This document shows positions 1 through 64,000 of a stretch of 64,000 nucleotides of DNA, piece after piece. This DNA comes from Gammaproteobacteria bacterium (lineage in GTDB: Bacteria; Pseudomonadota; Gammaproteobacteria; Xanthomonadales; SZUA-36). Both the position numbers and the translations under genes were made by a program. The stretch is taken from NCBI GenBank assembly GCA_024277815.1, contig JAJRUM010000056.1, positions 19,592 through 83,591 on the forward strand. The letters run 5' to 3'. Position 1 is the first letter of the stretch. Every line of letters starts with the position of its first letter. The notes under the pieces are model-generated. The model was not told the origin of the DNA. It ran no database searches and saw only the letters and a list, made by a program, of their open reading frames with translations.

Positions 1-1367
1 TGCAGGCATTCCCGCCGGCAACGACGGCCCCTGTCACCGGTATCGATGCCGATGCCCTGAAAAACCTCGTCAGGGAGTTCTGTCGTGCAGACAGTGCCAG
101 TTGCTACGGCAGGATCGGCGTGTCCACGCAGCAATACGGCACGCTCAGCCAGTGGCTTATCATTGTATTGAACGCTGTTACCGGTAACCTGGATTCAGCC
201 GGTGGTTGCATGTTCAGCAAGCCGGCATTTGAAGTCGTTAATGCTATCCGGTCAGGCAAGAAGGGCTTCGCTGATGGTTTCAGCAGGGTCAGAAACCTGC
301 CCAACTTCAACGGCGAGTTTCCGGTGGCAACACTGGCGGAAGAAATAACAACCCCTGGAGAAGATCAGATAAGGGCATTGGTGACCGGCGCAGGCAACCC
401 GGTCCTGAGCGTGCCGAATGGCAGACAACTGGATGATGCTTTTGGGTCGCTTGAGTACATGGTCTCCATCGACATCTACCTGAACGAAACCACCCGCCAC
501 GCAAACATCATCTTGCCACCACTGTCGAGCCTGGAAAGACCCCATTACGACCTTGCCTTCCAGGCACTGGCTATCCGCAATGGTGCAAAATATTCGCAGC
601 CAGTGTTTAAGGCCGGCAAAGAACAACGATCGGATGCTCAGATATTCCTCGAGCTTACCTGGCGCATGCAATCCGGCAACTGGATTAAGCGCATTACCGG
701 TTGGCTGCAGAAAGAGTTTCTGCTGAGGCGCGGCAACGAATGGATACTCGATAAAAAACTGAAACAGAGCCCGTATTTCCAGTCACACGATCTGGACATG
801 AAAAAACTCAAGCACAATCCACATGGAATAGACCTGGGTCCATTGCAACCCTGTCTGCCCGGGCGGCTGTTTACCCCTGACAAAATGATCGACCTGGCCC
901 CGGAAATATTTGTCCAGGCTGTGCAACAGATGCGCACCAACCTGTTAGCCGACAAGCTGCCGCCACAGCGGGAAGAGTTTGACCTGCTGCTGATCGGAAG
1001 ACGTGACCCCCGCACCAATAATTCCTGGATGCACAACAGCTATCGCATGGTCAAGGGCAAGCCACGCTGCCTTGCCTATATCCACCCGCAAGATGCACAA
1101 TCCAGAGGCATAGCAGAGGGTGACGAAATCATCGTCCGTTCGCGGGTTGGTAGCGTTGAGATTCCAGCTTCACTGACAGCGGAAATGATGCCTGGCGTCA
1201 TCAGCATTCCGCACGGTTGGGGGCATGGCCTGGAGGGTGTCAAACTGAGTGTGGCGACGCAACATGCAGGGGTCAACACCAATATACTCACTGATGAGCA
1301 TTTTCTTGACTCACTTTCCGGCAACGCCGCCCTGAACGGCGTGCCGGTGTCAGTTGGCAGAGCTTAA
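1..1367 (+). CDS. Molybdopterin-dependent oxidoreductase, C-terminal part (5' end lies outside the window)
   Basis: The frame is open from base 3 (QAFPPATTAPVTGIDADALKNL...), so the GTG at 120 in the ORF track is internal. The C-terminal RCLAYIHPQDAQSRGIAEGDEIIVRSRVGSVEIPASLTAEMMPGVISIPHGWGH looks like the molybdopterin-dinucleotide-binding barrel of the DMSO-reductase/formate-dehydrogenase superfamily. Confidence 0.8.
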   Translation, partial: QAFPPATTAPVTGIDADALKNLVREFCRADSASCYGRIGVSTQQYGTLSQWLIIVLNAVTGNLDSAGGCMFSKPAFEVVNAIRSGKKGFADGFSRVRNLPNFNGEFPVATLAEEITTPGEDQIRALVTGAGNPVLSVPNGRQLDDAFGSLEYMVSIDIYLNETTRHANIILPPLSSLERPHYDLAFQALAIRNGAKYSQPVFKAGKEQRSDAQIFLELTWRMQSGNWIKRITGWLQKEFLLRRGNEWILDKKLKQSPYFQSHDLDMKKLKHNPHGIDLGPLQPCLPGRLFTPDKMIDLAPEIFVQAVQQMRTNLLADKLPPQREEFDLLLIGRRDPRTNNSWMHNSYRMVKGKPRCLAYIHPQDAQSRGIAEGDEIIVRSRVGSVEIPASLTAEMMPGVISIPHGWGHGLEGVKLSVATQHAGVNTNILTDEHFLDSLSGNAALNGVPVSVGRA

Positions 1368-1373
1368 AAAAGC

Positions 1374-2480
1374 TTACTGGTCGCTGAGCGCCGCCTGTAG
1401 TGCTTCAAGACATAAATCCACATGCTTTTCAGTGCTTGATGCGCCCATCAGGCCAATCCGCCAAATCTTGCCTGCCAGTGGGCCCAGGCCTGCACCAATT
1501 TCAAGGTTATATTCGTTCAGCAGGAAGCTTCTGACAGCCGCCTCATCTGTTCCTTCAGGAACTTTTATGGCATTCAGCTGCGGCAGTCGGTAATCAGGTT
1601 CCACACAAAACTCCAGCCCCATGTCTTCAATACCGGTGCGCAGCTTCCGATGATTGCTGGCGTGTCTCTGCCAGGAATTCTCGATCCCTTCGTCTTTAAG
1701 AATCCTGAGCGCTTCGTCCAGGGCATAAAGTGAATTAATCGGTGCGGTATGGTGATAGGCGCGTTTTGCACCGCCTCCCCAATAGCCGGTCAGCAGGTTC
1801 ATGTCCAGAAACCAGCTCTGCGGTGGTGTTTTACGCTTTGCCACTTTTGCCATCGCCGCTTCATTGAATGAAACAGGTGACAGCCCGGGTGGTGCTGACA
1901 GGCACTTCTGGGTACCGGAATAGATCACATCGATTCCCCAGTCATCAACCCGCAACTCAATGCCACCCAGTGAGGTCACCGCGTCAACAATGCTGAGGCA
2001 ATTGTAGTTTTGTGCCAGTTGGCACAGGGCCGCTGCATCCGAGCGCACCCCGGTCGATGTTTCCGAGTGTACAAAAGCCAGTGCTACGGCATCCGGATGG
2101 GCTTTCAGGACCTCTTCTACCTTGTCAGGATCTACCGGCGTTCCCCACTCAAATTCGACACACACAGGAACTGCGCCACAACGCCGCGCAATCTCAACCA
2201 TGCGGCCGGCAAATACACCATTGCTGGCGATAACAATCTCTTCACCCGGTTCGAGCAGGTTTACCAGGCAACACTCCATGCCCGCTGATCCGGGTGCGGA
2301 AATTGGCAGAGTCACACTGTTGCTGGTCTTTAGTGCATAACGCAAAAGTTCATTGAGCCCATCCATAAAGCCAATAAATGCCGGATCCAGGTGTCCGATC
2401 GTTGGCCTCGCCATCGCTGCCAGCACTTGAGGGTAGACATCCGAGGGCCCGGGGCCCATTAGGGTTCTTTTGGGTAACAT
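1374..2480 (-). CDS. Class V PLP aminotransferase (alanine/serine-glyoxylate aminotransferase family)
   Basis: 368 aa. The N-terminal LMGPGPSDVYPQVLAAM, the SGTQKCL PLP-lysine motif and the overall AGXT-like layout support the call. It is convergent with the oxidoreductase, with a 6-nt spacer. Confidence 0.85.
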   Translation of the reverse strand: MLPKRTLMGPGPSDVYPQVLAAMARPTIGHLDPAFIGFMDGLNELLRYALKTSNSVTLPISAPGSAGMECCLVNLLEPGEEIVIASNGVFAGRMVEIARRCGAVPVCVEFEWGTPVDPDKVEEVLKAHPDAVALAFVHSETSTGVRSDAAALCQLAQNYNCLSIVDAVTSLGGIELRVDDWGIDVIYSGTQKCLSAPPGLSPVSFNEAAMAKVAKRKTPPQSWFLDMNLLTGYWGGGAKRAYHHTAPINSLYALDEALRILKDEGIENSWQRHASNHRKLRTGIEDMGLEFCVEPDYRLPQLNAIKVPEGTDEAAVRSFLLNEYNLEIGAGLGPLAGKIWRIGLMGASSTEKHVDLCLEALQAALSDQ

Positions 2481-2484
2481 ACTC

Positions 2485-3087
2485 TTATCGCTCCACGCTG
2501 TACGGGTATTGAGCCAATACTTTATTTACCGAGGTGTAAATGGCATCGCGCAACTGTGTTGCCACCTTGTCATTAGCCTTAAACATCGTCACGCCTTGCC
2601 AGGCCACCTGATGCCGCTCGAGGTCAACAAAATCAATAAAGATCGATACTTCTGTCGACTTGGTGGCCCGCGTCCCGACACCGACGCCCACACCAACGGC
2701 TGATCCAGCGTACGCCCCCATGGGGTTGCCATAATAGGCACCTGTCAGGTATGGGCGGGACATACCACGTATGCTGACCTTGTCATCGACCCGCAAGGTG
2801 ACATTGATCAACAGGTCCGGCTTATCTGCTTTCCGGTAGCCCCTCGCCTGCAGTTCACGGCTTATTGCAGCGCGGTAGTGCTCACCGAATATCGGTGAAT
2901 TAAAGCCACCTTCAATGCCCATTGGTGAGAAGAAATTAAATGTCTTGTACTGGCTAAAGTCTGCTGCCGGGTCAATATCGCTACGTACCGTTAATTGCGC
3001 TGCACAGGCTGACAAAAAAATGGCCGCCACAGCTAATATGGGGTAGTACCGGCCCAATAATGGCCGTACTTGCTGGTTCTTCTTCAC
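2485..3087 (-). CDS. DUF4136-type lipoprotein
   Basis: 200 aa with a signal peptide and lipobox (AAIFLSAC). The body resembles the DUF4136 lipoprotein family, including a Gly/Val-rich loop (GVGVGVG). It lies 4 nt upstream of the aminotransferase on the same strand. Confidence 0.7.
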   Translation of the reverse strand: MKKNQQVRPLLGRYYPILAVAAIFLSACAAQLTVRSDIDPAADFSQYKTFNFFSPMGIEGGFNSPIFGEHYRAAISRELQARGYRKADKPDLLINVTLRVDDKVSIRGMSRPYLTGAYYGNPMGAYAGSAVGVGVGVGTRATKSTEVSIFIDFVDLERHQVAWQGVTMFKANDKVATQLRDAIYTSVNKVLAQYPYSVER

Positions 3088-3217
3088 AGGATATCCTCGT
3101 ATTTATGTGGCTACGAACCTCCCGGAATGGGTGCGAACGTTAGCAAATTCATTTTCCCCGAAGTCAGGTTGGTAATCAAACCCTTTCACGACCCACGCAG
3201 AAACCGGCTGCCTGCCC

Positions 3218-3223
3218 TATAAT
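3218..3223 (+). promoter_or_regulatory. Candidate -10 hexamer (TATAAT) for the ABC-F gene
   Basis: A perfect TATAAT lies 25 nt upstream of the ATG at 3248, followed by an AAGGA Shine-Dalgarno at 3235-3239. I found no convincing -35 element. Confidence 0.25.
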
Positions 3224-3247
3224 GCTTTTCCCTGAAGGAACACGAAG

Positions 3248-5167
3248 ATGCTGCAATTCAACCAAATTGAACTCCGCCGGGGTACCAAGCTGTTATTTGA
3301 AAACGCCTCCATGCAGGCGCACGCAGGACAGCGTACCGGCATCATTGGTGTCAATGGCAGCGGCAAAAGCTCGCTATTCTCTTTGCTGCTTGGTGAGCTC
3401 GAAAGTGATGCTGGTGAGCTGCAGGTCAACCCGAAAGATGTTATTGCCCATGTGGCACAGGAAAGCCCCTCCACTTCCCGGGCTGCATTGGAGTTTGTGG
3501 TAGACGGCGATCACGGCCTGCGGGCTCTGCAACAGGAAATTGCCACGCTTGAGGAAGCGGGCGAACATAACAACCGGCTCCATCGCCTCTACGAGCAAAT
3601 GGATGACATCGATGGCTACACGGCCGAAACACGGGCCGCGAGGTTATTGCACGGCCTGGGTTTCGCTGCAGCGGACGTACAAAACCCTGTCAATGAATTT
3701 TCAGGTGGCTGGCGCATGCGCCTGAATCTGGCCCAGGCCTTGATGTGCCGTTCCGATATTCTGTTACTGGATGAACCCACCAACCACCTGGATCTGTCCA
3801 CCATTGTCTGGCTGGAACGCTGGCTGAAGTCCTACCGCGGCATCCTGTTACTGATCTCCCATGACCGGGATTTTCTCGATGGCCTGTGCACACATATTGC
3901 ACATATAGAGCAGCAATCTGTAAAAACATACACCGGTAACTACAGCCAGTTTGAAGCTATTCGGGCTGAGAAACTGGCTCTACAACAGTCTATGTATACA
4001 AAACAACAGCGTGAAATCAAACATATACAGAGCTTTGTTGACAGGTTCCGTTACAAAGCTACCAAGGCGAGGCAGGCCCAAAGCAGACTGAAAATGCTGG
4101 AAAAAATGACCCGGATCGCACCGGCCCACGTGGATTCCAACTTCCACTTCCAGTTTGAACAACCTGATAAGCAGCCACAGCAGCTTATCCAGTTGGAAGG
4201 TGTGAGCATTGGCTATGGTGATACTGCCATTGTCGAGCAAATCCGTTTCCGGATCGGGGCGGGTGACCGAATCGGTTTACTGGGCGCCAATGGCGCGGGC
4301 AAATCAACGCTGGTCAAGACACTGCTAGATGGCAGCACCCTGCTTGGCGGCAAGCGGACTTTACACAAGCACACTCACATGGGGTATTTTGCTCAACACC
4401 AGCTTGAATTGTTGCGTATGGACTGTAGCCCGTTATGGCACGTACAGCAGTTGGCAGCCGACAGCAGGGAACAGGAGTTGCGTAGTCACCTCGGCCATTT
4501 TGGCTTTCGTGGTGAACGTGTCGAAGAGCCGGTTGCACCGTTTTCTGGCGGTGAAAAGGCGCGGCTTGTACTGGCGCTGCTGGTGTTGCAGAAACCCAAC
4601 CTGTTGTTGCTGGATGAACCAACCAACCACCTCGACCTGGAGATGCGCCACGCATTGAGCATGGCACTGGTCGAGTACAGCGGCGCGTTGCTGGTTATTT
4701 CACACGACCGCCATCTGCTACGCAGTGTTTGCGACGAACTTTACATCGTGCATGACGGCCGCCTTATCGAATTCAGGCAGTCCATTGATGATTACCCGGG
4801 CTGGCTCAGGTCTCAGGAGACCAGTGATGCTGATAGTACCGCTGTGTCTCAGCAGGATACCAGCTCAGCAGCAAGTCAACTTAACAAGAAACAGAACCGC
4901 CAGGCGGAGGCCAAGCGCCGGCAACAGCTGAAACCCCACAGGGACAAGGTTCGCAACATCGAAAAGCGTATGCAAAAGCACCGTTCTGAACTGTCAGATC
5001 TGGACGCAAGCCTGCATGATGAATCGCTGTACACGGACGCTGCGCGAAAAGAAGAAATGACCCAACTGTTACAAATGCAGGCAACATTAAAATCGGCGCT
5101 GGAAGCGCTCGAGTGGGAATGGCTGGAAGCCAGCGAAGCCCTTGAGGAAGCCAGCGAGGAACTCTAA
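3248..5167 (+). CDS. yheS: ABC-F family ATPase (YheS-like translation factor)
   Basis: 639 aa with two ABC cassettes (GVNGSGKST..LSGGWRMRLNLAQAL..LLLDEPTNHLD and GANGAGKSTL..FSGGEKARLVLA..LLLDEPTNHLD), no TM domain and a charged coiled-coil tail. It appears collinear with E. coli YheS as I remember it. Confidence 0.8.
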   Translation: MLQFNQIELRRGTKLLFENASMQAHAGQRTGIIGVNGSGKSSLFSLLLGELESDAGELQVNPKDVIAHVAQESPSTSRAALEFVVDGDHGLRALQQEIATLEEAGEHNNRLHRLYEQMDDIDGYTAETRAARLLHGLGFAAADVQNPVNEFSGGWRMRLNLAQALMCRSDILLLDEPTNHLDLSTIVWLERWLKSYRGILLLISHDRDFLDGLCTHIAHIEQQSVKTYTGNYSQFEAIRAEKLALQQSMYTKQQREIKHIQSFVDRFRYKATKARQAQSRLKMLEKMTRIAPAHVDSNFHFQFEQPDKQPQQLIQLEGVSIGYGDTAIVEQIRFRIGAGDRIGLLGANGAGKSTLVKTLLDGSTLLGGKRTLHKHTHMGYFAQHQLELLRMDCSPLWHVQQLAADSREQELRSHLGHFGFRGERVEEPVAPFSGGEKARLVLALLVLQKPNLLLLDEPTNHLDLEMRHALSMALVEYSGALLVISHDRHLLRSVCDELYIVHDGRLIEFRQSIDDYPGWLRSQETSDADSTAVSQQDTSSAASQLNKKQNRQAEAKRRQQLKPHRDKVRNIEKRMQKHRSELSDLDASLHDESLYTDAARKEEMTQLLQMQATLKSALEALEWEWLEASEALEEASEEL

Positions 5168-5173
5168 AGCACC

Positions 5174-7558
5174 CTACTCACCGTAAGGTATCCAGATATT
5201 CTTGATTTCAGTCGCCTTGCGCAGAAAAACCTCACCCTCGCCCTGCTGCGAATCTTCCCAGTCATGAAAACGGCCATAATTGACCCAGGTCCGCTTCATG
5301 GTAGCGGCCGCCTCGGTTTCTACCAGTTGACTGCCTTCCGCCGTACCCCAATACCACAGGCCTTCGATATCGTAGTGGCCAGCCAGCTCAGCAGTCAGCT
5401 CCTGCTGGTCGCCGGTAATGATGTTGATGACGCCGCCAGGTAAGTCAGAGGTATCCAGCACCTGGTAAAAGTCAGTGGCCAGCAGCGCATATTGCTGCGA
5501 TGGCACGACCACCACCCGGTTGCCCATGGCAATGGCCGGCATGATGGTTGACAGCAGGCCCAGCAGGCCGGCTTCTGGCGGCGCTACAATGCCGATGACG
5601 CCGAGGGCCTCTTTCATGGCCAGCGTGACGTTACGAAACGGTGTCGAATGTACCTGGCTGTCGTACTTGTCTGTCATTGCCGCATAGGTATAAATGCGCT
5701 CGATGCACAGTGCTAGTTCCGCACCCGCACCCGCTTCGTCCTTACCACTCAGTTGCGCAATACGGCGCGTGAACTCTGCACCGCGAGCTTCGAGGTTCTC
5801 AGCGATAAAATACAGCACCTGAGCACGATTATGCGCTGTGGTCAGCGTCCAGCCTTCCGCCTTGCAGGCAGCCTCGACTGCGTCGCGAATATCTTTTCGC
5901 GCACCCTTTGGGTATTCGGCCACTACCCTGCCCGCCGCATCATAGGCCTGCAGGCTGTACCCGCCATCAGGCCTGACCTGCCTGCCACCGATATAAAGCT
6001 TTGCGGTACGGTCGATGGAAACAGCGGTTGATTGTTTTTCGGTGGGTGATGCCCCCGATAGCGGATAAACAGCCTGGGCGTGCAAGGCAGTCTCCCAATC
6101 CGCTTTCAGGTATTCATACAGGCCTTCCCTGCCACCTTCGCGGCCAAAGCCTGATTCCCGGTAACCACCGAAGCCCGCTGCCGCATCAAAGGCATTGGTG
6201 CAGTTTATCCATACTGAGCCAGCCTTGAGTTTCGGCGCCACATCCAGCGCCAGGTTAATATTCTCTGTCCAGACACTCGCAGCCAGCCCGTAACGGCTGT
6301 TGTTGGCCAATGCGACCGCTTCGGCCGGCGTACGGAAGGTCATGGCAACCAGTACCGGGCCAAAAATCTCTTCCTGCGCCAGCGTTGAAGCGGGCTGAAC
6401 ATCAGTAATCAGGGTTGGCGGATAGAAACAGCCATTTTCCGGCAGCTTACAATCCGGTTGCCACACCTCACCACCCTCTTGTGCACCGAGCCGGACCAGG
6501 TCAGTGATGGTTTGTAACTGCACCGGATCAACAACAGCACCCATATCGATACCCTTGTCGAGTGAATCCCCGACCACCAGTTTCGCCATACGTACTTTGA
6601 CTTTCTCCAGCAGCGTGGCCGCCACTGATTCCTGCACCAGCAAGCGTGAACCGGCACAGCAGACCTGCCCCTGGTTAAACCAGATCGCATCCACCAGGCC
6701 CTCAACCACACTGTCGAGGTCAGCGTCTTCGTAAACAATAAATGGCGATTTACCCCCCAGTTCCAGGGTCAGTTTTTTGCCCGTGCCCGCTGTCGCCTTA
6801 CGCAGTATCCGGCCAACCTCAGTCGAACCGGTGAAGGCAATCTTCTTCACTTCAGGGTGGGCAACCAGTGCCTGGCCGGCCTTGCCGTCACCCAACAGCA
6901 GGTTGAACACACCGGCAGGCAAACCGACCTCTGCACATATCTCTGCCAGCAAAACAGCTGTAGAAGAGGTGAATTCGGCGGGCTTCAATACCACCGTATT
7001 TCCCATGGCCAGCGCCGGAGCCACTTTCCAGGAAGCCATCAACAGCGGAAAATTCCACGGGATAATCTGACCCACCACACCCAAAGGCTGGAAGCCGGGT
7101 AGTTCACGGTCGCGGACCTGTGCCCAACCCGCGTGATAGTAAAAATGCCGCGCCACCAGCGGAATATCAATATCCCGTGATTCGCGAATCGGCTTGCCGT
7201 TATCGAGGCTTTCCAATACTGCGAACAAACGACTGTGCTTCTGCACCTGACGTGCAATGGCATACAGGTAGCGAGCACGCTGATGACCGCTTAGTGCCGC
7301 CCATCCGGGTGCGGCTTTTGATGCTGCTGCCACGGCGCGGTCGGTATCTTCCTGCGCGCCGTCTGCGACCTGTGCCAGCACCGCTCCCGTTGCGGGGTCG
7401 CGGGTTTCAAAAAATTCACCGCTGGCGGGTTGCTGCCACTGCCCACCGGCAAAGTGCAGCAGCTTGTTGTCGCGGGCCGCATACCATTGTTCTGCCATCG
7501 CAGTGCTTTCCGGTGCCTTGCCGTAGTCCATGCTGGCGAAAATTTCTTTGATGCTCAT
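5174..7558 (-). CDS. Two-domain aldehyde dehydrogenase (ALDH16-type: a full ALDH domain plus a truncated, non-catalytic ALDH-like domain)
   Basis: 794 aa. Residues ~1-490 form a complete ALDH with the catalytic Glu (LELGGKSP) and Cys (NQGQVCCAGSR). Residues ~500-794 repeat only the N-terminal/NAD-binding-like half (RAQVLYFIAENLE.., GVIGIVAP, GNRVVVVPS) and carry no catalytic Cys. Confidence 0.8.
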   Translation of the reverse strand: MSIKEIFASMDYGKAPESTAMAEQWYAARDNKLLHFAGGQWQQPASGEFFETRDPATGAVLAQVADGAQEDTDRAVAAASKAAPGWAALSGHQRARYLYAIARQVQKHSRLFAVLESLDNGKPIRESRDIDIPLVARHFYYHAGWAQVRDRELPGFQPLGVVGQIIPWNFPLLMASWKVAPALAMGNTVVLKPAEFTSSTAVLLAEICAEVGLPAGVFNLLLGDGKAGQALVAHPEVKKIAFTGSTEVGRILRKATAGTGKKLTLELGGKSPFIVYEDADLDSVVEGLVDAIWFNQGQVCCAGSRLLVQESVAATLLEKVKVRMAKLVVGDSLDKGIDMGAVVDPVQLQTITDLVRLGAQEGGEVWQPDCKLPENGCFYPPTLITDVQPASTLAQEEIFGPVLVAMTFRTPAEAVALANNSRYGLAASVWTENINLALDVAPKLKAGSVWINCTNAFDAAAGFGGYRESGFGREGGREGLYEYLKADWETALHAQAVYPLSGASPTEKQSTAVSIDRTAKLYIGGRQVRPDGGYSLQAYDAAGRVVAEYPKGARKDIRDAVEAACKAEGWTLTTAHNRAQVLYFIAENLEARGAEFTRRIAQLSGKDEAGAGAELALCIERIYTYAAMTDKYDSQVHSTPFRNVTLAMKEALGVIGIVAPPEAGLLGLLSTIMPAIAMGNRVVVVPSQQYALLATDFYQVLDTSDLPGGVINIITGDQQELTAELAGHYDIEGLWYWGTAEGSQLVETEAAATMKRTWVNYGRFHDWEDSQQGEGEVFLRKATEIKNIWIPYGE

Positions 7559-7603
7559 AAATTCGTTCCGGTAATTGCTCTGCGGTTTCTATTCAACAGG
7601 TGA

Positions 7604-8533
7604 TTAGCTCATGGGGTGGCGGTACTGGGCCGAGTATTTACCCGTCAGGCGATGTTCAAGCTGGCGTTCGATATCACCCAACAGGCTGCTGGCGCCGAAA
7701 CGAAAAAGATGCGGCCCCAACCAGTCATTGCCCAGTTCTTCTTTAATCAGCACCAGGTAAGCAATGGCATCCTTGGCTTTACTGATACCACCGGCGGGCT
7801 TATAGCCTACTTTATAGCCGGTCAGGTGGTGGTATTCGCGTATCGCGCGCACCATCACCAGGCTGAACGGCAGGGTGGCATTAACCGACTCTTTGCCGGT
7901 ACTGGTTTTGATAAAATCTGCACCTGCCATCATGCAAACCCAACTGGCTTTCGCGACGTTGGTCAGGGTGGCAAGCTCACCGGTCGCCAGAATGGTTTTG
8001 ATATGTGCGTCACCACAGGCTTCGCGGTAGGCTTTGACCTCTTCGTACAGGCCTTTCCAGTCACCGGTCAGTACCTTCGCGCGGCTGATGACGATATCAA
8101 TCTCCTTGGCGCCGGCAGCTACTGAGGCGTGAATTTGTGCCAGCTTCATTTTCAACGGTATCTGACCCGCAGGGAACCCTGTAGATACAGCGGCGACCGG
8201 AATACCTGAACCCTCCAGCTCACTGACCGCTACTTCGATCAGGTTGTGGTAAACACAGACTGCGCCGGTATGAATGTTCAAATCTGCCACACCCAGGCCG
8301 GCAAGAATGTCCTTGCGCACCGGTTGGCGGGCCTTCCGGCACAGGCGTTTGACTTTACCGGGTGTGTCGTCACCCGCCAGCGTTGTCAGATCGATACAGC
8401 TTAACGCCTTAAGCAGCCAGGCCGTCTGGTGGTCTTTTTTTATCGAACGGCGTCTGGCAATGGTGCCCGCACGTCGTTCCACGGCACTTCGATTGATGCG
8501 CAAGCCGGCAAACAACTCCGGCGTATATTCCAT
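7604..8533 (-). CDS. deoC: Deoxyribose-phosphate aldolase, long eukaryote-type (DERA-like)
   Basis: Strings shared with human DERA as I remember it: AWLLKAL.CIDLTTL.GDDT, GFPAGQ, EIDIVI, KTILATGEL, FIKTSTGKE.VNAT, GYKPAGGI, FRFGASSLLGDIERQ. The start is placed at the ATG at 8533 (MEYTPELF..), but the ORF stays open to 8677, so the start is uncertain. Confidence 0.85.
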   Translation of the reverse strand: MEYTPELFAGLRINRSAVERRAGTIARRRSIKKDHQTAWLLKALSCIDLTTLAGDDTPGKVKRLCRKARQPVRKDILAGLGVADLNIHTGAVCVYHNLIEVAVSELEGSGIPVAAVSTGFPAGQIPLKMKLAQIHASVAAGAKEIDIVISRAKVLTGDWKGLYEEVKAYREACGDAHIKTILATGELATLTNVAKASWVCMMAGADFIKTSTGKESVNATLPFSLVMVRAIREYHHLTGYKVGYKPAGGISKAKDAIAYLVLIKEELGNDWLGPHLFRFGASSLLGDIERQLEHRLTGKYSAQYRHPMS

Positions 8534-8740
8534 GCCGGGGTTGCGCTCCAGGCCACGGTCTTTTGAAGCGCCCGGTTGTCTGAGGGTCAATACATTCGTC
8601 ACTGCTGGCTCCCGCCCCATATAACAGAACGTCATAGTATAAGCTTTGTTGCGCTTGCGGTTAAACCTGGCCGGCACCCGTTTTACTCAGCCAATGGCTG
8701 TTTTATGGCAAAATAGACCTTGTTCCCGATCACTATTTGA

Positions 8741-8872
8741 ATTCGCCTGATGACTCAAAACCTGTGGCTGAGACTGGAAAACCTGACGGATAAGAGATAC
8801 CGCGAACACGCATCAGGTATAGATGCCCCCGGACGCAATTTCGGTCTGTGGGTAAATTACGCTTTACCCTGA
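8741..8872 (+). pseudogene. Relic of a TonB-dependent receptor C-terminus (last ~2 beta-strands only)
   Basis: A short frame between the stop at 8738 and the stop at 8870 reads IRLMTQNLWLRLENLTDKRYREHASGIDAPGRNFGLWVNYALP*. NLxDKxY ... PGRNF ... xxY is the characteristic end of TonB-dependent receptor barrels. There is no upstream barrel or plug coding sequence, and the normally aromatic terminal residue is lost. Confidence 0.55.
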
Positions 8873-8947
8873 TGCAAGATCTGCGAGGCTGGGCTTTGGG
8901 TGCCCGGCATTACGTTCTTTTGCAAGCGGATATGCAATAATCCGCCC

Positions 8948-9889
8948 ATGAAACAGAAACTTTTACTGCCACTCCTGGTACTGGCCATGACCATGCTGCC
9001 ATTAACCGCAAGCCCTGAAAACTCCTCGACCGATAGCCCACCCAGGCCATCCTCTATCGACTTGCAAGGGCATCGTGGCGCGCGTGGCCTGCTACCGGAA
9101 AACACCATTCCCGCTTTCCTGTATGCGCTGGACGCAGGTGTCACCACACTGGAAATGGATGCTGTCATCAATGCAGAGGGGCATGTTTACGTCTCGCACG
9201 AACCGTGGATGTCAGCGGAAATATGCTCCCATGCCGACGGCCGCAAAGTTAGCGTGCAGGAAGAAAAGTCTCTCAAGATCTACACCATGAGTGATGATGA
9301 GGTCGCCAGCTATGATTGTGGCAGCCGTGGCCACCCCAGGTTCCCGCAACAGCGGCCCATGAAGGTCGCCAAGCCCCTGCTGAATGACATGTTCGAAGCA
9401 GTACGCTTACGGACGGCCGCCAGCGGTCGCCAGCCGGTACGGTTTAATATAGAGATCAAATCCGACCCCCGTGGTGATGGTCTATTTCATCCTGAAGTCG
9501 GCCAGTACGCCCGCTTACTGTATGACCTCCTGCAGCAGAACAATGTAGTAGAGCGCACCAGCATCCAGTCATTCGACCCCCGTGCGCTGGAAGCTGCCCA
9601 CGTGATTGACCCACAGGTCTCCCTCGTATTACTGGTGGAAAACCACAACGGCTTTGAGACCAACCTCAGGCGACTGAGCTTTACCCCGGATATCTACAGC
9701 CCCGACTCCGCACTGGTGGACAAAAAGCTCATAACAGCCGCCCACGCGCTGGGCATGCAGGTCATCCCCTGGACCGTCAATGATGAGCCAAGTATGCGGA
9801 GCCTGCTTGACCTGGGCGTGGATGGCCTGATTACTGATTACCCAGACCTTGGCCTCAGGGTGGTGGCGGAGATACAGCCAGGCCAATGA
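8948..9889 (+). CDS. Secreted glycerophosphodiester phosphodiesterase (GDPD family)
   Basis: Begins at the [24 protein letters not shown] (signal peptide). The GDPD motif [22 protein letters not shown] is present. Its stop overlaps the glpT start (ATGA). Confidence 0.85.
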
Positions 9890-11241
9890 TCGGCTTTTTC
9901 AAGCCCCCGCCCCACCGCGCAGCGGTGCCGAATGCGCATATCGATACGCACTACAAACGGCTCAGGTGGCAGGTTTATATCGGTATCTTTGTCGGCTATG
10001 CCGGTTACTACCTGGTCCGAAAGAACTTCTCCCTGGCCATGCCTTACCTGATAGAAGCGGGCTACTCACGAACCCAACTCGGTTTTGCCCTGTCGGGCGT
10101 CGCCATCGCTTACGGGCTTTCAAAGTTCATCATGGGCAGTGTTTCAGACCGCAGCAACGCACGTTATTTCATGGCCACCGGCCTGACCATGAGCGCGCTG
10201 GTCATGATCACCATGGGGTTGGTGCCTGCCGCCACCAGCAGTGTCGGGATTATGTTCGCACTGCTACTGGCCAATGGTTGGTTTCAGGGCATGGGTTGGC
10301 CACCCTGTGGCCGTACGATGGTGCACTGGTTCTCCTGCAGCGAACGCGGTACCCGGATGGCTTTCTGGAATGTGGCACACAATGTTGGCGGCGGGTTGGT
10401 CGGGCCACTGGCGATTCTGGCGATGGCCATATTTGCCGACTGGCATGCTATTTTGTATTTGCATGGCTTTGTAGCCTTGGCCATTGCGCTGTTTATCTGG
10501 ACGACCGTTCGTGATACCCCGCAGTCGCAGGGTTTGCCGCCCATCGAAGCCTACAAGAATGACTATCCAAAAGCATTTGCTTACGCCGAGGAGCATGAGC
10601 ACGAGTTCTCTGCACGGGATATATTTCTGCGATATGTACTGAACAACCGCCTGTTGTGGGCCATCGCCATCGCCAATGCATTTGTCTACCTGGTTCGCTA
10701 TGGCGTGCTGGACTGGGCACCGACCTACCTTGGTGAAGTCAAAGGCTTCTCTTTTACAGAATCCGGGTGGGCTTATGCCATGTACGAATGGGCCGGCATA
10801 CCCGGAACTCTGCTCTGCGGTTACCTGTCAGATAAGGTTTTTGGTGGGCGCCGTGCGCCTGCCAGCATTATTTACCTGCTGCTGACCTTGCTTTGCATCC
10901 TGGTCTACTGGCTAAACCCACCCGGAAACCCCGCTGTCGATATAACCATGCTGATTGGAATCGGCTTCCTGATCTACGGCCCGGTCATGCTCATTGGCGT
11001 GCACGCACTGGACCTGGTTCCCAAGAAGGCGGCCGGTACCGCGGCGGGGTTCACAGGGCTGTTTGGCTACGTGGGAGGCGCTGTCAGTGCAAATATTGTC
11101 ATCGGTATGCTGGTAGACCGGGCTGGTTGGGATGCCGGTTTTATGCTGATCACTGCAGCCTGCGTGATAGCGATTGCCCTGATCGCCATGACCTGGAACG
11201 CCGAGAAGCATTTTTTGGCTGGCACAGAACCCGGAAAATGA
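9886..11241 (+). CDS. glpT: Glycerol-3-phosphate transporter (MFS, organophosphate:Pi antiporter)
   Basis: 451 aa. The N-terminus [33 protein letters not shown] and [12 protein letters not shown] closely resemble E. coli GlpT. The profile is consistent with 12 TM segments. Confidence 0.9.
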
Positions 11242-11253
11242 TACCTTAGCAAT

Positions 11254-13035
11254 ATGAATGAGGTTGTAAGCAAAATCGGTACACAAACAACCAGCGAGAT
11301 CACGTCCAGTGACGCGCAGGCCATTGCACGGACCATCCTGGATGGATTCGAAAAACACTATCACCGGTTCCGGGAATTCAGCAATGAGGCCATGACCTGT
11401 TTTGAGCGGGCCGACTGGGCACGGGTCGGTGAAGCCACCAAAGAGCGCATACTCGGTTACGAAACCCGGGTCACTGAAACGGTAGAAATACTGAATAAGC
11501 ACTTTCCAGGTGCAGCAAAGAATGCCCGGTGGTGGCCTGACATCAAGTCAGCCTATATCACCATAGTGATGAATCACCTTCAGTCTGAGTGTGCTGAAAC
11601 ATTTTATAATTCAGTAGCCTGCAGAGTTCTTCATAGAGATTACTATAATAACAGAAATATTTTCTGGCGGCCGGCATTGAGTGTCGAGCACCTGCACGGA
11701 TCCAGCCCGACTTATCGCAGCTATTACCCACCAACACACGGCTTACGCCGTTGCCTGCTGCAAATTCTGACCGGTTTTAACATCAACAACTCATTCCAGA
11801 ACCTGCGCCGCGACATACGCCGCCTTGAACAAACCATCATCAAGCACCGCGCCAAAACCTGGAAGGCACTCCCAAGCCACCAGATACAAGTACTGACTTC
11901 CTTGTTCTTCCGTAACAAGGCCGCTTATATCGTCTGCCGCATCATCAATGGCGACCGCACTCAGGCTTTGATTATTCCGCTGATGCAGGATAAGAGTGGC
12001 AAGGTGTTTGTTGACACCGCCCTGATGCGGGACAAGGACGTTGCCATTGTTTTCAGCTTTTCACGGGCTTACTTCATGGTCCACATGGAGGTTCCTTCCG
12101 CCTATGTGAACTTCCTGCTGTCCATCATGCCGGGCAAGTCGCAGGTTGATCTGTACGCGATGCTGGGCCTGCAGAAGCAGGCCAAAACCCTGTTCTACCG
12201 GGAAATGCAATTTCACCTGCGCCATTCCCAGGATAATTTCCAGATTGCGCCCGGTGTGCGCGGCATGGTTATGCTGGTGTTCACACTGCCCTCTTTTCCA
12301 TTCGTATTCAAGTTGATCAGGGACCGCTTCTACCCACCCAAAACCTCTTCACGCGAAGATGTGCAGGGTAAGTACCAACTGGTTAAGTTTCATGACCGGG
12401 TTGGCAGAATGGCCGATACGCTGGAATACTCCAATGTCGCCATTCCCCTCAATCGCATCGACCCCGCCTTGATGGATGAACTGAACGCAACGGCTGAAAG
12501 CTCACTTGAAATTGTCGGCGAGAACCTGATCATCGAGCATATCTATATCGAACGCCGCATGGAGCCGCTTGACCGCTACCTGGCACATGCCTCCTCACCG
12601 GCCATGCGACGCCGGGCAATTAGGGATTTCGGCCAGGCGATCCGGGATCTTGCCGGTGCGAATATCTTCCCGGGTGATATGTTGAAGAAAAACTTCGGTG
12701 TTACCAGGACAGAGCGTGTGGTGTTTTACGACTACGATGAAATCAGTTACATCACGGACTGCAATTTCCGCCATATTCCACCGGCACGCAGCTACGAGGA
12801 TGAAATTTCGGACACGCCCTGGTATTCAATCGGGCCACACGACGTGTTCCCGGAATCATTTGCACCGTTCTTCTTCGCCAACCAGCAGGATCTTGCGCTA
12901 TTCAAAGAAGATCATGCGGATTTATTGGAGGCAGATTGGTGGAACAGTATGAAAGAGGATATTCTCGCGGGCCGTCAGACTGACGTGTTCCCCTATCCCA
13001 TTAAACGCCGGTTTTCAGTTCGCTACGGGAGTTGA
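11254..13035 (+). CDS. aceK: Isocitrate dehydrogenase kinase/phosphatase
   Basis: 593 aa, collinear with E. coli AceK: FFRNKAAYIV, FSRAYFMV, GMVMLVFTLPSFPFVFKLIRDRF, KFHDRVGRMADT, YIERRM.PL, ANIFPGDML.KNFGVTR..RVVFYDYDEI, and a C-terminal RRFSVRYG. Confidence 0.95.
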   Translation: MNEVVSKIGTQTTSEITSSDAQAIARTILDGFEKHYHRFREFSNEAMTCFERADWARVGEATKERILGYETRVTETVEILNKHFPGAAKNARWWPDIKSAYITIVMNHLQSECAETFYNSVACRVLHRDYYNNRNIFWRPALSVEHLHGSSPTYRSYYPPTHGLRRCLLQILTGFNINNSFQNLRRDIRRLEQTIIKHRAKTWKALPSHQIQVLTSLFFRNKAAYIVCRIINGDRTQALIIPLMQDKSGKVFVDTALMRDKDVAIVFSFSRAYFMVHMEVPSAYVNFLLSIMPGKSQVDLYAMLGLQKQAKTLFYREMQFHLRHSQDNFQIAPGVRGMVMLVFTLPSFPFVFKLIRDRFYPPKTSSREDVQGKYQLVKFHDRVGRMADTLEYSNVAIPLNRIDPALMDELNATAESSLEIVGENLIIEHIYIERRMEPLDRYLAHASSPAMRRRAIRDFGQAIRDLAGANIFPGDMLKKNFGVTRTERVVFYDYDEISYITDCNFRHIPPARSYEDEISDTPWYSIGPHDVFPESFAPFFFANQQDLALFKEDHADLLEADWWNSMKEDILAGRQTDVFPYPIKRRFSVRYGS

Positions 13036-14095
13036 TCTGCAGAGGGTCATCGGCATCAAGGTGTTCCATGAACTGTTTGGTCCGGTCCAGGTTGGTGACC
13101 TGGTAGACCAGCCCCAGCCAGTTGTTGACCACAGCCTTGGCGGTGTCACCCCAGGTATTGTCCAGCGCGGCCTCCAACTGTGCTTCAAGTTGTTCAAGCC
13201 TTTCCGGCCCACCCACACCGCCTAAAGCCAGCTCAGCGACAATAGCTTTTGCGATTTTCTCAGCCTCAGCTGAGAAATAAAACTCAGGTAAAGGTGGCGG
13301 CTGCGACAGTTCCCCCGCTGCGTAACGCAACACTTCCCGCTTGTACTCCTTGAGCAGGCTGACGCGGTCGTATTCCGGGTGGCCCTGAAAATAGATGGTG
13401 CGAAACTGATCGGGACTGACGGCCATGTGCACCCCTCCCGCTTCACTCTCGACCAGTACGGTCAGGCCAGCACCTTCGAGTTGCTGCCGGGATATCTCAT
13501 TGTGACGTGAATGCGGCACATCAAAACGGGTATTGATATCGCGCAATAACGGGTGCCCAGGTCTGGAAATTCGATGGCTGTATACCCCCCAGCGTTTCTG
13601 TGGCAAAGGCTCGCGCTCAATACCATACAAATACTTCAGTAGCGCATGGGTTGCCAGGCAAGAGCATAAGGTCGATGCCACGTTTTGGTCTGCCCAGCGC
13701 ACCACCTCCATTAACGGCTCCCAGAACGACTCCTGTTCCAGGCTGGGATTGGCAACATTGGCACCGGTAATAATCAGCGCATCAAGCCCCTGCTTTTTGA
13801 TATCGGCAAAATTACAGTAGTAACGTTCGATATATTTCCGGCTGGCATCGCTGCGTGACAGTTCAGGTAGCGAGAACGGATACACATATAATTGTGCGAT
13901 GCGGTTGCAATTGCCCACCAGTCGGATGAACTGGCGCTCGGTGGCTTCCAGTGCCGCATCCGGCATCATGTTCAAAAAACCAATATGCAGTTCACGGATA
14001 TCCTGGTGAACTGCCCGATCCAGCGGCAGCACCTCATGACCCTGCTTGCGCAGGCGGGCGAAAGTTGGCAAATCAAGATGTTCTACAAGAGGCAT
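13001..14095 (-). CDS. metA: Homoserine O-acyltransferase, MetA family (long form)
   Basis: 364 aa. RELHIGFLNMMPD, IITGA, and a C-terminal NNWLGLVYQVT resembling E. coli TNWLNYYVYQIT. The 3' end overlaps the aceK 3' end by 35 nt. Confidence 0.85.
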   Translation of the reverse strand: MPLVEHLDLPTFARLRKQGHEVLPLDRAVHQDIRELHIGFLNMMPDAALEATERQFIRLVGNCNRIAQLYVYPFSLPELSRSDASRKYIERYYCNFADIKKQGLDALIITGANVANPSLEQESFWEPLMEVVRWADQNVASTLCSCLATHALLKYLYGIEREPLPQKRWGVYSHRISRPGHPLLRDINTRFDVPHSRHNEISRQQLEGAGLTVLVESEAGGVHMAVSPDQFRTIYFQGHPEYDRVSLLKEYKREVLRYAAGELSQPPPLPEFYFSAEAEKIAKAIVAELALGGVGGPERLEQLEAQLEAALDNTWGDTAKAVVNNWLGLVYQVTNLDRTKQFMEHLDADDPLQINSRSELKTGV

Positions 14096-14179
14096 GGCGA
14101 CACTTTAAGCGGATTACTGGATGAACAGGCGGCCGGGCGGTCAGGCCCAGCCTTGTTCTGGACGGATGGCTGAAAAAAT

Positions 14180-15259
14180 TCAGCCACGCGCAATAGATTT
14201 GCCTCTGGAACCAAGATCCTCACAGGCTTCCAGCAAGCGTGCCACAATACCTTCTTCACCAAGGCGCAAGTAGGCCCTTGGGTCATATTGCTTCTTGTAC
14301 GGCGTCCCATCTTCCGGGTCCACCTGGTATGCAAATGCCCGTGCGTGTTCGTGCACGAATTTTCCGACTGGTTTTGAGAATGCAAACTGGGTGTCGGTAT
14401 CGATGTTCATCTTGAACACGCCATAGCCTACGGCCTCGTGAATCTTGGCCTTTTCAGAACCGGATCCCCCGTGGAATACCAGGTGCAACGGGTTATTACC
14501 CGTGCCGCAGGTCTGTTGCACCAGTGCCTGTGAGTTTTTCAGAATCTCAGGCCGCAATTTCACGTTTCCTGGCTTGTAAACGCCATGCACATTGCCGAAT
14601 GATGCCGCCACCGAGAAATGACCAATGGGGTTCAGCAACTCATACGCCCGCAGAACGTCTTCAGGTTGCGTATACAGCTTGGAATTGTCGGCACCTTCTT
14701 CAAACTCACTGCCGATACCATCCTCTTCACCACCGGTGACACCCAGCTCGATTTCCAGCGACATGTCAATCTTTGCCATGCGCTCCAGCAAGCGTGCACT
14801 TTCGCTGAGATTAAAATCGATGGGGTCGGCAGAAAGATCCAGCATATGTGAGCTGTACAGTGGCTTGCCGTGTTGCTGGTAATATTTTTCACCCTCATCC
14901 AGCAGTGCCTCAATCCACGGGATCAGCGCTTTGTTGGCATGGTCGGTGTGCATGGCCACACAAATGCCGTAGTACTCGGCGAGCAGGTGCACATGTTGCG
15001 CTGCGGCAACGGAACCGACCACTTTCGCCTTAAAGGCATCCTTGATGCCACGGCCCGCGTAAAACTGGCCACCACTGTTGGACAGCTGAATAATGATGTC
15101 GGAATTGGCCTCTGCCGCTGCTTCCATAACCGCATTGATCGTGTTGGTGCCGGTAACATTAACTGCCGGTAGTGCATAGCCACCTGACTTGGCAGCTTCA
15201 ACCAGTGTCTTATAGCCTTCGCCGGTGACGACACCCGGCTTTAATGTGTTATCGCTCAT
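14180..15259 (-). CDS. fba: Fructose-bisphosphate aldolase, class II
   Basis: 359 aa. LPAVNVTGTNTINAVMEAAAE.., HTDHA, LVFHGGSG and IDTDTQ are class II FbaA signatures, and the length matches E. coli FbaA. Confidence 0.93.
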   Translation of the reverse strand: MSDNTLKPGVVTGEGYKTLVEAAKSGGYALPAVNVTGTNTINAVMEAAAEANSDIIIQLSNSGGQFYAGRGIKDAFKAKVVGSVAAAQHVHLLAEYYGICVAMHTDHANKALIPWIEALLDEGEKYYQQHGKPLYSSHMLDLSADPIDFNLSESARLLERMAKIDMSLEIELGVTGGEEDGIGSEFEEGADNSKLYTQPEDVLRAYELLNPIGHFSVAASFGNVHGVYKPGNVKLRPEILKNSQALVQQTCGTGNNPLHLVFHGGSGSEKAKIHEAVGYGVFKMNIDTDTQFAFSKPVGKFVHEHARAFAYQVDPEDGTPYKKQYDPRAYLRLGEEGIVARLLEACEDLGSRGKSIARG

Positions 15260-15464
15260 GGAAAGTTCCTCGGGTGAATAATGCCTTCCATTCTAGCGCT
15301 ATTGCATCGACCGCTGAAAGCCCCGAACCCGGAATATTTACACTCACGGGTCTAGTCTGGCGGGATGTGCCTTCCCTTCCTGCTCCGTGCTACAATTTTT
15401 CGGTCATATTCCTGATTGCAGTTTTTTTACTTCTGACCACACACAGCCCAGGAGAAAGCAACCT

Positions 15465-17654
15465 ATGCTTGAAAGCCGGAACCCGGTTGCAGATGCCTTC
15501 CGACGAATACTTCCCGCTATTTCGCCGATATTGCTTCTGGGCCTCAATGTTTTCATTTTCGGAACATTTCTGGTGTTCAATGAAAACCGGGGTGAATTCC
15601 TGGTTCCGTACACCACTGCCCTGTATCAATACTTTCTTCCTGGCCTGGCGATTACAGTAACAGCAGCGCTGCTGCTAACCGCTTTTGGTAAAAACGCGGG
15701 CCGCCATTTCAACGCGGTCGTCATATTGCTCGGTGTCATGACTTATATTCACGGCAACCTGTTGCTTTGGAATACAGGCATCCTGGACGGCTCACAGCTG
15801 GATTTCTCAGCAAGATGGCGCAGTGTAGTTGATGTGATGCTTTGGCTCACACTGGCGGGCCTGGCCATCAGACAACGTCATTGGCTGGCTGTTCAAGGCT
15901 GGAAAATTTGTACAGTCCTGATCGTGTTCCAGGTTATCGGTGTAGTTTCGGTCTACAACAGAAATTTCGAGAACCCAACTACTACAGAATTCTCTTTTCC
16001 CGGCGGACTGGCAGAGTTTTCCAGTGACAACAACGTAATACAGATAGTTCTTGATGGCTTCCAGGCAAGTATCTTTGAAGAAATCCTGAGTGAGCACCCG
16101 GACCTGAAGGCCTCCTTCCAGGGTTTTACTTTTTTCAGGGATACGACCACAACCACTGACGTTACCTATTTGAGCATACCCGCAGCCCTGACCGGTACAG
16201 CGTTCCTGAACAAGCAACCTATATCCAGATATCTGGAAACAACCTTGAAGGGTGACAACCTGTACAGTTTTCTTGCCGGCATGGGGTACGGTGTCGATGT
16301 GGCGACGCCACTCTGGTGGAACCCCCCACGCTCGTTCTTTACCAACTACTATCGCATTCCGACCCCTTACACCAATGAGAAAGAAGCACGCTTCAGCATG
16401 GCCATGCTGCTGCTCGATATATCTCTTTACCGGGCCATGCCACATTTCCTGAAGGACATGATCTACAGATCTGGCAGCTGGCTTTTGTCTGCCAAGCTGG
16501 TAGCAAATCCAGCCCGGCAATTTGAGCACTTTTCGCACAGCGCTTTTTTTACTGACCTGCAAAATAAGATGACCGTCGTGCCGGGCAAGCCAAAGTACAA
16601 GTTCATCCACCTGGTCAGCCCTCATCCTCCCTTTGTCTCAAAACAGGATTGTGAGTTTTCCGGGACCACACTTGAGTACAGCAAGAAAGCCTTTTTGCAG
16701 CAGTCGTTCTGCATTCTGCAGACAGTCGCTGCTTTCCTTGACCAGCTAAGGGCTGCGGGGATTTACGACAATTCTCTGCTGCTCATTCATGGGGATCATG
16801 GTGGTGGCGTTTCGTTCTCACTAACAGGGGAAAATGGGGGGAAAGTCAAAAGTTCCGAAGCCCTGTTCAATGTGTGGGGCAACCCCATCCCGCTGATGTT
16901 AGTCAAGCCACTCAATGCCACCGATGACTTTCAAATCTCCCAGAGACACGCCCAGCTATTGGATATACCTGCCACAGTCGCTCAGCAACTTGGCCACACC
17001 AGCATATTCCCAGGTAACTCAATGTTTGCAGAGTCCCCGAATGGTGATTCGAATCGCTACTACTATCACAGCTTAATGCACCGCAACGAAGCTGCCTCCA
17101 GGGACTCTTTTGATGAAATGACAACGCACAAGATCAGTGGAAGCGTCTACCAACTCTCATCATGGAAAGACCTCGGTTCTTACACGATACCGGTGGTTGA
17201 TGGTGCCAACAGCTATTTGTGGGGTACACGGATCAGCTTCGGCAAACGTGGCAATTCACGGCCGTTTCAAGTAACGGGTTGGGCTACGACCACCGCCGAT
17301 AAAATTCTGTGGACAGAAGGTAATGAAACCAGCCTTGCTATCCAGTTCCCGGAAGTGAGCAAGCCGGTGACCATGCGTGCGGTCGTCAAGCCCATGCTCG
17401 CCCCGGGGAAGCTGGACCATCAGAGAGTCATCGTTTACGTTGGTGAAGAAAAAGTGGGGGTGTGGTCCATCGGCACCAGTAAATTTCAAACCGTAGAGTT
17501 GGTCTTGAAACCAGAACTGTTTGCCAGGAGCGGCAACACGCTTATCAGTTTTAAGCTGCCGGATGCCCAATCACCCAAATCGCTCGGAGTTGGTAATGAC
17601 ATCCGTGATCTGGCTGTTGCCTTTTACTCCATCGAATTCGAGCAGTCAGACTAA
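15465..17654 (+). CDS. Polytopic membrane sulfatase-fold (alkaline-phosphatase superfamily) hydrolase/transferase, paralogue 1
   Basis: The start is set at ATG 15465, preceded by AGGAGA. About 5 N-terminal TM helices are followed by IVLDGFQ, TTTTTDVTYLSIPAALTG, HLVSPHPPF, LLIHGDHGG and a ~200-aa C-terminal beta-rich domain. No C/SxPxR formylglycine motif is present. Confidence 0.75.
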   Translation: MLESRNPVADAFRRILPAISPILLLGLNVFIFGTFLVFNENRGEFLVPYTTALYQYFLPGLAITVTAALLLTAFGKNAGRHFNAVVILLGVMTYIHGNLLLWNTGILDGSQLDFSARWRSVVDVMLWLTLAGLAIRQRHWLAVQGWKICTVLIVFQVIGVVSVYNRNFENPTTTEFSFPGGLAEFSSDNNVIQIVLDGFQASIFEEILSEHPDLKASFQGFTFFRDTTTTTDVTYLSIPAALTGTAFLNKQPISRYLETTLKGDNLYSFLAGMGYGVDVATPLWWNPPRSFFTNYYRIPTPYTNEKEARFSMAMLLLDISLYRAMPHFLKDMIYRSGSWLLSAKLVANPARQFEHFSHSAFFTDLQNKMTVVPGKPKYKFIHLVSPHPPFVSKQDCEFSGTTLEYSKKAFLQQSFCILQTVAAFLDQLRAAGIYDNSLLLIHGDHGGGVSFSLTGENGGKVKSSEALFNVWGNPIPLMLVKPLNATDDFQISQRHAQLLDIPATVAQQLGHTSIFPGNSMFAESPNGDSNRYYYHSLMHRNEAASRDSFDEMTTHKISGSVYQLSSWKDLGSYTIPVVDGANSYLWGTRISFGKRGNSRPFQVTGWATTTADKILWTEGNETSLAIQFPEVSKPVTMRAVVKPMLAPGKLDHQRVIVYVGEEKVGVWSIGTSKFQTVELVLKPELFARSGNTLISFKLPDAQSPKSLGVGNDIRDLAVAFYSIEFEQSD

Positions 17655-17680
17655 ACAGCACGCGGGGCTAAATACCTTGG

Positions 17681-19090
17681 TCAGAGCGATGATTTGACGC
17701 ACAAATATAACGTTCGGTCACCATTGTTCACTTCTTGCTGCTGAACTATCCTGAAATGCCTCGCCAGGTTTTCCTCCAGCGACTCACGGCTGTAATCCTG
17801 GTATTTGTCTTCCTTGTTGCGCAATAAGGTTTTGACCTTGTCATCCTTGCGCGAAACGTACTCGATCACCAGCCTGTCCGTCAGGCCGGCCAACCAGTCT
17901 ATGAACTCTGCCAATGGAATATTGGCCGTTATCACCACGTGGTGAATCAACGCCAGACACAACACCATGTCGGGCCGGCTGCGGGACTGTAAATCACCCC
18001 GTTCGCAATTCCGCCAGCCCCAATTTGGCGAAGGGTCTGCCACGTTTTGCAACAGTGGCAGAATATTATCCTGTGTATCTTTATCCAGGAATAATCGTTC
18101 CACAGCAACATGGTCGATATCCATGGCCAGCACCTGCCGGCACCCTGCAGCAGCAATACGCGAGAACTGACCGGTATTGCAGCCGATATCCCACACCACG
18201 GCGGGTTTCTCTGTCGCTATGGCAGCGCGAATAAATTTTTCTTTGCGGACATGGTCGTCTTCTGAATAATTATGAAACTCGCTGTAGTCACCCCACTCCG
18301 AACCGCTGGCTTCCCACTCAAGTTTCTGCACCAGTTTCTGCATTTTCCGCACATTTACAAGGATCAGTTCGCGGTTGAAGCCCGCAGATTTGAGGCTGGA
18401 ACGAACATTTTCTGATGACCCGCCATAACGTCGGTCCAGCTTGGCCTGCAACCAGACATGGCTCATCACGCCCTTGCGGAACCGGTCACGGAATCCAAAC
18501 AGTGCTGCTGCTGTCTGCACATCAATACCGTTGATGGCCGCACGCATGAAGGGCTGAAAATTGCAGCCTTTGTAGGCCTGCAGGAACAAGGGGAACAGGA
18601 ACATTTCACAAAACTGCCGGTAACCTGACCAGGGCTCGCCTTGTTGCAACGGCTCAAAAGACGGAATATCAATAAACACCGCTTTCCGGTCGACAAATTG
18701 CACGTTATAGGGCGTGGCGTCCTTCAGAGTGAAACCGCTGCTGACTGCCTGTTCAACCAGCTGTAATTGCAGGCTCGCCGCCGCCTTAAGCATGCTGAAG
18801 GTCCATTCGTACGGGTAACTGACCACTGGCACCGCATCATGCTCAAGGAATCCGGTCCACTGCGATTGAATCTCTTCCGGCAGCGGGTTCTCCTCAACTG
18901 CAACTTCCCGCGTACCGATGACCTTGCCTGATTCGGCCAGCCTTTGATAAAAAGGCTTTTGCCGCAGTTGCCGGTAGTTTTCAAGCGCTGACGCACTCAA
19001 GCCCCGAAATATTCGCTCCTGGTAGTGATATACGCGGCCGTCACGATCGCGGAATGAGCCAGCATTGACCGTTGCCTTTGGGTTACCCAT
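17681..19090 (-). CDS. Fusion protein: N-terminal kinase-like domain plus C-terminal class I SAM-dependent methyltransferase
   Basis: The start is set at ATG 19090 (MGNPKATVNAGSFRDRDGRVY). The C-terminal VVWDIGCNTGQFS...AMDID forms methyltransferase motifs I and II. The N-terminal half carries LKDATPYNVQFVDRKAVFIDIPSF, a DxxxxN...ID spacing like the catalytic loop and metal-binding Asp of APH/choline-kinase folds. Confidence 0.7.
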   Translation of the reverse strand: MGNPKATVNAGSFRDRDGRVYHYQERIFRGLSASALENYRQLRQKPFYQRLAESGKVIGTREVAVEENPLPEEIQSQWTGFLEHDAVPVVSYPYEWTFSMLKAAASLQLQLVEQAVSSGFTLKDATPYNVQFVDRKAVFIDIPSFEPLQQGEPWSGYRQFCEMFLFPLFLQAYKGCNFQPFMRAAINGIDVQTAAALFGFRDRFRKGVMSHVWLQAKLDRRYGGSSENVRSSLKSAGFNRELILVNVRKMQKLVQKLEWEASGSEWGDYSEFHNYSEDDHVRKEKFIRAAIATEKPAVVWDIGCNTGQFSRIAAAGCRQVLAMDIDHVAVERLFLDKDTQDNILPLLQNVADPSPNWGWRNCERGDLQSRSRPDMVLCLALIHHVVITANIPLAEFIDWLAGLTDRLVIEYVSRKDDKVKTLLRNKEDKYQDYSRESLEENLARHFRIVQQQEVNNGDRTLYLCVKSSL

Positions 19091-19097
19091 CAATGAT

Positions 19098-19301
19098 TCA
19101 GTCTGATCCGTCTTCAGGATCTTCCTTCTTTGCCGCGCCAAGCGCGACCCTCAGCTTATGCCAGTACAACTTGACCGCCACACCCACGGCAGCAACACCA
19201 CCGAGAATAACCTGCAACAGCATGCTGCCGGTGCCAGGATCAAGGTAGGCCACTGCGTCAGCGCACATTAACAGCAACAAAATGGTGATGAATATTCTCA
19301 T
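19098..19301 (-). CDS. 67-aa membrane peptide (signal-like N-terminus, YLDPGTGS motif, one TM helix, charged tail)
   Basis: MRIFITILLLLMCADAVAYLDPGTGSMLLQVILGGVAAVGVAVKLYWHKLRVALGAAKKEDPEDGSD. Its stop lies 7 nt before the methyltransferase ATG, and it sits 49 nt downstream of tadA on the same strand. Whether it is really coding is inferred from this position and from the hydrophobicity pattern only. Confidence 0.55.
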   Translation of the reverse strand: MRIFITILLLLMCADAVAYLDPGTGSMLLQVILGGVAAVGVAVKLYWHKLRVALGAAKKEDPEDGSD

Positions 19302-19350
19302 GGTGTTCAGTCTCTTCAAACAGCCCAACCGGGCCTGCAAGTGTTTTGGC

Positions 19351-19821
19351 TCATCTCCGCTGGCGGAAAAACCCCTTCAACAAGGCAGAACTTTCATCCG
19401 CCAGGCAACCGCCAACCACTACTGGAGCGTGATTGTGGGCAGGATTGAGTAAAAGGTCAAACTTTCCACCCGCCGCACCGGTTTTCGGATCACTTGCGGC
19501 ATAAACAATACGCAACAGACGGGCGTGGATCATGGCGCCTGCGCACATCATGCAAGGCTCAAGCGTGGCGTAAAGAGTGCAATCCTTCAGGCGGTGATTA
19601 CCCAATGTTTTACCAGCCTCGCGCATGGCCATGATCTCAGCATGTGCAGAGGGGTCGTGAGAAGCGATATTACGATTCCAGCCACGGCCGACAATTTCGC
19701 CATTGTGTACAATCACTGCGCCGACCGGGACCTCTCCCTCGCAGGCTGCTTTTTCTGCCAACCGCAGAGCCTCTGCCATGTGTCTGGCATCATGCACACT
19801 GAGCGCGCGTTCAGGCATCAT
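19351..19821 (-). CDS. tadA: tRNA adenosine(34) deaminase
   Basis: 156 aa with the CDA zinc motifs HAEIMAM and PCMMCAGA. The N-terminal MAEALRLAEKA..EVPVGAVIV is typical of TadA. Confidence 0.93.
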   Translation of the reverse strand: MMPERALSVHDARHMAEALRLAEKAACEGEVPVGAVIVHNGEIVGRGWNRNIASHDPSAHAEIMAMREAGKTLGNHRLKDCTLYATLEPCMMCAGAMIHARLLRIVYAASDPKTGAAGGKFDLLLNPAHNHAPVVVGGCLADESSALLKGFFRQRR

Positions 19822-19994
19822 TCAACTGCAACGCCGTACTGCTGCTCATGGCTTTCACTTCTGCCAACAGGTGTCAATTTCCCTCTCCACGGTTCATTTT
19901 CGTCGTGCATATTAACTTACATTCACCATTGATCTCTGTGTAATATGCAGACTCTTTTTTCTTTCCATTGTTGGATCATATACTTTACCAAGCG

Positions 19995-22055
19995 ATGCGC
20001 CCGACCCAAAACAGATCCAACCTTTTGCTGCTGCCGTTCGCGCTGGCGGGTTTTGCCCTCGCGCAACCCGTGTACAACCTGTTGCTGGCCACACCCGTTT
20101 TCCTGTTGGCCCGTCAAAATACGGCTGCTGACGTTTGGGCGCTCACCAGCGTATTGAGTCTGCTCATCCCGCTGGCTCTGGCACTACCAGGTTGGTTGGC
20201 GTGGCGACGTTGGCCGCTCTATGCCTCCCTCTGGTGCTGGGCGGTCAGCAGCGTGTTTATTGCGCTGTTTGCAGCACAGTTATTGCAAAGCAGTCTCGGT
20301 GATCACTGGCTGTTGTTTATCGGTCTGACGGCGGCCACGGGCTGCACGCTAGCCTGGCTTCTGCTGTTTACCCGCTGGCAAACGCTCACACTTGTACTGG
20401 CCGCAGTGGCGGTATTGTTCCCGTTATGGTTTCTGTTTGGCGCCCGTGCTACCGAGCAGGTCGATACGTTCGCTGCGCTCTCACCCGAACACCAGGCGAC
20501 CGGCAAGCCACTTCCAGACATTGTCTTTATTATCCTCGACGAACTGCCTCTGGCCACGCTGCTGAATAGTGACCTGCAGATCGACCAGGAGTTGTTCCCT
20601 GGTTTTGCACGCTTACAGTCCATCTCCAACTGGTATGTCAACACCACATCCGTGTCCGACGGTACGGCTGATGCCGTGCCTTCCATTCTGACGGGTCGCT
20701 TTGCCGGTGAAGAAGATTCTGAACTGACCGTCGCGGAACACCCATTCAATCTCTTTACCATGCTGGGTCAACGCTACCGATACAATGTTGCAGAAACCGT
20801 TACACGCCTGTGCCCGACTTCACTATGCCCCCGTTCCGGACCTGGCATGGGTACCCGGTTCAAGGCATTGCTGCTGGATCTGACAGCCATCTACCTGCAT
20901 CGCATCACGCCCGACCGCTGGATCGCACAGTTGCCGGTGGTTACCAATAACTGGAGCGGTTTTTTTGCTGAGCGACAGGTGTTCTTTCCTGATGGGTGGC
21001 TGGAGTACGCGGGTCAGCAAACCACGATCGACCGGCCAGGTTATTTCAGGCGTTTCATTGCTTCGATTCAGAAGGGTGAACGACCGGGTCTGAATTTTAT
21101 GCACATCCTGTTCCCCCATGAACCACTGGCATATTTACCCGACGGCGAGAACTATGGCCTCCAGTGGTTGCGGGGCCTGCACAAACAACAGTGGGGTGAT
21201 GTGGAGTGGAGTATTGTCAGCGGTAAGCAACGGCATTTCCTGCAAACGCAATATGCCGACCGCCTGTTGGGTAGCTTGCTCGATCATTTGCAACAACAGG
21301 ACATGCTGGATGACAGCATGATCGTGGTGGTTGCGGATCACGGTATAAATTTTGCACTGAATGACCGGCGCCGGGGGCTCACTGACAACAACGCTGCAGC
21401 GATGCTAAGGGTACCCTTGCTGATCAAATTCCCCGGCCAGCATACTGGCAGGCGGCAAACCAATCCCGCCATGACCATCGATATTCTGCCCACCCTGCTG
21501 GCTACGCTGGGTATAACTTCCCAATCATTGCAAGCAGATGGCATCGATCTTCAGTCCTCCGCTGCATTGATACCACGCTCGAGAATTGCAAACTCCTACC
21601 TGCACAGGCAGCTGGAAGTCCTTGACGAGAGCCGCCTGAAACTTGCGCCGCTGGTGGCCGAGAACCGTACCCAGTTGAAGCTTGACAACAACACGGGCGC
21701 GTTGTGGCAAATCGGACCTTACGATGAGTACCGGGGACAAGACATGCAGGTCGTCTGCAAAGAATCAGTGACCGGTGTTGAAGCGCACCTGGATGGCTTC
21801 AGCAAACTGCCCAACACCCGACCGGAGCAAACCATACGGGCTTTTGTTGCGGGGGCTTTTAGTGGCGAGGAGGTACCGGCTTCATCGACACCATTTCTGA
21901 TTACCAGCCAGGGCCGTATCGTGGCTTCCGGAGATACCTGGCTGTTCAATGACCGTTGGTTATTTTTTGCATTGGTAGAGCCCGGCTACGTCAGGCAGGC
22001 CGATTGGGCACCAAAAGCCTGGCTGGTGGATGGGCAGCGATGCCTCGGCAAATGA
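19995..22055 (+). CDS. Polytopic membrane sulfatase-fold hydrolase/transferase, paralogue 2
   Basis: The start is set at ATG 19995; the ORF is open from a TTG at 19968. It has 4-5 N-terminal TM helices, then IILDELP, TTSVSDGTADAVPSILTG, HILFPHEPL and VVVADHGIN in the same order as paralogue 1, followed by a distinct C-terminal domain. Confidence 0.75.
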   Translation: MRPTQNRSNLLLLPFALAGFALAQPVYNLLLATPVFLLARQNTAADVWALTSVLSLLIPLALALPGWLAWRRWPLYASLWCWAVSSVFIALFAAQLLQSSLGDHWLLFIGLTAATGCTLAWLLLFTRWQTLTLVLAAVAVLFPLWFLFGARATEQVDTFAALSPEHQATGKPLPDIVFIILDELPLATLLNSDLQIDQELFPGFARLQSISNWYVNTTSVSDGTADAVPSILTGRFAGEEDSELTVAEHPFNLFTMLGQRYRYNVAETVTRLCPTSLCPRSGPGMGTRFKALLLDLTAIYLHRITPDRWIAQLPVVTNNWSGFFAERQVFFPDGWLEYAGQQTTIDRPGYFRRFIASIQKGERPGLNFMHILFPHEPLAYLPDGENYGLQWLRGLHKQQWGDVEWSIVSGKQRHFLQTQYADRLLGSLLDHLQQQDMLDDSMIVVVADHGINFALNDRRRGLTDNNAAAMLRVPLLIKFPGQHTGRRQTNPAMTIDILPTLLATLGITSQSLQADGIDLQSSAALIPRSRIANSYLHRQLEVLDESRLKLAPLVAENRTQLKLDNNTGALWQIGPYDEYRGQDMQVVCKESVTGVEAHLDGFSKLPNTRPEQTIRAFVAGAFSGEEVPASSTPFLITSQGRIVASGDTWLFNDRWLFFALVEPGYVRQADWAPKAWLVDGQRCLGK

Positions 22056-22066
22056 ATTAGCCGCTG

Positions 22067-23659
22067 TCACTCCCACTCAATGGTCGCAGGAGGCTTGCCC
22101 GATATATCATAAACTACTCGAGATACACCAGTTATCTCATTGATTATCCTTAAAGATACCTTCTCAAGAAAATCATAAGGCAGTCTTGCCCAAATGGCGG
22201 TCATGAAGTCGACAGTCTCCACCGCCCGTAATGCAACCACCCACTCATAGCGCCGCTGATCACCCACTACTCCTACCGACTTAACCGGTAGGAATACCGC
22301 AAAGGCCTGGCTTACCTTGTCGTACAGGCCGTGGTTGCGCAGTTCATCGATAAATATCTGATCGGCACGGGCCAATGGCTCCAGGTATTCTTCACGAACC
22401 TCGCCGAGGATGCGTACACCCAGTCCCGGGCCGGGAAATGGATGCCGGTTGACCATTTCTGCTGCCAACCCAAGCTCAACACCGATGCGGCGCACCTCGT
22501 CTTTGAACAGTTCACGTAAAGGCTCAACCAACTGCATCTGCATGTAATCAGGCAGGCCGCCTACATTGTGGTGCGACTTGATCACATGGGCCTTGCCGGT
22601 GCGACTGCCTGCCGACTCAATGACATCCGGGTAAATCGTACCCTGTGCCAGCCATTTAACCTGCCCGTCCGAACGCGTGCAGGCTTTTGCCTGCTCTTCG
22701 AAAATATCGATAAACAGGTTGCCAATAACCTTACGCTTCTGCTCCGGATCCTCAACACCCGCAAGGCCAGCCAGAAAGCGCTCACGTGCATTAACCCGGA
22801 TGACATGCACGCCCATATGGCGGGCAAAGGTCTCCATGACCTGGTCACCTTCCTGGTAGCGTAACAGGCCCGTATCCACAAAAATACAGGTCAGCTGGTC
22901 ACCGATCGCCTCATGCAACAAGACAGCAACTACGCTGGAATCAACACCACCTGACAAGCCCAACAGCACATGCTCTTCGCCAACGTCTCGGCGCACGTTT
23001 GCGATAGCGTCTTCGATAATATTGGCAGCCGTCCAGCGGGCATCGCAGGCACATATGTCAACTACAAAGCGTTGCAATATCTGCAGCCCACTGCTGGTGT
23101 GCGTGACTTCAGGATGGAACTGTACGCCGTAGAACCGGCGCGCTTCATCCGCAATCGCGCAAACCGGTGCAGACTCGGAACGGGCAATCAGCTCAAAGCC
23201 CTGCGGCAGGCTGGTAACTTTATCGCCATGGCTCATCCATACATCCAGCCACTGCTCCCCACCCTCTTGGGTGTCACGGTCCGAGATGCCATCAAAAAGC
23301 GCTGACGGGCGGGTCAGTTCTACCTCTGCATAGCCAAATTCCTTTTCGTCAGATGGCTCAACCTTTCCGCCCAGTTGCGCCGCCATGGTGTGCAGGCCAT
23401 AGCAGATACCCAGCACCGGTACCTCTAACTCAAATATGCCGTCCGGCGCTCTGGGACCTTCCTCAGTGGTTGCTGATTCCGGGCCACCTGAAAGAATAAT
23501 GCCACGTGGCTGAAAGCCGGTAATTTCTTCGGCTTCAACGTCCCAGGGCCAGATTTCGCAGTAAACGCCGATTTCACGGACGCGACGGGCAATCAGTTGG
23601 GTGTACTGTGAGCCGAAATCCAGTATCAGGATGCGATGCTGGTGAATGTCTTGTGTCAT
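22067..23659 (-). CDS. guaA: GMP synthase (glutamine-hydrolysing)
   Basis: The canonical N-terminus [29 protein letters not shown] begins at ATG 23659. The C-terminal ...KPPATIEWE is the classic GuaA end. The 60-codon upstream extension in the ORF track overlaps guaB and is rejected. Confidence 0.95.
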
Positions 23660-23678
23660 ATACCTTCCAGGGTCGCGG

Positions 23679-25204
<1,526 letters not shown>

Positions 25205-25262
25205 GCTCTGCGACGTGCTTAATAACAGGTGGGATTTCATGAATATAGTCCGGCTGGCCGTA

Positions 25263-26966
25263 TCATGGCCTTTGCCACACCCGTTCACCATCAACCCAGG
25301 TCTGCATCACCCGGATTCCGGGTATCTTTGCAGCCTCAACCAGCATCACATCCTGGTCCAGGACGACAAAATCGGCACGCTTGCCCGGTTCCAGAGAGCC
25401 CACGCTCTCTTCCATGAAGCCGGCATAGGCCGCATCAAGTGTGAAGCCACGCACCGCTTCCTCGCGGCTAAGTACCTGCTGTGAATACCAACCACCCTCC
25501 GGCCAGCCACGGACATCCTTGCGCGTTACCGCGGCATAAATACCCAGCATCGGATTCACCTGTTCCACAGGAAAATCTGAACCCAGCGCCAATCGCGCCC
25601 CGGCATCCAGCAATGAACGCCAGGCATAAGCAAAGCGAACACGTTCAGGACCAAGGCGTTTTTCTATCCAGTACATATCGCTGGTTGCATGGGTAGGCTG
25701 CATCGCCGCAAGGATTCCAAGTTGCTCAAACCTGGGTATATCGTCTGCTGTCAGGGTTTGCGCATGCTCAATACGGTGGCGGCCAGGATTGTCCGGGAAG
25801 TTGCGCATCGAAGCCTCCAGAGCATCCAGCGCAATGCGGTTACCACGGTCACCAATCGCATGCACGGCTACCTGAAAGCCGCAAGTCATTGCGCTGTCGA
25901 CCATCCTCTTCAAGGCCTCAGGCGCAACAAATAAAAGGCCCAGGTTGCCTGCATCATCCGAATAATCTTCCAACAAGGCCGCCCCACGACTGCCCATTGC
26001 CCCGTCAATATATAGCTTGACGGAATGCATGAACAAACGCCCCGATGCATCGATTACAGCACCATTCTCACATAACCAGTCCAGTGTCGCACCGGCACCA
26101 TCTGTCATCGCGTATACGCGGACCGGCAAGCGTCCTTCTCGAATCCTTTGCTGATATAACTCCAGCACCTCACGACTTATGCCCGGATCATGCACACCCG
26201 TCAGGCCAAAGCTGAGCATTTGTTGCAGGGCCAGATCCAGTGATGCCTGCAACAAAAGCGTCGAGATTTCCGGTACGGCCTTATCCACCAGCGCCATCGC
26301 GCCATCTACCAACACACCACTGGCCTGGCCAGATGCATCCCGGTATATATGCCCACCCTGCGGTTGCCAGTCACCGCTAAGGTCCTGGTCAACCATCGCC
26401 AGGGCAGCACTGTTGGCCCATGCTGCGTGTCCATCAATGCGGCGCAGCCAGACGGGGCGGTCTGGAAATACCTGGTCAAGATCAGACCTGTCGGGGAATA
26501 CCTGAACCGGCCAGTCGTTCTGGTCCCAACCGCGTCCCAGCAGCCAGTCACCTGCTGCCAGGTTCTTTTCATGCTCGCGTAACTTACGCAGCACATCCTG
26601 CTTGCTGGTTGTGCCCTGCAACTGTGCCTGTGACAGGCTCACAGCGAGGCCGTAAAGGTGACCATGTGAATCAATCAGTCCCGGAACTACGGTCCTTCCA
26701 CCCATGTCGATTTGCGTTGCATCGGGAAACATCTCCCGCAGCGGTTGCAGGTTGCCGACGTACCTGATCTCACCGCTATGGTCGAACACCATTGAGTCCG
26801 CCGTTGAGAAGCCACGATCCATCGTATATATCCGTGCGTTGTGGATCAGTATGTGTTCCTGATCCAGCTGAGTGGGGGCAACAACAGGCTCATTTTGAGC
26901 AGCTTTTTCAGGCTCACAGGCCATGCAAAACAACACCAGCAACAATAAAACGGGGTTTCCAGGCAT
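25263..26966 (-). CDS. Amidohydrolase-family metallohydrolase lipoprotein (Amidohydro_3 / YtcJ-like)
   Basis: The start is set at ATG 26966 (MPGNPVLLLLVLFCMAC, a lipobox). VPGLIDSHGH, VAVHAIGD, RIEHAQ and LGSDFPV are metal-binding motifs of the amidohydrolase superfamily. Confidence 0.8.
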   Translation of the reverse strand: MPGNPVLLLLVLFCMACEPEKAAQNEPVVAPTQLDQEHILIHNARIYTMDRGFSTADSMVFDHSGEIRYVGNLQPLREMFPDATQIDMGGRTVVPGLIDSHGHLYGLAVSLSQAQLQGTTSKQDVLRKLREHEKNLAAGDWLLGRGWDQNDWPVQVFPDRSDLDQVFPDRPVWLRRIDGHAAWANSAALAMVDQDLSGDWQPQGGHIYRDASGQASGVLVDGAMALVDKAVPEISTLLLQASLDLALQQMLSFGLTGVHDPGISREVLELYQQRIREGRLPVRVYAMTDGAGATLDWLCENGAVIDASGRLFMHSVKLYIDGAMGSRGAALLEDYSDDAGNLGLLFVAPEALKRMVDSAMTCGFQVAVHAIGDRGNRIALDALEASMRNFPDNPGRHRIEHAQTLTADDIPRFEQLGILAAMQPTHATSDMYWIEKRLGPERVRFAYAWRSLLDAGARLALGSDFPVEQVNPMLGIYAAVTRKDVRGWPEGGWYSQQVLSREEAVRGFTLDAAYAGFMEESVGSLEPGKRADFVVLDQDVMLVEAAKIPGIRVMQTWVDGERVWQRP

Positions 26967-27025
26967 GCACAACTCCAGCGTCAACCGAACAGGACAGAAG
27001 ATCACATTGAGTTTATCATCTGCAT

Positions 27026-28261
27026 ATGGAAACTGACGACCCGCAAACCGGCATTGTTTATTCTCCCAGCGAACTGAACCACGAAGCCCGGATTCACCTG
27101 GAAGCCGGTTTTGGCCGGGTCTGGGTTGAGGGCGAAATATCCAACCTCAGTCGCCCTGCTTCCGGGCATATATATTTCTCGTTGAAGGATGATAAGGCGC
27201 AGATCAGCTGTGCCCTGTTCCGTTCAAATACCTATGGCATGGGCTTCAAACCTGAAAACGGCATGCTGGTCAGGGCGCGTGGACGGGTCAGCCTGTACGA
27301 GGCCCGTGGCAATTACCAGTTGATTGCGGATTCACTGGTACGTGCCGGTGAGGGCCTGCTGCGGGCCAAATTCCAACTGCTGAAGAACAATCTTGAAGCC
27401 GAGGGTTTATTCAGCGAGACCCATAAAAAGCCCCTGCCCCAGTTTCCACTGAGGATAGCGGTAGTGACTTCCCCTTCCGGTGCCGCATTGCGTGACATTC
27501 TGAATGTATTGCAACGCCGCTGGCCACTGGCCACGGTGCGTGTATATGGCGTTCCGGTTCAGGGCGAGGAAGCCGCACCCGCAATCGTGAAAGCGTTGGA
27601 GGCGGTGAATCGCCATCACTGGGCACAGGTCGTCGTGGTTGGCCGGGGCGGTGGTTCGCTGGAAGACTTGTGGGCTTTTAACGAAGAGTCTGTCGCCAGG
27701 GCAATCTTCGCATCCGAACTGCCGGTGGTCTCTGCCGTGGGCCATGAAATAGATTTCAGCATCAGCGACTTTGTTGCCGATCTGCGCGCACCCACGCCTT
27801 CTGCAGCAGCCGAGCTGATTTCTCCTGACCAACGGGTACTCTTACAGTCCCTCGACTCGCTTGGCAGGCGCTTACAGCAGCGTATGCAGTCCATCCTGCA
27901 ACGACTGTCACAAAAACTCGACCATCTTGCTCATCGCTTGCAGCAACAACACCCGGGCCAGCGCCTCGCTCAACACCGCAAGCTGTTGCTACAGGCAAAG
28001 CAGCGCTTGCTGCTGGCCGGTTCACGTATTGTGCCGGAGCGCCGCCGTTACCTGCAGGACCTGGCCCGTACGCTCAATGCCGTCAGTCCGCTACCAACAC
28101 TCGCCCGCGGCTATGCGATTGTGCGCGATACCGATTCTGGCATAACGATTACTTCTGTACAGAACGTAAAGAAAGAACAAGCCCTGATTACCCAACTAAG
28201 TGATGGGCAGATCCACTCAAGCGTTGACAAGACCAGTAAACAGACCCTGACCAGGAAATAG
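27026..28261 (+). CDS. xseA: Exodeoxyribonuclease VII large subunit
   Basis: 411 aa with the OB-fold N-terminus (VWVEGEISNLSRPASGHIYFSLKD), VVTSPSGAALRDIL, RGGGSLEDLWAFNEE and a long coiled-coil C-terminus. Confidence 0.93.
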   Translation: METDDPQTGIVYSPSELNHEARIHLEAGFGRVWVEGEISNLSRPASGHIYFSLKDDKAQISCALFRSNTYGMGFKPENGMLVRARGRVSLYEARGNYQLIADSLVRAGEGLLRAKFQLLKNNLEAEGLFSETHKKPLPQFPLRIAVVTSPSGAALRDILNVLQRRWPLATVRVYGVPVQGEEAAPAIVKALEAVNRHHWAQVVVVGRGGGSLEDLWAFNEESVARAIFASELPVVSAVGHEIDFSISDFVADLRAPTPSAAAELISPDQRVLLQSLDSLGRRLQQRMQSILQRLSQKLDHLAHRLQQQHPGQRLAQHRKLLLQAKQRLLLAGSRIVPERRRYLQDLARTLNAVSPLPTLARGYAIVRDTDSGITITSVQNVKKEQALITQLSDGQIHSSVDKTSKQTLTRK

Positions 28262-28345
28262 CAACAACAGTTAGACCCTTTTTACTCCTGCCTGCGTATT
28301 AACCGGGTACGCAAGATAATTTTTATCCATCAGGAGTACAAAAGC

Positions 28346-30151
28346 ATGCGCTTCAAGGCATTTATCATCACCCTTCTTCTCACCACACTGGCCGCCTGTG
28401 CTGTCGATGACAATGAGCAACAGGTATCCAGGCTTGAGCCGGAAAAACACCGGCCGGAAGTTCTGAGTGAAGTACTTCCACCGGCCACTGTCGGCCAGAC
28501 CGGCACTTCAACGGCGGACCGCTCCGCTCTGCCGGCTGTTGCTGAAATGGATAAAGTTGAAATCAGGGCACGCACCAGAGGCGATTCGATGCTGAAGTAT
28601 GTGGACTACTCGGCAATGCCCACAGCCTCACTTGCAGTAGCTGGCATTCAACCCAACATACGCCCCGCATCTGAACCGCTATACCGTGAAAACTATCAAC
28701 ACTTCGACAGCCAACGGGTCACCCGGGTTAGCAGTAACCCTGTATCGACGTTCTCTATCGATGTTGACACCGGCGCCTACACCAACATGCGCCGCTGGCT
28801 GAACCAGGGCCAGTTGCCGCCGGAAGATGCTGTCCGGGTTGAAGAGTTAATCAACTATTTTGACTACGACTACCCGTTTCCAGAAAATACCAAGACACCT
28901 TTTCAGGTCAGCACAGAAGTTGCGCCAACACCCTGGAACACCAACACACGCCTACTGCGCATTGGTATCCAGGGCTATCAGGTCACGAAATCAAAGTTGC
29001 CCGCTTCGAACCTGGTCTTTCTGATTGATGTCTCCGGCTCAATGAGTTCAACCGATAAATTACCATTATTGCAGCAGGCTCTGACCATGTTGACCAATGA
29101 ACTGGATGGCCAAGACCGAATCAGCATGGTTGTTTATGCCGGTGCATCAGGTGTCGTTCTGCCGCCCACAACCGGTGACCAAAAAGCCACTATCCTGATG
29201 GCTCTTCAGCAGTTGCAGGCCGGGGGATCTACCAATGGCGCGGCGGGCATTCGCCTGGCCTACCAGATGGCGCAGCAGGGCTTCATCCCCGGTGGCATCA
29301 ACCGGGTTATCCTCGCCACCGACGGCGACTTCAACGTTGGCCTGGCCAGCACCGAAGAGCTGATCGACCTGATCCAGCGCCAGCGCAAGGCCGGTATCGC
29401 CCTGACCACGCTGGGCTTTGGCAGCGGCAATTACAACGATCACCTGATGGAACAACTGGCAGATGAAGGCGATGGTAACTACGCCTATATAGACCGGCTC
29501 GGTGAGGCCCGCAAAGTGCTGTCTGAAGAACTTTCCTCAACCTTGTTGACGATCGCCAAAGACGTCAAGATCCAGGTTGAGTTCAACCCCGCCCGGGTTT
29601 CCGAATATCGCCTGATCGGATACGAAAATCGAAAATTGAATGAGGAAGATTTTGCCAACGATAAAGTTGATGCCGGTGAAATCGGTGCCGGACACCGGGT
29701 TACCGCACTGTATGAAATCAGCCTGGTCGGCAGCAAGGGCCAGCGCCTGCCACCGCGACGTTACCAGAACCAGACGCCTGGCAATAAATCTGTTGACGGG
29801 TCTTTTGGCCAGGAACTCGCACACCTGCGTATCCGCTATAAGCTTCCCACTGAGTCTGTCTCCAAGCTGATCGAAACACCCATTGTTGACAGTGGCAACA
29901 AAACCCACGCCAGTGACAGCTTTAATTTTGCGGCATCGGTCGCCGCTTTTGGGCAGAAATTGCGCGGTGGCACCTACCTTGAAGCCTTCAGCTACGATGA
30001 CATCGCCAAACTGGCCCGCCAGTCCAGGGGTGATGATGCGCACGGTTACCGCAGTGAATTTATGCAACTGGTTGGCCTGGCTGATACGCTGGATAAATCA
30101 AGCCCGATGGCTGTACGCCAAGTGACTGCCCGGCCGGTTGGTACCCCTTGA
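28346..30151 (+). CDS. von Willebrand factor A domain lipoprotein (YfbK-like: N-terminal vWA-associated region, VWA domain, C-terminal domain)
   Basis: 601 aa with a lipobox (LLTTLAAC). STFSIDVDTGAYTNMRR, the MIDAS motif LIDVSGSMSS and ILATDGDFNVG are present. It is preceded by an AGGAG Shine-Dalgarno. Confidence 0.8.
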   Translation: MRFKAFIITLLLTTLAACAVDDNEQQVSRLEPEKHRPEVLSEVLPPATVGQTGTSTADRSALPAVAEMDKVEIRARTRGDSMLKYVDYSAMPTASLAVAGIQPNIRPASEPLYRENYQHFDSQRVTRVSSNPVSTFSIDVDTGAYTNMRRWLNQGQLPPEDAVRVEELINYFDYDYPFPENTKTPFQVSTEVAPTPWNTNTRLLRIGIQGYQVTKSKLPASNLVFLIDVSGSMSSTDKLPLLQQALTMLTNELDGQDRISMVVYAGASGVVLPPTTGDQKATILMALQQLQAGGSTNGAAGIRLAYQMAQQGFIPGGINRVILATDGDFNVGLASTEELIDLIQRQRKAGIALTTLGFGSGNYNDHLMEQLADEGDGNYAYIDRLGEARKVLSEELSSTLLTIAKDVKIQVEFNPARVSEYRLIGYENRKLNEEDFANDKVDAGEIGAGHRVTALYEISLVGSKGQRLPPRRYQNQTPGNKSVDGSFGQELAHLRIRYKLPTESVSKLIETPIVDSGNKTHASDSFNFAASVAAFGQKLRGGTYLEAFSYDDIAKLARQSRGDDAHGYRSEFMQLVGLADTLDKSSPMAVRQVTARPVGTP

Positions 30152-30155
30152 ATAC

Positions 30156-30308
30156 GCGGGGGTATGGGTGCTCTCCGGTGAGACACGCCGCGAGTACCTC
30201 CGTGTAGGCTCTGAAAAAACCTGGCCCAGGCCAGCCTCTCGACCAGCACGCTGGTCTCACCTTCTCCCTGTTTTTTAAGGTCTCACCGGAGAGCACCCAC
30301 ACCCCCGC
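30156..30308. repeat. 153-bp element bounded by 29-bp near-perfect inverted repeats (MITE-like or structured RNA)
   Basis: gcgggggtatgggtgctctccggtgagac (30156-30184) is the reverse complement of gtctcaccggagagcacccacacccccgc (30280-30308), matching at 28 of 29 positions. The 95-nt spacer contains two further short hairpins, an A6/T6 run and a partial third copy (ggtctcacc, 30253-30261). Confidence 0.8.
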
Positions 30309-30372
30309 TCAGCGTGTGCCTTCATATGCAAGAGTGCTTGGCGCATCGATCCGAATCCGCTACGCTGAGCGG

Positions 30373-30903
30373 ATGCGGGAGACAACTGACGAATACCTGA
30401 TGCAGCAATATGCACGTGGCAATGTACAGGCTTTCGATCAGCTCTATGCCCGGCATCGTGGTGCGCTCTATCGCTATTTCAGGCGCCAGATTACTGATGA
30501 AGCCACCGCCAATGATCTTTACCAGGGCGTGTGGGAGAAAATTATAAGGGCCAGACGTAAATACCGTACGTCTACACCCTTCACAGCATGGATGTTCCGC
30601 ATCGCCCACAACCACCTGGTCGACCATTACCGACGTCAAAAACCACAGGCCGCGGTAGATACAGACAGACTGGTTGACCTGCAGCCGGAGCCTGCGCAAC
30701 AGCACATTGACGGACAACAACGGCAACAATTGCAAGCAGGCATCGTAGCCTTGCCGGATGAACAGAGGGATACACTGCTGCTGAAACTTGAAAGCGGGCT
30801 GAAAATAGAGGAAATTGCTGTTGTTACCGGGGTCAGCGCGGACACGGTCAAAAGTCGCCTGCGCTACGCGGTCAACAAACTTAAACGGAGTCTGGTTGAA
30901 TGA
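30373..30903 (+). CDS. ECF-type RNA polymerase sigma factor
   Basis: The start is set at ATG 30373 (MRETTDEYLMQQYARGNVQAFDQLYARH). The region 2 motif FTAWMFRIAHNHLVDHYR and a region 4 HTH (EEIAVVTGVSADTVKSRLRYA) are present. Its stop overlaps the next gene's start (ATGA). Confidence 0.88.
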   Translation: MRETTDEYLMQQYARGNVQAFDQLYARHRGALYRYFRRQITDEATANDLYQGVWEKIIRARRKYRTSTPFTAWMFRIAHNHLVDHYRRQKPQAAVDTDRLVDLQPEPAQQHIDGQQRQQLQAGIVALPDEQRDTLLLKLESGLKIEEIAVVTGVSADTVKSRLRYAVNKLKRSLVE

Positions 30904-31616
30904 ACAGCATTCAGAACAACAACCCGGACGACAGAGCGCTCGAGCAGGATCTGGAGAGCCTCGGCCAGGCTTACCAGCGCCTTGGCCCGGACGAGCCACC
31001 TGCCTTGCTGGATCAGGCGATACTGAACAGTGCAAAACGTGCTGCCGAGAATAAGCCCGGGTGGATGGATTTTGGCTGGATACACGGACTGACAACCGCA
31101 GCGGTCATCGTACTGACCGTATCCATTGTCCTGACGCAACGGCAGACACCATTACCGGAACAAGTCAGCCCCATGCCTGCTGAAGCCACATCTCCGGAAC
31201 CCGACATACTTATAGAAAGAGAAACCCACATGCAGCTCAGCACCGAGAGGGCCGACAGCCTGGCTGAGCCGAAAAGGATGCGGCGCTCGGAAAACAGCAG
31301 TGGACTGCTGATGGATCTATCAGCTATGGATAAACTGGAAGAATCGGTCGCCGCACCCGCAGCAGTGACGGCCGAAAATGAAACCGCCGGAGAGTCTATG
31401 AGCCAAGCCAGTAAACTGCGACTGGAGCATAGGAGCATCGCCCCGATTGGTGCACTTGAAACCAGGTTTAAGCAATCGCAACAACTTTCGGTGGAAGAAC
31501 AACTGCAGGCCATCCTGAAACTCAAACAGGCGGGTGACAGCCGCTGGGAATCCATGCTTAAGTCATTTATCACCGACCACCCGGGCTACCCGCTTCCGGA
31601 TGCGCTGAAAAACTGA
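30900..31616 (+). CDS. Putative single-pass anti-sigma factor
   Basis: 238 aa, translationally coupled to the ECF sigma gene. It has a short cytoplasmic N-terminus, one TM helix (GLTTAAVIVLTVSIVL) and an acidic periplasmic region. No HxxxCxxC zinc motif is present. The assignment rests on position and topology only. Confidence 0.55.
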   Translation: MNSIQNNNPDDRALEQDLESLGQAYQRLGPDEPPALLDQAILNSAKRAAENKPGWMDFGWIHGLTTAAVIVLTVSIVLTQRQTPLPEQVSPMPAEATSPEPDILIERETHMQLSTERADSLAEPKRMRRSENSSGLLMDLSAMDKLEESVAAPAAVTAENETAGESMSQASKLRLEHRSIAPIGALETRFKQSQQLSVEEQLQAILKLKQAGDSRWESMLKSFITDHPGYPLPDALKN

Positions 31617-32197
31617 TGCTCAGCCTTGCAGGTCCGGCCTGTTTTGAGGAAACCATCAAAAAGAGTCGCTTTATTGCTCACGCGGCCTGCGTTACATCGC
31701 AGGCCGAATCTCTGGATTTCTATGAATCGGTCGCCGACCCCGAGGCAACCCACAATTGCTGGGCCTGGCGGATCAACTTCCAGGTTCGTTCCAGCGATGA
31801 TGGTGAGCCCTCCGGCACTGCCGGCAGACCCATGTTAAATGTCATTGAACGTCGACAACTGGAAAACACCATGGTGGTGGTGACACGTTATTTCGGTGGC
31901 ATCAAGTTGGGCGTTGGCGGCCTGGTGCGGGCCTACTCCGGAACCACCGCAAAGTGCCTCGACAGGGCACAAATAGTCGAGATCTATCCGATGGCCGAAT
32001 ATGTCATCAGGGCCGGGTTTGAATGGGCTTCCAGCATCCACGGACTACTGGATCAGTTCTCAGCCGAGAAGCTGGAAGATAACTATGATGAGCAGGGCTT
32101 GGTTCTGAAAATTCGCTGCCGGGAAGCAGACTTTGGCAAGTTGGCCACCGGCTTGCGGGACGCAAGCCGGGGACAAGCGCAAATACTGAAAACCTGA
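31616..32197 (+). CDS. yigZ: YigZ / IMPACT-family protein (UPF0029)
   Basis: 193 aa. IKKSRFIAHA, ATHNCWAW, DDGEPSGTAGRPML and VVTRYFGGIKLGVGGLVRAY are family signatures. Its ATG shares one nucleotide with the anti-sigma stop (TGATG). Confidence 0.85.
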   Translation: MLSLAGPACFEETIKKSRFIAHAACVTSQAESLDFYESVADPEATHNCWAWRINFQVRSSDDGEPSGTAGRPMLNVIERRQLENTMVVVTRYFGGIKLGVGGLVRAYSGTTAKCLDRAQIVEIYPMAEYVIRAGFEWASSIHGLLDQFSAEKLEDNYDEQGLVLKIRCREADFGKLATGLRDASRGQAQILKT

Positions 32198-32203
32198 ACT
32201 CGA

Positions 32204-33259
32204 TCAACCCCTCATTTTTAAACTGACACCGGGCAAACTCTGCGCATAATCAGCCCCCATCAACAACGACGGCGTGTAAAATCCACCTTCAACTTCGGTC
32301 TCCAGCAGATGCTTAACGATTCCCAGGCTGGCCATCACCGTCACGTCATAGCCGTCCGGCGTTGTCATGGTAGCTGATACCTTGCGGCCATCAGCACTGC
32401 TCACCTCACCCCACAACTGCATTTCTGTTCCCAGCCGGGCTTCTTTGCCAGGGCCCTTAACCGATCTCTCGATACGTCTTTTCATGGCATTTTGTACCCA
32501 TTGCATCGAAAGTAACGGACGGGCCATGCGCAACCGTTTTAACCGCATAATGGTCGATGGCGGCGCTGACATGTAGACCTCTATATCAGGAACACCGGTA
32601 CTGATATAAGCGGTGAATACGTCTCCCCAGGGAATCGTGGTGGCTAACCGCTTACCGTGTTTAAAGGGTATCTCTCGTGTTTTCCACACCAATGGCACCC
32701 ATTTCAGCTTGCCATCTTCACGTACACAACCTCCGCCAGCCAGGCCTTCCACGCTGGTTTTAGCTGTGCCGGGGCTCATACCACCACCAAATTCTAATGC
32801 CAGCACCATGGCAGTTGCTGCCGGTAGTTTTTTGACCAATGTCGCAGCCAGGCAATCAGTGGGCACAACGTCAAAACCGACCCCCGGCATCAACACGATG
32901 TCTGCTCGTCGCGCATCATCCGATTGGCTGTGTGCGTTGGCAAACACACTGATCTCACCGGTAATATCAAGATAGTGGCAACCGTTCTGCAGGCAGGCTT
33001 CAATCATGGGTTGACTGGTCGCAGAAAATGGGCCCGCGCAATGCAGCACAACGGCTATACCCTGCAGCGCCTGGTGAACAGCTGGCTGGTCTTCCAGGTT
33101 AAAAATCCGGCACTCAAAACCGGTATCCTCGCAGATATTTTCAATCGCCGCCCTGCTCCTGCCGGCCAGCACCGGGTTCATTCCCAGTTTTCTTGCTTCT
33201 TCAACAATCAGGCGGCCGGTATACCCGTTGGCGCCATATATCATCCAGTTACTCTTCAT
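32204..33259 (-). CDS. Saccharopine-dehydrogenase-like NAD(P)-binding oxidoreductase
   Basis: 351 aa with a Rossmann N-terminus (WMIYGANGYTGRLI) and the overall Sacchrp_dh_NADP-like layout. The substrate is unknown. Confidence 0.7.
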   Translation of the reverse strand: MKSNWMIYGANGYTGRLIVEEARKLGMNPVLAGRSRAAIENICEDTGFECRIFNLEDQPAVHQALQGIAVVLHCAGPFSATSQPMIEACLQNGCHYLDITGEISVFANAHSQSDDARRADIVLMPGVGFDVVPTDCLAATLVKKLPAATAMVLALEFGGGMSPGTAKTSVEGLAGGGCVREDGKLKWVPLVWKTREIPFKHGKRLATTIPWGDVFTAYISTGVPDIEVYMSAPPSTIMRLKRLRMARPLLSMQWVQNAMKRRIERSVKGPGKEARLGTEMQLWGEVSSADGRKVSATMTTPDGYDVTVMASLGIVKHLLETEVEGGFYTPSLLMGADYAQSLPGVSLKMRG

Positions 33260-33301
33260 AACATCGCTTCCTGCTGCGAACTGCTGATAATGAGGGTGCT
33301 G

Positions 33302-33775
33302 TCAGAACAGTGAACCCTGTTGCCGTTCGGTTTGGCCCGATCCCTTTTTCTTTGCCTCTTCGGGCTTGCCGGCACGAGCGGATGATTTTGTGATAGCGGG
33401 TTTATCCGGTTCAGTCGCAACCGGCCTGGCTGTGGATGGCGCGACGCTTGCGGGCTTTTCGGCCACCGGTCTGGTAGCGGGTGGTTTCGCCTTACCACCA
33501 GACGGACTGACAATAAGACTGACCAACGCGTCGAGTGTACAATGTGCTTCAAGATCATGGCGCAGGGGTTTCCTGTCGTCGATGCGATACCGGTTTCTGC
33601 GGCCATGCTTGGTGACTATGATCATGCCGCTTTGTTGCAGATCACGTACAATTTTTTGCACAGCCCGTTCAGTCAGGCCGACATCTGTAGCGACGTCACG
33701 AAGGCGCGCGCCGGAGTCACGAGCCAGACAGAACAATACATGGCCATGATTGCTGAATATGGTCCAGTTACTCAT
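33302..33775 (-). CDS. Winged-helix DNA-binding protein with a basic Pro/Ala/Lys-rich C-terminal tail
   Basis: 157 aa. The N-terminal ~90 aa form an HTH (LRDVATDVGLTERAVQKIVRDLQQSGMIIVTKHGRRNRY). The C-terminal ~65 aa are low complexity (KAKPPATRPVAEKPASVAPSTARPVATEPDKPAITKSSARAGKPEEAKKKG). It is divergent from nhaA. Confidence 0.65.
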   Translation of the reverse strand: MSNWTIFSNHGHVLFCLARDSGARLRDVATDVGLTERAVQKIVRDLQQSGMIIVTKHGRRNRYRIDDRKPLRHDLEAHCTLDALVSLIVSPSGGKAKPPATRPVAEKPASVAPSTARPVATEPDKPAITKSSARAGKPEEAKKKGSGQTERQQGSLF

Positions 33776-33865
33776 AGGTATGATTTCCTGGTGCGGCGAA
33801 ATTGGGTGAATTATATTTCGTGTTTAACAATTCTTCAATACAGATAAATAAAGTAGTGACACCGT

Positions 33866-35056
33866 ATGATTAGAAAAACAACCCGCCAGGTAGCCGAAGC
33901 ATGGCGTGAATTCCTCCGCCTGGAGTCAGCCGGGGGCGTAATACTGGTTATCGCTGCAATTCTCGCAGTTGTGATGGCCAATTCGCCCCTGACCGATATT
34001 TACACAGGCATTCTTAACCTCAAGCTGACCATCTCTGTTGAAAATGTCGGCGTCAGTAAACCGCTGATATTGTGGATTAATGATGGCTTGATGGCGATAT
34101 TCTTCCTGCTGATTGGCCTCGAACTGAAACGCGAAGTCGTCGAAGGCCAGCTCTCGAGCGCCGATCAGATCATCCTGCCGGCTCTTGCGGCGCTCGGTGG
34201 GTTGGTCGTGCCGGCTCTGATCTATTGGCTGGTCAACCGTAACAACCCCGCCGGCCTGACGGGTTGGGCAATACCTACAGCGACTGATATCGCCTTTGCC
34301 CTGGCAATCTTAAGCGTGCTTGGCAGCCGCGTACCTGCCAGCCTCAAGATCTTCCTCACAACCATAGCCATCGTCGATGATCTTGCCGCCATCAGTATCA
34401 TCGCAGTGTTCTATTCCGGTGATCTGAGTACCCATTCGTTACTGGCCGCAAGTGCGGGCATTGGCGTGCTTTTTCTGTTAAATCGCCTGTGTGTACAAAG
34501 CCTGACTGCCTATCTCCTGACCGGTGTGATCATCTGGTTCTTTGTACTCAAATCCGGTGTGCACGCCACCCTTGCAGGAATAATTGTCGCTGCATTCATC
34601 CCGTTGAAGTGTGAGGATGACAACTCACCGGCACGACGCCTGGAACATAGCCTGCATCCATGGATTGCGTTTGCTGTGCTACCTGTTTTCGCCTTTGCCA
34701 ATGCCGGCGTTTCATTTGCAGGTATTGGTCCGGATACCCTGTTTGGCACAGTCTCAGTCGGAATCGTTCTCGGCCTGGTGTTGGGCAAACAAATTGGTAT
34801 TTTTGGTATGACTAGCCTGGCCATCGGCCTGGGTTTCGCGCGCAAACCGGAAGGCACCAGTTGGGCGATGCTCTACGGCGTCGCACTGGTCTGCGGTGTA
34901 GGTTTCACAATGAGCATGTTTATCGGTGGCCTGGCATTTGAACACGGCGACCTCACCCAACGTGTGGCCGTCAAGATCGGTGTTATTGTCGGCTCATTGG
35001 CCTCGGCCCTGTTGGGTTTACTGGTACTGCATTTAAGCCTGCCAAAGAAGGCCTGA
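33866..35056 (+). CDS. nhaA: Na+/H+ antiporter NhaA
   Basis: 396 aa. EFLRLESAGGVILVIAAILAVVMANS, WINDGLMAIFFLLIGLELKRE and ATDIAFALAIL are NhaA signatures. Confidence 0.93.
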   Translation: MIRKTTRQVAEAWREFLRLESAGGVILVIAAILAVVMANSPLTDIYTGILNLKLTISVENVGVSKPLILWINDGLMAIFFLLIGLELKREVVEGQLSSADQIILPALAALGGLVVPALIYWLVNRNNPAGLTGWAIPTATDIAFALAILSVLGSRVPASLKIFLTTIAIVDDLAAISIIAVFYSGDLSTHSLLAASAGIGVLFLLNRLCVQSLTAYLLTGVIIWFFVLKSGVHATLAGIIVAAFIPLKCEDDNSPARRLEHSLHPWIAFAVLPVFAFANAGVSFAGIGPDTLFGTVSVGIVLGLVLGKQIGIFGMTSLAIGLGFARKPEGTSWAMLYGVALVCGVGFTMSMFIGGLAFEHGDLTQRVAVKIGVIVGSLASALLGLLVLHLSLPKKA

Positions 35057-35067
35057 AGCCGTTCAGT

Positions 35068-37840
<2,773 letters not shown>

Positions 37841-37854
37841 CAGCGTCCCCTGCC

Positions 37855-38421
37855 TTATTCCAGCACCAGGATTTCGTCCAGATGCCGCCATTCCTCGTAA
37901 GCATCCATGCCGCAACCAAAGACATACACGTCAGGAACATCAAGGCCGACAAAATCGACATAGTCGCGCGCCAGGCCACGGTCATGATCCTTGCGCACCA
38001 GCACCGCCATCTTGACCGAGCCGGCTTTGCGTTTCTCCACCGAACCCTTGATCGCTGCCAGGGTATTGCCTTCGTCAAATATATCGTCAACGATCAGCAC
38101 ATTCCGGCCTTCCAGGTCCAGTCGCGGTGGTACGCGGTATTCAAGCTCAGCGCCATAAAGCCCGCCCCGATAGCGCGTGGCGTGGACAAAATCCATCTGT
38201 ATCGGCATTTTCAACTTCGTTGCCAGCCATGCCGCCGGAATGATGGCCCCGGTCAGCACCGAGATCAGGATTAATGGCTCATCACCATAAAACTGATTGA
38301 TCTCATCTGCCATTTTTTGTACCGCAGCTTTGACTTCGTCACGATTGAAAATAACCCGCGAATTCTTCAGCAATTCGTGCGGATCGTGCTGCCCGTCTTC
38401 GCTGTCACTTATTGTGCCCAT
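37855..38421 (-). CDS. hpt: Hypoxanthine-guanine phosphoribosyltransferase
   Basis: The PRPP-binding motif VLIVDDIFDEGNTL and the layout LILISVLTGAIIP...FVHATRY support the call. The start is set at ATG 38421; the ORF is open to 38466. Confidence 0.85.
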   Translation of the reverse strand: MGTISDSEDGQHDPHELLKNSRVIFNRDEVKAAVQKMADEINQFYGDEPLILISVLTGAIIPAAWLATKLKMPIQMDFVHATRYRGGLYGAELEYRVPPRLDLEGRNVLIVDDIFDEGNTLAAIKGSVEKRKAGSVKMAVLVRKDHDRGLARDYVDFVGLDVPDVYVFGCGMDAYEEWRHLDEILVLE

Positions 38422-39467
38422 TTTGATTGCTCCAGTTGCTTGATCGACTTTTTCCATTGGCGCCATTCGCTAACGGTCTCCATTTCTTCACGACTGGGCA
38501 CCGGTTTGCCCTTGAGCCGTCGCAGTGCTTCATCCGCTTTGCCTGATTTGATATTAAAACAGTCCTCACCCGCACTTGTCAGCAAGTGCCTGACCTTGTC
38601 AGGATCACAAACCAGCACCGCATCACAACCAGCCAGCAGAGAAATACGTACGCGTTCTGCCAGGCTGCCAGCAACTTCGGCGGCAAACATGCCAAGATCA
38701 TCGGAAAAAACGGTACCGCCGTAGCCAATATCTTTACGCAATACAGACTTTATCCAACGGGCTGAGTAGCCCGCTGGCAGCTTATCCACCTGCGGATAGA
38801 CCACATGCGCCATCATCATCGCGTCCAACTCTCCAGCCAGTGAGGCAAAGGGCTTGAGGTCTGACTGTTTAATTTCCTCAAGCGTGCGCATATCACTGAC
38901 ATCGTCGCTGTGTGAGTCGGCCTCAACAGAACCGTGGCCCGGAAAATGCTTGCCGGTGGCACACATGCCCGCATCGTGCATTCCGGCTATATACGATCTG
39001 GCCAGCTCAACGATGATAGCAGTATTTGCAGCGAATGCCCGGTCGCCTATTACGATGCTGCGCAAGCCAACATCGAGTACCGGCGCAAAACTCAGGTCTA
39101 CACCACAGAGTAATAACTCCGCAGCCATTACACGCCCATGACGGTAAGCATAGTCGTTGGCCAGGGATGGGGATTCAGCATGCATCCGGCCAAGAATTGC
39201 CAGCGCTGGCAGTTGGGTAAACCCTTTCCTGAAACGTTGTACCCGACCCCCTTCATGATCCACACAAACCAACAACTTGCGCCGCGCAGCAGCGTTGATA
39301 CCGGCTGTCAGTCCCGTCAACTGCTCAGTTGACGCGTAGTTACGGGTAAACAACACCACTCCACCCACGGCAGGGTGACTCAGCCAGGCAGCTTCTTCAG
39401 TACTTACTTGCTGCCCTTGCAAGCCGATCAACAGCGGCCCAAGTGCGTTTTGAGGCTCCATGTTCAA
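38409..39467 (-). CDS. nagZ: Beta-N-acetylhexosaminidase (peptidoglycan recycling)
   Basis: 352 aa. GGVVLFTRNY, VCVDHEGGRVQRF and GKHFPGHGSVEADSH are GH3 NagZ motifs. Confidence 0.92.
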   Translation of the reverse strand: MNMEPQNALGPLLIGLQGQQVSTEEAAWLSHPAVGGVVLFTRNYASTEQLTGLTAGINAAARRKLLVCVDHEGGRVQRFRKGFTQLPALAILGRMHAESPSLANDYAYRHGRVMAAELLLCGVDLSFAPVLDVGLRSIVIGDRAFAANTAIIVELARSYIAGMHDAGMCATGKHFPGHGSVEADSHSDDVSDMRTLEEIKQSDLKPFASLAGELDAMMMAHVVYPQVDKLPAGYSARWIKSVLRKDIGYGGTVFSDDLGMFAAEVAGSLAERVRISLLAGCDAVLVCDPDKVRHLLTSAGEDCFNIKSGKADEALRRLKGKPVPSREEMETVSEWRQWKKSIKQLEQSKWAQ

Positions 39468-40807
39468 CTTCCGCTTTGTGAACTGCCACGCTCAAACAGC
39501 GCAATAGCCTCGCTGTGAGGTGTATGTGGGAACATGTTCAATATACCGGCACCCTTAAGCTCAAAACCATATTTACTTACCAGCAAACCGGCGTCACGTG
39601 CCAGTGTTTCCGGATTGCACGAAATATACAGGACCCGACCGACGCTGCTGGCGCCAATCCAGGGCAATATTTCCAGGGCACCGGAACGCGGCGGGTCAAG
39701 CAGCACCTTGTTATAGCTCCCGCCCGGCCATGGGGCGCTGTCGCCAGCCTGATAAAGGTCAGCGGCATGAAAATCCACATTGTCCAGCTTGTTCAATTGT
39801 GCGTTGGCACGTGCTCTGCCGACCATCTCTTCCGATGCCTCGATACCCATTACCTGCCCGGCTTCTGTAGCCAGTGCCAGAGTGAAATTACCCAGACCAC
39901 AAAACAGGTCAAGTATCTTGTCACCGGGCTGAGGGTTGAGCAACGTCATTGCCCGGGCGACCATCTGCCGGTTCAGCTCAGCGTTCACCTGCAGAAAATC
40001 CAGTGGCTCAAAAGCAAAACGGAGCCCAAGTTCCGGCAGGGTATATTCCAGGTTGGCTTCAAGGCCTTCCAGAAGCCGTACGCTGTCCGGGCCTTTTGAC
40101 TGCAGGTAGAGCGCAATGTTGTGCTGTAAGGCAAATGTCCGCATACGATCCTGGTCATCCGCAGACAATTCATCAAGATGCCGCACAATCAGTGCGATCT
40201 GGCTGTCGCCAGCGGCAACTTCAATCTGTGGCACCGAGGACCGGCACGCGAGGGTGCCCAGCATCACTGCAAGCACTGGCAGCAGTGCTGAAACCCCGGG
40301 GCACAGAATGTGGCATTCCGCCATGTCAGCGACGTAGCGACTATTACGCTCCCGAAAACCAACCAGCACCCTTTCTTTCGCGGCCACATCGCGCACTGAC
40401 AAGCGGGCTTTGCGGCGATAATTCCAGTGCGGACCCTGCAAGGCCTCGTATACCTCACCTGGCCGCACTTTGCCAGTCTGTTCAAGGTGTTCAATAAGGC
40501 CAGCCTGCTTACGGGCCAACTGGGCAGGCATTGACATATGCTGCAAGCTGCAGGCGCCACAATAACCGAAGTGCGGGCAGCGGGGCTCAACCCGATCTGC
40601 GGACTGCTGCAGTACTTCCAGTGTCTCCGCCTTGCCCCGTTGACTGCGGCCGAACAGGTAGCGCGCACTGACCTTCTCCCCCGCCAGGGCATCATAAATA
40701 CGTAAGGTCTTTTCGCCGTGCACGGCGACACCCATACCCTTGGCGTCCAATGCCTCTATCTGCACTTCAAATGGCTGGTCGGAAAGCTTCTTCTGTTTTC
40801 GGCCCAT
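39464..40807 (-). CDS. rlmD: 23S rRNA (uracil1939-C5)-methyltransferase
   Basis: 447 aa with a TRAM N-terminus, the Fe-S Cys motif CPHFGYCGACSLQH, SAM motif LDLFCGLGNFTL and DPPRSG. It overlaps the nagZ start by 4 nt. Confidence 0.9.
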   Translation of the reverse strand: MGRKQKKLSDQPFEVQIEALDAKGMGVAVHGEKTLRIYDALAGEKVSARYLFGRSQRGKAETLEVLQQSADRVEPRCPHFGYCGACSLQHMSMPAQLARKQAGLIEHLEQTGKVRPGEVYEALQGPHWNYRRKARLSVRDVAAKERVLVGFRERNSRYVADMAECHILCPGVSALLPVLAVMLGTLACRSSVPQIEVAAGDSQIALIVRHLDELSADDQDRMRTFALQHNIALYLQSKGPDSVRLLEGLEANLEYTLPELGLRFAFEPLDFLQVNAELNRQMVARAMTLLNPQPGDKILDLFCGLGNFTLALATEAGQVMGIEASEEMVGRARANAQLNKLDNVDFHAADLYQAGDSAPWPGGSYNKVLLDPPRSGALEILPWIGASSVGRVLYISCNPETLARDAGLLVSKYGFELKGAGILNMFPHTPHSEAIALFERGSSQSGS

Positions 40808-40892
40808 GTAATCACTATTCCACTTCTGAGTCTGTTTTAAATCAATAAATTACATTAATATATATCTTTAACTAATTAAAATATATGAATTA

Positions 40893-41612
40893 TTAAAGTT
40901 TTTCTATCATGTCCTTTATTGCACGCTCCAGGCCGACAAACAGCGCGTAAGCAACAATAGAATGGCCGATATTAAGTTCAATCAGTTGTGGGATTTGCGC
41001 AATTGACTGGACATTCTCATAGTGCAACCCATGGCCGGCATTGATTTGTAAACCTGCAGCCTGTCCATATTCGGCGGCATCGACAATACGGGCATACTCC
41101 CGCGCAACGCTGTCATCAGCAGCATCTGCATAACTGCCGGTGTGCAATTCAACCACCGGCGCGCCGCAGGCCACAGCCGCATCAAGTTGCGTAATGTCGG
41201 GATCGATAAACAATGAGACCCGTATTCCAGCACTGCCAAGACGCTGGCAGGCATACTTGACCGAGTCGAAATTCGTAACCACATCCAACCCCCCTTCCGT
41301 GGTCAGTTCCTGTCGCTTTTCGGGTACCAGGCAAACATCAGCCGGCCGGTTCAACTCGGCAATCGCCAGCATTTCCTCGGTCACAGCCATCTCAAGGTTG
41401 ACACGGGTTCTGACCTGCTTGCACAACGCAACTACCTCTTCATCCTGAATGTGTCGCCGGTCTTCGCGCAAGTGTACGGTGATCGCATCAGCACCCGCAT
41501 CCTCGGCCACCCTGGCAGCTTCGAGCACACTCGGATAGCTGGCCCCGCGTGCCTGGCGGATGGTGGCAACATGATCGATATTCACACCCAGTAACAATTT
41601 TCCGGAACGCAT
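40893..41612 (-). CDS. pdxJ: Pyridoxine 5'-phosphate synthase
   Basis: 239 aa. [28 protein letters not shown] and LNIGHSIV. Confidence 0.95.
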
Positions 41613-41673
41613 AGACGTTGGTCCTCTTTAAGTTTACCTGCCTGGCCATTTGGGCGCAGCGTCAGCTTTGAAT

Positions 41674-42366
41674 TCAGTTTGAAAACAGGGCCAGGCTGGC
41701 CAACGGTTTACCCCCCAGATGATAGCCTATTACCCTACGCATCAGGGCACGTAATTCCGGCAATACATCCGCCGGAAGCTGTTCTGAATGCAGGGCCAGC
41801 AGGGCCTTGCCCGAAAGCCGGCCCTGGCCTTCGGATGGCCGCAGCGCAGGCCCGCGATCAGGTTTGTACTCGTACCAGCTCTGCGCTTCGATGACCGCAC
41901 CGCTGTCAAATTCCCGGTCAAGCAACAGCGCATAACCAATTGCTTCGAGCAAATGCTTCTCAAAGACCCGCAACAACGGCTGGGGTGCCGCCTCCGAAGC
42001 CAACTCCGACAATACATGCCGATACCTCTCGAATACCTCAGCGTGGGGGTCACCGCGGTGAAGCAAACGCATTAACAGCTCATTCAGGTACATTCCGCAG
42101 TACAGGGACTGGCCCTGCAAGGCAGGTGGCGATGCGACCTGATCAACAGCCGTCAGGGTTCCAAGGTCAGTTCGCTGATTCCAGCTCAACAACAATGGCC
42201 GGAACGGCTGCAAGACATTACGCCAACGGGATTTGGCTGATCGGGCCCCACGGGCAACCACCGCAATGCGGCCATGGTCGCGGGTGAAGGCTTCAACGAT
42301 TAAACTGGTTTCCTGGAATGACCGGCAGTGCAAAACATAGGCCGGCTCCAGTTGTATACGGCTCAT
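41674..42366 (-). CDS. recO: DNA repair protein RecO
   Basis: 230 aa. The N-terminal AYVLHCRSFQETSLIVEAFTRDHGRI (OB fold) and the position between era and pdxJ are as in many gammaproteobacteria. Confidence 0.9.
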   Translation of the reverse strand: MSRIQLEPAYVLHCRSFQETSLIVEAFTRDHGRIAVVARGARSAKSRWRNVLQPFRPLLLSWNQRTDLGTLTAVDQVASPPALQGQSLYCGMYLNELLMRLLHRGDPHAEVFERYRHVLSELASEAAPQPLLRVFEKHLLEAIGYALLLDREFDSGAVIEAQSWYEYKPDRGPALRPSEGQGRLSGKALLALHSEQLPADVLPELRALMRRVIGYHLGGKPLASLALFSN

Positions 42367-42383
42367 TCGCCCGCCTGCCCTGC

Positions 42384-43295
42384 CTAATCCGTGTACCCAA
42401 AACGCTCAATCAGCTTATCGCTGTCTGACCAGTCGCGGCTGACCTTAACCCACAAACGCAAATATACTTTTTCTCCAAACAGTTCCTCAAGCACCATGCG
42501 TGCTTTGCTTCCCACCTGTTTGAGGACGATACCCCTTTTACCAATGGTGATCTGCTTTTGACTATCCCTTTCAACCCAGATAATAGCCCCAATGGTCAGC
42601 AGTTTTTTCTCCCGCTTGAACTCTTCGATCTGCACTGTTAACGCATAAGGTAACTCCTGGTGCAGACGCAACGTCAATTGCTCGCGGACCATTTCAGCCG
42701 CAAGAAATCGTTCACTGCGATCAGTAAACTGGTCTTCATCATAAAATGGCCGGGAAAAAGGCAGCCGTTGCATCACCCGCCTTTCCAGTTCATCTACACC
42801 GTCGCCCTTCTTTGCCGATATCATCAGGATACTGTCATATTCCTGCTCGCCGGCATGCTGTTCTACAAGCAGCAGCAGTGACTCTTTCTCAGCGACCTCA
42901 TCGATTTTGTTGAATACCAGCATTACGGGTACATTTGCGGCTTTCAATGCCCTCGCTACAAAGTCATCCTGACGTGTCCATTTATCGGCCTCAACCAGAA
43001 ACATCACCAGGTCAACATCACGGAAAGAAGCTTGAGCAACCCGGTTCATATAACGGTTCAGTGCCCGCTTGGCAGTATGGTGGATGCCGGGCGTATCTAC
43101 GTACACCACCTGCCCCTGGTCCGTGGTCTTGATCCCTGCGAGGCGCTGCCGGGTCGTCTGCGGCTTGGCCGTTACAATACTGACCTTCTGGCCAAGAATT
43201 CGATTGAGCAAGGTTGACTTACCAACGTTAGGCCGGCCAACAATGGCAACATAGCCAAAGCGATAATCTTCAGAATGGAGGTTTTTTTCTGTCAT
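42384..43295 (-). CDS. era: GTPase Era
   Basis: 303 aa. G1 motif GRPNVGKST, DTPG, NKID and a C-terminal KH domain. It overlaps the rnc stop by 4 nt. Confidence 0.95.
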   Translation of the reverse strand: MTEKNLHSEDYRFGYVAIVGRPNVGKSTLLNRILGQKVSIVTAKPQTTRQRLAGIKTTDQGQVVYVDTPGIHHTAKRALNRYMNRVAQASFRDVDLVMFLVEADKWTRQDDFVARALKAANVPVMLVFNKIDEVAEKESLLLLVEQHAGEQEYDSILMISAKKGDGVDELERRVMQRLPFSRPFYDEDQFTDRSERFLAAEMVREQLTLRLHQELPYALTVQIEEFKREKKLLTIGAIIWVERDSQKQITIGKRGIVLKQVGSKARMVLEELFGEKVYLRLWVKVSRDWSDSDKLIERFGYTD

Positions 43296-43966
43296 TTTCC
43301 GGACTTGTCAGAGACCGCCTTAAGCGTGGCATCCGCCGACGACTGTTCGGCTTTCTGCCGACTGCTGCCACTACCTGAAACACTGATATCAAGGTCATTC
43401 AGCGTACAAAGCACGCGAAACTGTTTGCGGTGCGGCGGGCCTTCTTCACTCTCAAGTGTATACACTGGCAAGGCATGGCCACGGGCTTGTGCCCACTCCT
43501 GTAAACGTGTTTTGGGGTCTTTCAGCTCGTTGGCGCTGGGCAGGCTTGCGATCACCGGTTCACATACATGCAGAATCGCAGCAGCGCAGGACGTATAGCC
43601 ACCATCAAGGTAAATAGCGCCGAAAACAGCTTCAAGCGCATCAGCCAGGATTGAGTCACGGTTAAACCCACCCGACTTCATCTCACCTTCCCCGAGCATG
43701 ATGTAGTCACCCAGTTTTAACCCGGCAGCCAGGCTCGCCAGCGTATCACCACGCACGACCCGTGTACGTAAACGGCTGAGTTCACCCTCGTTATTGTCCG
43801 GTTTCAATTCGTAGAGCCGCGAAGTAACAGCGGCGCTGAGAATACTGTCACCCAAAAATTCGAGCCGCTCGTTGTTGACCTTGTCGGCGCTGCGGTGGGT
43901 CAATGCCAACTTCAGCAGCTCAGGATCATCAAAGCGGTAGGGGATACCGGGAATTTCCCTCATCAT
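43292..43966 (-). CDS. rnc: Ribonuclease III
   Basis: 224 aa with the signature NERLEFLGDSIL and a C-terminal dsRBD. Confidence 0.95.
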   Translation of the reverse strand: MMREIPGIPYRFDDPELLKLALTHRSADKVNNERLEFLGDSILSAAVTSRLYELKPDNNEGELSRLRTRVVRGDTLASLAAGLKLGDYIMLGEGEMKSGGFNRDSILADALEAVFGAIYLDGGYTSCAAAILHVCEPVIASLPSANELKDPKTRLQEWAQARGHALPVYTLESEEGPPHRKQFRVLCTLNDLDISVSGSGSSRQKAEQSSADATLKAVSDKSGK

Positions 43967-44010
43967 TTAAAAGCTGAACCTGCTGGAATAGTGGTTGGCT
44001 GTGGCCGGGC

Positions 44011-44376
44011 TCAGTTGGCCAGTCGCACTGATTTATCGAATATCGCTACTACGTCAAGGTTACCCATCACAGGTTGGCGTACTTCGTAGGCGACGCGCAA
44101 ATGCACACCATTCCCGCGGGTTACCGTAATATCGGATTCTTTGACGTTTTCCGAATAGCTCACGTACAAGCGATTCAACACCTTTACGCGTAACTCGTAA
44201 GGCGAAAGCCTCGCACTGCCACGTTCTTCTGCAACCCCTTCAAGCGCCTTTACCACGGAGAAATACTCCATATAAAGCGGCATGATTTTCATACCAAGAA
44301 AAGATACAAAAATAACCACAGACAATACAATGATAAAACCGATAAGACTCATACCCTGCTGTTTATGAATTTTCAT
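44011..44376 (-). CDS. DUF4845-family small membrane protein
   Basis: KQQGMSLIGFIIVLSVVIFVSFLGMKIMPLYMEYF and the conserved position between lepB and rnc support the call. ATG 44376 is preferred because it has an AAGGA Shine-Dalgarno; the ORF is open to 44397. Confidence 0.75.
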   Translation of the reverse strand: MKIHKQQGMSLIGFIIVLSVVIFVSFLGMKIMPLYMEYFSVVKALEGVAEERGSARLSPYELRVKVLNRLYVSYSENVKESDITVTRGNGVHLRVAYEVRQPVMGNLDVVAIFDKSVRLAN

Positions 44377-44416
44377 TGCCAGTTTCCTTGCTTCCATGTT
44401 TATGCCCTTTTCGGCC

Positions 44417-45217
44417 CTAGTTTATACCATTGCCCATCCGTGACCAATCTGCACAGCCTTTTTCGAAATCAAAGTTGAGCCAGGTACCCACGGCACGACC
44501 CAACAGGTTCTCTTCAGGGACAAAGCCCCACATGCGACTATCGTTGCTGCGATCACGGTTATCGCCCATCATGAAATAATGACCCTCGGGCACTTTCCAT
44601 TGGCCATCCCGCCCAGGCCGGTCGACATGCATCAGGATTTCGTGGTTAACATTTCCCAATTGTTCATCGAACAATACCGCGTCACGGGCAGGCGTTGAGC
44701 ATTTTATGTCACTGCTTGTAAAGCTGCCTGCACTCACCTTTTCTACTTTCTCGCCGTTAACATAAAGCTGCTTGTTCCGATAACTGATCGTGTCACCCGG
44801 CAAGCCAATGGCCCGTTTGATGAAATTGATGCCGGGGTCCTTAGGATAACGGAATACAACCACGTCACCCCGTTGCGGCGCACCAACCGAGATGATCTTC
44901 TTGTTGATTACAGGCAAGCGAACCCCATAGGCAAATTTGTTGACGACAATGAAATCACCAATCAGCAGCGTGGGGATCATGGAACCAGAGGGTATTTTAA
45001 ACGGCTCAAACAGAAACGAACGAAACACCAGTACAATCAGCAAAACCGGGAATAAAGAGCGTGCATACTCCACCGCCACGGGTTCGCGTGGGGCTTCAAC
45101 ACTCTTTTGCACAGCACGATCCATACGCCCTTGCCTGAACAGCAGGCTATCCGCCAGCCAGATCAAACCGGAGACTGATGTCAACACGACCAGCACCAAC
45201 GCGAAATCAATATTCAT
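44417..45217 (-). CDS. lepB: Signal peptidase I
   Basis: 266 aa with SGSMIPTL (catalytic Ser), VNKFAYG, KRAIGLPGD (catalytic Lys) and GDNRDRSNDSR. Confidence 0.95.
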   Translation of the reverse strand: MNIDFALVLVVLTSVSGLIWLADSLLFRQGRMDRAVQKSVEAPREPVAVEYARSLFPVLLIVLVFRSFLFEPFKIPSGSMIPTLLIGDFIVVNKFAYGVRLPVINKKIISVGAPQRGDVVVFRYPKDPGINFIKRAIGLPGDTISYRNKQLYVNGEKVEKVSAGSFTSSDIKCSTPARDAVLFDEQLGNVNHEILMHVDRPGRDGQWKVPEGHYFMMGDNRDRSNDSRMWGFVPEENLLGRAVGTWLNFDFEKGCADWSRMGNGIN

Positions 45218-45231
45218 TCTTTGTTCCGTTC

Positions 45232-47034
45232 CTATTTTCTCGAATCATTTTGCAGAACCGCCAGGAAGGCTTCTTGTGGAATTTCCACACTACCCACCTG
45301 CTTCATACGTTTTTTACCCGCCTTCTGTTTTTCCAGCAATTTTCGCTTACGCGTCACATCGCCACCATAACACTTCGCAGTCACATTCTTACGCAAAGCT
45401 TTAACCGTCGTACGCGCGATCACCTGCGCGCCAATTGATGCCTGGATCGCCACATCAAACATCTGTCGGGGTATCAACTCCTTCATGCTGACCGCCAAAT
45501 CCCGTCCGCGCCGCTGCGCCTGGTCACGGTGCATAATCAAAGACAGGGCATCCACCCGGTCGCCATTAATTAATACATCAACCCGCACAAAAGGCCCCGG
45601 GCTGAAACGCAGGAAGTGATACTCAAAAGAAGCATAACCCCGGCTGACAGATTTCAACCGGTCAAAGAAATCCAGCACGACTTCTGACAAGGGCAATTCA
45701 TATTTAATGGAAACCTGCCCGCCCAGGTATTGCATGCTGATCTGAGAGCCCCGTTTGTCCTCACACAGGCCGATCACTGAACCGACGTAGTCCTGCGGCA
45801 CCAGGATATTGGCCTGAATAATCGGCTCACGCACTTCCAGAATTTTATTCGCAGGCGGCAGGCTGGCAGGGTTTTCCAGGGTCAACACCGCGCCATCGGT
45901 CAGCTCGACCTCGTAGATAACAGTAGGTGCTGTAGTAATCAGGTTAACGTCATATTCGCGTTCCAGCCGCTCCTGAACGATATCCATATGCAAAAGACCC
46001 AGAAAACCGCAGCGGAATCCGAAGCCAAGTGCCTCAGATGTTTCCGGCTCAAAGTTCAGCGCGGCATCATTCAGTTGCAGTTTCTCAAGCGACTCGCGCA
46101 AGTCGGGGTAATCATCTGCATCTGTTGGAAAAAGCCCTGCAAAAACGCGCGGCTGCATGGTGGTAAACCCTGGAAGTGGCGCGTCTGCAGGTGTTCTGGC
46201 AAGGGTAATGGTGTCGCCTACCGGCGCACCGTGGATATCCTTGATCCCGGCAACCAGGAAGCCCACTTCACCTGCACACAACTCATCACGAACTTCACGC
46301 TTGGGTGTAAACACGCCGACCTGATCGACCTGATGCTGGTTTTTAGACGACATCAGTTCGATCTTTTCCCGCTTACCGACCCTGCCATCAACAACCCGGA
46401 TCAGGGATACGATTCCGAGGTAGTTATCAAACCACGAATCGATAATAAGCGCCTTCAGCGGCGCATCAGGATCCCCTATCGGTTGGGGAACATCCTGGAT
46501 CAGACGTTCAAGCACCTGCGCGACACCATCACCGGTCTTGGCGCTGACGGACAGGGCATTGTGTGCCTCGATGCCGATAATATCCTCGATCTCCTGCTTG
46601 ACTCGCTCAGGCTCCGCTGAAGGCAGGTCAATCTTGTTCAGTACAGGAATAACTTCAAGGCCCAGTTCGACCGCCGTATAACAATTCGCCACGCTCTGGG
46701 CCTCCACACCTTGTGCGGCGTCGACAACCAGCAAAGCACCCTCACAGGCTGCCAGGGAGCGGGATACCTCGTATGAAAAATCCACATGCCCGGGCGTATC
46801 AATAAAATTCAGATGGTAGATGTTACCGTCAGCAGCCTTGTAATCCAGCGTAACGCTTTGTGCCTTGATAGTAATCCCACGCTCTCTCTCAATATCCATT
46901 GTATCAAGCACTTGAGCGGACATCTCCCGATCACTGAGGGCACCGCAGATCTGTATAAACCGGTCAGCCAGCGTTGACTTGCCATGGTCAACATGGGCAA
47001 TAATTGAAAAGTTACGGATAAATTTTTGATCCAT
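45232..47034 (-). CDS. lepA: Elongation factor 4
   Basis: The start is set at ATG 47034 ([25 protein letters not shown]). The GTPase motifs and the LepA C-terminal domain are present. Confidence 0.95.
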
Positions 47035-47081
47035 GAAGTGCTTCAGTGTCGGTGGAGACCAGTCGCTGCTACCAGCAATAA

Positions 47082-47117
47082 CCAAAGGCCATCCGCTAAC
47101 TAGCGGATGGCCTTTGG
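47082..47117 (-). terminator. GC-rich 17-bp perfect hairpin downstream of mucD (probable operon terminator)
   Basis: ccaaaggccatccgcta / tagcggatggcctttgg with a 2-nt centre. On the minus strand it is followed by TTATTGCTGG, a weak U-tract. It lies 50 nt after the mucD stop. Confidence 0.55.
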
Positions 47118-47167
47118 GTGAATGGTTAAGTAATAATTACCAATCGGTAATTATAAAGAGAATTGGT

Positions 47168-48625
47168 TTATTTCTCATTCACTTCGCGCGGTGTGTACGC
47201 AATAAAACTCGAAGTTCCATTGCGCCAGACGCGCAGAGCCACCGCTTTGCCGAGTTCTACTTTCTCAACCAGCGTTTCAAAATCGCCCATATTCTCTACT
47301 TTCCTGTTGTTAATCATCAGGATCACATCACCCGGTCGCAAGCCGGCTCGCCATGCATCATCGGATTCCACTTCAGTGATGACCACCCCACCCTCGGGAT
47401 CACCCAGTTCACGCCTGCGTTCGCGGCTAATGCTCTCAACGGCCAACCCCAGCGCATTACTACTACTGGCTGCTGTACCATTTTCACCACCAGCTTCACC
47501 GTTTTCACTGGTCAGTGCATCAAGTGTCACTTTAAACACCTTTTCCTTACCTTCACGCCGAACAGTTACCGTGGCTTTTGTGCCCGGGGGATTCGACCCG
47601 ACCATAGGCGGCAAATCATTCCAGGTTTCAATCTCTTCACCATTGAAAGACAGGATGACGTCACCGGGTTCAATCCCGGCACGTTCGGCCGCCCCGCCTG
47701 GTGAAACATCATTTACCAACGCACCCACCGGGCGATCCAGCTCCAGAGCCTCGGCCATTTCCCGGGTTACCGCACCGACAACAACACCCAGCAATCCACG
47801 TTCAACCTTGCCGGTCTCCCGCAATTGTTTGGCTGTACTCGTAGCCACTTCGATGGGAATTGAAAAAGACAGGCCAATATATCCGCCATTGGAACTGAGA
47901 ATCCACGAATTGATACCAACCACTTCGCCTTCCATGTTCAACAGCGGCCCACCGGAGTTGCCGCGATTGATCGCAACATCCGTCTGAATAAACGGCACGT
48001 ACTGCTGCGCCCGGTTGGTCCGGCCCTTGGCGCTGACGATACCCGCCGTTACACTTTGCTCGAAGTTAAATGGAGAGCCAATAGCAGCCACCCACTGGCC
48101 GGCCTTCAGGGTCTCAGACTCGCCTAACACAAGAAAAGGCAGTGCTTTTTTTGCATTGATCTTGAGTACTGCAATATCACTGGCCTTGTCAGAACCAATC
48201 AGTTCCGCTTCAAATTCACGCCGGTCTGCCAGGCGCACAATGATTTCATCTGCATTCTCAACAACGTGGTGATTGGTCAGGATGTAGCCATCGGCGGTAT
48301 AGAGAAATCCTGAGCCAGCACCCATCCGGTCCGGTTGGCCAAAACGTGGATTGTTGGGAACATTAAAGTAGCGCCGGAAGAACTCGGGGACATCCTGTTG
48401 GCCTTCTCCCTGCGAACCGCGCGGGTCGCCACGTTGTCCACGGTTCTGGTTACCGGCATGCGGGTTACGGGTTCCAAATTGTGTAACCCGAATGTTGACC
48501 ACTGCCGGACCGGCTTTTTCTACCAGTCCGGTAAAATCTGGTAACCCGGTCACCTTTGCAAGCGCCGGAACGCTTAACAGCAGTAAAAGCAGTGCCGCAA
48601 ATTGCAGCGAGATTCTTTGTTTCAT
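47168..48625 (-). CDS. mucD: Periplasmic serine endoprotease, DegP/MucD (HtrA family, two PDZ domains)
   Basis: 485 aa with a signal peptide, the catalytic motifs TNHHVV, DIAVLK and GNSGGPL, and two PDZ domains. It is the last gene of the rpoE-rseABC-mucD string. Confidence 0.92.
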   Translation of the reverse strand: MKQRISLQFAALLLLLLSVPALAKVTGLPDFTGLVEKAGPAVVNIRVTQFGTRNPHAGNQNRGQRGDPRGSQGEGQQDVPEFFRRYFNVPNNPRFGQPDRMGAGSGFLYTADGYILTNHHVVENADEIIVRLADRREFEAELIGSDKASDIAVLKINAKKALPFLVLGESETLKAGQWVAAIGSPFNFEQSVTAGIVSAKGRTNRAQQYVPFIQTDVAINRGNSGGPLLNMEGEVVGINSWILSSNGGYIGLSFSIPIEVATSTAKQLRETGKVERGLLGVVVGAVTREMAEALELDRPVGALVNDVSPGGAAERAGIEPGDVILSFNGEEIETWNDLPPMVGSNPPGTKATVTVRREGKEKVFKVTLDALTSENGEAGGENGTAASSSNALGLAVESISRERRRELGDPEGGVVITEVESDDAWRAGLRPGDVILMINNRKVENMGDFETLVEKVELGKAVALRVWRNGTSSFIAYTPREVNEK

Positions 48626-48647
48626 TGTCTAACTCCAGAATTGAGAA

Positions 48648-49160
48648 TTATATTGAATCAGGATTGCTCTGGCTGTTTACACCACTGCTACACATATTGG
48701 GTGTCGCAGAGGGATAATAAACCGCCATTTGTAATGAATTCAGTGCAGTTTCTGTGGTTTTTAGCTTTCTCAGCATTTGAACAGCCATTCCACCAACCAA
48801 TATTCCGCCAAGCAGGGTCAGCAGATCGAGTAGAAAAGCCTCAAATTGAAACCAGCCAGCGACTGCATACCCTGCAAAAGCACCCGCAAGTGCGGCCAAA
48901 AGCGGCCAGCCATAATGGACCAGTACCATTTTCAGGTAAACACTCTCGGGAAAGGCCAGCGTGACCATTTGCCCGGGCCTGACATCAATAGCACTTTTCC
49001 TGAGACGAATGACCGCGGGCTTATGTTGAAGTAATCTGGAGAAAACCCCGGCGCCACAACCATTGCCACTGTCACAGGCTGAACATCCGGTTTGTATACC
49101 GATCCGCACCCAAATCTGTTGGTCCTGACAATGCACAACTTGTACATTCTGCTCAATCAC
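48648..49160 (-). CDS. rseC: SoxR-reducing system / sigma-E regulatory protein RseC (MucC)
   Basis: 170 aa. The N-terminal Cys motif GCSACDSGNGCG followed by two TM helices, and the position after rseB, support the call. Confidence 0.8.
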   Translation of the reverse strand: MIEQNVQVVHCQDQQIWVRIGIQTGCSACDSGNGCGAGVFSRLLQHKPAVIRLRKSAIDVRPGQMVTLAFPESVYLKMVLVHYGWPLLAALAGAFAGYAVAGWFQFEAFLLDLLTLLGGILVGGMAVQMLRKLKTTETALNSLQMAVYYPSATPNMCSSGVNSQSNPDSI

Positions 49161-49163
49161 GGG

Positions 49164-50144
49164 TCAATTTGATGCCAGCGAACGTGCCATCGAAGTTGCT
49201 ATGGTCTTGACCGTTATCGCCGGAACCTCACCAATCGCTGTAATCTGAAGATCACCCTGTTTGCGTGTGTAGGCATTGTTGGTGCCCAACTGGCCGACGC
49301 CCTGCATCACACCCAGTTCACTACCCTGCTTCTCGATATAGACGGATACGGCAGCCAGGCCATCGCTATACACCATATGTTCAAATATACCATCGGCACT
49401 GACCTTGTGGCTATGAGCCGAGAGCTTGAAACCTGGCGGTAGTTTGTGTGGCTGCCAGCTTGGGCTGGATTGAATTACCACGGTTTTAACCGGACTGAAA
49501 GTGGGTAGCTCGACATATTCTTCAGCAGCAGCGTCAGGTTCCAGTTCATCCAGGTCAACACCTGTACCCATTGAGAAATCAGTGAACATCAATTTCGCCA
49601 GTGCCCGGTTATTTGAATCCTTCAAAACCCATTTCAGCAACAGGCCGGTATCTTCCTGCAACCAGAACTCATAGCCGTAACGGTACTCATCCTGCGGCAG
49701 GATACTCACTCTGCGGGCGGTCTGCCCGGCGATTCTGGCCTTGCCACGCAATTCCAGCCGATAGCCATTGGAGTGACTGCCAATGGCCTCCAACGGCAGT
49801 TCAGGGAAATAGGAACTGGCGACCACCGGATCCTCGACAATCGCACCAGAGTCCTGTAGCACACAGCGCACACCCTCGCGATTACGGATGACTTCACGCC
49901 TGGGTCCACTAACAGAATAAAGTCGCTCACGAACACCGTTGTCATCAGTGACGTGGGTAATTCGCATGGTCTCTACCCCGCCACCACGAACATAGACGAA
50001 AGTACCCTGGTAACTCATCTGGCTCATGGCTGTCGCCATGCGTTCCAGCCATTCCCGCGCTTCAGCAGCATTGTCCGCCAGAGCCGTGCTGCTCGCGCCG
50101 ATGGTTATCAGCAGCACCAGGACCTTGCGCGGCAAACTGTTCAT
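49164..50144 (-). CDS. rseB: Sigma-E regulatory protein RseB (MucB)
   Basis: 326 aa with a signal peptide. AREWLERMATAMSQMSYQGTFVYVRGG is typical of the MucB/RseB N-terminal domain. It overlaps the rseA stop by 4 nt. Confidence 0.9.
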   Translation of the reverse strand: MNSLPRKVLVLLITIGASSTALADNAAEAREWLERMATAMSQMSYQGTFVYVRGGGVETMRITHVTDDNGVRERLYSVSGPRREVIRNREGVRCVLQDSGAIVEDPVVASSYFPELPLEAIGSHSNGYRLELRGKARIAGQTARRVSILPQDEYRYGYEFWLQEDTGLLLKWVLKDSNNRALAKLMFTDFSMGTGVDLDELEPDAAAEEYVELPTFSPVKTVVIQSSPSWQPHKLPPGFKLSAHSHKVSADGIFEHMVYSDGLAAVSVYIEKQGSELGVMQGVGQLGTNNAYTRKQGDLQITAIGEVPAITVKTIATSMARSLASN

Positions 50145-50800
50145 TTATTTGCGGCGTTTTCCTGCTCTGGAGCATTATTTGCAACGCCCGGATCGCGGTC
50201 TTTTGCCGCATCAGCAGCTTCCACATCTCTGGCGTCCGCCTGGGTAGCAACAATGGGTACAAACGAAACAAAACCTTGTCGGCCTGCCGTTCTCGCCATT
50301 TGATTATGCCTTAACAGGTAAGCATTGAGACGCGCCCGGTTGACCCGGTTTGACGGGCTATAACTGACCGGCTGGGACATCGGTGCCAGCGGCATCGTAT
50401 TGGGGCTGACAAAAGGCTGGTTGGCCGGTTTGGAAAATGCCGAATCTCCCACCTCACCCGGAGCCATACCCGGCTGTGGAGAGGTTACAACAATCGCCAT
50501 CAAAGCAACGCTGGCAGCTATCGCCAGTCCGGTAACCGGTCTCAACCAGCGTTTACCCTGCAAGGCCGGTTGCGATGGCGCCTGTTCGGCTTCCAGTGAA
50601 GCAGTCAGACTGGCGCTCAGGCCGGAAACATATTGCTTGCTACCCGGTTGACGAATACAGTCGCGGATCAGGTGGTAACGTTCCCAGGTATCGCATAACG
50701 CATCATCAGATGCCAGTCTGCGGGTCAGAAACATTCCACCTTCACGTGAAATTTCACCATCCATCAGGCTGGACAAGTGCTCTAAAGATTCCTTACTCAT
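50141..50800 (-). CDS. rseA: Anti-sigma-E factor RseA (MucA)
   Basis: 219 aa. The N-terminal LSSLMDGEIS...WERYHLIRDCIR (RseA_N), a central TM helix and a periplasmic C-terminal domain are present. Confidence 0.9.
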   Translation of the reverse strand: MSKESLEHLSSLMDGEISREGGMFLTRRLASDDALCDTWERYHLIRDCIRQPGSKQYVSGLSASLTASLEAEQAPSQPALQGKRWLRPVTGLAIAASVALMAIVVTSPQPGMAPGEVGDSAFSKPANQPFVSPNTMPLAPMSQPVSYSPSNRVNRARLNAYLLRHNQMARTAGRQGFVSFVPIVATQADARDVEAADAAKDRDPGVANNAPEQENAANK

Positions 50801-50845
50801 TGCTTCATTTCTCTGTGCCGGGTATCCAAATCTGATACCACGTGG

Positions 50846-51442
50846 TTATTCCCCACTACTCGTGTGACCACCAATCAGGGGTTTTAGTTTCTCATCAATG
50901 GCTTCTCGTGCCCGAAAAATTCTCGAGCGCACGGTACCGATAGGACAATCCATCGTAACCGCGATCTCTTCGTAGCTCATGCCATCCATTTCCCGGAGCA
51001 TGATCGCCGTACGCAAATCCTCGGGCAATTCAGCGATGGTGCCGTACACCGTGCGCTCAATTTCTTCGCGCATCATTTCATTTTCCGGCGTGCTGGTTTC
51101 TTTCAAGCGCCCGCTAATGCCGTACTGCTCCGCGTCAACAGCATCAATATCGCTGGCGGGTGGGCGGCGATTTTTAGCTACAATCCAGTTTTTTGCCGTG
51201 TTGATGGCGATTCGGTACAGCCAGGTATAAAACGCGCTGTCGCCCCGGAACCTGCCAATGGCCCGGTAAGCTTTGATAAATGCTTCCTGCGCAACGTCCT
51301 GAGCCTCGGATGAATCCGACACGTAGCGGGACACCAGGCTGACTATGCGGTGCTGGTATTTCAGAATTAACAGGTCAAAAGCGCGCTTTTCGCCCTTTTG
51401 TACCCGCTCAACCAGTAACTGATCGACTTTGGCTTCACTCAC
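50846..51442 (-). CDS. rpoE: RNA polymerase sigma-E (AlgU/RpoE)
   Basis: Highly similar to AlgU: LVERVQKGEKRAFDLLILKYQH, DVAQEAFIKAYRAIGRFRGDSAFYTWLYRIAINTAKN, VGTVRSRIFRAREAI. The start is placed at GTG 51442 because that makes it collinear with AlgU (10 residues before VERVQ). The longer ORF to 51583 is rejected. The exact start is uncertain by a few codons. Confidence 0.9.
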   Translation of the reverse strand: MSEAKVDQLLVERVQKGEKRAFDLLILKYQHRIVSLVSRYVSDSSEAQDVAQEAFIKAYRAIGRFRGDSAFYTWLYRIAINTAKNWIVAKNRRPPASDIDAVDAEQYGISGRLKETSTPENEMMREEIERTVYGTIAELPEDLRTAIMLREMDGMSYEEIAVTMDCPIGTVRSRIFRAREAIDEKLKPLIGGHTSSGE

Positions 51443-51627
51443 TCCGCCTTGCACTCCACGTGTATTAACCGGTCCAACCCGTAACGGTACCTGTACCGCA
51501 GGTTCTGCAGATTCCGGGTTTACACCGGCTATTCTAGCGACCCTGAGCGCAGTCATACGCCCTTGCCTTCTAAAGATGAGCATAACATGAGCAAATTCAA
51601 CCCCGATTTACTGGTTTCATTGCACGC

Positions 51628-51655
51628 TATGACCGCCCGCCTTTTCGGAGGTTCC
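51628..51655 (-). promoter_or_regulatory. Candidate sigma-E-type (autoregulated) promoter upstream of rpoE
   Basis: The minus strand reads GGAACC-17 nt-TCATA, compared with the consensus GGAACTT-N15/16-TCAAA. It lies about 185 nt upstream of the proposed start. This is pattern matching only. Confidence 0.2.
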
Positions 51656-51775
51656 CGCCAAAAGCCAATTCATTTTTGCTACCGTGAACATCTAACCCGC
51701 AACGCGCAAGCCATGCGATAATAGCGGGTTAAGACAGGACACCCTTCAAGCCAATAACCGAGGTCACATTTAATT

Positions 51776-53293
51776 ATGGAATTTCTCAACTCTCTGGGCA
51801 TTAAAGACACCAACCCCGGCGCCTACTTTGGCGACGGGCAGTGGTCGGACAGCACTGACTCCGGCGTCAAGCAAGCCATTAATCCGTCTACCGGCGAAAT
51901 CATTGCCAGCGTATATTCTGCCTCTGAAGCTGATTACGATCAGGTCGTGACACGTGCCCAGGAAGTATTTAGTCAGTGGCGCACTGTTCCGGCCCCACAA
52001 CGTGGTGAGGCCATCCGCCTGTGTACCGAAGCCTTGCGCAAACATAAAGACGCACTCGGCAGCCTGGTCAGCCTGGAAATGGGCAAGATCAAGGCCGAAG
52101 GAGACGGTGAAGTACAGGAAATGATCGATATTGGTGATTTTGCGGTCGGGCAGTCGCGCATGTTGTATGGCAACAGCATGCATTCAGAGCGCCCCATGCA
52201 TCGCATGTATGAGCAGTGGCATCCATACGGTGTCGTCGGGGTGATATCCGCTTTTAATTTTCCAGTGGCCGTATGGGCGTGGAATGCTTTCCTGTCCGCA
52301 ATTTGCGGCAACGCAACCATCTGGAAACCATCACCCAAGGGCGCGCTATGCTGTGTGGCAGTGCAGAATATCTGCAATCAGGCACTTGAGGAGGGCGGTT
52401 TTCCGTCCATTTTCCTGAGTTTCATCGAACATGGCCATCAACTCGCAGAACGCTTTGTCAACGACAAGCGCATCAACCTGATCTCGTTTACAGGCTCTAC
52501 CGCCATCGGCCGCCAGGTCGGCACCCAAGTGGCCGCACGGATGGGACGCAGCTTGCTGGAACTGGGCGGCAACAACGCCATTATCATGGATGAAACGGCA
52601 GACCTGGAAATGTGCATACCCGGTATTGTGTTTGGTTCGGTCGGCACTGCCGGCCAGCGCTGCACCTCGACACGACGCTTGTTCGTGCATGAATCCATCA
52701 TGGCGCGTGTCACTGAAGCATTGATCAAAGCCTATCAGCAGGTCCGCATTGGCGATCCGCTCAACCCACAAACCCTGATGGGCCCATTGACAGATCAAGC
52801 AGCAGTCAAGCGTTATGAGGACGCTATTGCCTCGGCCGTTGCCGAAGGCGGCGAAATTTTGACCGGCGGCAAACGCATCGATGGCCCGGGCAGCTTCGTC
52901 GAGCCCACCATTATCCGCGTCAGGAACGAGTGGGAGATTGTCCAGAGTGAAACCTTTGCCCCGATTCTGTACGTGATCCCGTTTACTGACCTCGGCGATG
53001 CCATCGCCATGCAAAATGATGTTGTCCAGGGCCTGTCCTCAGCAATTTTTACCAATGACATGCGCAACGCGGAGCGTTTCCTGTCAGCGACCGGGTCTGA
53101 CTGTGGCATCGCCAACGTCAATATCGGCACCTCGGGAGCAGAAATTGGCGGTGCATTTGGCGGCGAGAAGGAAACCGGCGGTGGCCGGGAGTCCGGTTCT
53201 GATGCCTGGAAATCTTATATGCGCCGTCAAACCAACACCATCAACTGGGGCAGCGACCTGCCGCTGGCACAGGGCATCAAATTCGACCTTTAG
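51776..53293 (+). CDS. Aldehyde dehydrogenase, ALDH7 (alpha-aminoadipic semialdehyde / piperideine-6-carboxylate dehydrogenase-like)
   Basis: 505 aa. [41 protein letters not shown] and [12 protein letters not shown] match the ALDH7/AmaB subfamily pattern as I recall it. Confidence 0.8.
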
Positions 53294-53295
53294 AC

Positions 53296-54321
53296 ATGTA
53301 CTCACTGGTTCGCAAAGCACTGTTCCTGACCGACCCTGAAACCGCTCACGGGCTGGCGCTGGAGAGCCTGCGCCTTGGACATCGAATTGGTGTCTCCAGC
53401 GTTTTATGCAAGACCGTGAGCCAGCCGGTAATCAGCATGGGCCTGACCTTTCCGAACCCGGTTGGGATGGCGGCAGGCATGGACAAGAACGGCGACTATA
53501 TTGATGCGCTCGGCGGTCTGGGTTTCGGTTTCATCGAGGTCGGCACGGTAACGCCACGACCACAGGCCGGGAACCCTCGACCACGGGTCTTTCGCCTGGA
53601 GAAAGCTCAGGCAATGATCAACCGGCTGGGTTTTAACAATAAGGGCGTGGATTATCTTGTCAGGCAGGCAAAGAAGCGTAAATTCAAGGGTATTCTGGGT
53701 ATTAATATCGGTAAGAATTTTGATACCCCGAATGAGGATGCCGCGCAGGATTACCTCGCATGCCTGGAAAAGGTATACCCCCATGCCGATTATATAACCA
53801 TTAATATTTCATCACCGAATACCAAGGGCCTGCGGGATTTGCAGTCGGCTGATCAGCTCGAAGTTCTTCTTGCGGCGATCAATGACAGGCGCGAACAACT
53901 GACCTATGAATATGATCGCCGGGTACCATTGGTCGTTAAGGTGGCACCAGACCTGGAAGAGCAGCAGATACCTGTAATAGCCGCTGTGGTTGCCAACAAT
54001 GCATTTGATGGATTAATCGCGACCAACACCACACTTGCGCGGGATGCTGTCCAGGGCCTGCGGCATGCCGGCGAACAAGGCGGCCTCAGTGGTGCACCGC
54101 TGAAGGAAAGGGCCAACCGTGTGCTGGCAGCCTTTCGCAGCGCCCTGCCCGCAGAAATCTCCCTGCTCGGTACGGGTGGAATCTGTAACGGCGAAGATGC
54201 TGCTGACAAGATTCGGCTCGGCGCTGATCTGGTACAGTTTTACACCGGCTTTGTGTATCGCGGACCTGATCTGGTGAAAGAATGCCTGGCTGCGATCGCC
54301 ACGACCCGTCGAAAGGCATGA
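53296..54321 (+). CDS. pyrD: Dihydroorotate dehydrogenase (quinone), class 2
   Basis: 341 aa. NPVGMAAGMDKNG, GFIEVGTVTPRPQAGNPRPRVFRL, INISSPNT and GTGGI. Confidence 0.95.
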   Translation: MYSLVRKALFLTDPETAHGLALESLRLGHRIGVSSVLCKTVSQPVISMGLTFPNPVGMAAGMDKNGDYIDALGGLGFGFIEVGTVTPRPQAGNPRPRVFRLEKAQAMINRLGFNNKGVDYLVRQAKKRKFKGILGINIGKNFDTPNEDAAQDYLACLEKVYPHADYITINISSPNTKGLRDLQSADQLEVLLAAINDRREQLTYEYDRRVPLVVKVAPDLEEQQIPVIAAVVANNAFDGLIATNTTLARDAVQGLRHAGEQGGLSGAPLKERANRVLAAFRSALPAEISLLGTGGICNGEDAADKIRLGADLVQFYTGFVYRGPDLVKECLAAIATTRRKA

Positions 54322-55337
54322 AGCTTTCCCGCGATGTCTCGCTCTGCAACCTCAACAGCTTTTCGGTTGATGCCCGTGCCCGCAAACTGATAGAACTCGA
54401 ATCAACGCAAGACCTGCCACTACTCAGCTCACAACACTGTTTCGATGCCAACCAGGACCTGATCCTGGGAGCTGGCAGCAACGTCCTGTTTGCACGCGAT
54501 ATTGAAGGCACCGTCATACTGAACCGCATCACCGGTAAAAAAATCATAGCAGAGTCAGATGACAGCGTCCTGGTCGAAGCCAGTAGCGGTGAAAACTGGC
54601 ATGATTTGGTCATCTGGAGTCTGGACAATGGATTGCACGGTATCGAGAACCTTGTGCTGATACCCGGCCAGGTTGGCGCGGCGCCCATACAGAATATTGG
54701 TGCCTATGGTGTGGAACTGGCGGATGTACTGGATTCAGTACAGGCGCTGGACCTTGCCAGCGGGAAGGAACGCAAATTTACGCACGCTGAATGTCGTTTC
54801 AGTTACCGCAACAGTCGTTTTAAAAAACACGCTGCCGGTCGCTTTTTGATCACCAGTATCCGTTTGCGGCTGCAACGCACTTTCACTGCCAGGCTCGAAT
54901 ACGCCGGGTTGCAGGCGGAACTGCAAAATATGGGCATCAATACACCGACCGCCAGGCAGGTCAGTACAGCCATCATGTGTCTGCGGCGGCATAAATTGCC
55001 AGACCCGGCTATGCTCAGCAATGCGGGAAGTTTTTTTAAAAACCCACGGGTTGCCCGGGACACAGCAGACGCGTTGGCAAGCGACTCTCCAGAACTGCCT
55101 GTGCATGCCACCAACAGTCGGGTGGCGAAGCTAAGCGCAGCGTGGATGATCGAACATTGTGGCTGGAAGGGTTACCGGCAAGGAGATGCAGGTGTTTCAG
55201 CACAGCATGCACTGGTGTTGGTCAATCACGGCCATGCCACAGGCCGGCAAATACTGGAGCTTGCCGAGGCCATCGTCTCATCCGTAAAGGACCGCTTCGG
55301 AATCGAACTGGAACCTGAACCCAGGATAATTCAGTAA
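54318..55337 (+). CDS. murB: UDP-N-acetylenolpyruvoylglucosamine reductase
   Basis: The start is set at ATG 54318, which overlaps the pyrD stop (ATGA). NSFSVDARA, ILGAGSNVLF, NIGAYGVEL, AGSFFKNP and the C-terminal AAWMIEHCGWKG are present. Confidence 0.92.
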   Translation: MKLSRDVSLCNLNSFSVDARARKLIELESTQDLPLLSSQHCFDANQDLILGAGSNVLFARDIEGTVILNRITGKKIIAESDDSVLVEASSGENWHDLVIWSLDNGLHGIENLVLIPGQVGAAPIQNIGAYGVELADVLDSVQALDLASGKERKFTHAECRFSYRNSRFKKHAAGRFLITSIRLRLQRTFTARLEYAGLQAELQNMGINTPTARQVSTAIMCLRRHKLPDPAMLSNAGSFFKNPRVARDTADALASDSPELPVHATNSRVAKLSAAWMIEHCGWKGYRQGDAGVSAQHALVLVNHGHATGRQILELAEAIVSSVKDRFGIELEPEPRIIQ

Positions 55338-55397
55338 GCGGGACAGCAATTCATTTATACTTTTTACATCCGCATTGCAGCGATCCAGGAGATCCAT

Positions 55398-57089
55398 ATG
55401 AGTACTTTCCCATACTTCCTCCGCCTGCTGGTAGCAGGCACTTTGGCCACAGTGTTCGGGCTACTGCCTGTACCGGCAAACGCTGTCGATAACGCCATCC
55501 GGGAAATAGATTCTGAAGGCTTGATGGAGCGTATTTCCACCTTGTCATCCGATGAGTTTGGTGGCCGCGCACCGATGTCAGAAGGCGAACGCCTGACACT
55601 GAACTACCTCGAACAACAATTCAGTGAAATGGGCCTCAAACCCATGTTTGAAGACAGCTACCGCCAGGCTGTGCCACTGGTTTCAATTGAGGCTGACCCG
55701 AACACGGCACTGAGTATCAGCAACATGGAAGGCGACATTCATTCTTTCGCCTACGGCTCGGAAGTCATGCTCAGCAGTCCCCAGGTGGCGGAAGAAAACG
55801 GCCTGAGCAGAAGTGAGTTGATATGGGTTGGCTACGGCATTGTTGCGCCCGAGTACAATTGGAATGACTATGCTGGCATCAGTGTAAAAGGCAAAACAGT
55901 AGTGATTCTGGTCAATGACCCGGGCTTTGCTACCCAGGATCCCGAATTATTTAACGGCAACTCGATGACTTACTACGGCCGCTGGACGTACAAGGATGAA
56001 GAAGCTGCCCGGCAGGGTGCCGCCGGTGCCCTTATCATTCACCAGACTGCGCCTGCCGCCTACGGCTGGAATGTCGTTGAAGACAGCTGGAAAGGCCCTC
56101 AATTTCACCTCGCCGCAGACAATAACAATATGGACCAGGTAAAAGTCCAGGGCTGGCTCCAATACGAAACAGCCAAAGAAATTTTCGAATTTGCCGGCAA
56201 GGATCTGGACCAGGCAACCACCGACGCGGCTAAAGCTTCTGTTGAACCGCATTCAATGGGACTTCTGGCCAGCGTGAATATTAGCAATACCATCAAGCAC
56301 GCGGAATCATTTAACGTGGGCGCGGTACTGCCTGGCAGCACTCACCCGGATGAATTGTTCATTTACATGGCACACTGGGATCACCTTGGCACCACCGCCC
56401 ACAAGGAGGACCAGGAGGGGGACTTCATATTCAATGGCGCAGAGGACAACGCCAGTGGAACAGGCGGCATGCTGGAGATTGCCCAGGCTTTTGCAGCACT
56501 ACGCTCGCCGCCGCAACGCAGTGTAGGCTTCCTGGCGGTCACTGCCGAAGAGTCCGGCTTGCTGGGCTCACAAGCCTATGCTGCCAAACCCGCCTACCCT
56601 CTCAACAAAACGGTTGGTGGTATCAACATGGATCGCCTGAATTTTCGCGGCAAGATGAACGACATCGTTGTGATCGGTCACGGAGGCTCGGAAATGGAAA
56701 CTGTCCTCGCTGAGGAAGCCAGGAAGTACGGCCGCACCGTTACCCCGGAAGCCACACCGGAAAAAGGCTTTTACTATCGTTCAGATCACTTTAATTTTGC
56801 CAAGAAAGGTGTGCCGATCCTTTATGCCAGAGGTGGTACAGCGGACCGCCAACACGGCGCTGAGTATGTCGCACAGCGAAATGCCGACTATGTCAAAAAT
56901 CGCTATCACTCCCCCGCCGATCAAATCAATGAAAGCTGGGATGTGGATGCAGCCGTTGAAGACCTGGTGCTTTTTTACCGGATCGGTTACCGGCTCGCGA
57001 ACAGCAATGAATGGCCAGCGTGGTTCGAAGGCAACGAGTTTCGTGCCATCCGGGAGGCCTCGCTGGCCACGGAACCTGACGGAACCTAG
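55398..57089 (+). CDS. Secreted M28-family metallopeptidase with a PA domain
   Basis: 563 aa with a signal peptide. HWDHLG, NGAEDNASG, EESGLLGS and SDHFNFAKKGVP are M28 zinc-ligand motifs. Confidence 0.85.
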   Translation: MSTFPYFLRLLVAGTLATVFGLLPVPANAVDNAIREIDSEGLMERISTLSSDEFGGRAPMSEGERLTLNYLEQQFSEMGLKPMFEDSYRQAVPLVSIEADPNTALSISNMEGDIHSFAYGSEVMLSSPQVAEENGLSRSELIWVGYGIVAPEYNWNDYAGISVKGKTVVILVNDPGFATQDPELFNGNSMTYYGRWTYKDEEAARQGAAGALIIHQTAPAAYGWNVVEDSWKGPQFHLAADNNNMDQVKVQGWLQYETAKEIFEFAGKDLDQATTDAAKASVEPHSMGLLASVNISNTIKHAESFNVGAVLPGSTHPDELFIYMAHWDHLGTTAHKEDQEGDFIFNGAEDNASGTGGMLEIAQAFAALRSPPQRSVGFLAVTAEESGLLGSQAYAAKPAYPLNKTVGGINMDRLNFRGKMNDIVVIGHGGSEMETVLAEEARKYGRTVTPEATPEKGFYYRSDHFNFAKKGVPILYARGGTADRQHGAEYVAQRNADYVKNRYHSPADQINESWDVDAAVEDLVLFYRIGYRLANSNEWPAWFEGNEFRAIREASLATEPDGT

Positions 57090-58249
57090 AACGCGTTAAT
57101 ACCCGTCAGCTCCCTGCCAATCACCAGTTGGTGGACGGTTTCGGTGCCTTCGTAGGTAATCACGCTCTCCAGGTTCAACATGTGGCGAATAGCCGCATAT
57201 TCCACGGTAATGCCTGCAGCGCCGAGAATATCGCGACAATCACGGGCAATATCCAGTGCCATACGAACATTGTTCCACTTCGCCAGACTGACTTGCTGAG
57301 GCGCCATCTTGCCGGCATCTTTCAACCGTCCCAGCTGCAATGAAAGTAACTGCGCCGTGGTGATGCGCCGGGCCATGTCTGCCAGCCGGATCTGAATCGC
57401 CTGGTTGGAAGCCAGCGGCCGGCCGAACAGCTTACGGTCAGCGACATAATCTACGGCCTCTGTCAGGCAGGCAATTGCGGAGCCGATCGGCCCCCAGGTG
57501 ATCCCATAGCGTGCTTGTGTAAGGCAGCCCAGCGGTCCTTTCAGGCCGGTTACGTTCGGCAGGCGGTTGGCTTCCGGCACCCGGACGTTGTCAAAAAACA
57601 GGCCGGACGTGACCGAAGCCCGCAACGACATCTTGCCGTGAATCTCCTGCGCCTCATACCCGGGCATGCCCTTTTCCACTACGAAACCCATAATACCGTC
57701 ATCAGTGTGCGCCCAGACAATAGCGATATCGGCAATGTTCCCGTTGGTGATCCACATTTTAGAACCATTGACGACCCAGTCACCGCCATCACGTTTTGCA
57801 TTGGTCTTCATGCTGGCAGGATCGGAACCACCATGCGCTTCGGTCAAGCCAAAGCAGCCAATCGTTTTACCTTCTGCCATGGAAGGCAACCAGCGTTGTT
57901 TCTGCTCTTCAGAGCCATAGGCGTATATGGGGTACATGCACAGGCTGGACTGCACTGACGCGAAACTGCGCAAGCCTGCATCACCACGCTCCAGTTCCTG
58001 GCAGATCAAACCATATGAAACACCATTGAGGCCTGCACAGCCATAGCCTTCAATCGTGCAGCCTAAAAGCCCCAGGTCTGCCATTTCCGGAATCAACTCC
58101 CTGGGGAACTGTGCCTTATCGAATGCTTCACCCATCAGGGGTAACGCCCGTTCGTCAACAAAACGCGCAACGGTGTCCTGGATCATCTGCTCTTCTTCAG
58201 AAAGCAGGCTGCGGACATCGAACAAATCAGTAGGATTCAGGTTTGCCAT
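57086..58249 (-). CDS. gcdH: Glutaryl-CoA dehydrogenase
   Basis: 387 aa acyl-CoA dehydrogenase with GCFGLTEAHGGSDP, WITNG and YEGT..VH. The overall pattern looks like GcdH orthologues. Confidence 0.85.
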   Translation of the reverse strand: MANLNPTDLFDVRSLLSEEEQMIQDTVARFVDERALPLMGEAFDKAQFPRELIPEMADLGLLGCTIEGYGCAGLNGVSYGLICQELERGDAGLRSFASVQSSLCMYPIYAYGSEEQKQRWLPSMAEGKTIGCFGLTEAHGGSDPASMKTNAKRDGGDWVVNGSKMWITNGNIADIAIVWAHTDDGIMGFVVEKGMPGYEAQEIHGKMSLRASVTSGLFFDNVRVPEANRLPNVTGLKGPLGCLTQARYGITWGPIGSAIACLTEAVDYVADRKLFGRPLASNQAIQIRLADMARRITTAQLLSLQLGRLKDAGKMAPQQVSLAKWNNVRMALDIARDCRDILGAAGITVEYAAIRHMLNLESVITYEGTETVHQLVIGRELTGINAF

Positions 58250-58338
58250 GGGTGCTCCGGAAATAATCTGTAATGTTGAATGAGTGAGGGGGCTATTCTA
58301 AGTTCTGCGCCGGCAGCAGTCACTATCAGAATTGTCTT

Positions 58339-59784
58339 TTAGAAAATATAGTCGAGGTACAGCCTTGCATCGACGAAATCCCGGGTGACCGATTGAAAAT
58401 CATAACCATGCAGGTCACGGTAGGCTTCAAAATCATAATCTGTACGGTAATTGTTATAAGCCAGGCGAAACTGGATACTGAAACCCTGCAAATTCGTGAA
58501 TATGCCGAACCCGCGAGCCTGACTGAAGGAATATCGCAGGTCAAAAGTCGCTTCACGCCGGTCCTGGCGGGCATCGGTGAACCTCAGCTTGTCGGGTAAA
58601 TCAAAATCACCCCAACGCCAGCGCATGACCACTCCCGGAATCAGCCCGTCGTGGCCAAAATCATACTGGAGACCCACCCCAAAAGAGCGGGTGCCAGCGA
58701 GTTCAGAATCCTGTACCTGGAATGAGTTAAACATCTGTGGTGTGCCCCACCTGACAAACAGGGTTCCGCCATCATAGGAATTCTCGTTATAGGCCAGCTC
58801 ATTGTAATTGGCAAAATAACTGAACCCAGCTGTATACCCCCGCAGGCTGATACCGTAATGCCAGGTATCTACATTTCCGGCTATCTTGTCTCCAATCGCC
58901 TGCTGCCGCGTATATTGCGCTGCCAAAGTGAAGCGTGTGTCACGACCGGCCGGGCCAAAGTCATACTGTCCTAATAGATAAACTGAATTAACAAAACCCC
59001 TGATGTAGTAATCCCAGCCTTCGAGACTGAAATTATCGTGGCGGAAAGTCACCCCCACCATGGCCATTTCCTTACTGTCACCGATGTAACCTGTGTCATC
59101 GTAGTCAGCGCTGCTGTAGTTGCCGCGAATGATTTGCTTACCGCCACTCGAGACCTGCAACCGGGCACCCCTCGCCATTCCGATGAACCGGGTGGCATTG
59201 CGTTCTTTCATTTTTGTAATGTAACCCAGGTTAAAACCCAGCTTTTCAAACACCCTGTTTTCATAGACTATGCCGCTGTGGGTGATCGGAGAGAACCGGA
59301 TATTTGACAGTGAAACCATACGGTAGCCGGGCATTTCCTGGCGGCCGACTCTAAGCAGGTGACCCTTGTTTTGGTAGCTGGCGTACAGCTCGCCCAGTGC
59401 GGCGTAGGAATCCTGACCACCCTCTGCTTCGTACAGACCGCCCAGGCCCCTGCGAATATCGGGGTTATGCCCAATGGGTGCAGCAGCGTAAACCGTAGCC
59501 CCGAAAGTAATATTCTGCCAGGCCGCTGTTTCATAACCAATAAACCCGCCTGCCGCAGAGTACTGTTGTATCTTGACGTCAGCTATATCGGGGCCCGAGC
59601 TATCCTGCAGTATATGTAAATTGCTATCCCGGTATTGGCCACTGTAACGGAACAAAGCCTTGACCCGCCCGCTTGAAATCGCGTCAAAAAAACTACCGGG
59701 CATTTCTGTCGACCCTGACCCGGTCTCCTGCCCACCCTGCGCAGAGCAACTAAAGCCGAGCAACATCACCAACAAAGTGTGCAT
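58339..59784 (-). CDS. Outer-membrane beta-barrel porin, OprD-like
   Basis: The start is set at ATG 59784 (MHTLLVMLLGFSCSAQG, a signal peptide). LLRVGRQEMPGYRMVSLSNIRFSPITHSG resembles the OprD-family N-terminal strands. Alternating amphipathic strands and a terminal ...YLDYIF are present. Confidence 0.6.
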   Translation of the reverse strand: MHTLLVMLLGFSCSAQGGQETGSGSTEMPGSFFDAISSGRVKALFRYSGQYRDSNLHILQDSSGPDIADVKIQQYSAAGGFIGYETAAWQNITFGATVYAAAPIGHNPDIRRGLGGLYEAEGGQDSYAALGELYASYQNKGHLLRVGRQEMPGYRMVSLSNIRFSPITHSGIVYENRVFEKLGFNLGYITKMKERNATRFIGMARGARLQVSSGGKQIIRGNYSSADYDDTGYIGDSKEMAMVGVTFRHDNFSLEGWDYYIRGFVNSVYLLGQYDFGPAGRDTRFTLAAQYTRQQAIGDKIAGNVDTWHYGISLRGYTAGFSYFANYNELAYNENSYDGGTLFVRWGTPQMFNSFQVQDSELAGTRSFGVGLQYDFGHDGLIPGVVMRWRWGDFDLPDKLRFTDARQDRREATFDLRYSFSQARGFGIFTNLQGFSIQFRLAYNNYRTDYDFEAYRDLHGYDFQSVTRDFVDARLYLDYIF

Positions 59785-59931
59785 TGACGCCGTTCTGAAT
59801 TTTATCGCAAGCCCGGAGCAAAACATTACGACAGTGTACAGCCAGTTCGTGGTGGCTGTCCTCTTAGCGGCCTCTTTTAGAGATCAGGCCATTGGTCAGC
59901 GAAGTAGCAACAGGCTTTCGGGTGCTTCACA

Positions 59932-60837
59932 TCAGGGGTTTTGGACACCGTGTGGCACATGGCCGGTAGCAACATGCTCCCGTGCAGAGTCGCAATGGGT
60001 TTGCTGGTCATCAAAGAAAATATCTGCACCAAAGGCCGCCAGAAACGGACCCTTTGGCCTGCCACCAAGAAACAGTGCCTCGTCAATCCGGATACCCCAG
60101 GCTCTCAGGGTCAAAATGACGCGCTTGTGGGCCGGGGCTGAGCGGGCAGTCACCAGCGCAGTCCGGATCGGATTTTTTTCTATGGGGTAAGCAGATTGAA
60201 TGCGCTGCAGGGCCTGCAATAGCGGCTTGAATGGACCTTCCCGCAGGGGTGTGCCAGCCTGCTGCTTTTCCTGCAGTGCGAACGCCTCCAGGCCTTCCGC
60301 CTGATAGACCTGTTCGGCCTCATCACTGAAAAGGACTGCATCACCGTCAAAAGCTATCCGCAACTGGCCGCTGTCCGGGCGATTATGTGTACCGGGCAAT
60401 ATCAACGCGGCTGCGAACCCGGCGTGCAGGGTTTGCCGGACGTCTTCAACATGGCTGGACAAAAACAGCTGGGTGTCATGGGCTTCCATGTACCGAAACG
60501 GACTTTCACCATTGGTAAAAACAGCCCGTTGGATATTCAGCCCATGGTGTTCAATGCTGTTGAATATACGTAAACCCGAATCGGCACTGTTACGGGACAT
60601 CAGGATGACCTCAACCCCCTGATGGTTGATCTCATCGTCATTGAGCGCGAGTAATTTTTTAACCAGTGGAAAAGCAACCCCAGGTTGCAGATAGTCATCT
60701 TCACGCGCAACCTGATACTCGGCATAGGCTTCAAGGCCTTCCGATTCAAACACCTCGTGGCTTTCGTCAAGATCGAACAGGGCCCGCGATGATATCGCGA
60801 CCACCAGCGGTCGTGGATGAGTTGGCTTGTTTACCAT
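59932..60837 (-). CDS. 5'-nucleotidase, cytosolic cN-I-like family (PF06189-type)
   Basis: 301 aa. PLVVAISSRALFDLDESHEVFESEGLEAYAEYQ and the C-terminal IFFDDQ..H resemble the bacterial 5'-nucleotidase family as I recall it. Confidence 0.65.
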   Translation of the reverse strand: MVNKPTHPRPLVVAISSRALFDLDESHEVFESEGLEAYAEYQVAREDDYLQPGVAFPLVKKLLALNDDEINHQGVEVILMSRNSADSGLRIFNSIEHHGLNIQRAVFTNGESPFRYMEAHDTQLFLSSHVEDVRQTLHAGFAAALILPGTHNRPDSGQLRIAFDGDAVLFSDEAEQVYQAEGLEAFALQEKQQAGTPLREGPFKPLLQALQRIQSAYPIEKNPIRTALVTARSAPAHKRVILTLRAWGIRIDEALFLGGRPKGPFLAAFGADIFFDDQQTHCDSAREHVATGHVPHGVQNP

Positions 60838-60887
60838 GCTGCCAGCATAGCAGCAGCACTCTCAGAAGGTGAGAAACCTGACCGGGA

Positions 60888-61652
60888 CTATCTGAACTGC
60901 TCGTTCAGTATCCTTTCTTCAAGCGAATGGGCGGGGTCAAAAAGCAGGTTGAATTCTATCTGCTTATCCTCGAATGCATCGACGCGCGTAACGTTTCTCA
61001 CCTCGTGCGCGTCAGCGGTTGCACTCACCGAACGTTTATAGTGGTCAAGAATCTCGAAACTCACACGCGCCGAACTGGGCAGAATGGCACCATTCCAGCG
61101 GCGTGGCCGGAACGGGCTGATTGGGGTCAGTGCCAATGCGTCGGTTCCCAATGGCAAAATCGGGCCGCGCACGGAGAAATTGTACGCCGTGCTGCCGGCC
61201 GCAGTAGACAGCAAAATACCATCACAGACCAGCTCTTCAACCTTGACAATATCATTGACCAGGATGCGGATGTGGGCAGCCTGATTGGTCTGGCGCAACA
61301 GTGAAATCTCATTGATTGCCGTGCTGCTGGCAGAGGTACCGGACTCGGTTTCCACTTCCATGCAGAGCGGGTTCAGGCTGACCTGGCGCGCATCACCCAG
61401 GCGCTGCAAAAGCCCGTCTTCGCTATAGCGGTTCATCAAAAAACCGACATCGCCAATTTTCATGCCAAAGACCGGCAAATCACTTTCAATCACCCGGTGT
61501 AAGGTTCGCAGCATAAAACCATCACCACCCAGAGCAACAATGACTTCAGCTTCATCCAGGCCATACTCCCCGTAGCGTTCCCGCATGGCAGCAGCAGCTT
61601 CACCTGCCGGTTCTGCCTGGCTGGCAACAAAATGTATGCGTGGCGCAGCCAT
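60888..61652 (-). CDS. nadK: NAD kinase
   Basis: The GGDGFML motif and the NAD-kinase C-terminal beta domain are present. ATG 61652 is preferred over the TTG at 61667; it lies 1 nt after the gdhB stop. Confidence 0.85.
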   Translation of the reverse strand: MAAPRIHFVASQAEPAGEAAAAMRERYGEYGLDEAEVIVALGGDGFMLRTLHRVIESDLPVFGMKIGDVGFLMNRYSEDGLLQRLGDARQVSLNPLCMEVETESGTSASSTAINEISLLRQTNQAAHIRILVNDIVKVEELVCDGILLSTAAGSTAYNFSVRGPILPLGTDALALTPISPFRPRRWNGAILPSSARVSFEILDHYKRSVSATADAHEVRNVTRVDAFEDKQIEFNLLFDPAHSLEERILNEQFR

Positions 61653-61653
61653 G

Positions 61654-64000
61654 CTAGCGGGTCGCAACCAGCAATTGGTTCAGGGAGCGAACAGCGACAG
61701 AAACTGTTGCGTAATCCATTGAAGTCAGATTGTGCATGTCGCTGAGCATGCTGGAAAAACGCTCCACATCTTCGTTATTGGCAATAATCCAGCTACCTAC
61801 AGCATCTTTATCCTCAGGGAAAGCCTGCAAAACCCTGTCAGCCAGCTTGCGGTGCTGTGAATACAGTTCATCGCGTAAGTTTCCTCGTGCGTGGGCGTGC
61901 CATTGCCCTTCTACAGGCAGATTTTCAACACTGTCACGTAGCCACTTCAAGCGCAACTTATCCCCCAAACCGAAGAACACAGTCGCGACAGTCAAAACAT
62001 CAGTTCCTCTTCGAGCAGCCGTTTCAACCACATCCAGGGCAGGATATAGCAAGTGCATGCTGGCTGCCCGGAGCGCCAGCGCTTTCGGCATCCCACCTGC
62101 CAGCATGGGTTCAGACCGCTCCTGAACCTGAAGTTTTTCTGCAGCACTCAGTGAGTGTCTTATCTTCTTCTCAAGAACTTCCAGACCCGATGCCAGCCGT
62201 TCGATACTGGCGTGAATGTCCGTTTTGAGGCCGCTCTGATTCAATACCCATCGGGTAGCCTGGCGCAACAGGTTCCACATCGCGATTGTGGCACTGATCT
62301 GCAGGCTGCTGTCGACCTTGTTATCCAGTGACTCTATCCGACTCCAGAAGCTCCGCGCACGGAAAATCTCGCGCGCGATCGTAAATGCCCGCGCCACCTC
62401 GGCAGCCGTCGCACCGGTATCTTCATGCATGCGCAAGGCAAAGGAAGCACCCATGCGGTTGACCATACTGTTAGTCACCTGGGTAGCAATGATTTCACGT
62501 TTAAGCCGGTGACCCTGCATATACGCGCTGTATTTATCCTGCAATGGTTGCGGGAAGTAACGCTGCAATTCCTGCGACAACCAGGGGTCTTCCGGCACAT
62601 CGGAATCAAGCAACTGCCGGTACAGCATGATCTTGCTGTAGGACAACAGGACCGCCAGCTCAGGTCGATACAGGCCCTTACCGGCAGCACGCCGCCGGGT
62701 CAACTCCTCGTCATACGGAAGTTGCTCAAGATCACGATCCAGCAGACCTTCTTCTTCCAGTACAGAGATAAAGTGCTGCTTGGCGCCAAGGCGGTCGCCG
62801 GTCAGCACTTCCATCATGGAAATAGTTTGTGATTGCAGGTAGTTACTGCGCAGGACCAGTTCAGCAACCTCGTCCGTCATCTCCGCCAGCAACTGGTTGC
62901 GGTTGGTGGAGCTCAATTTGCCGGCCCGCATGACCTGATTGAGTAATATCTTGATGTTGACCTCATGGTCCGAACAATCGACACCCGCTGAATTATCGAT
63001 GAAGTCCGTGTTGATACGCCCTCCGGCCTGCGCATATTCAATACGCCCATGTTGTGTAAAGCCGAGGTTGCCACCCTCACCCACAACTTTGCAACGCAAT
63101 TCCTTACCATTGATACGCAGCCAGTTATTTTGCGCATCACCCACTTCTGCATTGCTCTCGCGGGATGATTTGACGTATGTGCCAATACCACCATTCCACA
63201 GCAGGTCGACTTCGGCCTTCAACAGCTCGCGAATCAGGTCATTGGGAGCCAGGTGCTTTTCTTCGATACCCAGCCAGGCCCGGACCTCACGGCTGATGGG
63301 AATACTTTTCTCCAGCCTTGAGAAAATTCCGCCCCCCTTTGAAATCAGCTCACGGTTGTATTCTTCCCAACCCGAGCGTGGGAGTTTGAACAGCCGCTTG
63401 CGCTCTTTAAACGAGGCTTTGATATCCGGATCCGGGTCCAGGAAAATGTGCATATGATTGAAGGCCGCTTTAAGCTGAATATGGTTTGACAACAGCATGC
63501 CATTGCCAAACACATCCCCGGACATGTCGCCAATGCCCAGTACGCTGAAGGGTTCCTTCTGGATGTTCCTGCCCATTTCCCTGAAATGGCGCTTGACACC
63601 CTCCCAGGCACCACGGGCTGTAATTGCAATCGCTTTATGGTCATAACCCACAGAACCGCCGGAAGCGAAAGCATCGCCCAGCCAGAAACCGCGCTCAAGG
63701 GCAATCTCATTGGCGGTATCTGAGAATGTCGCGGTACCTTTATCTGCAGCAACAACCAGGTAGGGGTCATCTCCGTCACGCCGTATCAGGCCAGTTGGAG
63801 GAATAATTTTTTCTTCATCTAGATTATCTGTTATATCTAATAAACCATTGATAAGTATTTTATAACACTTTATAACCTCTGCCATTACCTCGTCTCGGCT
63901 GCCACCCACCGGCAAATGTTTGACGACAAACCCACCCTTTGCACCCACCGGCACAATGATGGTGTTTTTGACATTCTGGGCCTTCATCAGGCCAAGTACT
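61654..64000 (-). CDS. gdhB: NAD-specific glutamate dehydrogenase, large (~1600 aa) type, C-terminal ~780 aa (5' end lies outside the window)
   Basis: The frame stays open to the window edge. IVPVGAKGGFV, VVAADKGTATFSD, GGSVGYDHK and the long helical C-terminal region are typical of Bac_GDH enzymes. Confidence 0.9.
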   Translation of the reverse strand, partial: VLGLMKAQNVKNTIIVPVGAKGGFVVKHLPVGGSRDEVMAEVIKCYKILINGLLDITDNLDEEKIIPPTGLIRRDGDDPYLVVAADKGTATFSDTANEIALERGFWLGDAFASGGSVGYDHKAIAITARGAWEGVKRHFREMGRNIQKEPFSVLGIGDMSGDVFGNGMLLSNHIQLKAAFNHMHIFLDPDPDIKASFKERKRLFKLPRSGWEEYNRELISKGGGIFSRLEKSIPISREVRAWLGIEEKHLAPNDLIRELLKAEVDLLWNGGIGTYVKSSRESNAEVGDAQNNWLRINGKELRCKVVGEGGNLGFTQHGRIEYAQAGGRINTDFIDNSAGVDCSDHEVNIKILLNQVMRAGKLSSTNRNQLLAEMTDEVAELVLRSNYLQSQTISMMEVLTGDRLGAKQHFISVLEEEGLLDRDLEQLPYDEELTRRRAAGKGLYRPELAVLLSYSKIMLYRQLLDSDVPEDPWLSQELQRYFPQPLQDKYSAYMQGHRLKREIIATQVTNSMVNRMGASFALRMHEDTGATAAEVARAFTIAREIFRARSFWSRIESLDNKVDSSLQISATIAMWNLLRQATRWVLNQSGLKTDIHASIERLASGLEVLEKKIRHSLSAAEKLQVQERSEPMLAGGMPKALALRAASMHLLYPALDVVETAARRGTDVLTVATVFFGLGDKLRLKWLRDSVENLPVEGQWHAHARGNLRDELYSQHRKLADRVLQAFPEDKDAVGSWIIANNEDVERFSSMLSDMHNLTSMDYATVSVAVRSLNQLLVATR

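Follow-up and report, generated by a model that had tools for sequence, protein, structure and literature searches.

A probable gammaproteobacterial copy of the micro-protein/NoeA/NoeB-type gene module and its candidate role in envelope decoration

Around tadA, the window, i.e., the whole stretch of 64,000 nucleotides that was analyzed, contains two genes for polytopic membrane proteins, one gene for a kinase-like/methyltransferase fusion and one gene for a 67-aa membrane peptide. This raises the question whether these genes belong together and what they might do. The open reading frames, motifs and gene spacings listed in an earlier note on this DNA were all present. The list of open reading frames contained P1 (15465-17654, + strand), the fusion gene (17681-19090, - strand), the micro-protein gene (19098-19301, - strand) and P2 (19995-22055, + strand), and the NCBI gene calls agreed on product lengths of 729, 469, 67 and 686 aa. 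The tadA stop codon precedes the start of the peptide gene by 49 nt, and the peptide gene ends 7 nt before the start of the fusion gene. P1 and the fusion gene are convergent with a gap of 26 nt, and P2 diverges from tadA. Both P1 and P2 are thus on the opposite strand to the fusion gene, and co-expression in the window is not implied.

The assignment of tadA itself was correct (201 bits versus the NCBIfam TadA equivalog cut-off of 150). As a member of the module it had to be dropped, because among 83 loci just 5, each from a close relative, have it next to the module, and it is therefore an incidental, unrelated neighbor. The surroundings of the window copy are the housekeeping genes guaBA, tadA, fba and metA. 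The earlier note had also taken G+C counts as a weak hint of foreign origin. The total G+C of P1 is indeed 0.505 (z -2.2), yet its third-position value (GC3) of 0.581 (z -0.4) is ordinary, so that the hint vanished at third codon positions, where no sign of foreign origin was seen.

The 469-aa fusion turned out to be a NoeA-like protein. Sinorhizobium meliloti NoeA matched it over its full length (32% identity over 472 aa, E 5e-81). The family comprises 5589 clusters at 50% identity (E <= 0.001), and among the best 150 of these nearly all matches were full-length. The protein is predicted to be cytoplasmic; a hydropathy scan scored no transmembrane (TM) helix outside the methyltransferase core. 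The N-terminal domain (residues 1-275, 18266-19090, - strand) has a putative catalytic loop, LKD124ATPYN129, and a putative metal loop, FID141IPS. R29 is proposed to be the equivalent of PKA K72, and R29, D124, N129 and D141 were invariant in 40 diverse homologues. The top match in a PDB profile search was RIO3 kinase, and the alignment pairs precisely the catalytic and metal loops, with an E value of 0.2. A Foldseek search with a model of this domain (pLDDT 59) returned protein-kinase folds for nearly all of the top 50 matches, at E values of 0.01-0.1; Foldseek matches to the kinase-like domain are AceK, WbdD and protein kinases. The kinase-like nature of the domain is thus supported, but only modestly, by these three results; the same active-site assignment was made for Lani_1194 of Legionella (PMC9758233).

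The C-terminal domain (residues 285-469, 17684-18238, - strand) is a class I SAM-dependent methyltransferase domain. Pfam gave weak matches to Methyltransf_23, _12 and _11, and Foldseek retrieved NodS, Hen1, COMT, the WbdD methyltransferase domain and BCDIN3D (E 5e-6 to 1e-4). Motif I reads VWD301IG303CN305TG; further on, strand 4 leads into D352-P-S-P, and H383-H384 is invariant. The fusion architecture was thus borne out by invariant residues, profile search and Foldseek, and the residues read as kinase-type and SAM-binding are intact.

The 67-aa product was confirmed as a conserved, single-span (bitopic) membrane protein, the type of partner described as Lani_1193. It consists of a signal-peptide-like segment ending in A-V-A, the YLDPGTGS motif (residues 19-26, 19224-19247, - strand), one TM helix (MLLQVILGGVAAVGVAVKLYW, 19161-19223, - strand, hydropathy 2.07) with a conserved Q and G-G, and a basic-then-acidic tail. 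Homologues were found in at least 4708 database clusters; all matches listed were 48-77 aa long and unnamed. The family consensus is Y-x-D-P/A-x-x-G-S followed by the helix. Y and D were invariant in the alignment, and G-S was at least 90% conserved, as were the core-alignment positions Q15, G19, G20 and A22. Proteobacterial and acidobacterial members have a signal-peptide-like leader with A-x-A directly before the Tyr, and actinobacterial members begin only 4-8 residues before it. The positive-inside rule, together with the A-x-A site before the Tyr, predicts that the motif is exposed on the outer side of the membrane.

P1 and P2 both belong to the alkaline-phosphatase (AP) superfamily. P1 has an N-terminal membrane domain (about residues 1-165, 15465-15959, + strand) with four hydropathy peaks at residues 19, 57, 84 and 145. 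By eye, a fifth, weaker TM segment may be seen near residues 118-135. The catalytic domain, predicted to face the periplasm, was matched by Pfam Sulfatase PF00884 (residues 190-510, E 7e-13; 16032-16994, + strand), and PDB sequence matches were to the lipoteichoic acid synthase LtaS (E 1.5e-6). The C-terminal domain of about 220 aa (16995-17651, + strand) gave no Pfam match, and DUF7024 was found in only one of 55 family members. P2 has about five N-terminal TM segments by hydropathy, and its catalytic domain (20514-21515, + strand) was again matched by PF00884 (residues 174-507, E 1.3e-14), with choline sulfatase, LtaS and phosphonate monoester hydrolase as PDB matches.

All eight AP-superfamily motifs quoted earlier were located (P1 residues 194, 227, 382 and 439; P2 residues 179, 217, 370 and 445), and a motif scan found no formylglycine motif C/SxPxR in either protein. 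In an alignment of 81 AP family members D197, T234, H382, H387 and D444-H445-G446 of P1 fell into columns that were 80-100% conserved, and D182, T224, H370, H375 and D448-H449-G450 of P2 also fell into conserved columns. In both proteins the metal ligands are retained, together with the nucleophilic Thr that is characteristic of phosphotransferases of the EptA/LtaS type. The view that they are of this type rather than true sulfatases was upheld by the conserved Thr in T-x-x-S-[VI]-P and the conserved D, H and D-H-G. They are paralogues in a loose sense only (22% identity over 267 aa, E 5e-8) and belong to two different subfamilies. P2 is 60% and 50% identical to its orthologues in two loci. 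In most loci of actinobacterial, acidobacterial, planctomycete and Binatia origin, the AP gene that comes next downstream of the NoeA-like gene encodes a protein with 28-35% identity to P2. P1-type relatives adjoin NoeA-like genes in six loci.

The conservation of the gene neighborhood showed that the fusion, the YLDPGTGS peptide and the sulfatase-fold membrane proteins co-localize across phyla, so that the idea of the earlier note survived the refuting check that it had itself set. Across 83 loci drawn from many phyla, the micro-protein gene immediately precedes the NoeA-like gene in 73. For 53 loci at least 3 kb were available on both sides of the NoeA-like gene; 48 of these (91%) contain the micro-protein gene, and 44 (83%) an AP-superfamily gene within 3 kb. 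In 28 of the 53 the AP gene is immediately downstream on the same strand, and in several of these it overlaps the NoeA-like gene by 4 nt. AP genes are about 11 times denser inside 3 kb than in the range of 3-10 kb, and the membrane AP partner carries the Thr nucleophile. The survey found no fourth conserved partner. Six of the 53 loci lack a nearby AP gene but retain the peptide and the NoeA-like gene. The module was found in more than 600 species, and the three gene families travel together across many phyla. Occasional neighbors are NodL and OafA (published), a polysaccharide deacetylase, GT2/GT4 glycosyltransferases, an MBOAT protein (locus L085) and a Sulfatase-GDPD fusion, which point to glycan decoration.

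The claim that no system of this composition had been characterized has to be corrected. The fusion corresponds to NoeA of the alfalfa symbiont S. meliloti, in which noeA and noeB are nodulation genes, and from Legionella Lani_1193/1194/1195 were described bioinformatically in 2022 as a conserved trio (PMC9758233). No biochemical activity of any member was reported in the literature consulted. The window genes are thus very probably a gammaproteobacterial copy of a gene set that is already named (noeA and noeB; the micro-protein is unnamed), is widespread and has been biochemically uncharacterized since 1995.

What the module does can be framed as follows. Envelope decoration by phosphotransfer is probable. 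The best explanation as a whole, to which we give even chances, is a transmembrane unit for envelope decoration, with the micro-protein as the link between a cytoplasmic kinase/methyltransferase and periplasmic phosphotransferases. The micro-protein would sit in the inner membrane with its Y-x-D-P-G-S-G-S motif in the periplasm and its basic tail in the cytoplasm, dock the soluble enzyme on the inside, and pack against the AP-superfamily enzyme via the G-G-containing helix and the outer motif. The cytoplasmic enzyme would phosphorylate and methylate a membrane-bound precursor, with a lipid-linked glycan or a lipid headgroup as candidates, and a phospholipid would donate the phospho-substituent that the periplasmic AP domains place on an envelope glycoconjugate after its export. 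The adaptor role, suggested by gene order, predicted topology and analogy, is tentative, and conservation of the micro-protein is lowest in its cytoplasmic tail. Also against the explanation as a whole, the peptide has a closer link to the cytoplasmic enzyme than to the AP gene, yet its best-conserved motif is predicted outside, and the evidence for the kinase fold is statistically weak.

EptA, LtaS, OpgB and BcsG work on the outer side of the membrane with phospholipids as donors. A soluble phospho-headgroup made in the cytoplasm would need activation and export. This speaks against the original proposal, which is unlikely, that the kinase-like domain phosphorylates an amino-alcohol such as ethanolamine, that the methyltransferase N-methylates it toward a phosphocholine-like headgroup, and that P1 and P2 transfer it to LPS, glucans or another polymer; in a variant, the fusion would methylate phosphatidylethanolamine in the inner leaflet as a dedicated lipid donor. 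No support was found for the soluble phosphoethanolamine/phosphocholine-type headgroup. The architecture of the fusion and AP enzymes of the EptA/LtaS type would fit, D/N-P-S-P after strand 4 resembles by eye the (D/N)PPY of N-methyltransferases, and for the Lani_1194 methyltransferase domain Phyre2 ranked a phosphoethanolamine N-methyltransferase as the best template (PMC9758233). However, class I templates are unspecific, with NodS, Hen1, COMT and WbdD scoring alike, the survey found no cytidylyltransferase, LicD-type transferase or flippase among the conserved neighbors, and the micro-protein is left without a role. It could instead be the substrate, with the AP domains phospho-modifying Ser or Tyr of the exposed motif to yield a primer or a signal. 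PptA acting on pilin and EptC on FlgG are precedents for protein phospho-modification, conservation in the peptide peaks at the motif that is predicted to be extracytoplasmic, and the A-x-A leader or short N-terminus before the Tyr fits selection for an exposed N-terminal motif. This is nevertheless improbable, as the peptide accompanies the cytoplasmic enzyme more closely than it does the AP gene and persists where no AP gene is nearby, and the conserved Q and G-G point to helix packing.

Quite improbable, too, is a module whose target would be a secreted oligosaccharide signal and not the cell envelope. The rhizobial literature assumes this for NoeA/NoeB and Nod factors; noeA and noeB lie in the flavonoid-inducible nodL operon and are described as host-range genes hypothesized to modify Nod factor. 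Decoration of secreted factors was also suggested in PMC9758233. The spread over many phyla, the lack of nod-gene families among the recurrent neighbors in the survey and the housekeeping surroundings in the window argue against it, and a periplasm-facing AP enzyme better suits envelope or periplasmic targets. In the work of Ardourel from 1995, Nod-factor structure was reportedly unchanged in noeA/noeB mutants. Last, P1 and P2 could be independent envelope phosphotransferases beside an unrelated methyltransferase operon. In the window both face the fusion gene from the other strand, P1 evolves far more rapidly than its NoeA-like neighbor does, and a 56% identical P1 homologue adjoins the MBOAT acyltransferase gene in L085, where a NoeA-like gene is missing. 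The neighborhood statistics leave very little room for such a coincidence and bring it close to refuted: AP genes near NoeA-like genes often overlap the stop codon of the latter, P1-type and P2-type subfamilies both recur beside them, and the window's arrangement, with P1 converging on the NoeA-like gene and the peptide gene, recurs in locus L086 (NoeA-like protein 51%, P1 42% identical).

On pSymA of S. meliloti the order is nodL, a gene for a 71-aa YLDPGTGS peptide, noeA and noeB, and NoeB has the sulfatase fold (PF00884, E 2e-10); the trio is the peptide-noeA-noeB part of this nodL-noeA-noeB operon. The overall arrangement proposed here resembles BcsE-BcsF-BcsG of phosphoethanolamine-cellulose synthesis.

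The locus of interest comprises five open reading frames, which were all present exactly as an earlier, sequence-only note on the window had described them. P1 (15465-17654, + strand) and P2 (19995-22055, + strand) encode polytopic membrane proteins of the alkaline-phosphatase (AP) superfamily with 729 aa and 686 aa, respectively. Between them, on the minus strand, are located tadA (19351-19821), the gene of a 67-aa single-span micro-protein (19098-19301) and the gene of a 469-aa kinase-like/class I SAM methyltransferase fusion, here called the NoeA-like protein (17681-19090). The distances of 49 nt between tadA and the peptide gene and of 7 nt between the latter and the NoeA-like gene could likewise be confirmed. 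P1 and the NoeA-like gene are convergent and 26 nt apart, and P2 is situated past tadA. The products of the four genes other than tadA are identical in the public annotation of the same contig, and the tadA product passed the model for TadA, the tRNA adenosine-34 deaminase (NCBIfam equivalog NF008113, 201 bits, cut-off 150, E 1e-59). The surroundings consist of housekeeping genes, i.e., aceK, metA and the class II fba on one side and guaA and guaB on the other. The genes aceK (ends 13035) and metA (ends 13001) are convergent, and their 3' ends overlap by 35 nt (13001-13035).

A low G+C content of P1 and the NoeA-like gene, then termed the methyltransferase gene, had been noted as a weak hint, and a foreign origin of the two genes was considered. 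The total G+C content of P1 is indeed low (0.505, z -2.2), and the deviation is located at codon positions 1-2. The GC3 values were ordinary for P1 (z -0.4), for the NoeA-like gene (z +0.7) and also for the peptide gene. A foreign origin of P1 and the NoeA-like gene was thus rejected, and the composition gave no sign of a recent acquisition. Among the lowest total G+C values in the window are also those of the two genes at 42384-43295 and 44417-45217 (-), with 0.499 and 0.506 (z -2.5 and -2.1). Scans for promoters and terminators yielded matches that were no commoner than in shuffled sequence, and they were uninformative about a tadA-peptide-methyltransferase transcript. Rfam and tRNA scans of the whole window gave no hits.

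The gene neighbourhood was analyzed in 83 loci, 82 fetched loci and the window, and partners were counted by family HMM in the 53 loci flanked by 3 kb or more on each side. In 73 of the 83 loci a peptide ORF immediately precedes the NoeA-like gene, and the peptide was present in 48 of the 53 loci with full flanks. An AP-superfamily gene was found within 3 kb in 44 of these 53 loci; in 28 it was immediately downstream on the same strand, and several of the downstream AP genes overlap the NoeA-like gene by 4 nt. The density of AP genes was about 11 times greater within 3 kb than at 3-10 kb. When all ORFs were clustered, P1 and P2 fell into a single family with members in 58 loci, and six alphaproteobacterial loci contain an extra sulfatase-fold protein, encoded divergently upstream. 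Hence, the conserved module that the earlier note had inferred is borne out: the three kinds of genes encoding the micro-protein, the NoeA-like protein and an AP-superfamily protein travel together, and of the partners of the NoeA-like gene the micro-protein is the most constant. The gene tadA, which the note had counted as a member, adjoins the module in only five of the 83 loci, all of them from close relatives, and was dismissed as a part of it. A fourth conserved partner was sought by a Pfam survey of the 91 first neighbours of the trio; no family occurred in more than four loci, and only scattered glycosyltransferases were seen.

The module turned out to have a counterpart on the symbiotic plasmid pSymA of S. 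meliloti (L083), where the annotated gene order is nodL, a 71-aa hypothetical protein, noeA and noeB. The NoeA protein is 32% identical to the NoeA-like protein over 472 aa (BLASTP, full-length, E 5e-81), and in a tblastn search of 57 Sinorhizobium plasmids the protein matched a gene annotated as noeA (E about 2e-69). The 71-aa ORF preceding noeA contains AHAYLDPGTGS followed by a TM helix; its product contains MPIIMSVVGFLILSIVPAHAYLDPGTGSMLVQGLIG and, on the basis of this sequence, it is the same micro-protein. Its gene (5769-5984), located between nodL and noeA and annotated only as 'hypothetical protein', overlaps the annotated start of noeA by 23 nt. NoeB, encoded directly downstream of noeA, has the same sulfatase/AP fold as P1 and P2 (Pfam Sulfatase, E 2e-10). 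Therefore, the system is not undescribed, contrary to what the earlier note had suggested. The module is the NoeA/NoeB set with a micro-protein, and the copy in the window is another member and not a new kind of system. The operon designation, as cited (nodL, noeA, noeB), omits the micro-protein gene.

The NoeA-like family comprises 5589 clusters at 50% identity (E <= 0.001), 1658 of them at E <= 1e-30, and the best 150 of the 5589 clusters are nearly all full-length with 455-490 aa. A scan of one genome per species gave more than 600 matches, which were found in Gamma- and Alphaproteobacteria, Acidobacteriota, Actinomycetota, Planctomycetota, Binatia, Nitrospirota, Thermodesulfobacteriota and Bacteroidota. 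The module is, by these numbers, large and old. Pfam searches with the NoeA-like protein revealed weak class I methyltransferase matches in the C-terminal third only. In 40 homologues with 32-48% identity, the residues without variation were R29, E95, W96, F98, D124, N129, D141 and S144 in the N-terminal half and D301, G303, N305, G358, E363, R370, H383, H384 and D416 in the C-terminal half. The best match of an N-terminal profile in the PDB was the RIO3 kinase (E 0.2), and in this alignment LKD124ATPYN129 and FID141 fall on the catalytic and metal-binding loops of the kinase. The site would be atypical, with R29 in place of K72 of PKA, and with D124, N129 and D141 as equivalents of D166, N171 and D184. 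The full-length AlphaFold (AF2) model (pLDDT 76) contains a kinase-like N-domain followed by the methyltransferase, with no C-terminal extension. Foldseek with this model retrieved mainly methyltransferases (NodS, Hen1, COMT, the methyltransferase domain of WbdD; E 5e-6), with protein kinases lower down. With a model of the N-domain only, nearly all of the top 50 matches had a kinase fold (AceK, WbdD, Mps1, PknI), at E-values of 0.01-0.1, which are weak because this model is worse than the full-length model (pLDDT 59 versus 76). Taken together, a kinase fold of the N-terminal half is suggested by lines of evidence that are consistent but statistically weak. In this cytoplasmic enzyme the kinase-type and SAM-binding residues are intact.

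The micro-protein has the motif Y-[LIMVF]-D-[PA]-x-x-G-S, after which come a hydrophobic helix and a basic tail. At E <= 1, a profile search retrieved at least 4708 clusters; all of the 120 listed ones have 48-77 aa and bear no informative names. The Tyr and the Asp of the motif are invariant, and the Gly-Ser as well as a Gln, a Gly-Gly and an Ala within the helix are conserved to at least 90%. In Proteobacteria, Acidobacteriota, Nitrospirota and Binatia the peptide has a signal-peptide-like leader of 18-28 residues that ends with A-x-A directly before the Tyr, and in Actinomycetota and Planctomycetota it starts 4-13 residues ahead of the Tyr. Because all basic residues follow the helix, the positive-inside rule predicts an outward-facing motif and a cytoplasmic tail. 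No family for the peptide was found in Pfam or NCBIfam, and a literature search on the motif gave nothing relevant.

Both AP-superfamily proteins of the window matched Pfam Sulfatase (PF00884), P1 with E 7e-13 and P2 with E 1e-14. They have an N-terminal multi-TM domain followed by the AP-superfamily catalytic domain; four hydrophobic segments were scored by hydropathy in P1 and one weaker segment was read by eye, and P2 has about five. They had been described as paralogous, and they are in fact related. With 22% identity over 267 residues (E 5e-8) they are, however, distant superfamily relatives and not recent duplicates. In an alignment of 81 members and NoeB, the columns that are conserved to 80-100% are, in P1 numbering, D197, T234 (in the context T-x-x-S-[VI]-P), H382, P386, H387 and D444-H445-G446. 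The Thr nucleophile and the metal-ligand set are intact, with D197, T234, H387 and D444-H445 in P1 and D182, T224, H375 and D448-H449 in P2. The Thr is taken by us to correspond to T280 of EptA and T300 of LtaS, a match by published motif context and not by structural superposition. A formylglycine-dependent sulfatase was also considered; every motif that the earlier note had quoted for P1 and P2 was found, and a regular-expression search verified that C/S-x-P-x-R is absent from both. The pattern is that of Thr-nucleophile phosphotransferases such as EptA and LtaS and differs from that of formylglycine sulfatases. Among the curated NCBIfam models (LtaS, YejM/LapC, PehA, choline sulfatase), the best scores were 16-50 bits versus cut-offs of 433-970, and P1 and P2 belong to none of these families; the LtaS model gave 28-41 bits (cut-off 970), and the YejM model 25 bits for P2 and none for P1 (cut-off 825). 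For the C-terminal region of about 200 aa no known domain was found, apart from one DUF7024 match in 55 members.

NoeB aligned with P1 over 120 aa (E 7e-8) and with P2 over 144 aa (E 1e-6), in both cases only in the segment from H-x-x-P-H-x-P to D-H-G. In the joint alignment NoeB has D159, T203, H377 and D454-H455-G456 in common with P1 and P2. The three proteins have superfamily, motifs and genomic role in common, which falls short of demonstrating orthology. Two AP subfamilies are visible. In Actinomycetota, Acidobacteriota, Planctomycetota and Binatia, the co-directional partner is usually of the P2-type (28-35% identity to P2), and the P1-type has this role in other loci (25-31% identity to P1). 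The best non-self matches of P1 are 72%, 60% and 58% identical, and only 92 relatives reached E <= 1e-10 among 8000 candidates scored. The best relative of the NoeA-like protein is 85% identical, and more than 100 matches have 76% or above. P1 thus diverges much faster than the adjoining NoeA-like gene, and the two rates of evolution are strikingly unequal.

In the lineage of the window the gene order is guaB, guaA, ..., an AP gene, tadA, the peptide gene, the NoeA-like gene, a variable slot, fba and metA. The content of this slot, which follows the NoeA-like gene, changes fast. It is P1 in the window, a P1-type protein of 896 aa amid other genes in L001, and a 1010-aa protein (11487-14516, +) in L003, the closest relative (NoeA-like protein 80% identical). 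The latter protein has both a Sulfatase domain (E 6e-9) and a short match to glycerophosphodiester phosphodiesterase (GDPD; 26.3 bits, cut-off 23.6), which hints at glycerophosphodiester chemistry. The convergent arrangement of P1 and the NoeA-like gene is conserved at depth: in L086, a P1 homologue with 42% identity converges on a NoeA-like gene with 51% identity, which is preceded by the peptide gene.

Several further loci differ in their surroundings. In L001, a polysaccharide deacetylase gene (5544-6365) and a gene for a 617-aa Sulfatase-domain protein (7330-9183) are located ahead of tadA; the latter is co-stranded with the tadA, peptide and NoeA-like genes and has the position of P2 in the window, and a comparison of its product with P2 gave no match. 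In L002 (7480-12442), the peptide/NoeA-like pair is bracketed by three genes for 316-aa transposases (IS481-type Pfam), with more DDE transposases nearby, and the pair was kept together while the surroundings were rearranged. L085 (6001-10908) contains a P1 homologue with 56% identity beside an MBOAT-family membrane O-acyltransferase and unannotated genes, and no NoeA-like gene was called within 6 kb of it, showing that P1-type enzymes are not confined to the module. L004 (JBLHGQ010000163.1) is labelled Rhodothermales and has the gammaproteobacterial arrangement of tadA, peptide gene, NoeA-like gene (67% identical) and two AP genes; either the contig was mis-binned or the block was transferred between phyla. 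In four Solirubrobacterales MAGs (L048, L051, L053, L080), three to five AP-superfamily paralogues are found in tandem downstream of the NoeA-like gene, which suggests that the outward-facing component was expanded and diversified locally.

A mechanism can be proposed in which the micro-protein would span the membrane and couple the soluble enzyme to an outward-facing phosphotransferase. The unit would decorate an exported glycoconjugate with a phospho-linked group, and the cytoplasmic enzyme would phosphorylate and methylate a lipid-linked precursor of that glycoconjugate, or the donor. Glycan decoration fits the occasional neighbours, i.e., NodL on pSymA, OafA in Legionella (published), the polysaccharide deacetylase in L001, the MBOAT protein in L085, GT2 and GT4 glycosyltransferases and the Sulfatase-GDPD protein in L003.

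Other readings were also considered. The combination of a peptide, a kinase and a methyltransferase is reminiscent of RiPP systems, but conservation extends over the entire peptide with its TM helix, and neither proteases nor exporters are recurrent neighbours, so that this reading was rejected. The same applies to a WbdD-type terminator of O-antigen synthesis, as the domain order is reversed and no ABC-transporter family, Wzm/Wzt included, is among the recurrent neighbours. A bolder idea, which we regard as improbable, is that the micro-protein is the catalytic centre-piece of an undescribed type of envelope chemistry: its exposed and almost universal Y-x-D-P-G-S-G-S would be a covalent acceptor or primer, the AP enzymes would assemble a phospho-linked substituent on it or transfer one to it, and the kinase/methyltransferase would exert control from the cytoplasm via the tail of the peptide. 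The reading of the motif as the acceptor stays alive because the peptide is tied tightest to the cytoplasmic enzyme and yet, by prediction, has its best-conserved residues outside the cell. If true, it would represent a protein-primed methyl-phospho surface decoration in hundreds of species of many phyla, and it would explain the host-range phenotype of NoeA/NoeB. Decoration of a glycoconjugate with the micro-protein as a coupling element is the reading that is preferred here. The location of the module in a plain housekeeping region of a gammaproteobacterium of the free-living type argues for a general envelope function, and not for a symbiosis-specific one.

In S. meliloti, noeA and noeB have a genetic phenotype in host range, for which later papers cite Ardourel et al. 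(1995, Mol Microbiol 17:687). The rhizobial operon is controlled by a nod box and is situated on a plasmid in linkage with nodL, in contrast to the chromosomal copy of the window among housekeeping genes. NoeB has 553 aa and is encoded by one co-directional gene, whereas the window has two flanking genes on the opposite strand, to whose products NoeB is only distantly related. On a plasmid of Singulisphaera, the NoeA-like gene is followed by that of an 'LTA synthase family protein'. The accessible part of the literature on rhizobial noeA/noeB reports no biochemical activity, and that on the NoeA family reports no kinase or methyltransferase activity or substrate for any member.

The same trio has been described, in the available part of a survey of Legionella kinases (Sci Rep 2022, PMC9758233), as Lani_1193/1194/1195 of Legionella anisa. 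There, Lani_1194 is a NoeA homologue; it is kinase-like with an Arg for K72 of PKA and conserved D/N/D, and a methyltransferase is fused to this domain in 94% of the members. The assignment of R29, D124, N129 and D141 in the window agrees with this description. Lani_1193, a hypothetical protein of about 65 aa, was present in 65% of 816 neighbourhoods and Lani_1195, with an AP fold and an HHpred match to EptA (3e-27), in 38%. The survey termed the trio 'an evolutionarily conserved functional unit' without assigning a role to it, treated the proteins as candidate secreted effectors and placed the WbdD-like Lcin_0519 in a family separate from Lani_1194. Its available part describes neither the motif and topology of the peptide nor subfamilies of the AP partner. 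The family thus spans host-range genes of a model symbiont, named in 1995, and candidate Legionella effectors, and the literature found, as far as accessible, assigns no reaction to it. To this the present comparison adds a faithful micro-protein partner, the predicted outward orientation of its motif, at least two AP subfamilies able to act as partners and a fast-changing downstream slot.

EptA/MCR-1, LtaS, OpgB and BcsG are like P1 and P2 in having four to five N-terminal TM helices and an extracytoplasmic AP-superfamily domain. The likeness to the EptA type includes the Thr in T-x-x-S-[VI]-P, the metal ligands D and D-H and a further His, and P1 and P2 match LtaS structures by sequence. Unlike these enzymes, P1 and P2 have an extra C-terminal domain of about 200 aa of no known family, and they score far below the NCBIfam thresholds. 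WbdD, which caps the O-antigen of E. coli O9a, unites a kinase fold and a class I methyltransferase in one cytoplasmic, membrane-associated glycan enzyme, as in the NoeA-like architecture, and it was among the Foldseek matches for both domains. The order in WbdD is methyltransferase, kinase and coiled coil, whereas the NoeA-like protein has the reverse order and is without the coiled-coil tail. For phosphoethanolamine cellulose, BcsE, BcsF and BcsG are encoded together. BcsE is cytoplasmic and has about 500 aa, BcsF is a micro-protein of about 60 aa that crosses the membrane once, and BcsG is a polytopic phosphotransferase of the AP superfamily. BcsE binds c-di-GMP and is not a kinase/methyltransferase, and to our knowledge BcsF is without the YLDPGSGS motif. 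By analogy, and with no sequence relationship claimed, the three-part logic of the module resembles that of BcsE-BcsF-BcsG.

Follow-up and report, generated by a model that had tools for sequence, protein, structure and literature searches.

The 153-bp unit lying between a VWA-domain gene and an ECF sigma operon in the 64,000-nt stretch of DNA analysed here (the window) represents, with a probability of about 0.8, a YPAL/RU-2-type hairpin repeat, intergenic and non-autonomous, and this copy carries a second mini-repeat, module B, nested within it. Judged by its core, the element appears to be a shorter and distant member of the YPAL/RU-2 kind. Its membership in a dispersed family, its fold and the covariation behind that fold, the nested insert, and the presence or absence of the element in orthologous spacers were all observed directly. 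To our knowledge, YPAL/RU-2 repeats have been described in the literature from Yersinia and Erwinia only, and here roughly one in five of the gammaproteobacterial families sampled has a repeat of this type. What makes the family notable is that its arms change fully yet stay paired, while its two loops are almost invariant. The direct test of the YPAL/Ysr224 link, the dissection of module B, and the statistics on orthologous sites, strand orientation and arm mismatches are new here. For the locus itself the result is deflationary, in that an ornate mobile hairpin repeat, rather than a new RNA switch over the sigma and anti-sigma genes, lies upstream of the sigma operon.

The window copy and its repeat family

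The two arms of the terminal stem, P1, are 29 nt each, lie 95 nt apart and are complementary at 28 of 29 positions (97%). At up to three mismatches, the arm sequence occurs at two sites only in the window, and none is expected by chance (100 shuffles), so that the terminal inverted repeats claimed in the initial annotation are borne out. The gene coordinates agree equally well with the placement given there: the unit starts 5 nt past the stop codon (TGA, 30149-30151) of the VWA gene (28346-30151), which is of the YfbK type with the Pfam domains YfbK_C, vWF_A and VWA, and it ends at 30308, with the sigma ATG (30373) 64 nt downstream. Two co-directional transcription units flank the 153-bp unit. 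Downstream lie the genes of the ECF sigma factor, of a probable anti-sigma factor (no Pfam match) and of a YigZ/UPF0029 protein. The unit folds with an energy of -88.5 kcal/mol (z = -8.4) on the plus strand and of -98.9 kcal/mol (z = -7.8) on the minus strand. The features of the locus are collected in Table 1; in the assembly, the family-model match corresponds to C38:49746-49903, and its 'forward' orientation is the strand of Rfam Ysr224.

Table 1. Features of the repeat copy and its downstream flank, in window coordinates
Feature	Position	Strand	Basis
Family-model match, YPAL-type repeat	30155-30312	+	nhmmer and covariance model, 94.1 bits, E = 4.8e-22
5' arm of P1	30156-30184	+	comparison with 18 other full copies
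5' half of core: ACGCCGCGAG, hairpin P2, linker GCTCTG	30185-30213	+	alignments, covariation
P3 5' arm, AAAAAAC	30214-30220	+	pairs with 30270-30276
Module B, 43-nt nested mini-repeat	30222-30264	+	absent or present among copies; 35 distinct sites
Rest of P3 loop, TCCCTG; P3 3' arm, GTTTTTT; junction AAG	30265-30279	+	
3' arm of P1	30280-30308	+	complementarity with 5' arm
Promoter-like block TTGGCG-N17-TACGCT, outside the repeat	30338-30366	+	conservation

Between the arms, the hairpins ctggcc-ca-ggccag (30221-30234) and gaccag-cacg-ctggtc (30241-30256), the T6 run (30271-30276), the partial third copy ggtctcacc (30253-30261) and the minus-strand hairpin followed by a T-run are all present as the initial annotation had listed them, and a terminator scan calls the last of these as well. 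Two features had been overlooked, however. The segment GAAAAAAC (30213-30220) pairs with GTTTTTT(A) (30270-30277) as the stem of P3, a hairpin conserved throughout the family, and the interval assigned to module B is a separate inserted repeat. Both internal hairpins and the third copy lie inside module B, and the T6 run is the 3' arm of P3, the partner of GAAAAAAC; everything that had suggested a switch is accounted for by module B and the P3 stem. The apparent minus-strand terminator consists of the module B palindrome followed by a P3 arm. It is the single match of the terminator scan, which finds no intrinsic terminator on the plus strand of the unit, where the right P1 arm is followed by TCAGCGTGTGCC, so that no U-tract directly succeeds it.

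The search for further copies proposed in the initial annotation was run as a BLAST of the 153 bp against its own 2.98-Mb assembly and returned many partial matches, which an iterated nhmmer profile resolved into 19 full copies and one partial copy of a family of about 117 nt (canonical copies, 114-118 nt). Only because of the 43-nt module B is the window copy 153-158 nt long. All 20 copies are intergenic, 11 of them between convergent genes, and they are arranged singly, in inverted pairs and in clusters. Relatives carry the family too: BLAST detected it in 22 of 24 congeners, and a covariance model gave full-length matches in every one of the 17 genomes sampled from the taxonomic family of the host and positive results in 37 of 151 genomes of the order. 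Two other families of the order were positive in 12/18 and 6/15 genomes, many of these having 65-74% GC and at least 24 copies each. Across the class Gammaproteobacteria, sampled at one genome per family, 33 of 150 families were positive. A plasmid search for the family produced three weak matches only, two of them on alphaproteobacterial plasmids. With an element that is multicopy and class-wide, with spacers either filled or empty, and with a core homologous to YPAL/RU-2, the MITE/REP-like reading offered in the initial annotation has held up.

The family plan begins, outermost, with a basal stem, CGCGGCGACAYGGGG / CCCCRTATCCCCGC, which is followed by a stem segment of 10-12 bp whose sequence is copy-specific yet complementary, and then by GAGAC/GTCTC. 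A conserved ACGCCGTGAA precedes the small hairpin P2, which reads TAC-RTCCMT-GTA or CCC-TTCCCT-GGG and is succeeded by GCTCGG. The stems of P3 are AAAAAAC/GTTTTTT, GGCCTGC/GCAGGCC, AGCCAAC/GTTGGCT and others, every swap being compensated; the P3 loop is (A)TCCCT, and ACG comes after P3. The P2 and P3 loops are alike, both following C-R-TCC-N-T-G. In the window copy, P2 is GTAC-CTCCGT-GTAG (30194-30207), lengthened by GCC/GGC pairing. Its basal 5' arm, GCGGGGGTATGGG, is atypical in being the reverse complement of a family right end, the usual sequence being CGCGGCGACAYGGGG. The arms of this copy are near-perfect (28/29) because the left basal arm was made symmetrical with the right one, probably as a secondary change in the window copy.

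The fold was derived from 28 copies without module B, which served as the seed alignment, and the covariance model was built from the resulting RNAalifold structure. This analysis, also proposed in the initial annotation, yielded a consensus of one long stem and two small hairpins with strong compensatory support: 39 pairs, 32 of which show compensatory double changes. Among 101-104 distinct copies, 94.9% of cells are paired, compared with 59% after shuffling and 36-46% when the partners are slid, and 38 of the 39 pairs have changes on both sides. Beyond the genus, the arm sequences show no relationship, and many arms pair perfectly over 20-29 bp; the core is still recognisable. These comparisons show that the family folds into a long stem with variable arms, P1, capped by a conserved three-way junction with P2 and P3.

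Comparison of copies with and without module B likewise shows it, at the level of sequence, to be a second repeat, unrelated to the host family and inserted into the P3 loop. Two units make it up, TGGCCCAGGCCAGCCTCTCGACCAGCACGCTGG with 33 nt and TCTCACCTTC with 10 nt, and in the window its place in the P3 loop is bounded by CA (here CC) on one side and TCCCTG on the other. Six of the 19 copies in the host genome carry it at the same loop position and 13 are without it; the six insert-bearing copies, the window copy included, have an extra 42-47 nt, located in P3 in four cases and in P2 in two. Other family copies hold different inserts at the same P2 and P3 loops. Module B is also found alone and in other genomes. 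Of 94 genomes of the taxonomic family, 37 contain its 18-nt core, at up to about 38 copies each; the control, a search with the reversed pattern, gave roughly zero matches. Its composition varies from site to site, with one to three copies of the 32-33-nt unit and one to seven of TCTCACCTTC.

The flanks of module B are far more constant. Of 35 distinct sites, 20 have a left flank ending in CA and 31 a right flank that starts with TCC or CCC, and the flanks themselves fold as short hairpins. At one locus, units with and without the insert adjoin each other, GCACA^TCCCTGTGC next to GCACA-B-TCCTTGTGC. In view of these constant flanks, module B homes, in fixed orientation, into hairpin loops of the form CA^TCCNTG, which is the motif of the P2 and P3 loops. 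A second mini-repeat that targets these loops specifically implies that some mechanism directs integration into the loops of hairpins.

Relation to YPAL/RU-2 and Rfam Ysr224

The YPALs, or Yersinia palindromic sequences, are reportedly the subject of a 2006 study by De Gregorio et al. They have been reviewed as abundant intergenic elements of about 168 bp, whose inverted repeats are internal rather than terminal, whose target duplications measure 3-26 bp, and which insert at or beside dyad symmetries; they share transcripts with the genes upstream and may influence how stable the mRNA is (Delihas review, PMC2229807). An RNAz probability of 1.00 has been given for YPAL (PMC2267715). Read as its reverse complement, RU-2 as printed in Delihas 2007 (PMC2759123, Table 1b) agrees with the core of the window copy at 22 of 27 nt, with the copy at C74:2680-2796 at 25 of 28 nt and with a congeneric copy at 26 of 27 nt, while the direct RU-2 strand gave background alignment scores only against the family. 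Moreover, RU-2 folds likewise into a long stem and two small hairpins.

YPAL/RU-2 and the present family therefore have several properties in common. They share the core ACGCCGTRAATACATCCATGTAGGCTCG...CATCCNTG...ACG; both are multicopy and intergenic, not AT-rich, situated beside gene ends and polymorphic between genomes; and both form long hairpins with internal inverted repeats and two small hairpins at the tip. The differences are also clear. YPAL measures 167-169 bp, whereas the canonical copies here have about 117 nt, so that the two do not agree in length. The arms of the family are unrelated in sequence to the Yersinia arms, and many copies in the host genus share the extra basal stem CGCGGCGACAYGGGG / CCCCRTATCCCCGC, unlike YPAL, which also has no counterpart of the second repeat nested in the window copy. 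Taxonomically, too, the two stand apart: the present host, which is uncultured, is related to Wenzhouxiangellaceae/Xanthomonadales and far from the Enterobacterales of YPAL.

In Rfam, no Ysr224 match was obtained for the window copy even at E <= 10, nor for canonical host-genome copies at E <= 1, and sX9 and other Xanthomonas sRNA families had no match in the GC-rich members. The impression, formed at first from the letters alone, that the unit belongs to no recognised RNA family is thus in keeping with the Rfam search, which returned no family at threshold. Matches of both the window copy and canonical copies to miRNA-precursor hairpins were rejected as spurious chance matches. RF02770 (Ysr224) does match five distant members of the family at 31-37 bits (E 1e-4 to 3e-3), its gathering threshold being 70 bits, a score that no family member tested reaches. 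In addition, the family core can be recognised in the Ysr224 consensus, where it runs in the same sense as in the window copy. As the window copy is without an Rfam match of its own, its membership in the YPAL kind rests on core homology together with transitive evidence from the covariance model.

Ysr224 is filed as an sRNA gene, whereas the sequence here is a dispersed repeat. A survey has placed Ysr224 among the most abundantly annotated 'sRNAs' (PMC9029176). In genome annotation, Ysr224-like matches should be handled as repeats rather than as sRNA genes.

Loops, strands and the CsrA/RsmA question

On the strand opposite to Ysr224, the P2 and P3 loops read C-A-N-GGA-N-G. The loops were compared in 101 copies from about 69 loci. 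Of 98 P2 loops, 90 carry the reverse-strand motif CANGGANG, as do 84 of 99 P3 loops; GGA is present in 96/98 and 96/99, respectively, variation being found mostly at the two N positions. The SELEX consensus of CsrA is RUACARGGAUGU, in which ACA and GGA are invariant and GGA is located in a hairpin loop (PMC4347634). It could accordingly be imagined that the family is a mobile docking module for CsrA/RsmA, in which one dimer could bridge P2 and P3 so as to regulate the transcript or titrate the protein. Although this proposal is the best of the alternatives, it is judged unlikely.

In its favour are the agreement of the loops with the SELEX consensus (PMC4347634), the near-invariance of the motif in both loops with changes confined largely to the N positions, and a csrA gene in the host genome. 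RsmA sponges derived from 3' UTRs also occur in the same order, for example RsmU of Xanthomonas campestris, a 117-nt RsmA-sequestering RNA from the comEA 3' UTR (PMC7694677). Like CsrB, RsmY, RsmZ and RsmU, the family has several GGA motifs in hairpin loops, and it resembles RsmU further in its length, in its bacterial order and in the latter's 3'-UTR origin. However, A(N)GGA loops with at least two sites within reach of one dimer are found only opposite to the Ysr224 strand, and that strand is mostly antisense to the upstream gene, unlike the situation in CsrB, RsmY, RsmZ and RsmU. Where the nearest upstream gene lies within 200 nt, the UCC strand is sense in 51 cases and the GGA strand in 20, or 38 versus 17 when each locus is counted once; these orientation counts rest on crude ORF calls. 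The Ysr224 model of Rfam was built on the UCC strand as well.

The window copy itself lies in the UCC orientation, so that GGA is found on its minus strand and would be transcribed antisense to the VWA gene; there P2 reads CACGGAGG, and module B interrupts the P3 loop. Across the family, some 90% of loops have a pyrimidine at the second N of the reverse strand, but this bias, a purine bias at the loop-closing position when seen from the other side, is ambiguous, as a preference for GGAY and a closing A-U or G.U pair on the UCC strand explain it equally well. In the long arms the two kinds of mismatch are balanced (G.T 40, A.C 50), which is the pattern of a DNA palindrome and not that of an RNA made from one strand. 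RsmU was also considered as a homologue and rejected: it is unrelated in sequence, its ends as given by the published primers (GACGCGAGGATGCGTGGCC... and ...GGATGTGCAGCCGGGCGTTTTTC) being unlike those of the family. Orientation and mismatch statistics together temper the CsrA idea.

A broader version holds even less promise and is put forward as speculation: the tip, taken on the strand opposite to Ysr224, would be a portable pair of CsrA/RsmA hairpins, module B would home into CANGGA^TG, and the variable yet perfectly paired arms would result from both elements having entered the loops of hairpins already in place. If binding by CsrA were true, insertions would wire transcripts into the Csr regulon, or the copies would jointly titrate CsrA, and tandem arrays of four to five units would act as CsrB-like sponges. 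One congener carries tandem arrays of 4-5 family units. The extreme conservation of the loops and the bias in orientation suggest that a YPAL/RU-2-type repeat of this kind has some function beyond selfish spread.

Mobilisation and the VWA-sigma spacer

No autonomous partner or transposase was found for the family. REPs measure 20-40 bp, have conserved stems tagged with GTAG or CGTC, and are associated with a RAYT gene. As in REP/BIME and REPIN-RAYT systems, the copies here are intergenic palindromes that lie downstream of genes and form inverted pairs and clusters, a BIME-like arrangement, and the genome has one Y1_Tnp gene (C13:16018-16350). That the family is a REP/REPIN-type repeat moved by a RAYT (Y1 HUH transposase) is nevertheless very improbable. 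This sole Y1 (RAYT-like) transposase gene is flanked by a different, unrelated 19-nt inverted repeat of its own, TTTGGGGTCAGAGTAAAAA, and contig C13 is without family copies; furthermore, variable arms around a conserved centre reverse the pattern of REPINs, and the family ends bear neither a GTAG nor a CGTC tag.

Other small repeats are comparable in part. ERIC/IRU and Correia/NEMIS are, like the family, small non-coding intergenic repeats that form long hairpins once transcribed, and for ERIC and NEMIS effects on mRNA stability or on processing by RNase III/E have been shown (summarised in PMC2229807). They possess conserved terminal inverted repeats and TA target duplications, whereas the family has variable termini and a conserved centre. 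Integron attC sites were considered and rejected, with no R''/R' core sites (RYYYAAC/GTTRRRY) at the ends and ordinary housekeeping genes as neighbours.

Since module B enters loops, other inserts occupy loops too, and YPAL reportedly targets dyads, integration into pre-existing hairpins would be an attractive way to account for the perfectly paired but variable arms of a YPAL/RU-2-type repeat. The outer stem shared within the genus, together with arms and flanks common to sub-families, argues that duplication of whole units followed by compensated drift also occurs. No obvious direct repeats flank the copies in the host genome; the closest genomes, in which the sigma protein is 62-75% identical, are too diverged to supply an exact empty site.

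The orthologous spacers bear on what the element does at this locus. The VWA-to-sigma synteny is kept across the genus and beyond, and 20 congeneric spacers, 47-270 nt in length, were compared. A full element is present in three, in each case inverted relative to the window copy, and a reduced or decayed one in four; the remaining 13 have none and contain plain GC-rich hairpins, several of which are followed by T-runs. As relatives carry an ordinary terminator hairpin at this place, the element is taken to occupy the zone in which transcription of the VWA gene would end. Whether the element is there or not, most of the 20 spacers, as well as more distant relatives, keep the block (A)CTTGGCG-N17-GCTACGCTGC-N4-ATG.

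A further interpretation, one of the two offered in the initial annotation, is a locus-specific RNA switch or processing site, in which the left arm would pair either with 30253-30261 or with the right arm and so gate read-through from the VWA gene into the sigma operon. The stem is very stable, the unit lies between co-directional transcription units, and the alternative pairing of 8-9 nt does exist. Of the mutually exclusive pairings only this much stands, however: the competing segment is a by-product of module B, which is present at many unrelated sites and missing from most family copies, and the ensemble is dominated by the full 29-bp stem, the minimum-energy fold pairing the complete arms and leaving the alternative unused. 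With neither position nor orientation conserved, with the element absent from 13 of 20 congeneric spacers and inverted in all three full copies, with no match to a curated riboswitch or leader family, and with a conserved block of the sigma gene's own upstream, the evidence argues against a dedicated read-through switch, the least probable of all the readings weighed here.

As a YPAL/RU-2-type repeat in the 3' flank of a yfbK-like VWA gene, the window copy may be co-transcribed with that gene as a very stable 3'-UTR hairpin, and this hairpin may end the VWA transcript, stabilise it or be processed out of it. A duplex of 29 bp is of sufficient length for RNase III. The entry of module B into the P3 loop is, beside the symmetrical left arm, the other secondary change in this copy. 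The sigma operon would start from its own conserved promoter-like block. A strict sigma-70 scan does not call the block, which matches at 8 of 12 positions, and its role as a promoter is inferred from its conservation and its place; in the window, it ends 6 nt upstream of the sigma ATG.

Tandem arrays and signs of recombination in the family

One congener has tandem arrays of four to five copies of the hairpin repeat family, with a period of 255 nt and 97% identity, and one of these arrays immediately precedes the orthologous VWA gene. A frame of 364 aa is open across the array because the period is divisible by 3, and it is probably spurious. A transcript of such an array from the GGA strand would present 8–10 CsrA-like hairpins. 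The copy at C75:19707-19821 in the window's own assembly is a chimera that shares its left half and the flank on that side with the neighbouring inverted copy (C75:19938-20052) and its right arm with a copy on another contig (C10:14620-14726), which points to recombination between copies.

Coordinates of features (G, genome; C, contig; L, extracted locus)
Feature	Location	Remark
Tandem array of family copies, congener	L072 1803-2833	
Tandem array of family copies, congener	L228 (G011:C3) 3114-4244	
Tandem array of family copies, congener	L229 (G011:C7) 4359-5234	
Y1_Tnp (RAYT-like) gene	G000:C13:16018-16350 (L141 1468-2157)	single; 229 aa
Conserved block TTGGCG-N17-TACGCT together with the sigma ATG	window 30338-30375	gap of only 6 nt between block and ATG
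Plasmid with family core	NZ_KU922118.1 (21431-21486)	
Plasmid with family core	NZ_KU922121.1	
Plasmid with family core	NC_017507.1	

Nested insertions

Module B, the mini-repeat nested in the P3 loop, also forms micro-arrays of three 32-nt units and three to seven 10-nt units (L221, L222, L223 and L226). In L223 (G013:C69:10150-10600), the array appears to lie within an opposite-strand reading frame that is kinase-like, and the flanks of the array translate as ...HGDLKSKSN.... Rickettsia RPEs are in-frame intragenic insertions, and by analogy the L223 array could be one as well. A further repeat, a tandem unit of ~95 nt (…GCGCCGCACATCCCTGTGCTCTATCGCGATATACCGCAC…), occurs at contig ends in L224 and L225 (G019:C48 and C52); it also carries the CATCCNTG hairpin loop and is a target of module B, with filled and empty sites adjacent. 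Different inserts of 40–80 nt occupy the same P2 or P3 loops in other family copies (L033 21-190, L148 1127-1309, L029 359-523 and L149 1302-1465), so that nested insertion seems to favour these loops generally, as hot spots.

Neighbouring elements and plasmid occurrences

Many congeners have one type of hairpin, GTCATCCCCGC-loop-GCGGGGATGAC, in their VWA-sigma spacers (L128, L130, L131, L133, L135, L137 and L139), often with T-runs on its 3' side, and these hairpins possibly represent a further REP-like family whose members also serve as terminators. The Y1_Tnp gene is bordered on both sides by a 19-nt inverted repeat (TTTGGGGTCAGAGTAAAAA / TTTTTACTCTGACCCCTAA), with which it probably constitutes a separate REP/RAYT system.

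No Shine-Dalgarno sequence is present between the TTGGCG-N17-TACGCT block and the sigma ATG. A leaderless mRNA is thus possible for the ECF sigma gene; alternatively, the block could act as a promoter of the ECF type under autoregulation. Relatives keep an ACTT motif just upstream of it.

The family core is also found on two conjugative Alphaproteobacteria plasmids (Ancylobacter and Xanthobacter) and one Marinobacter plasmid, which are possible vehicles of horizontal spread.
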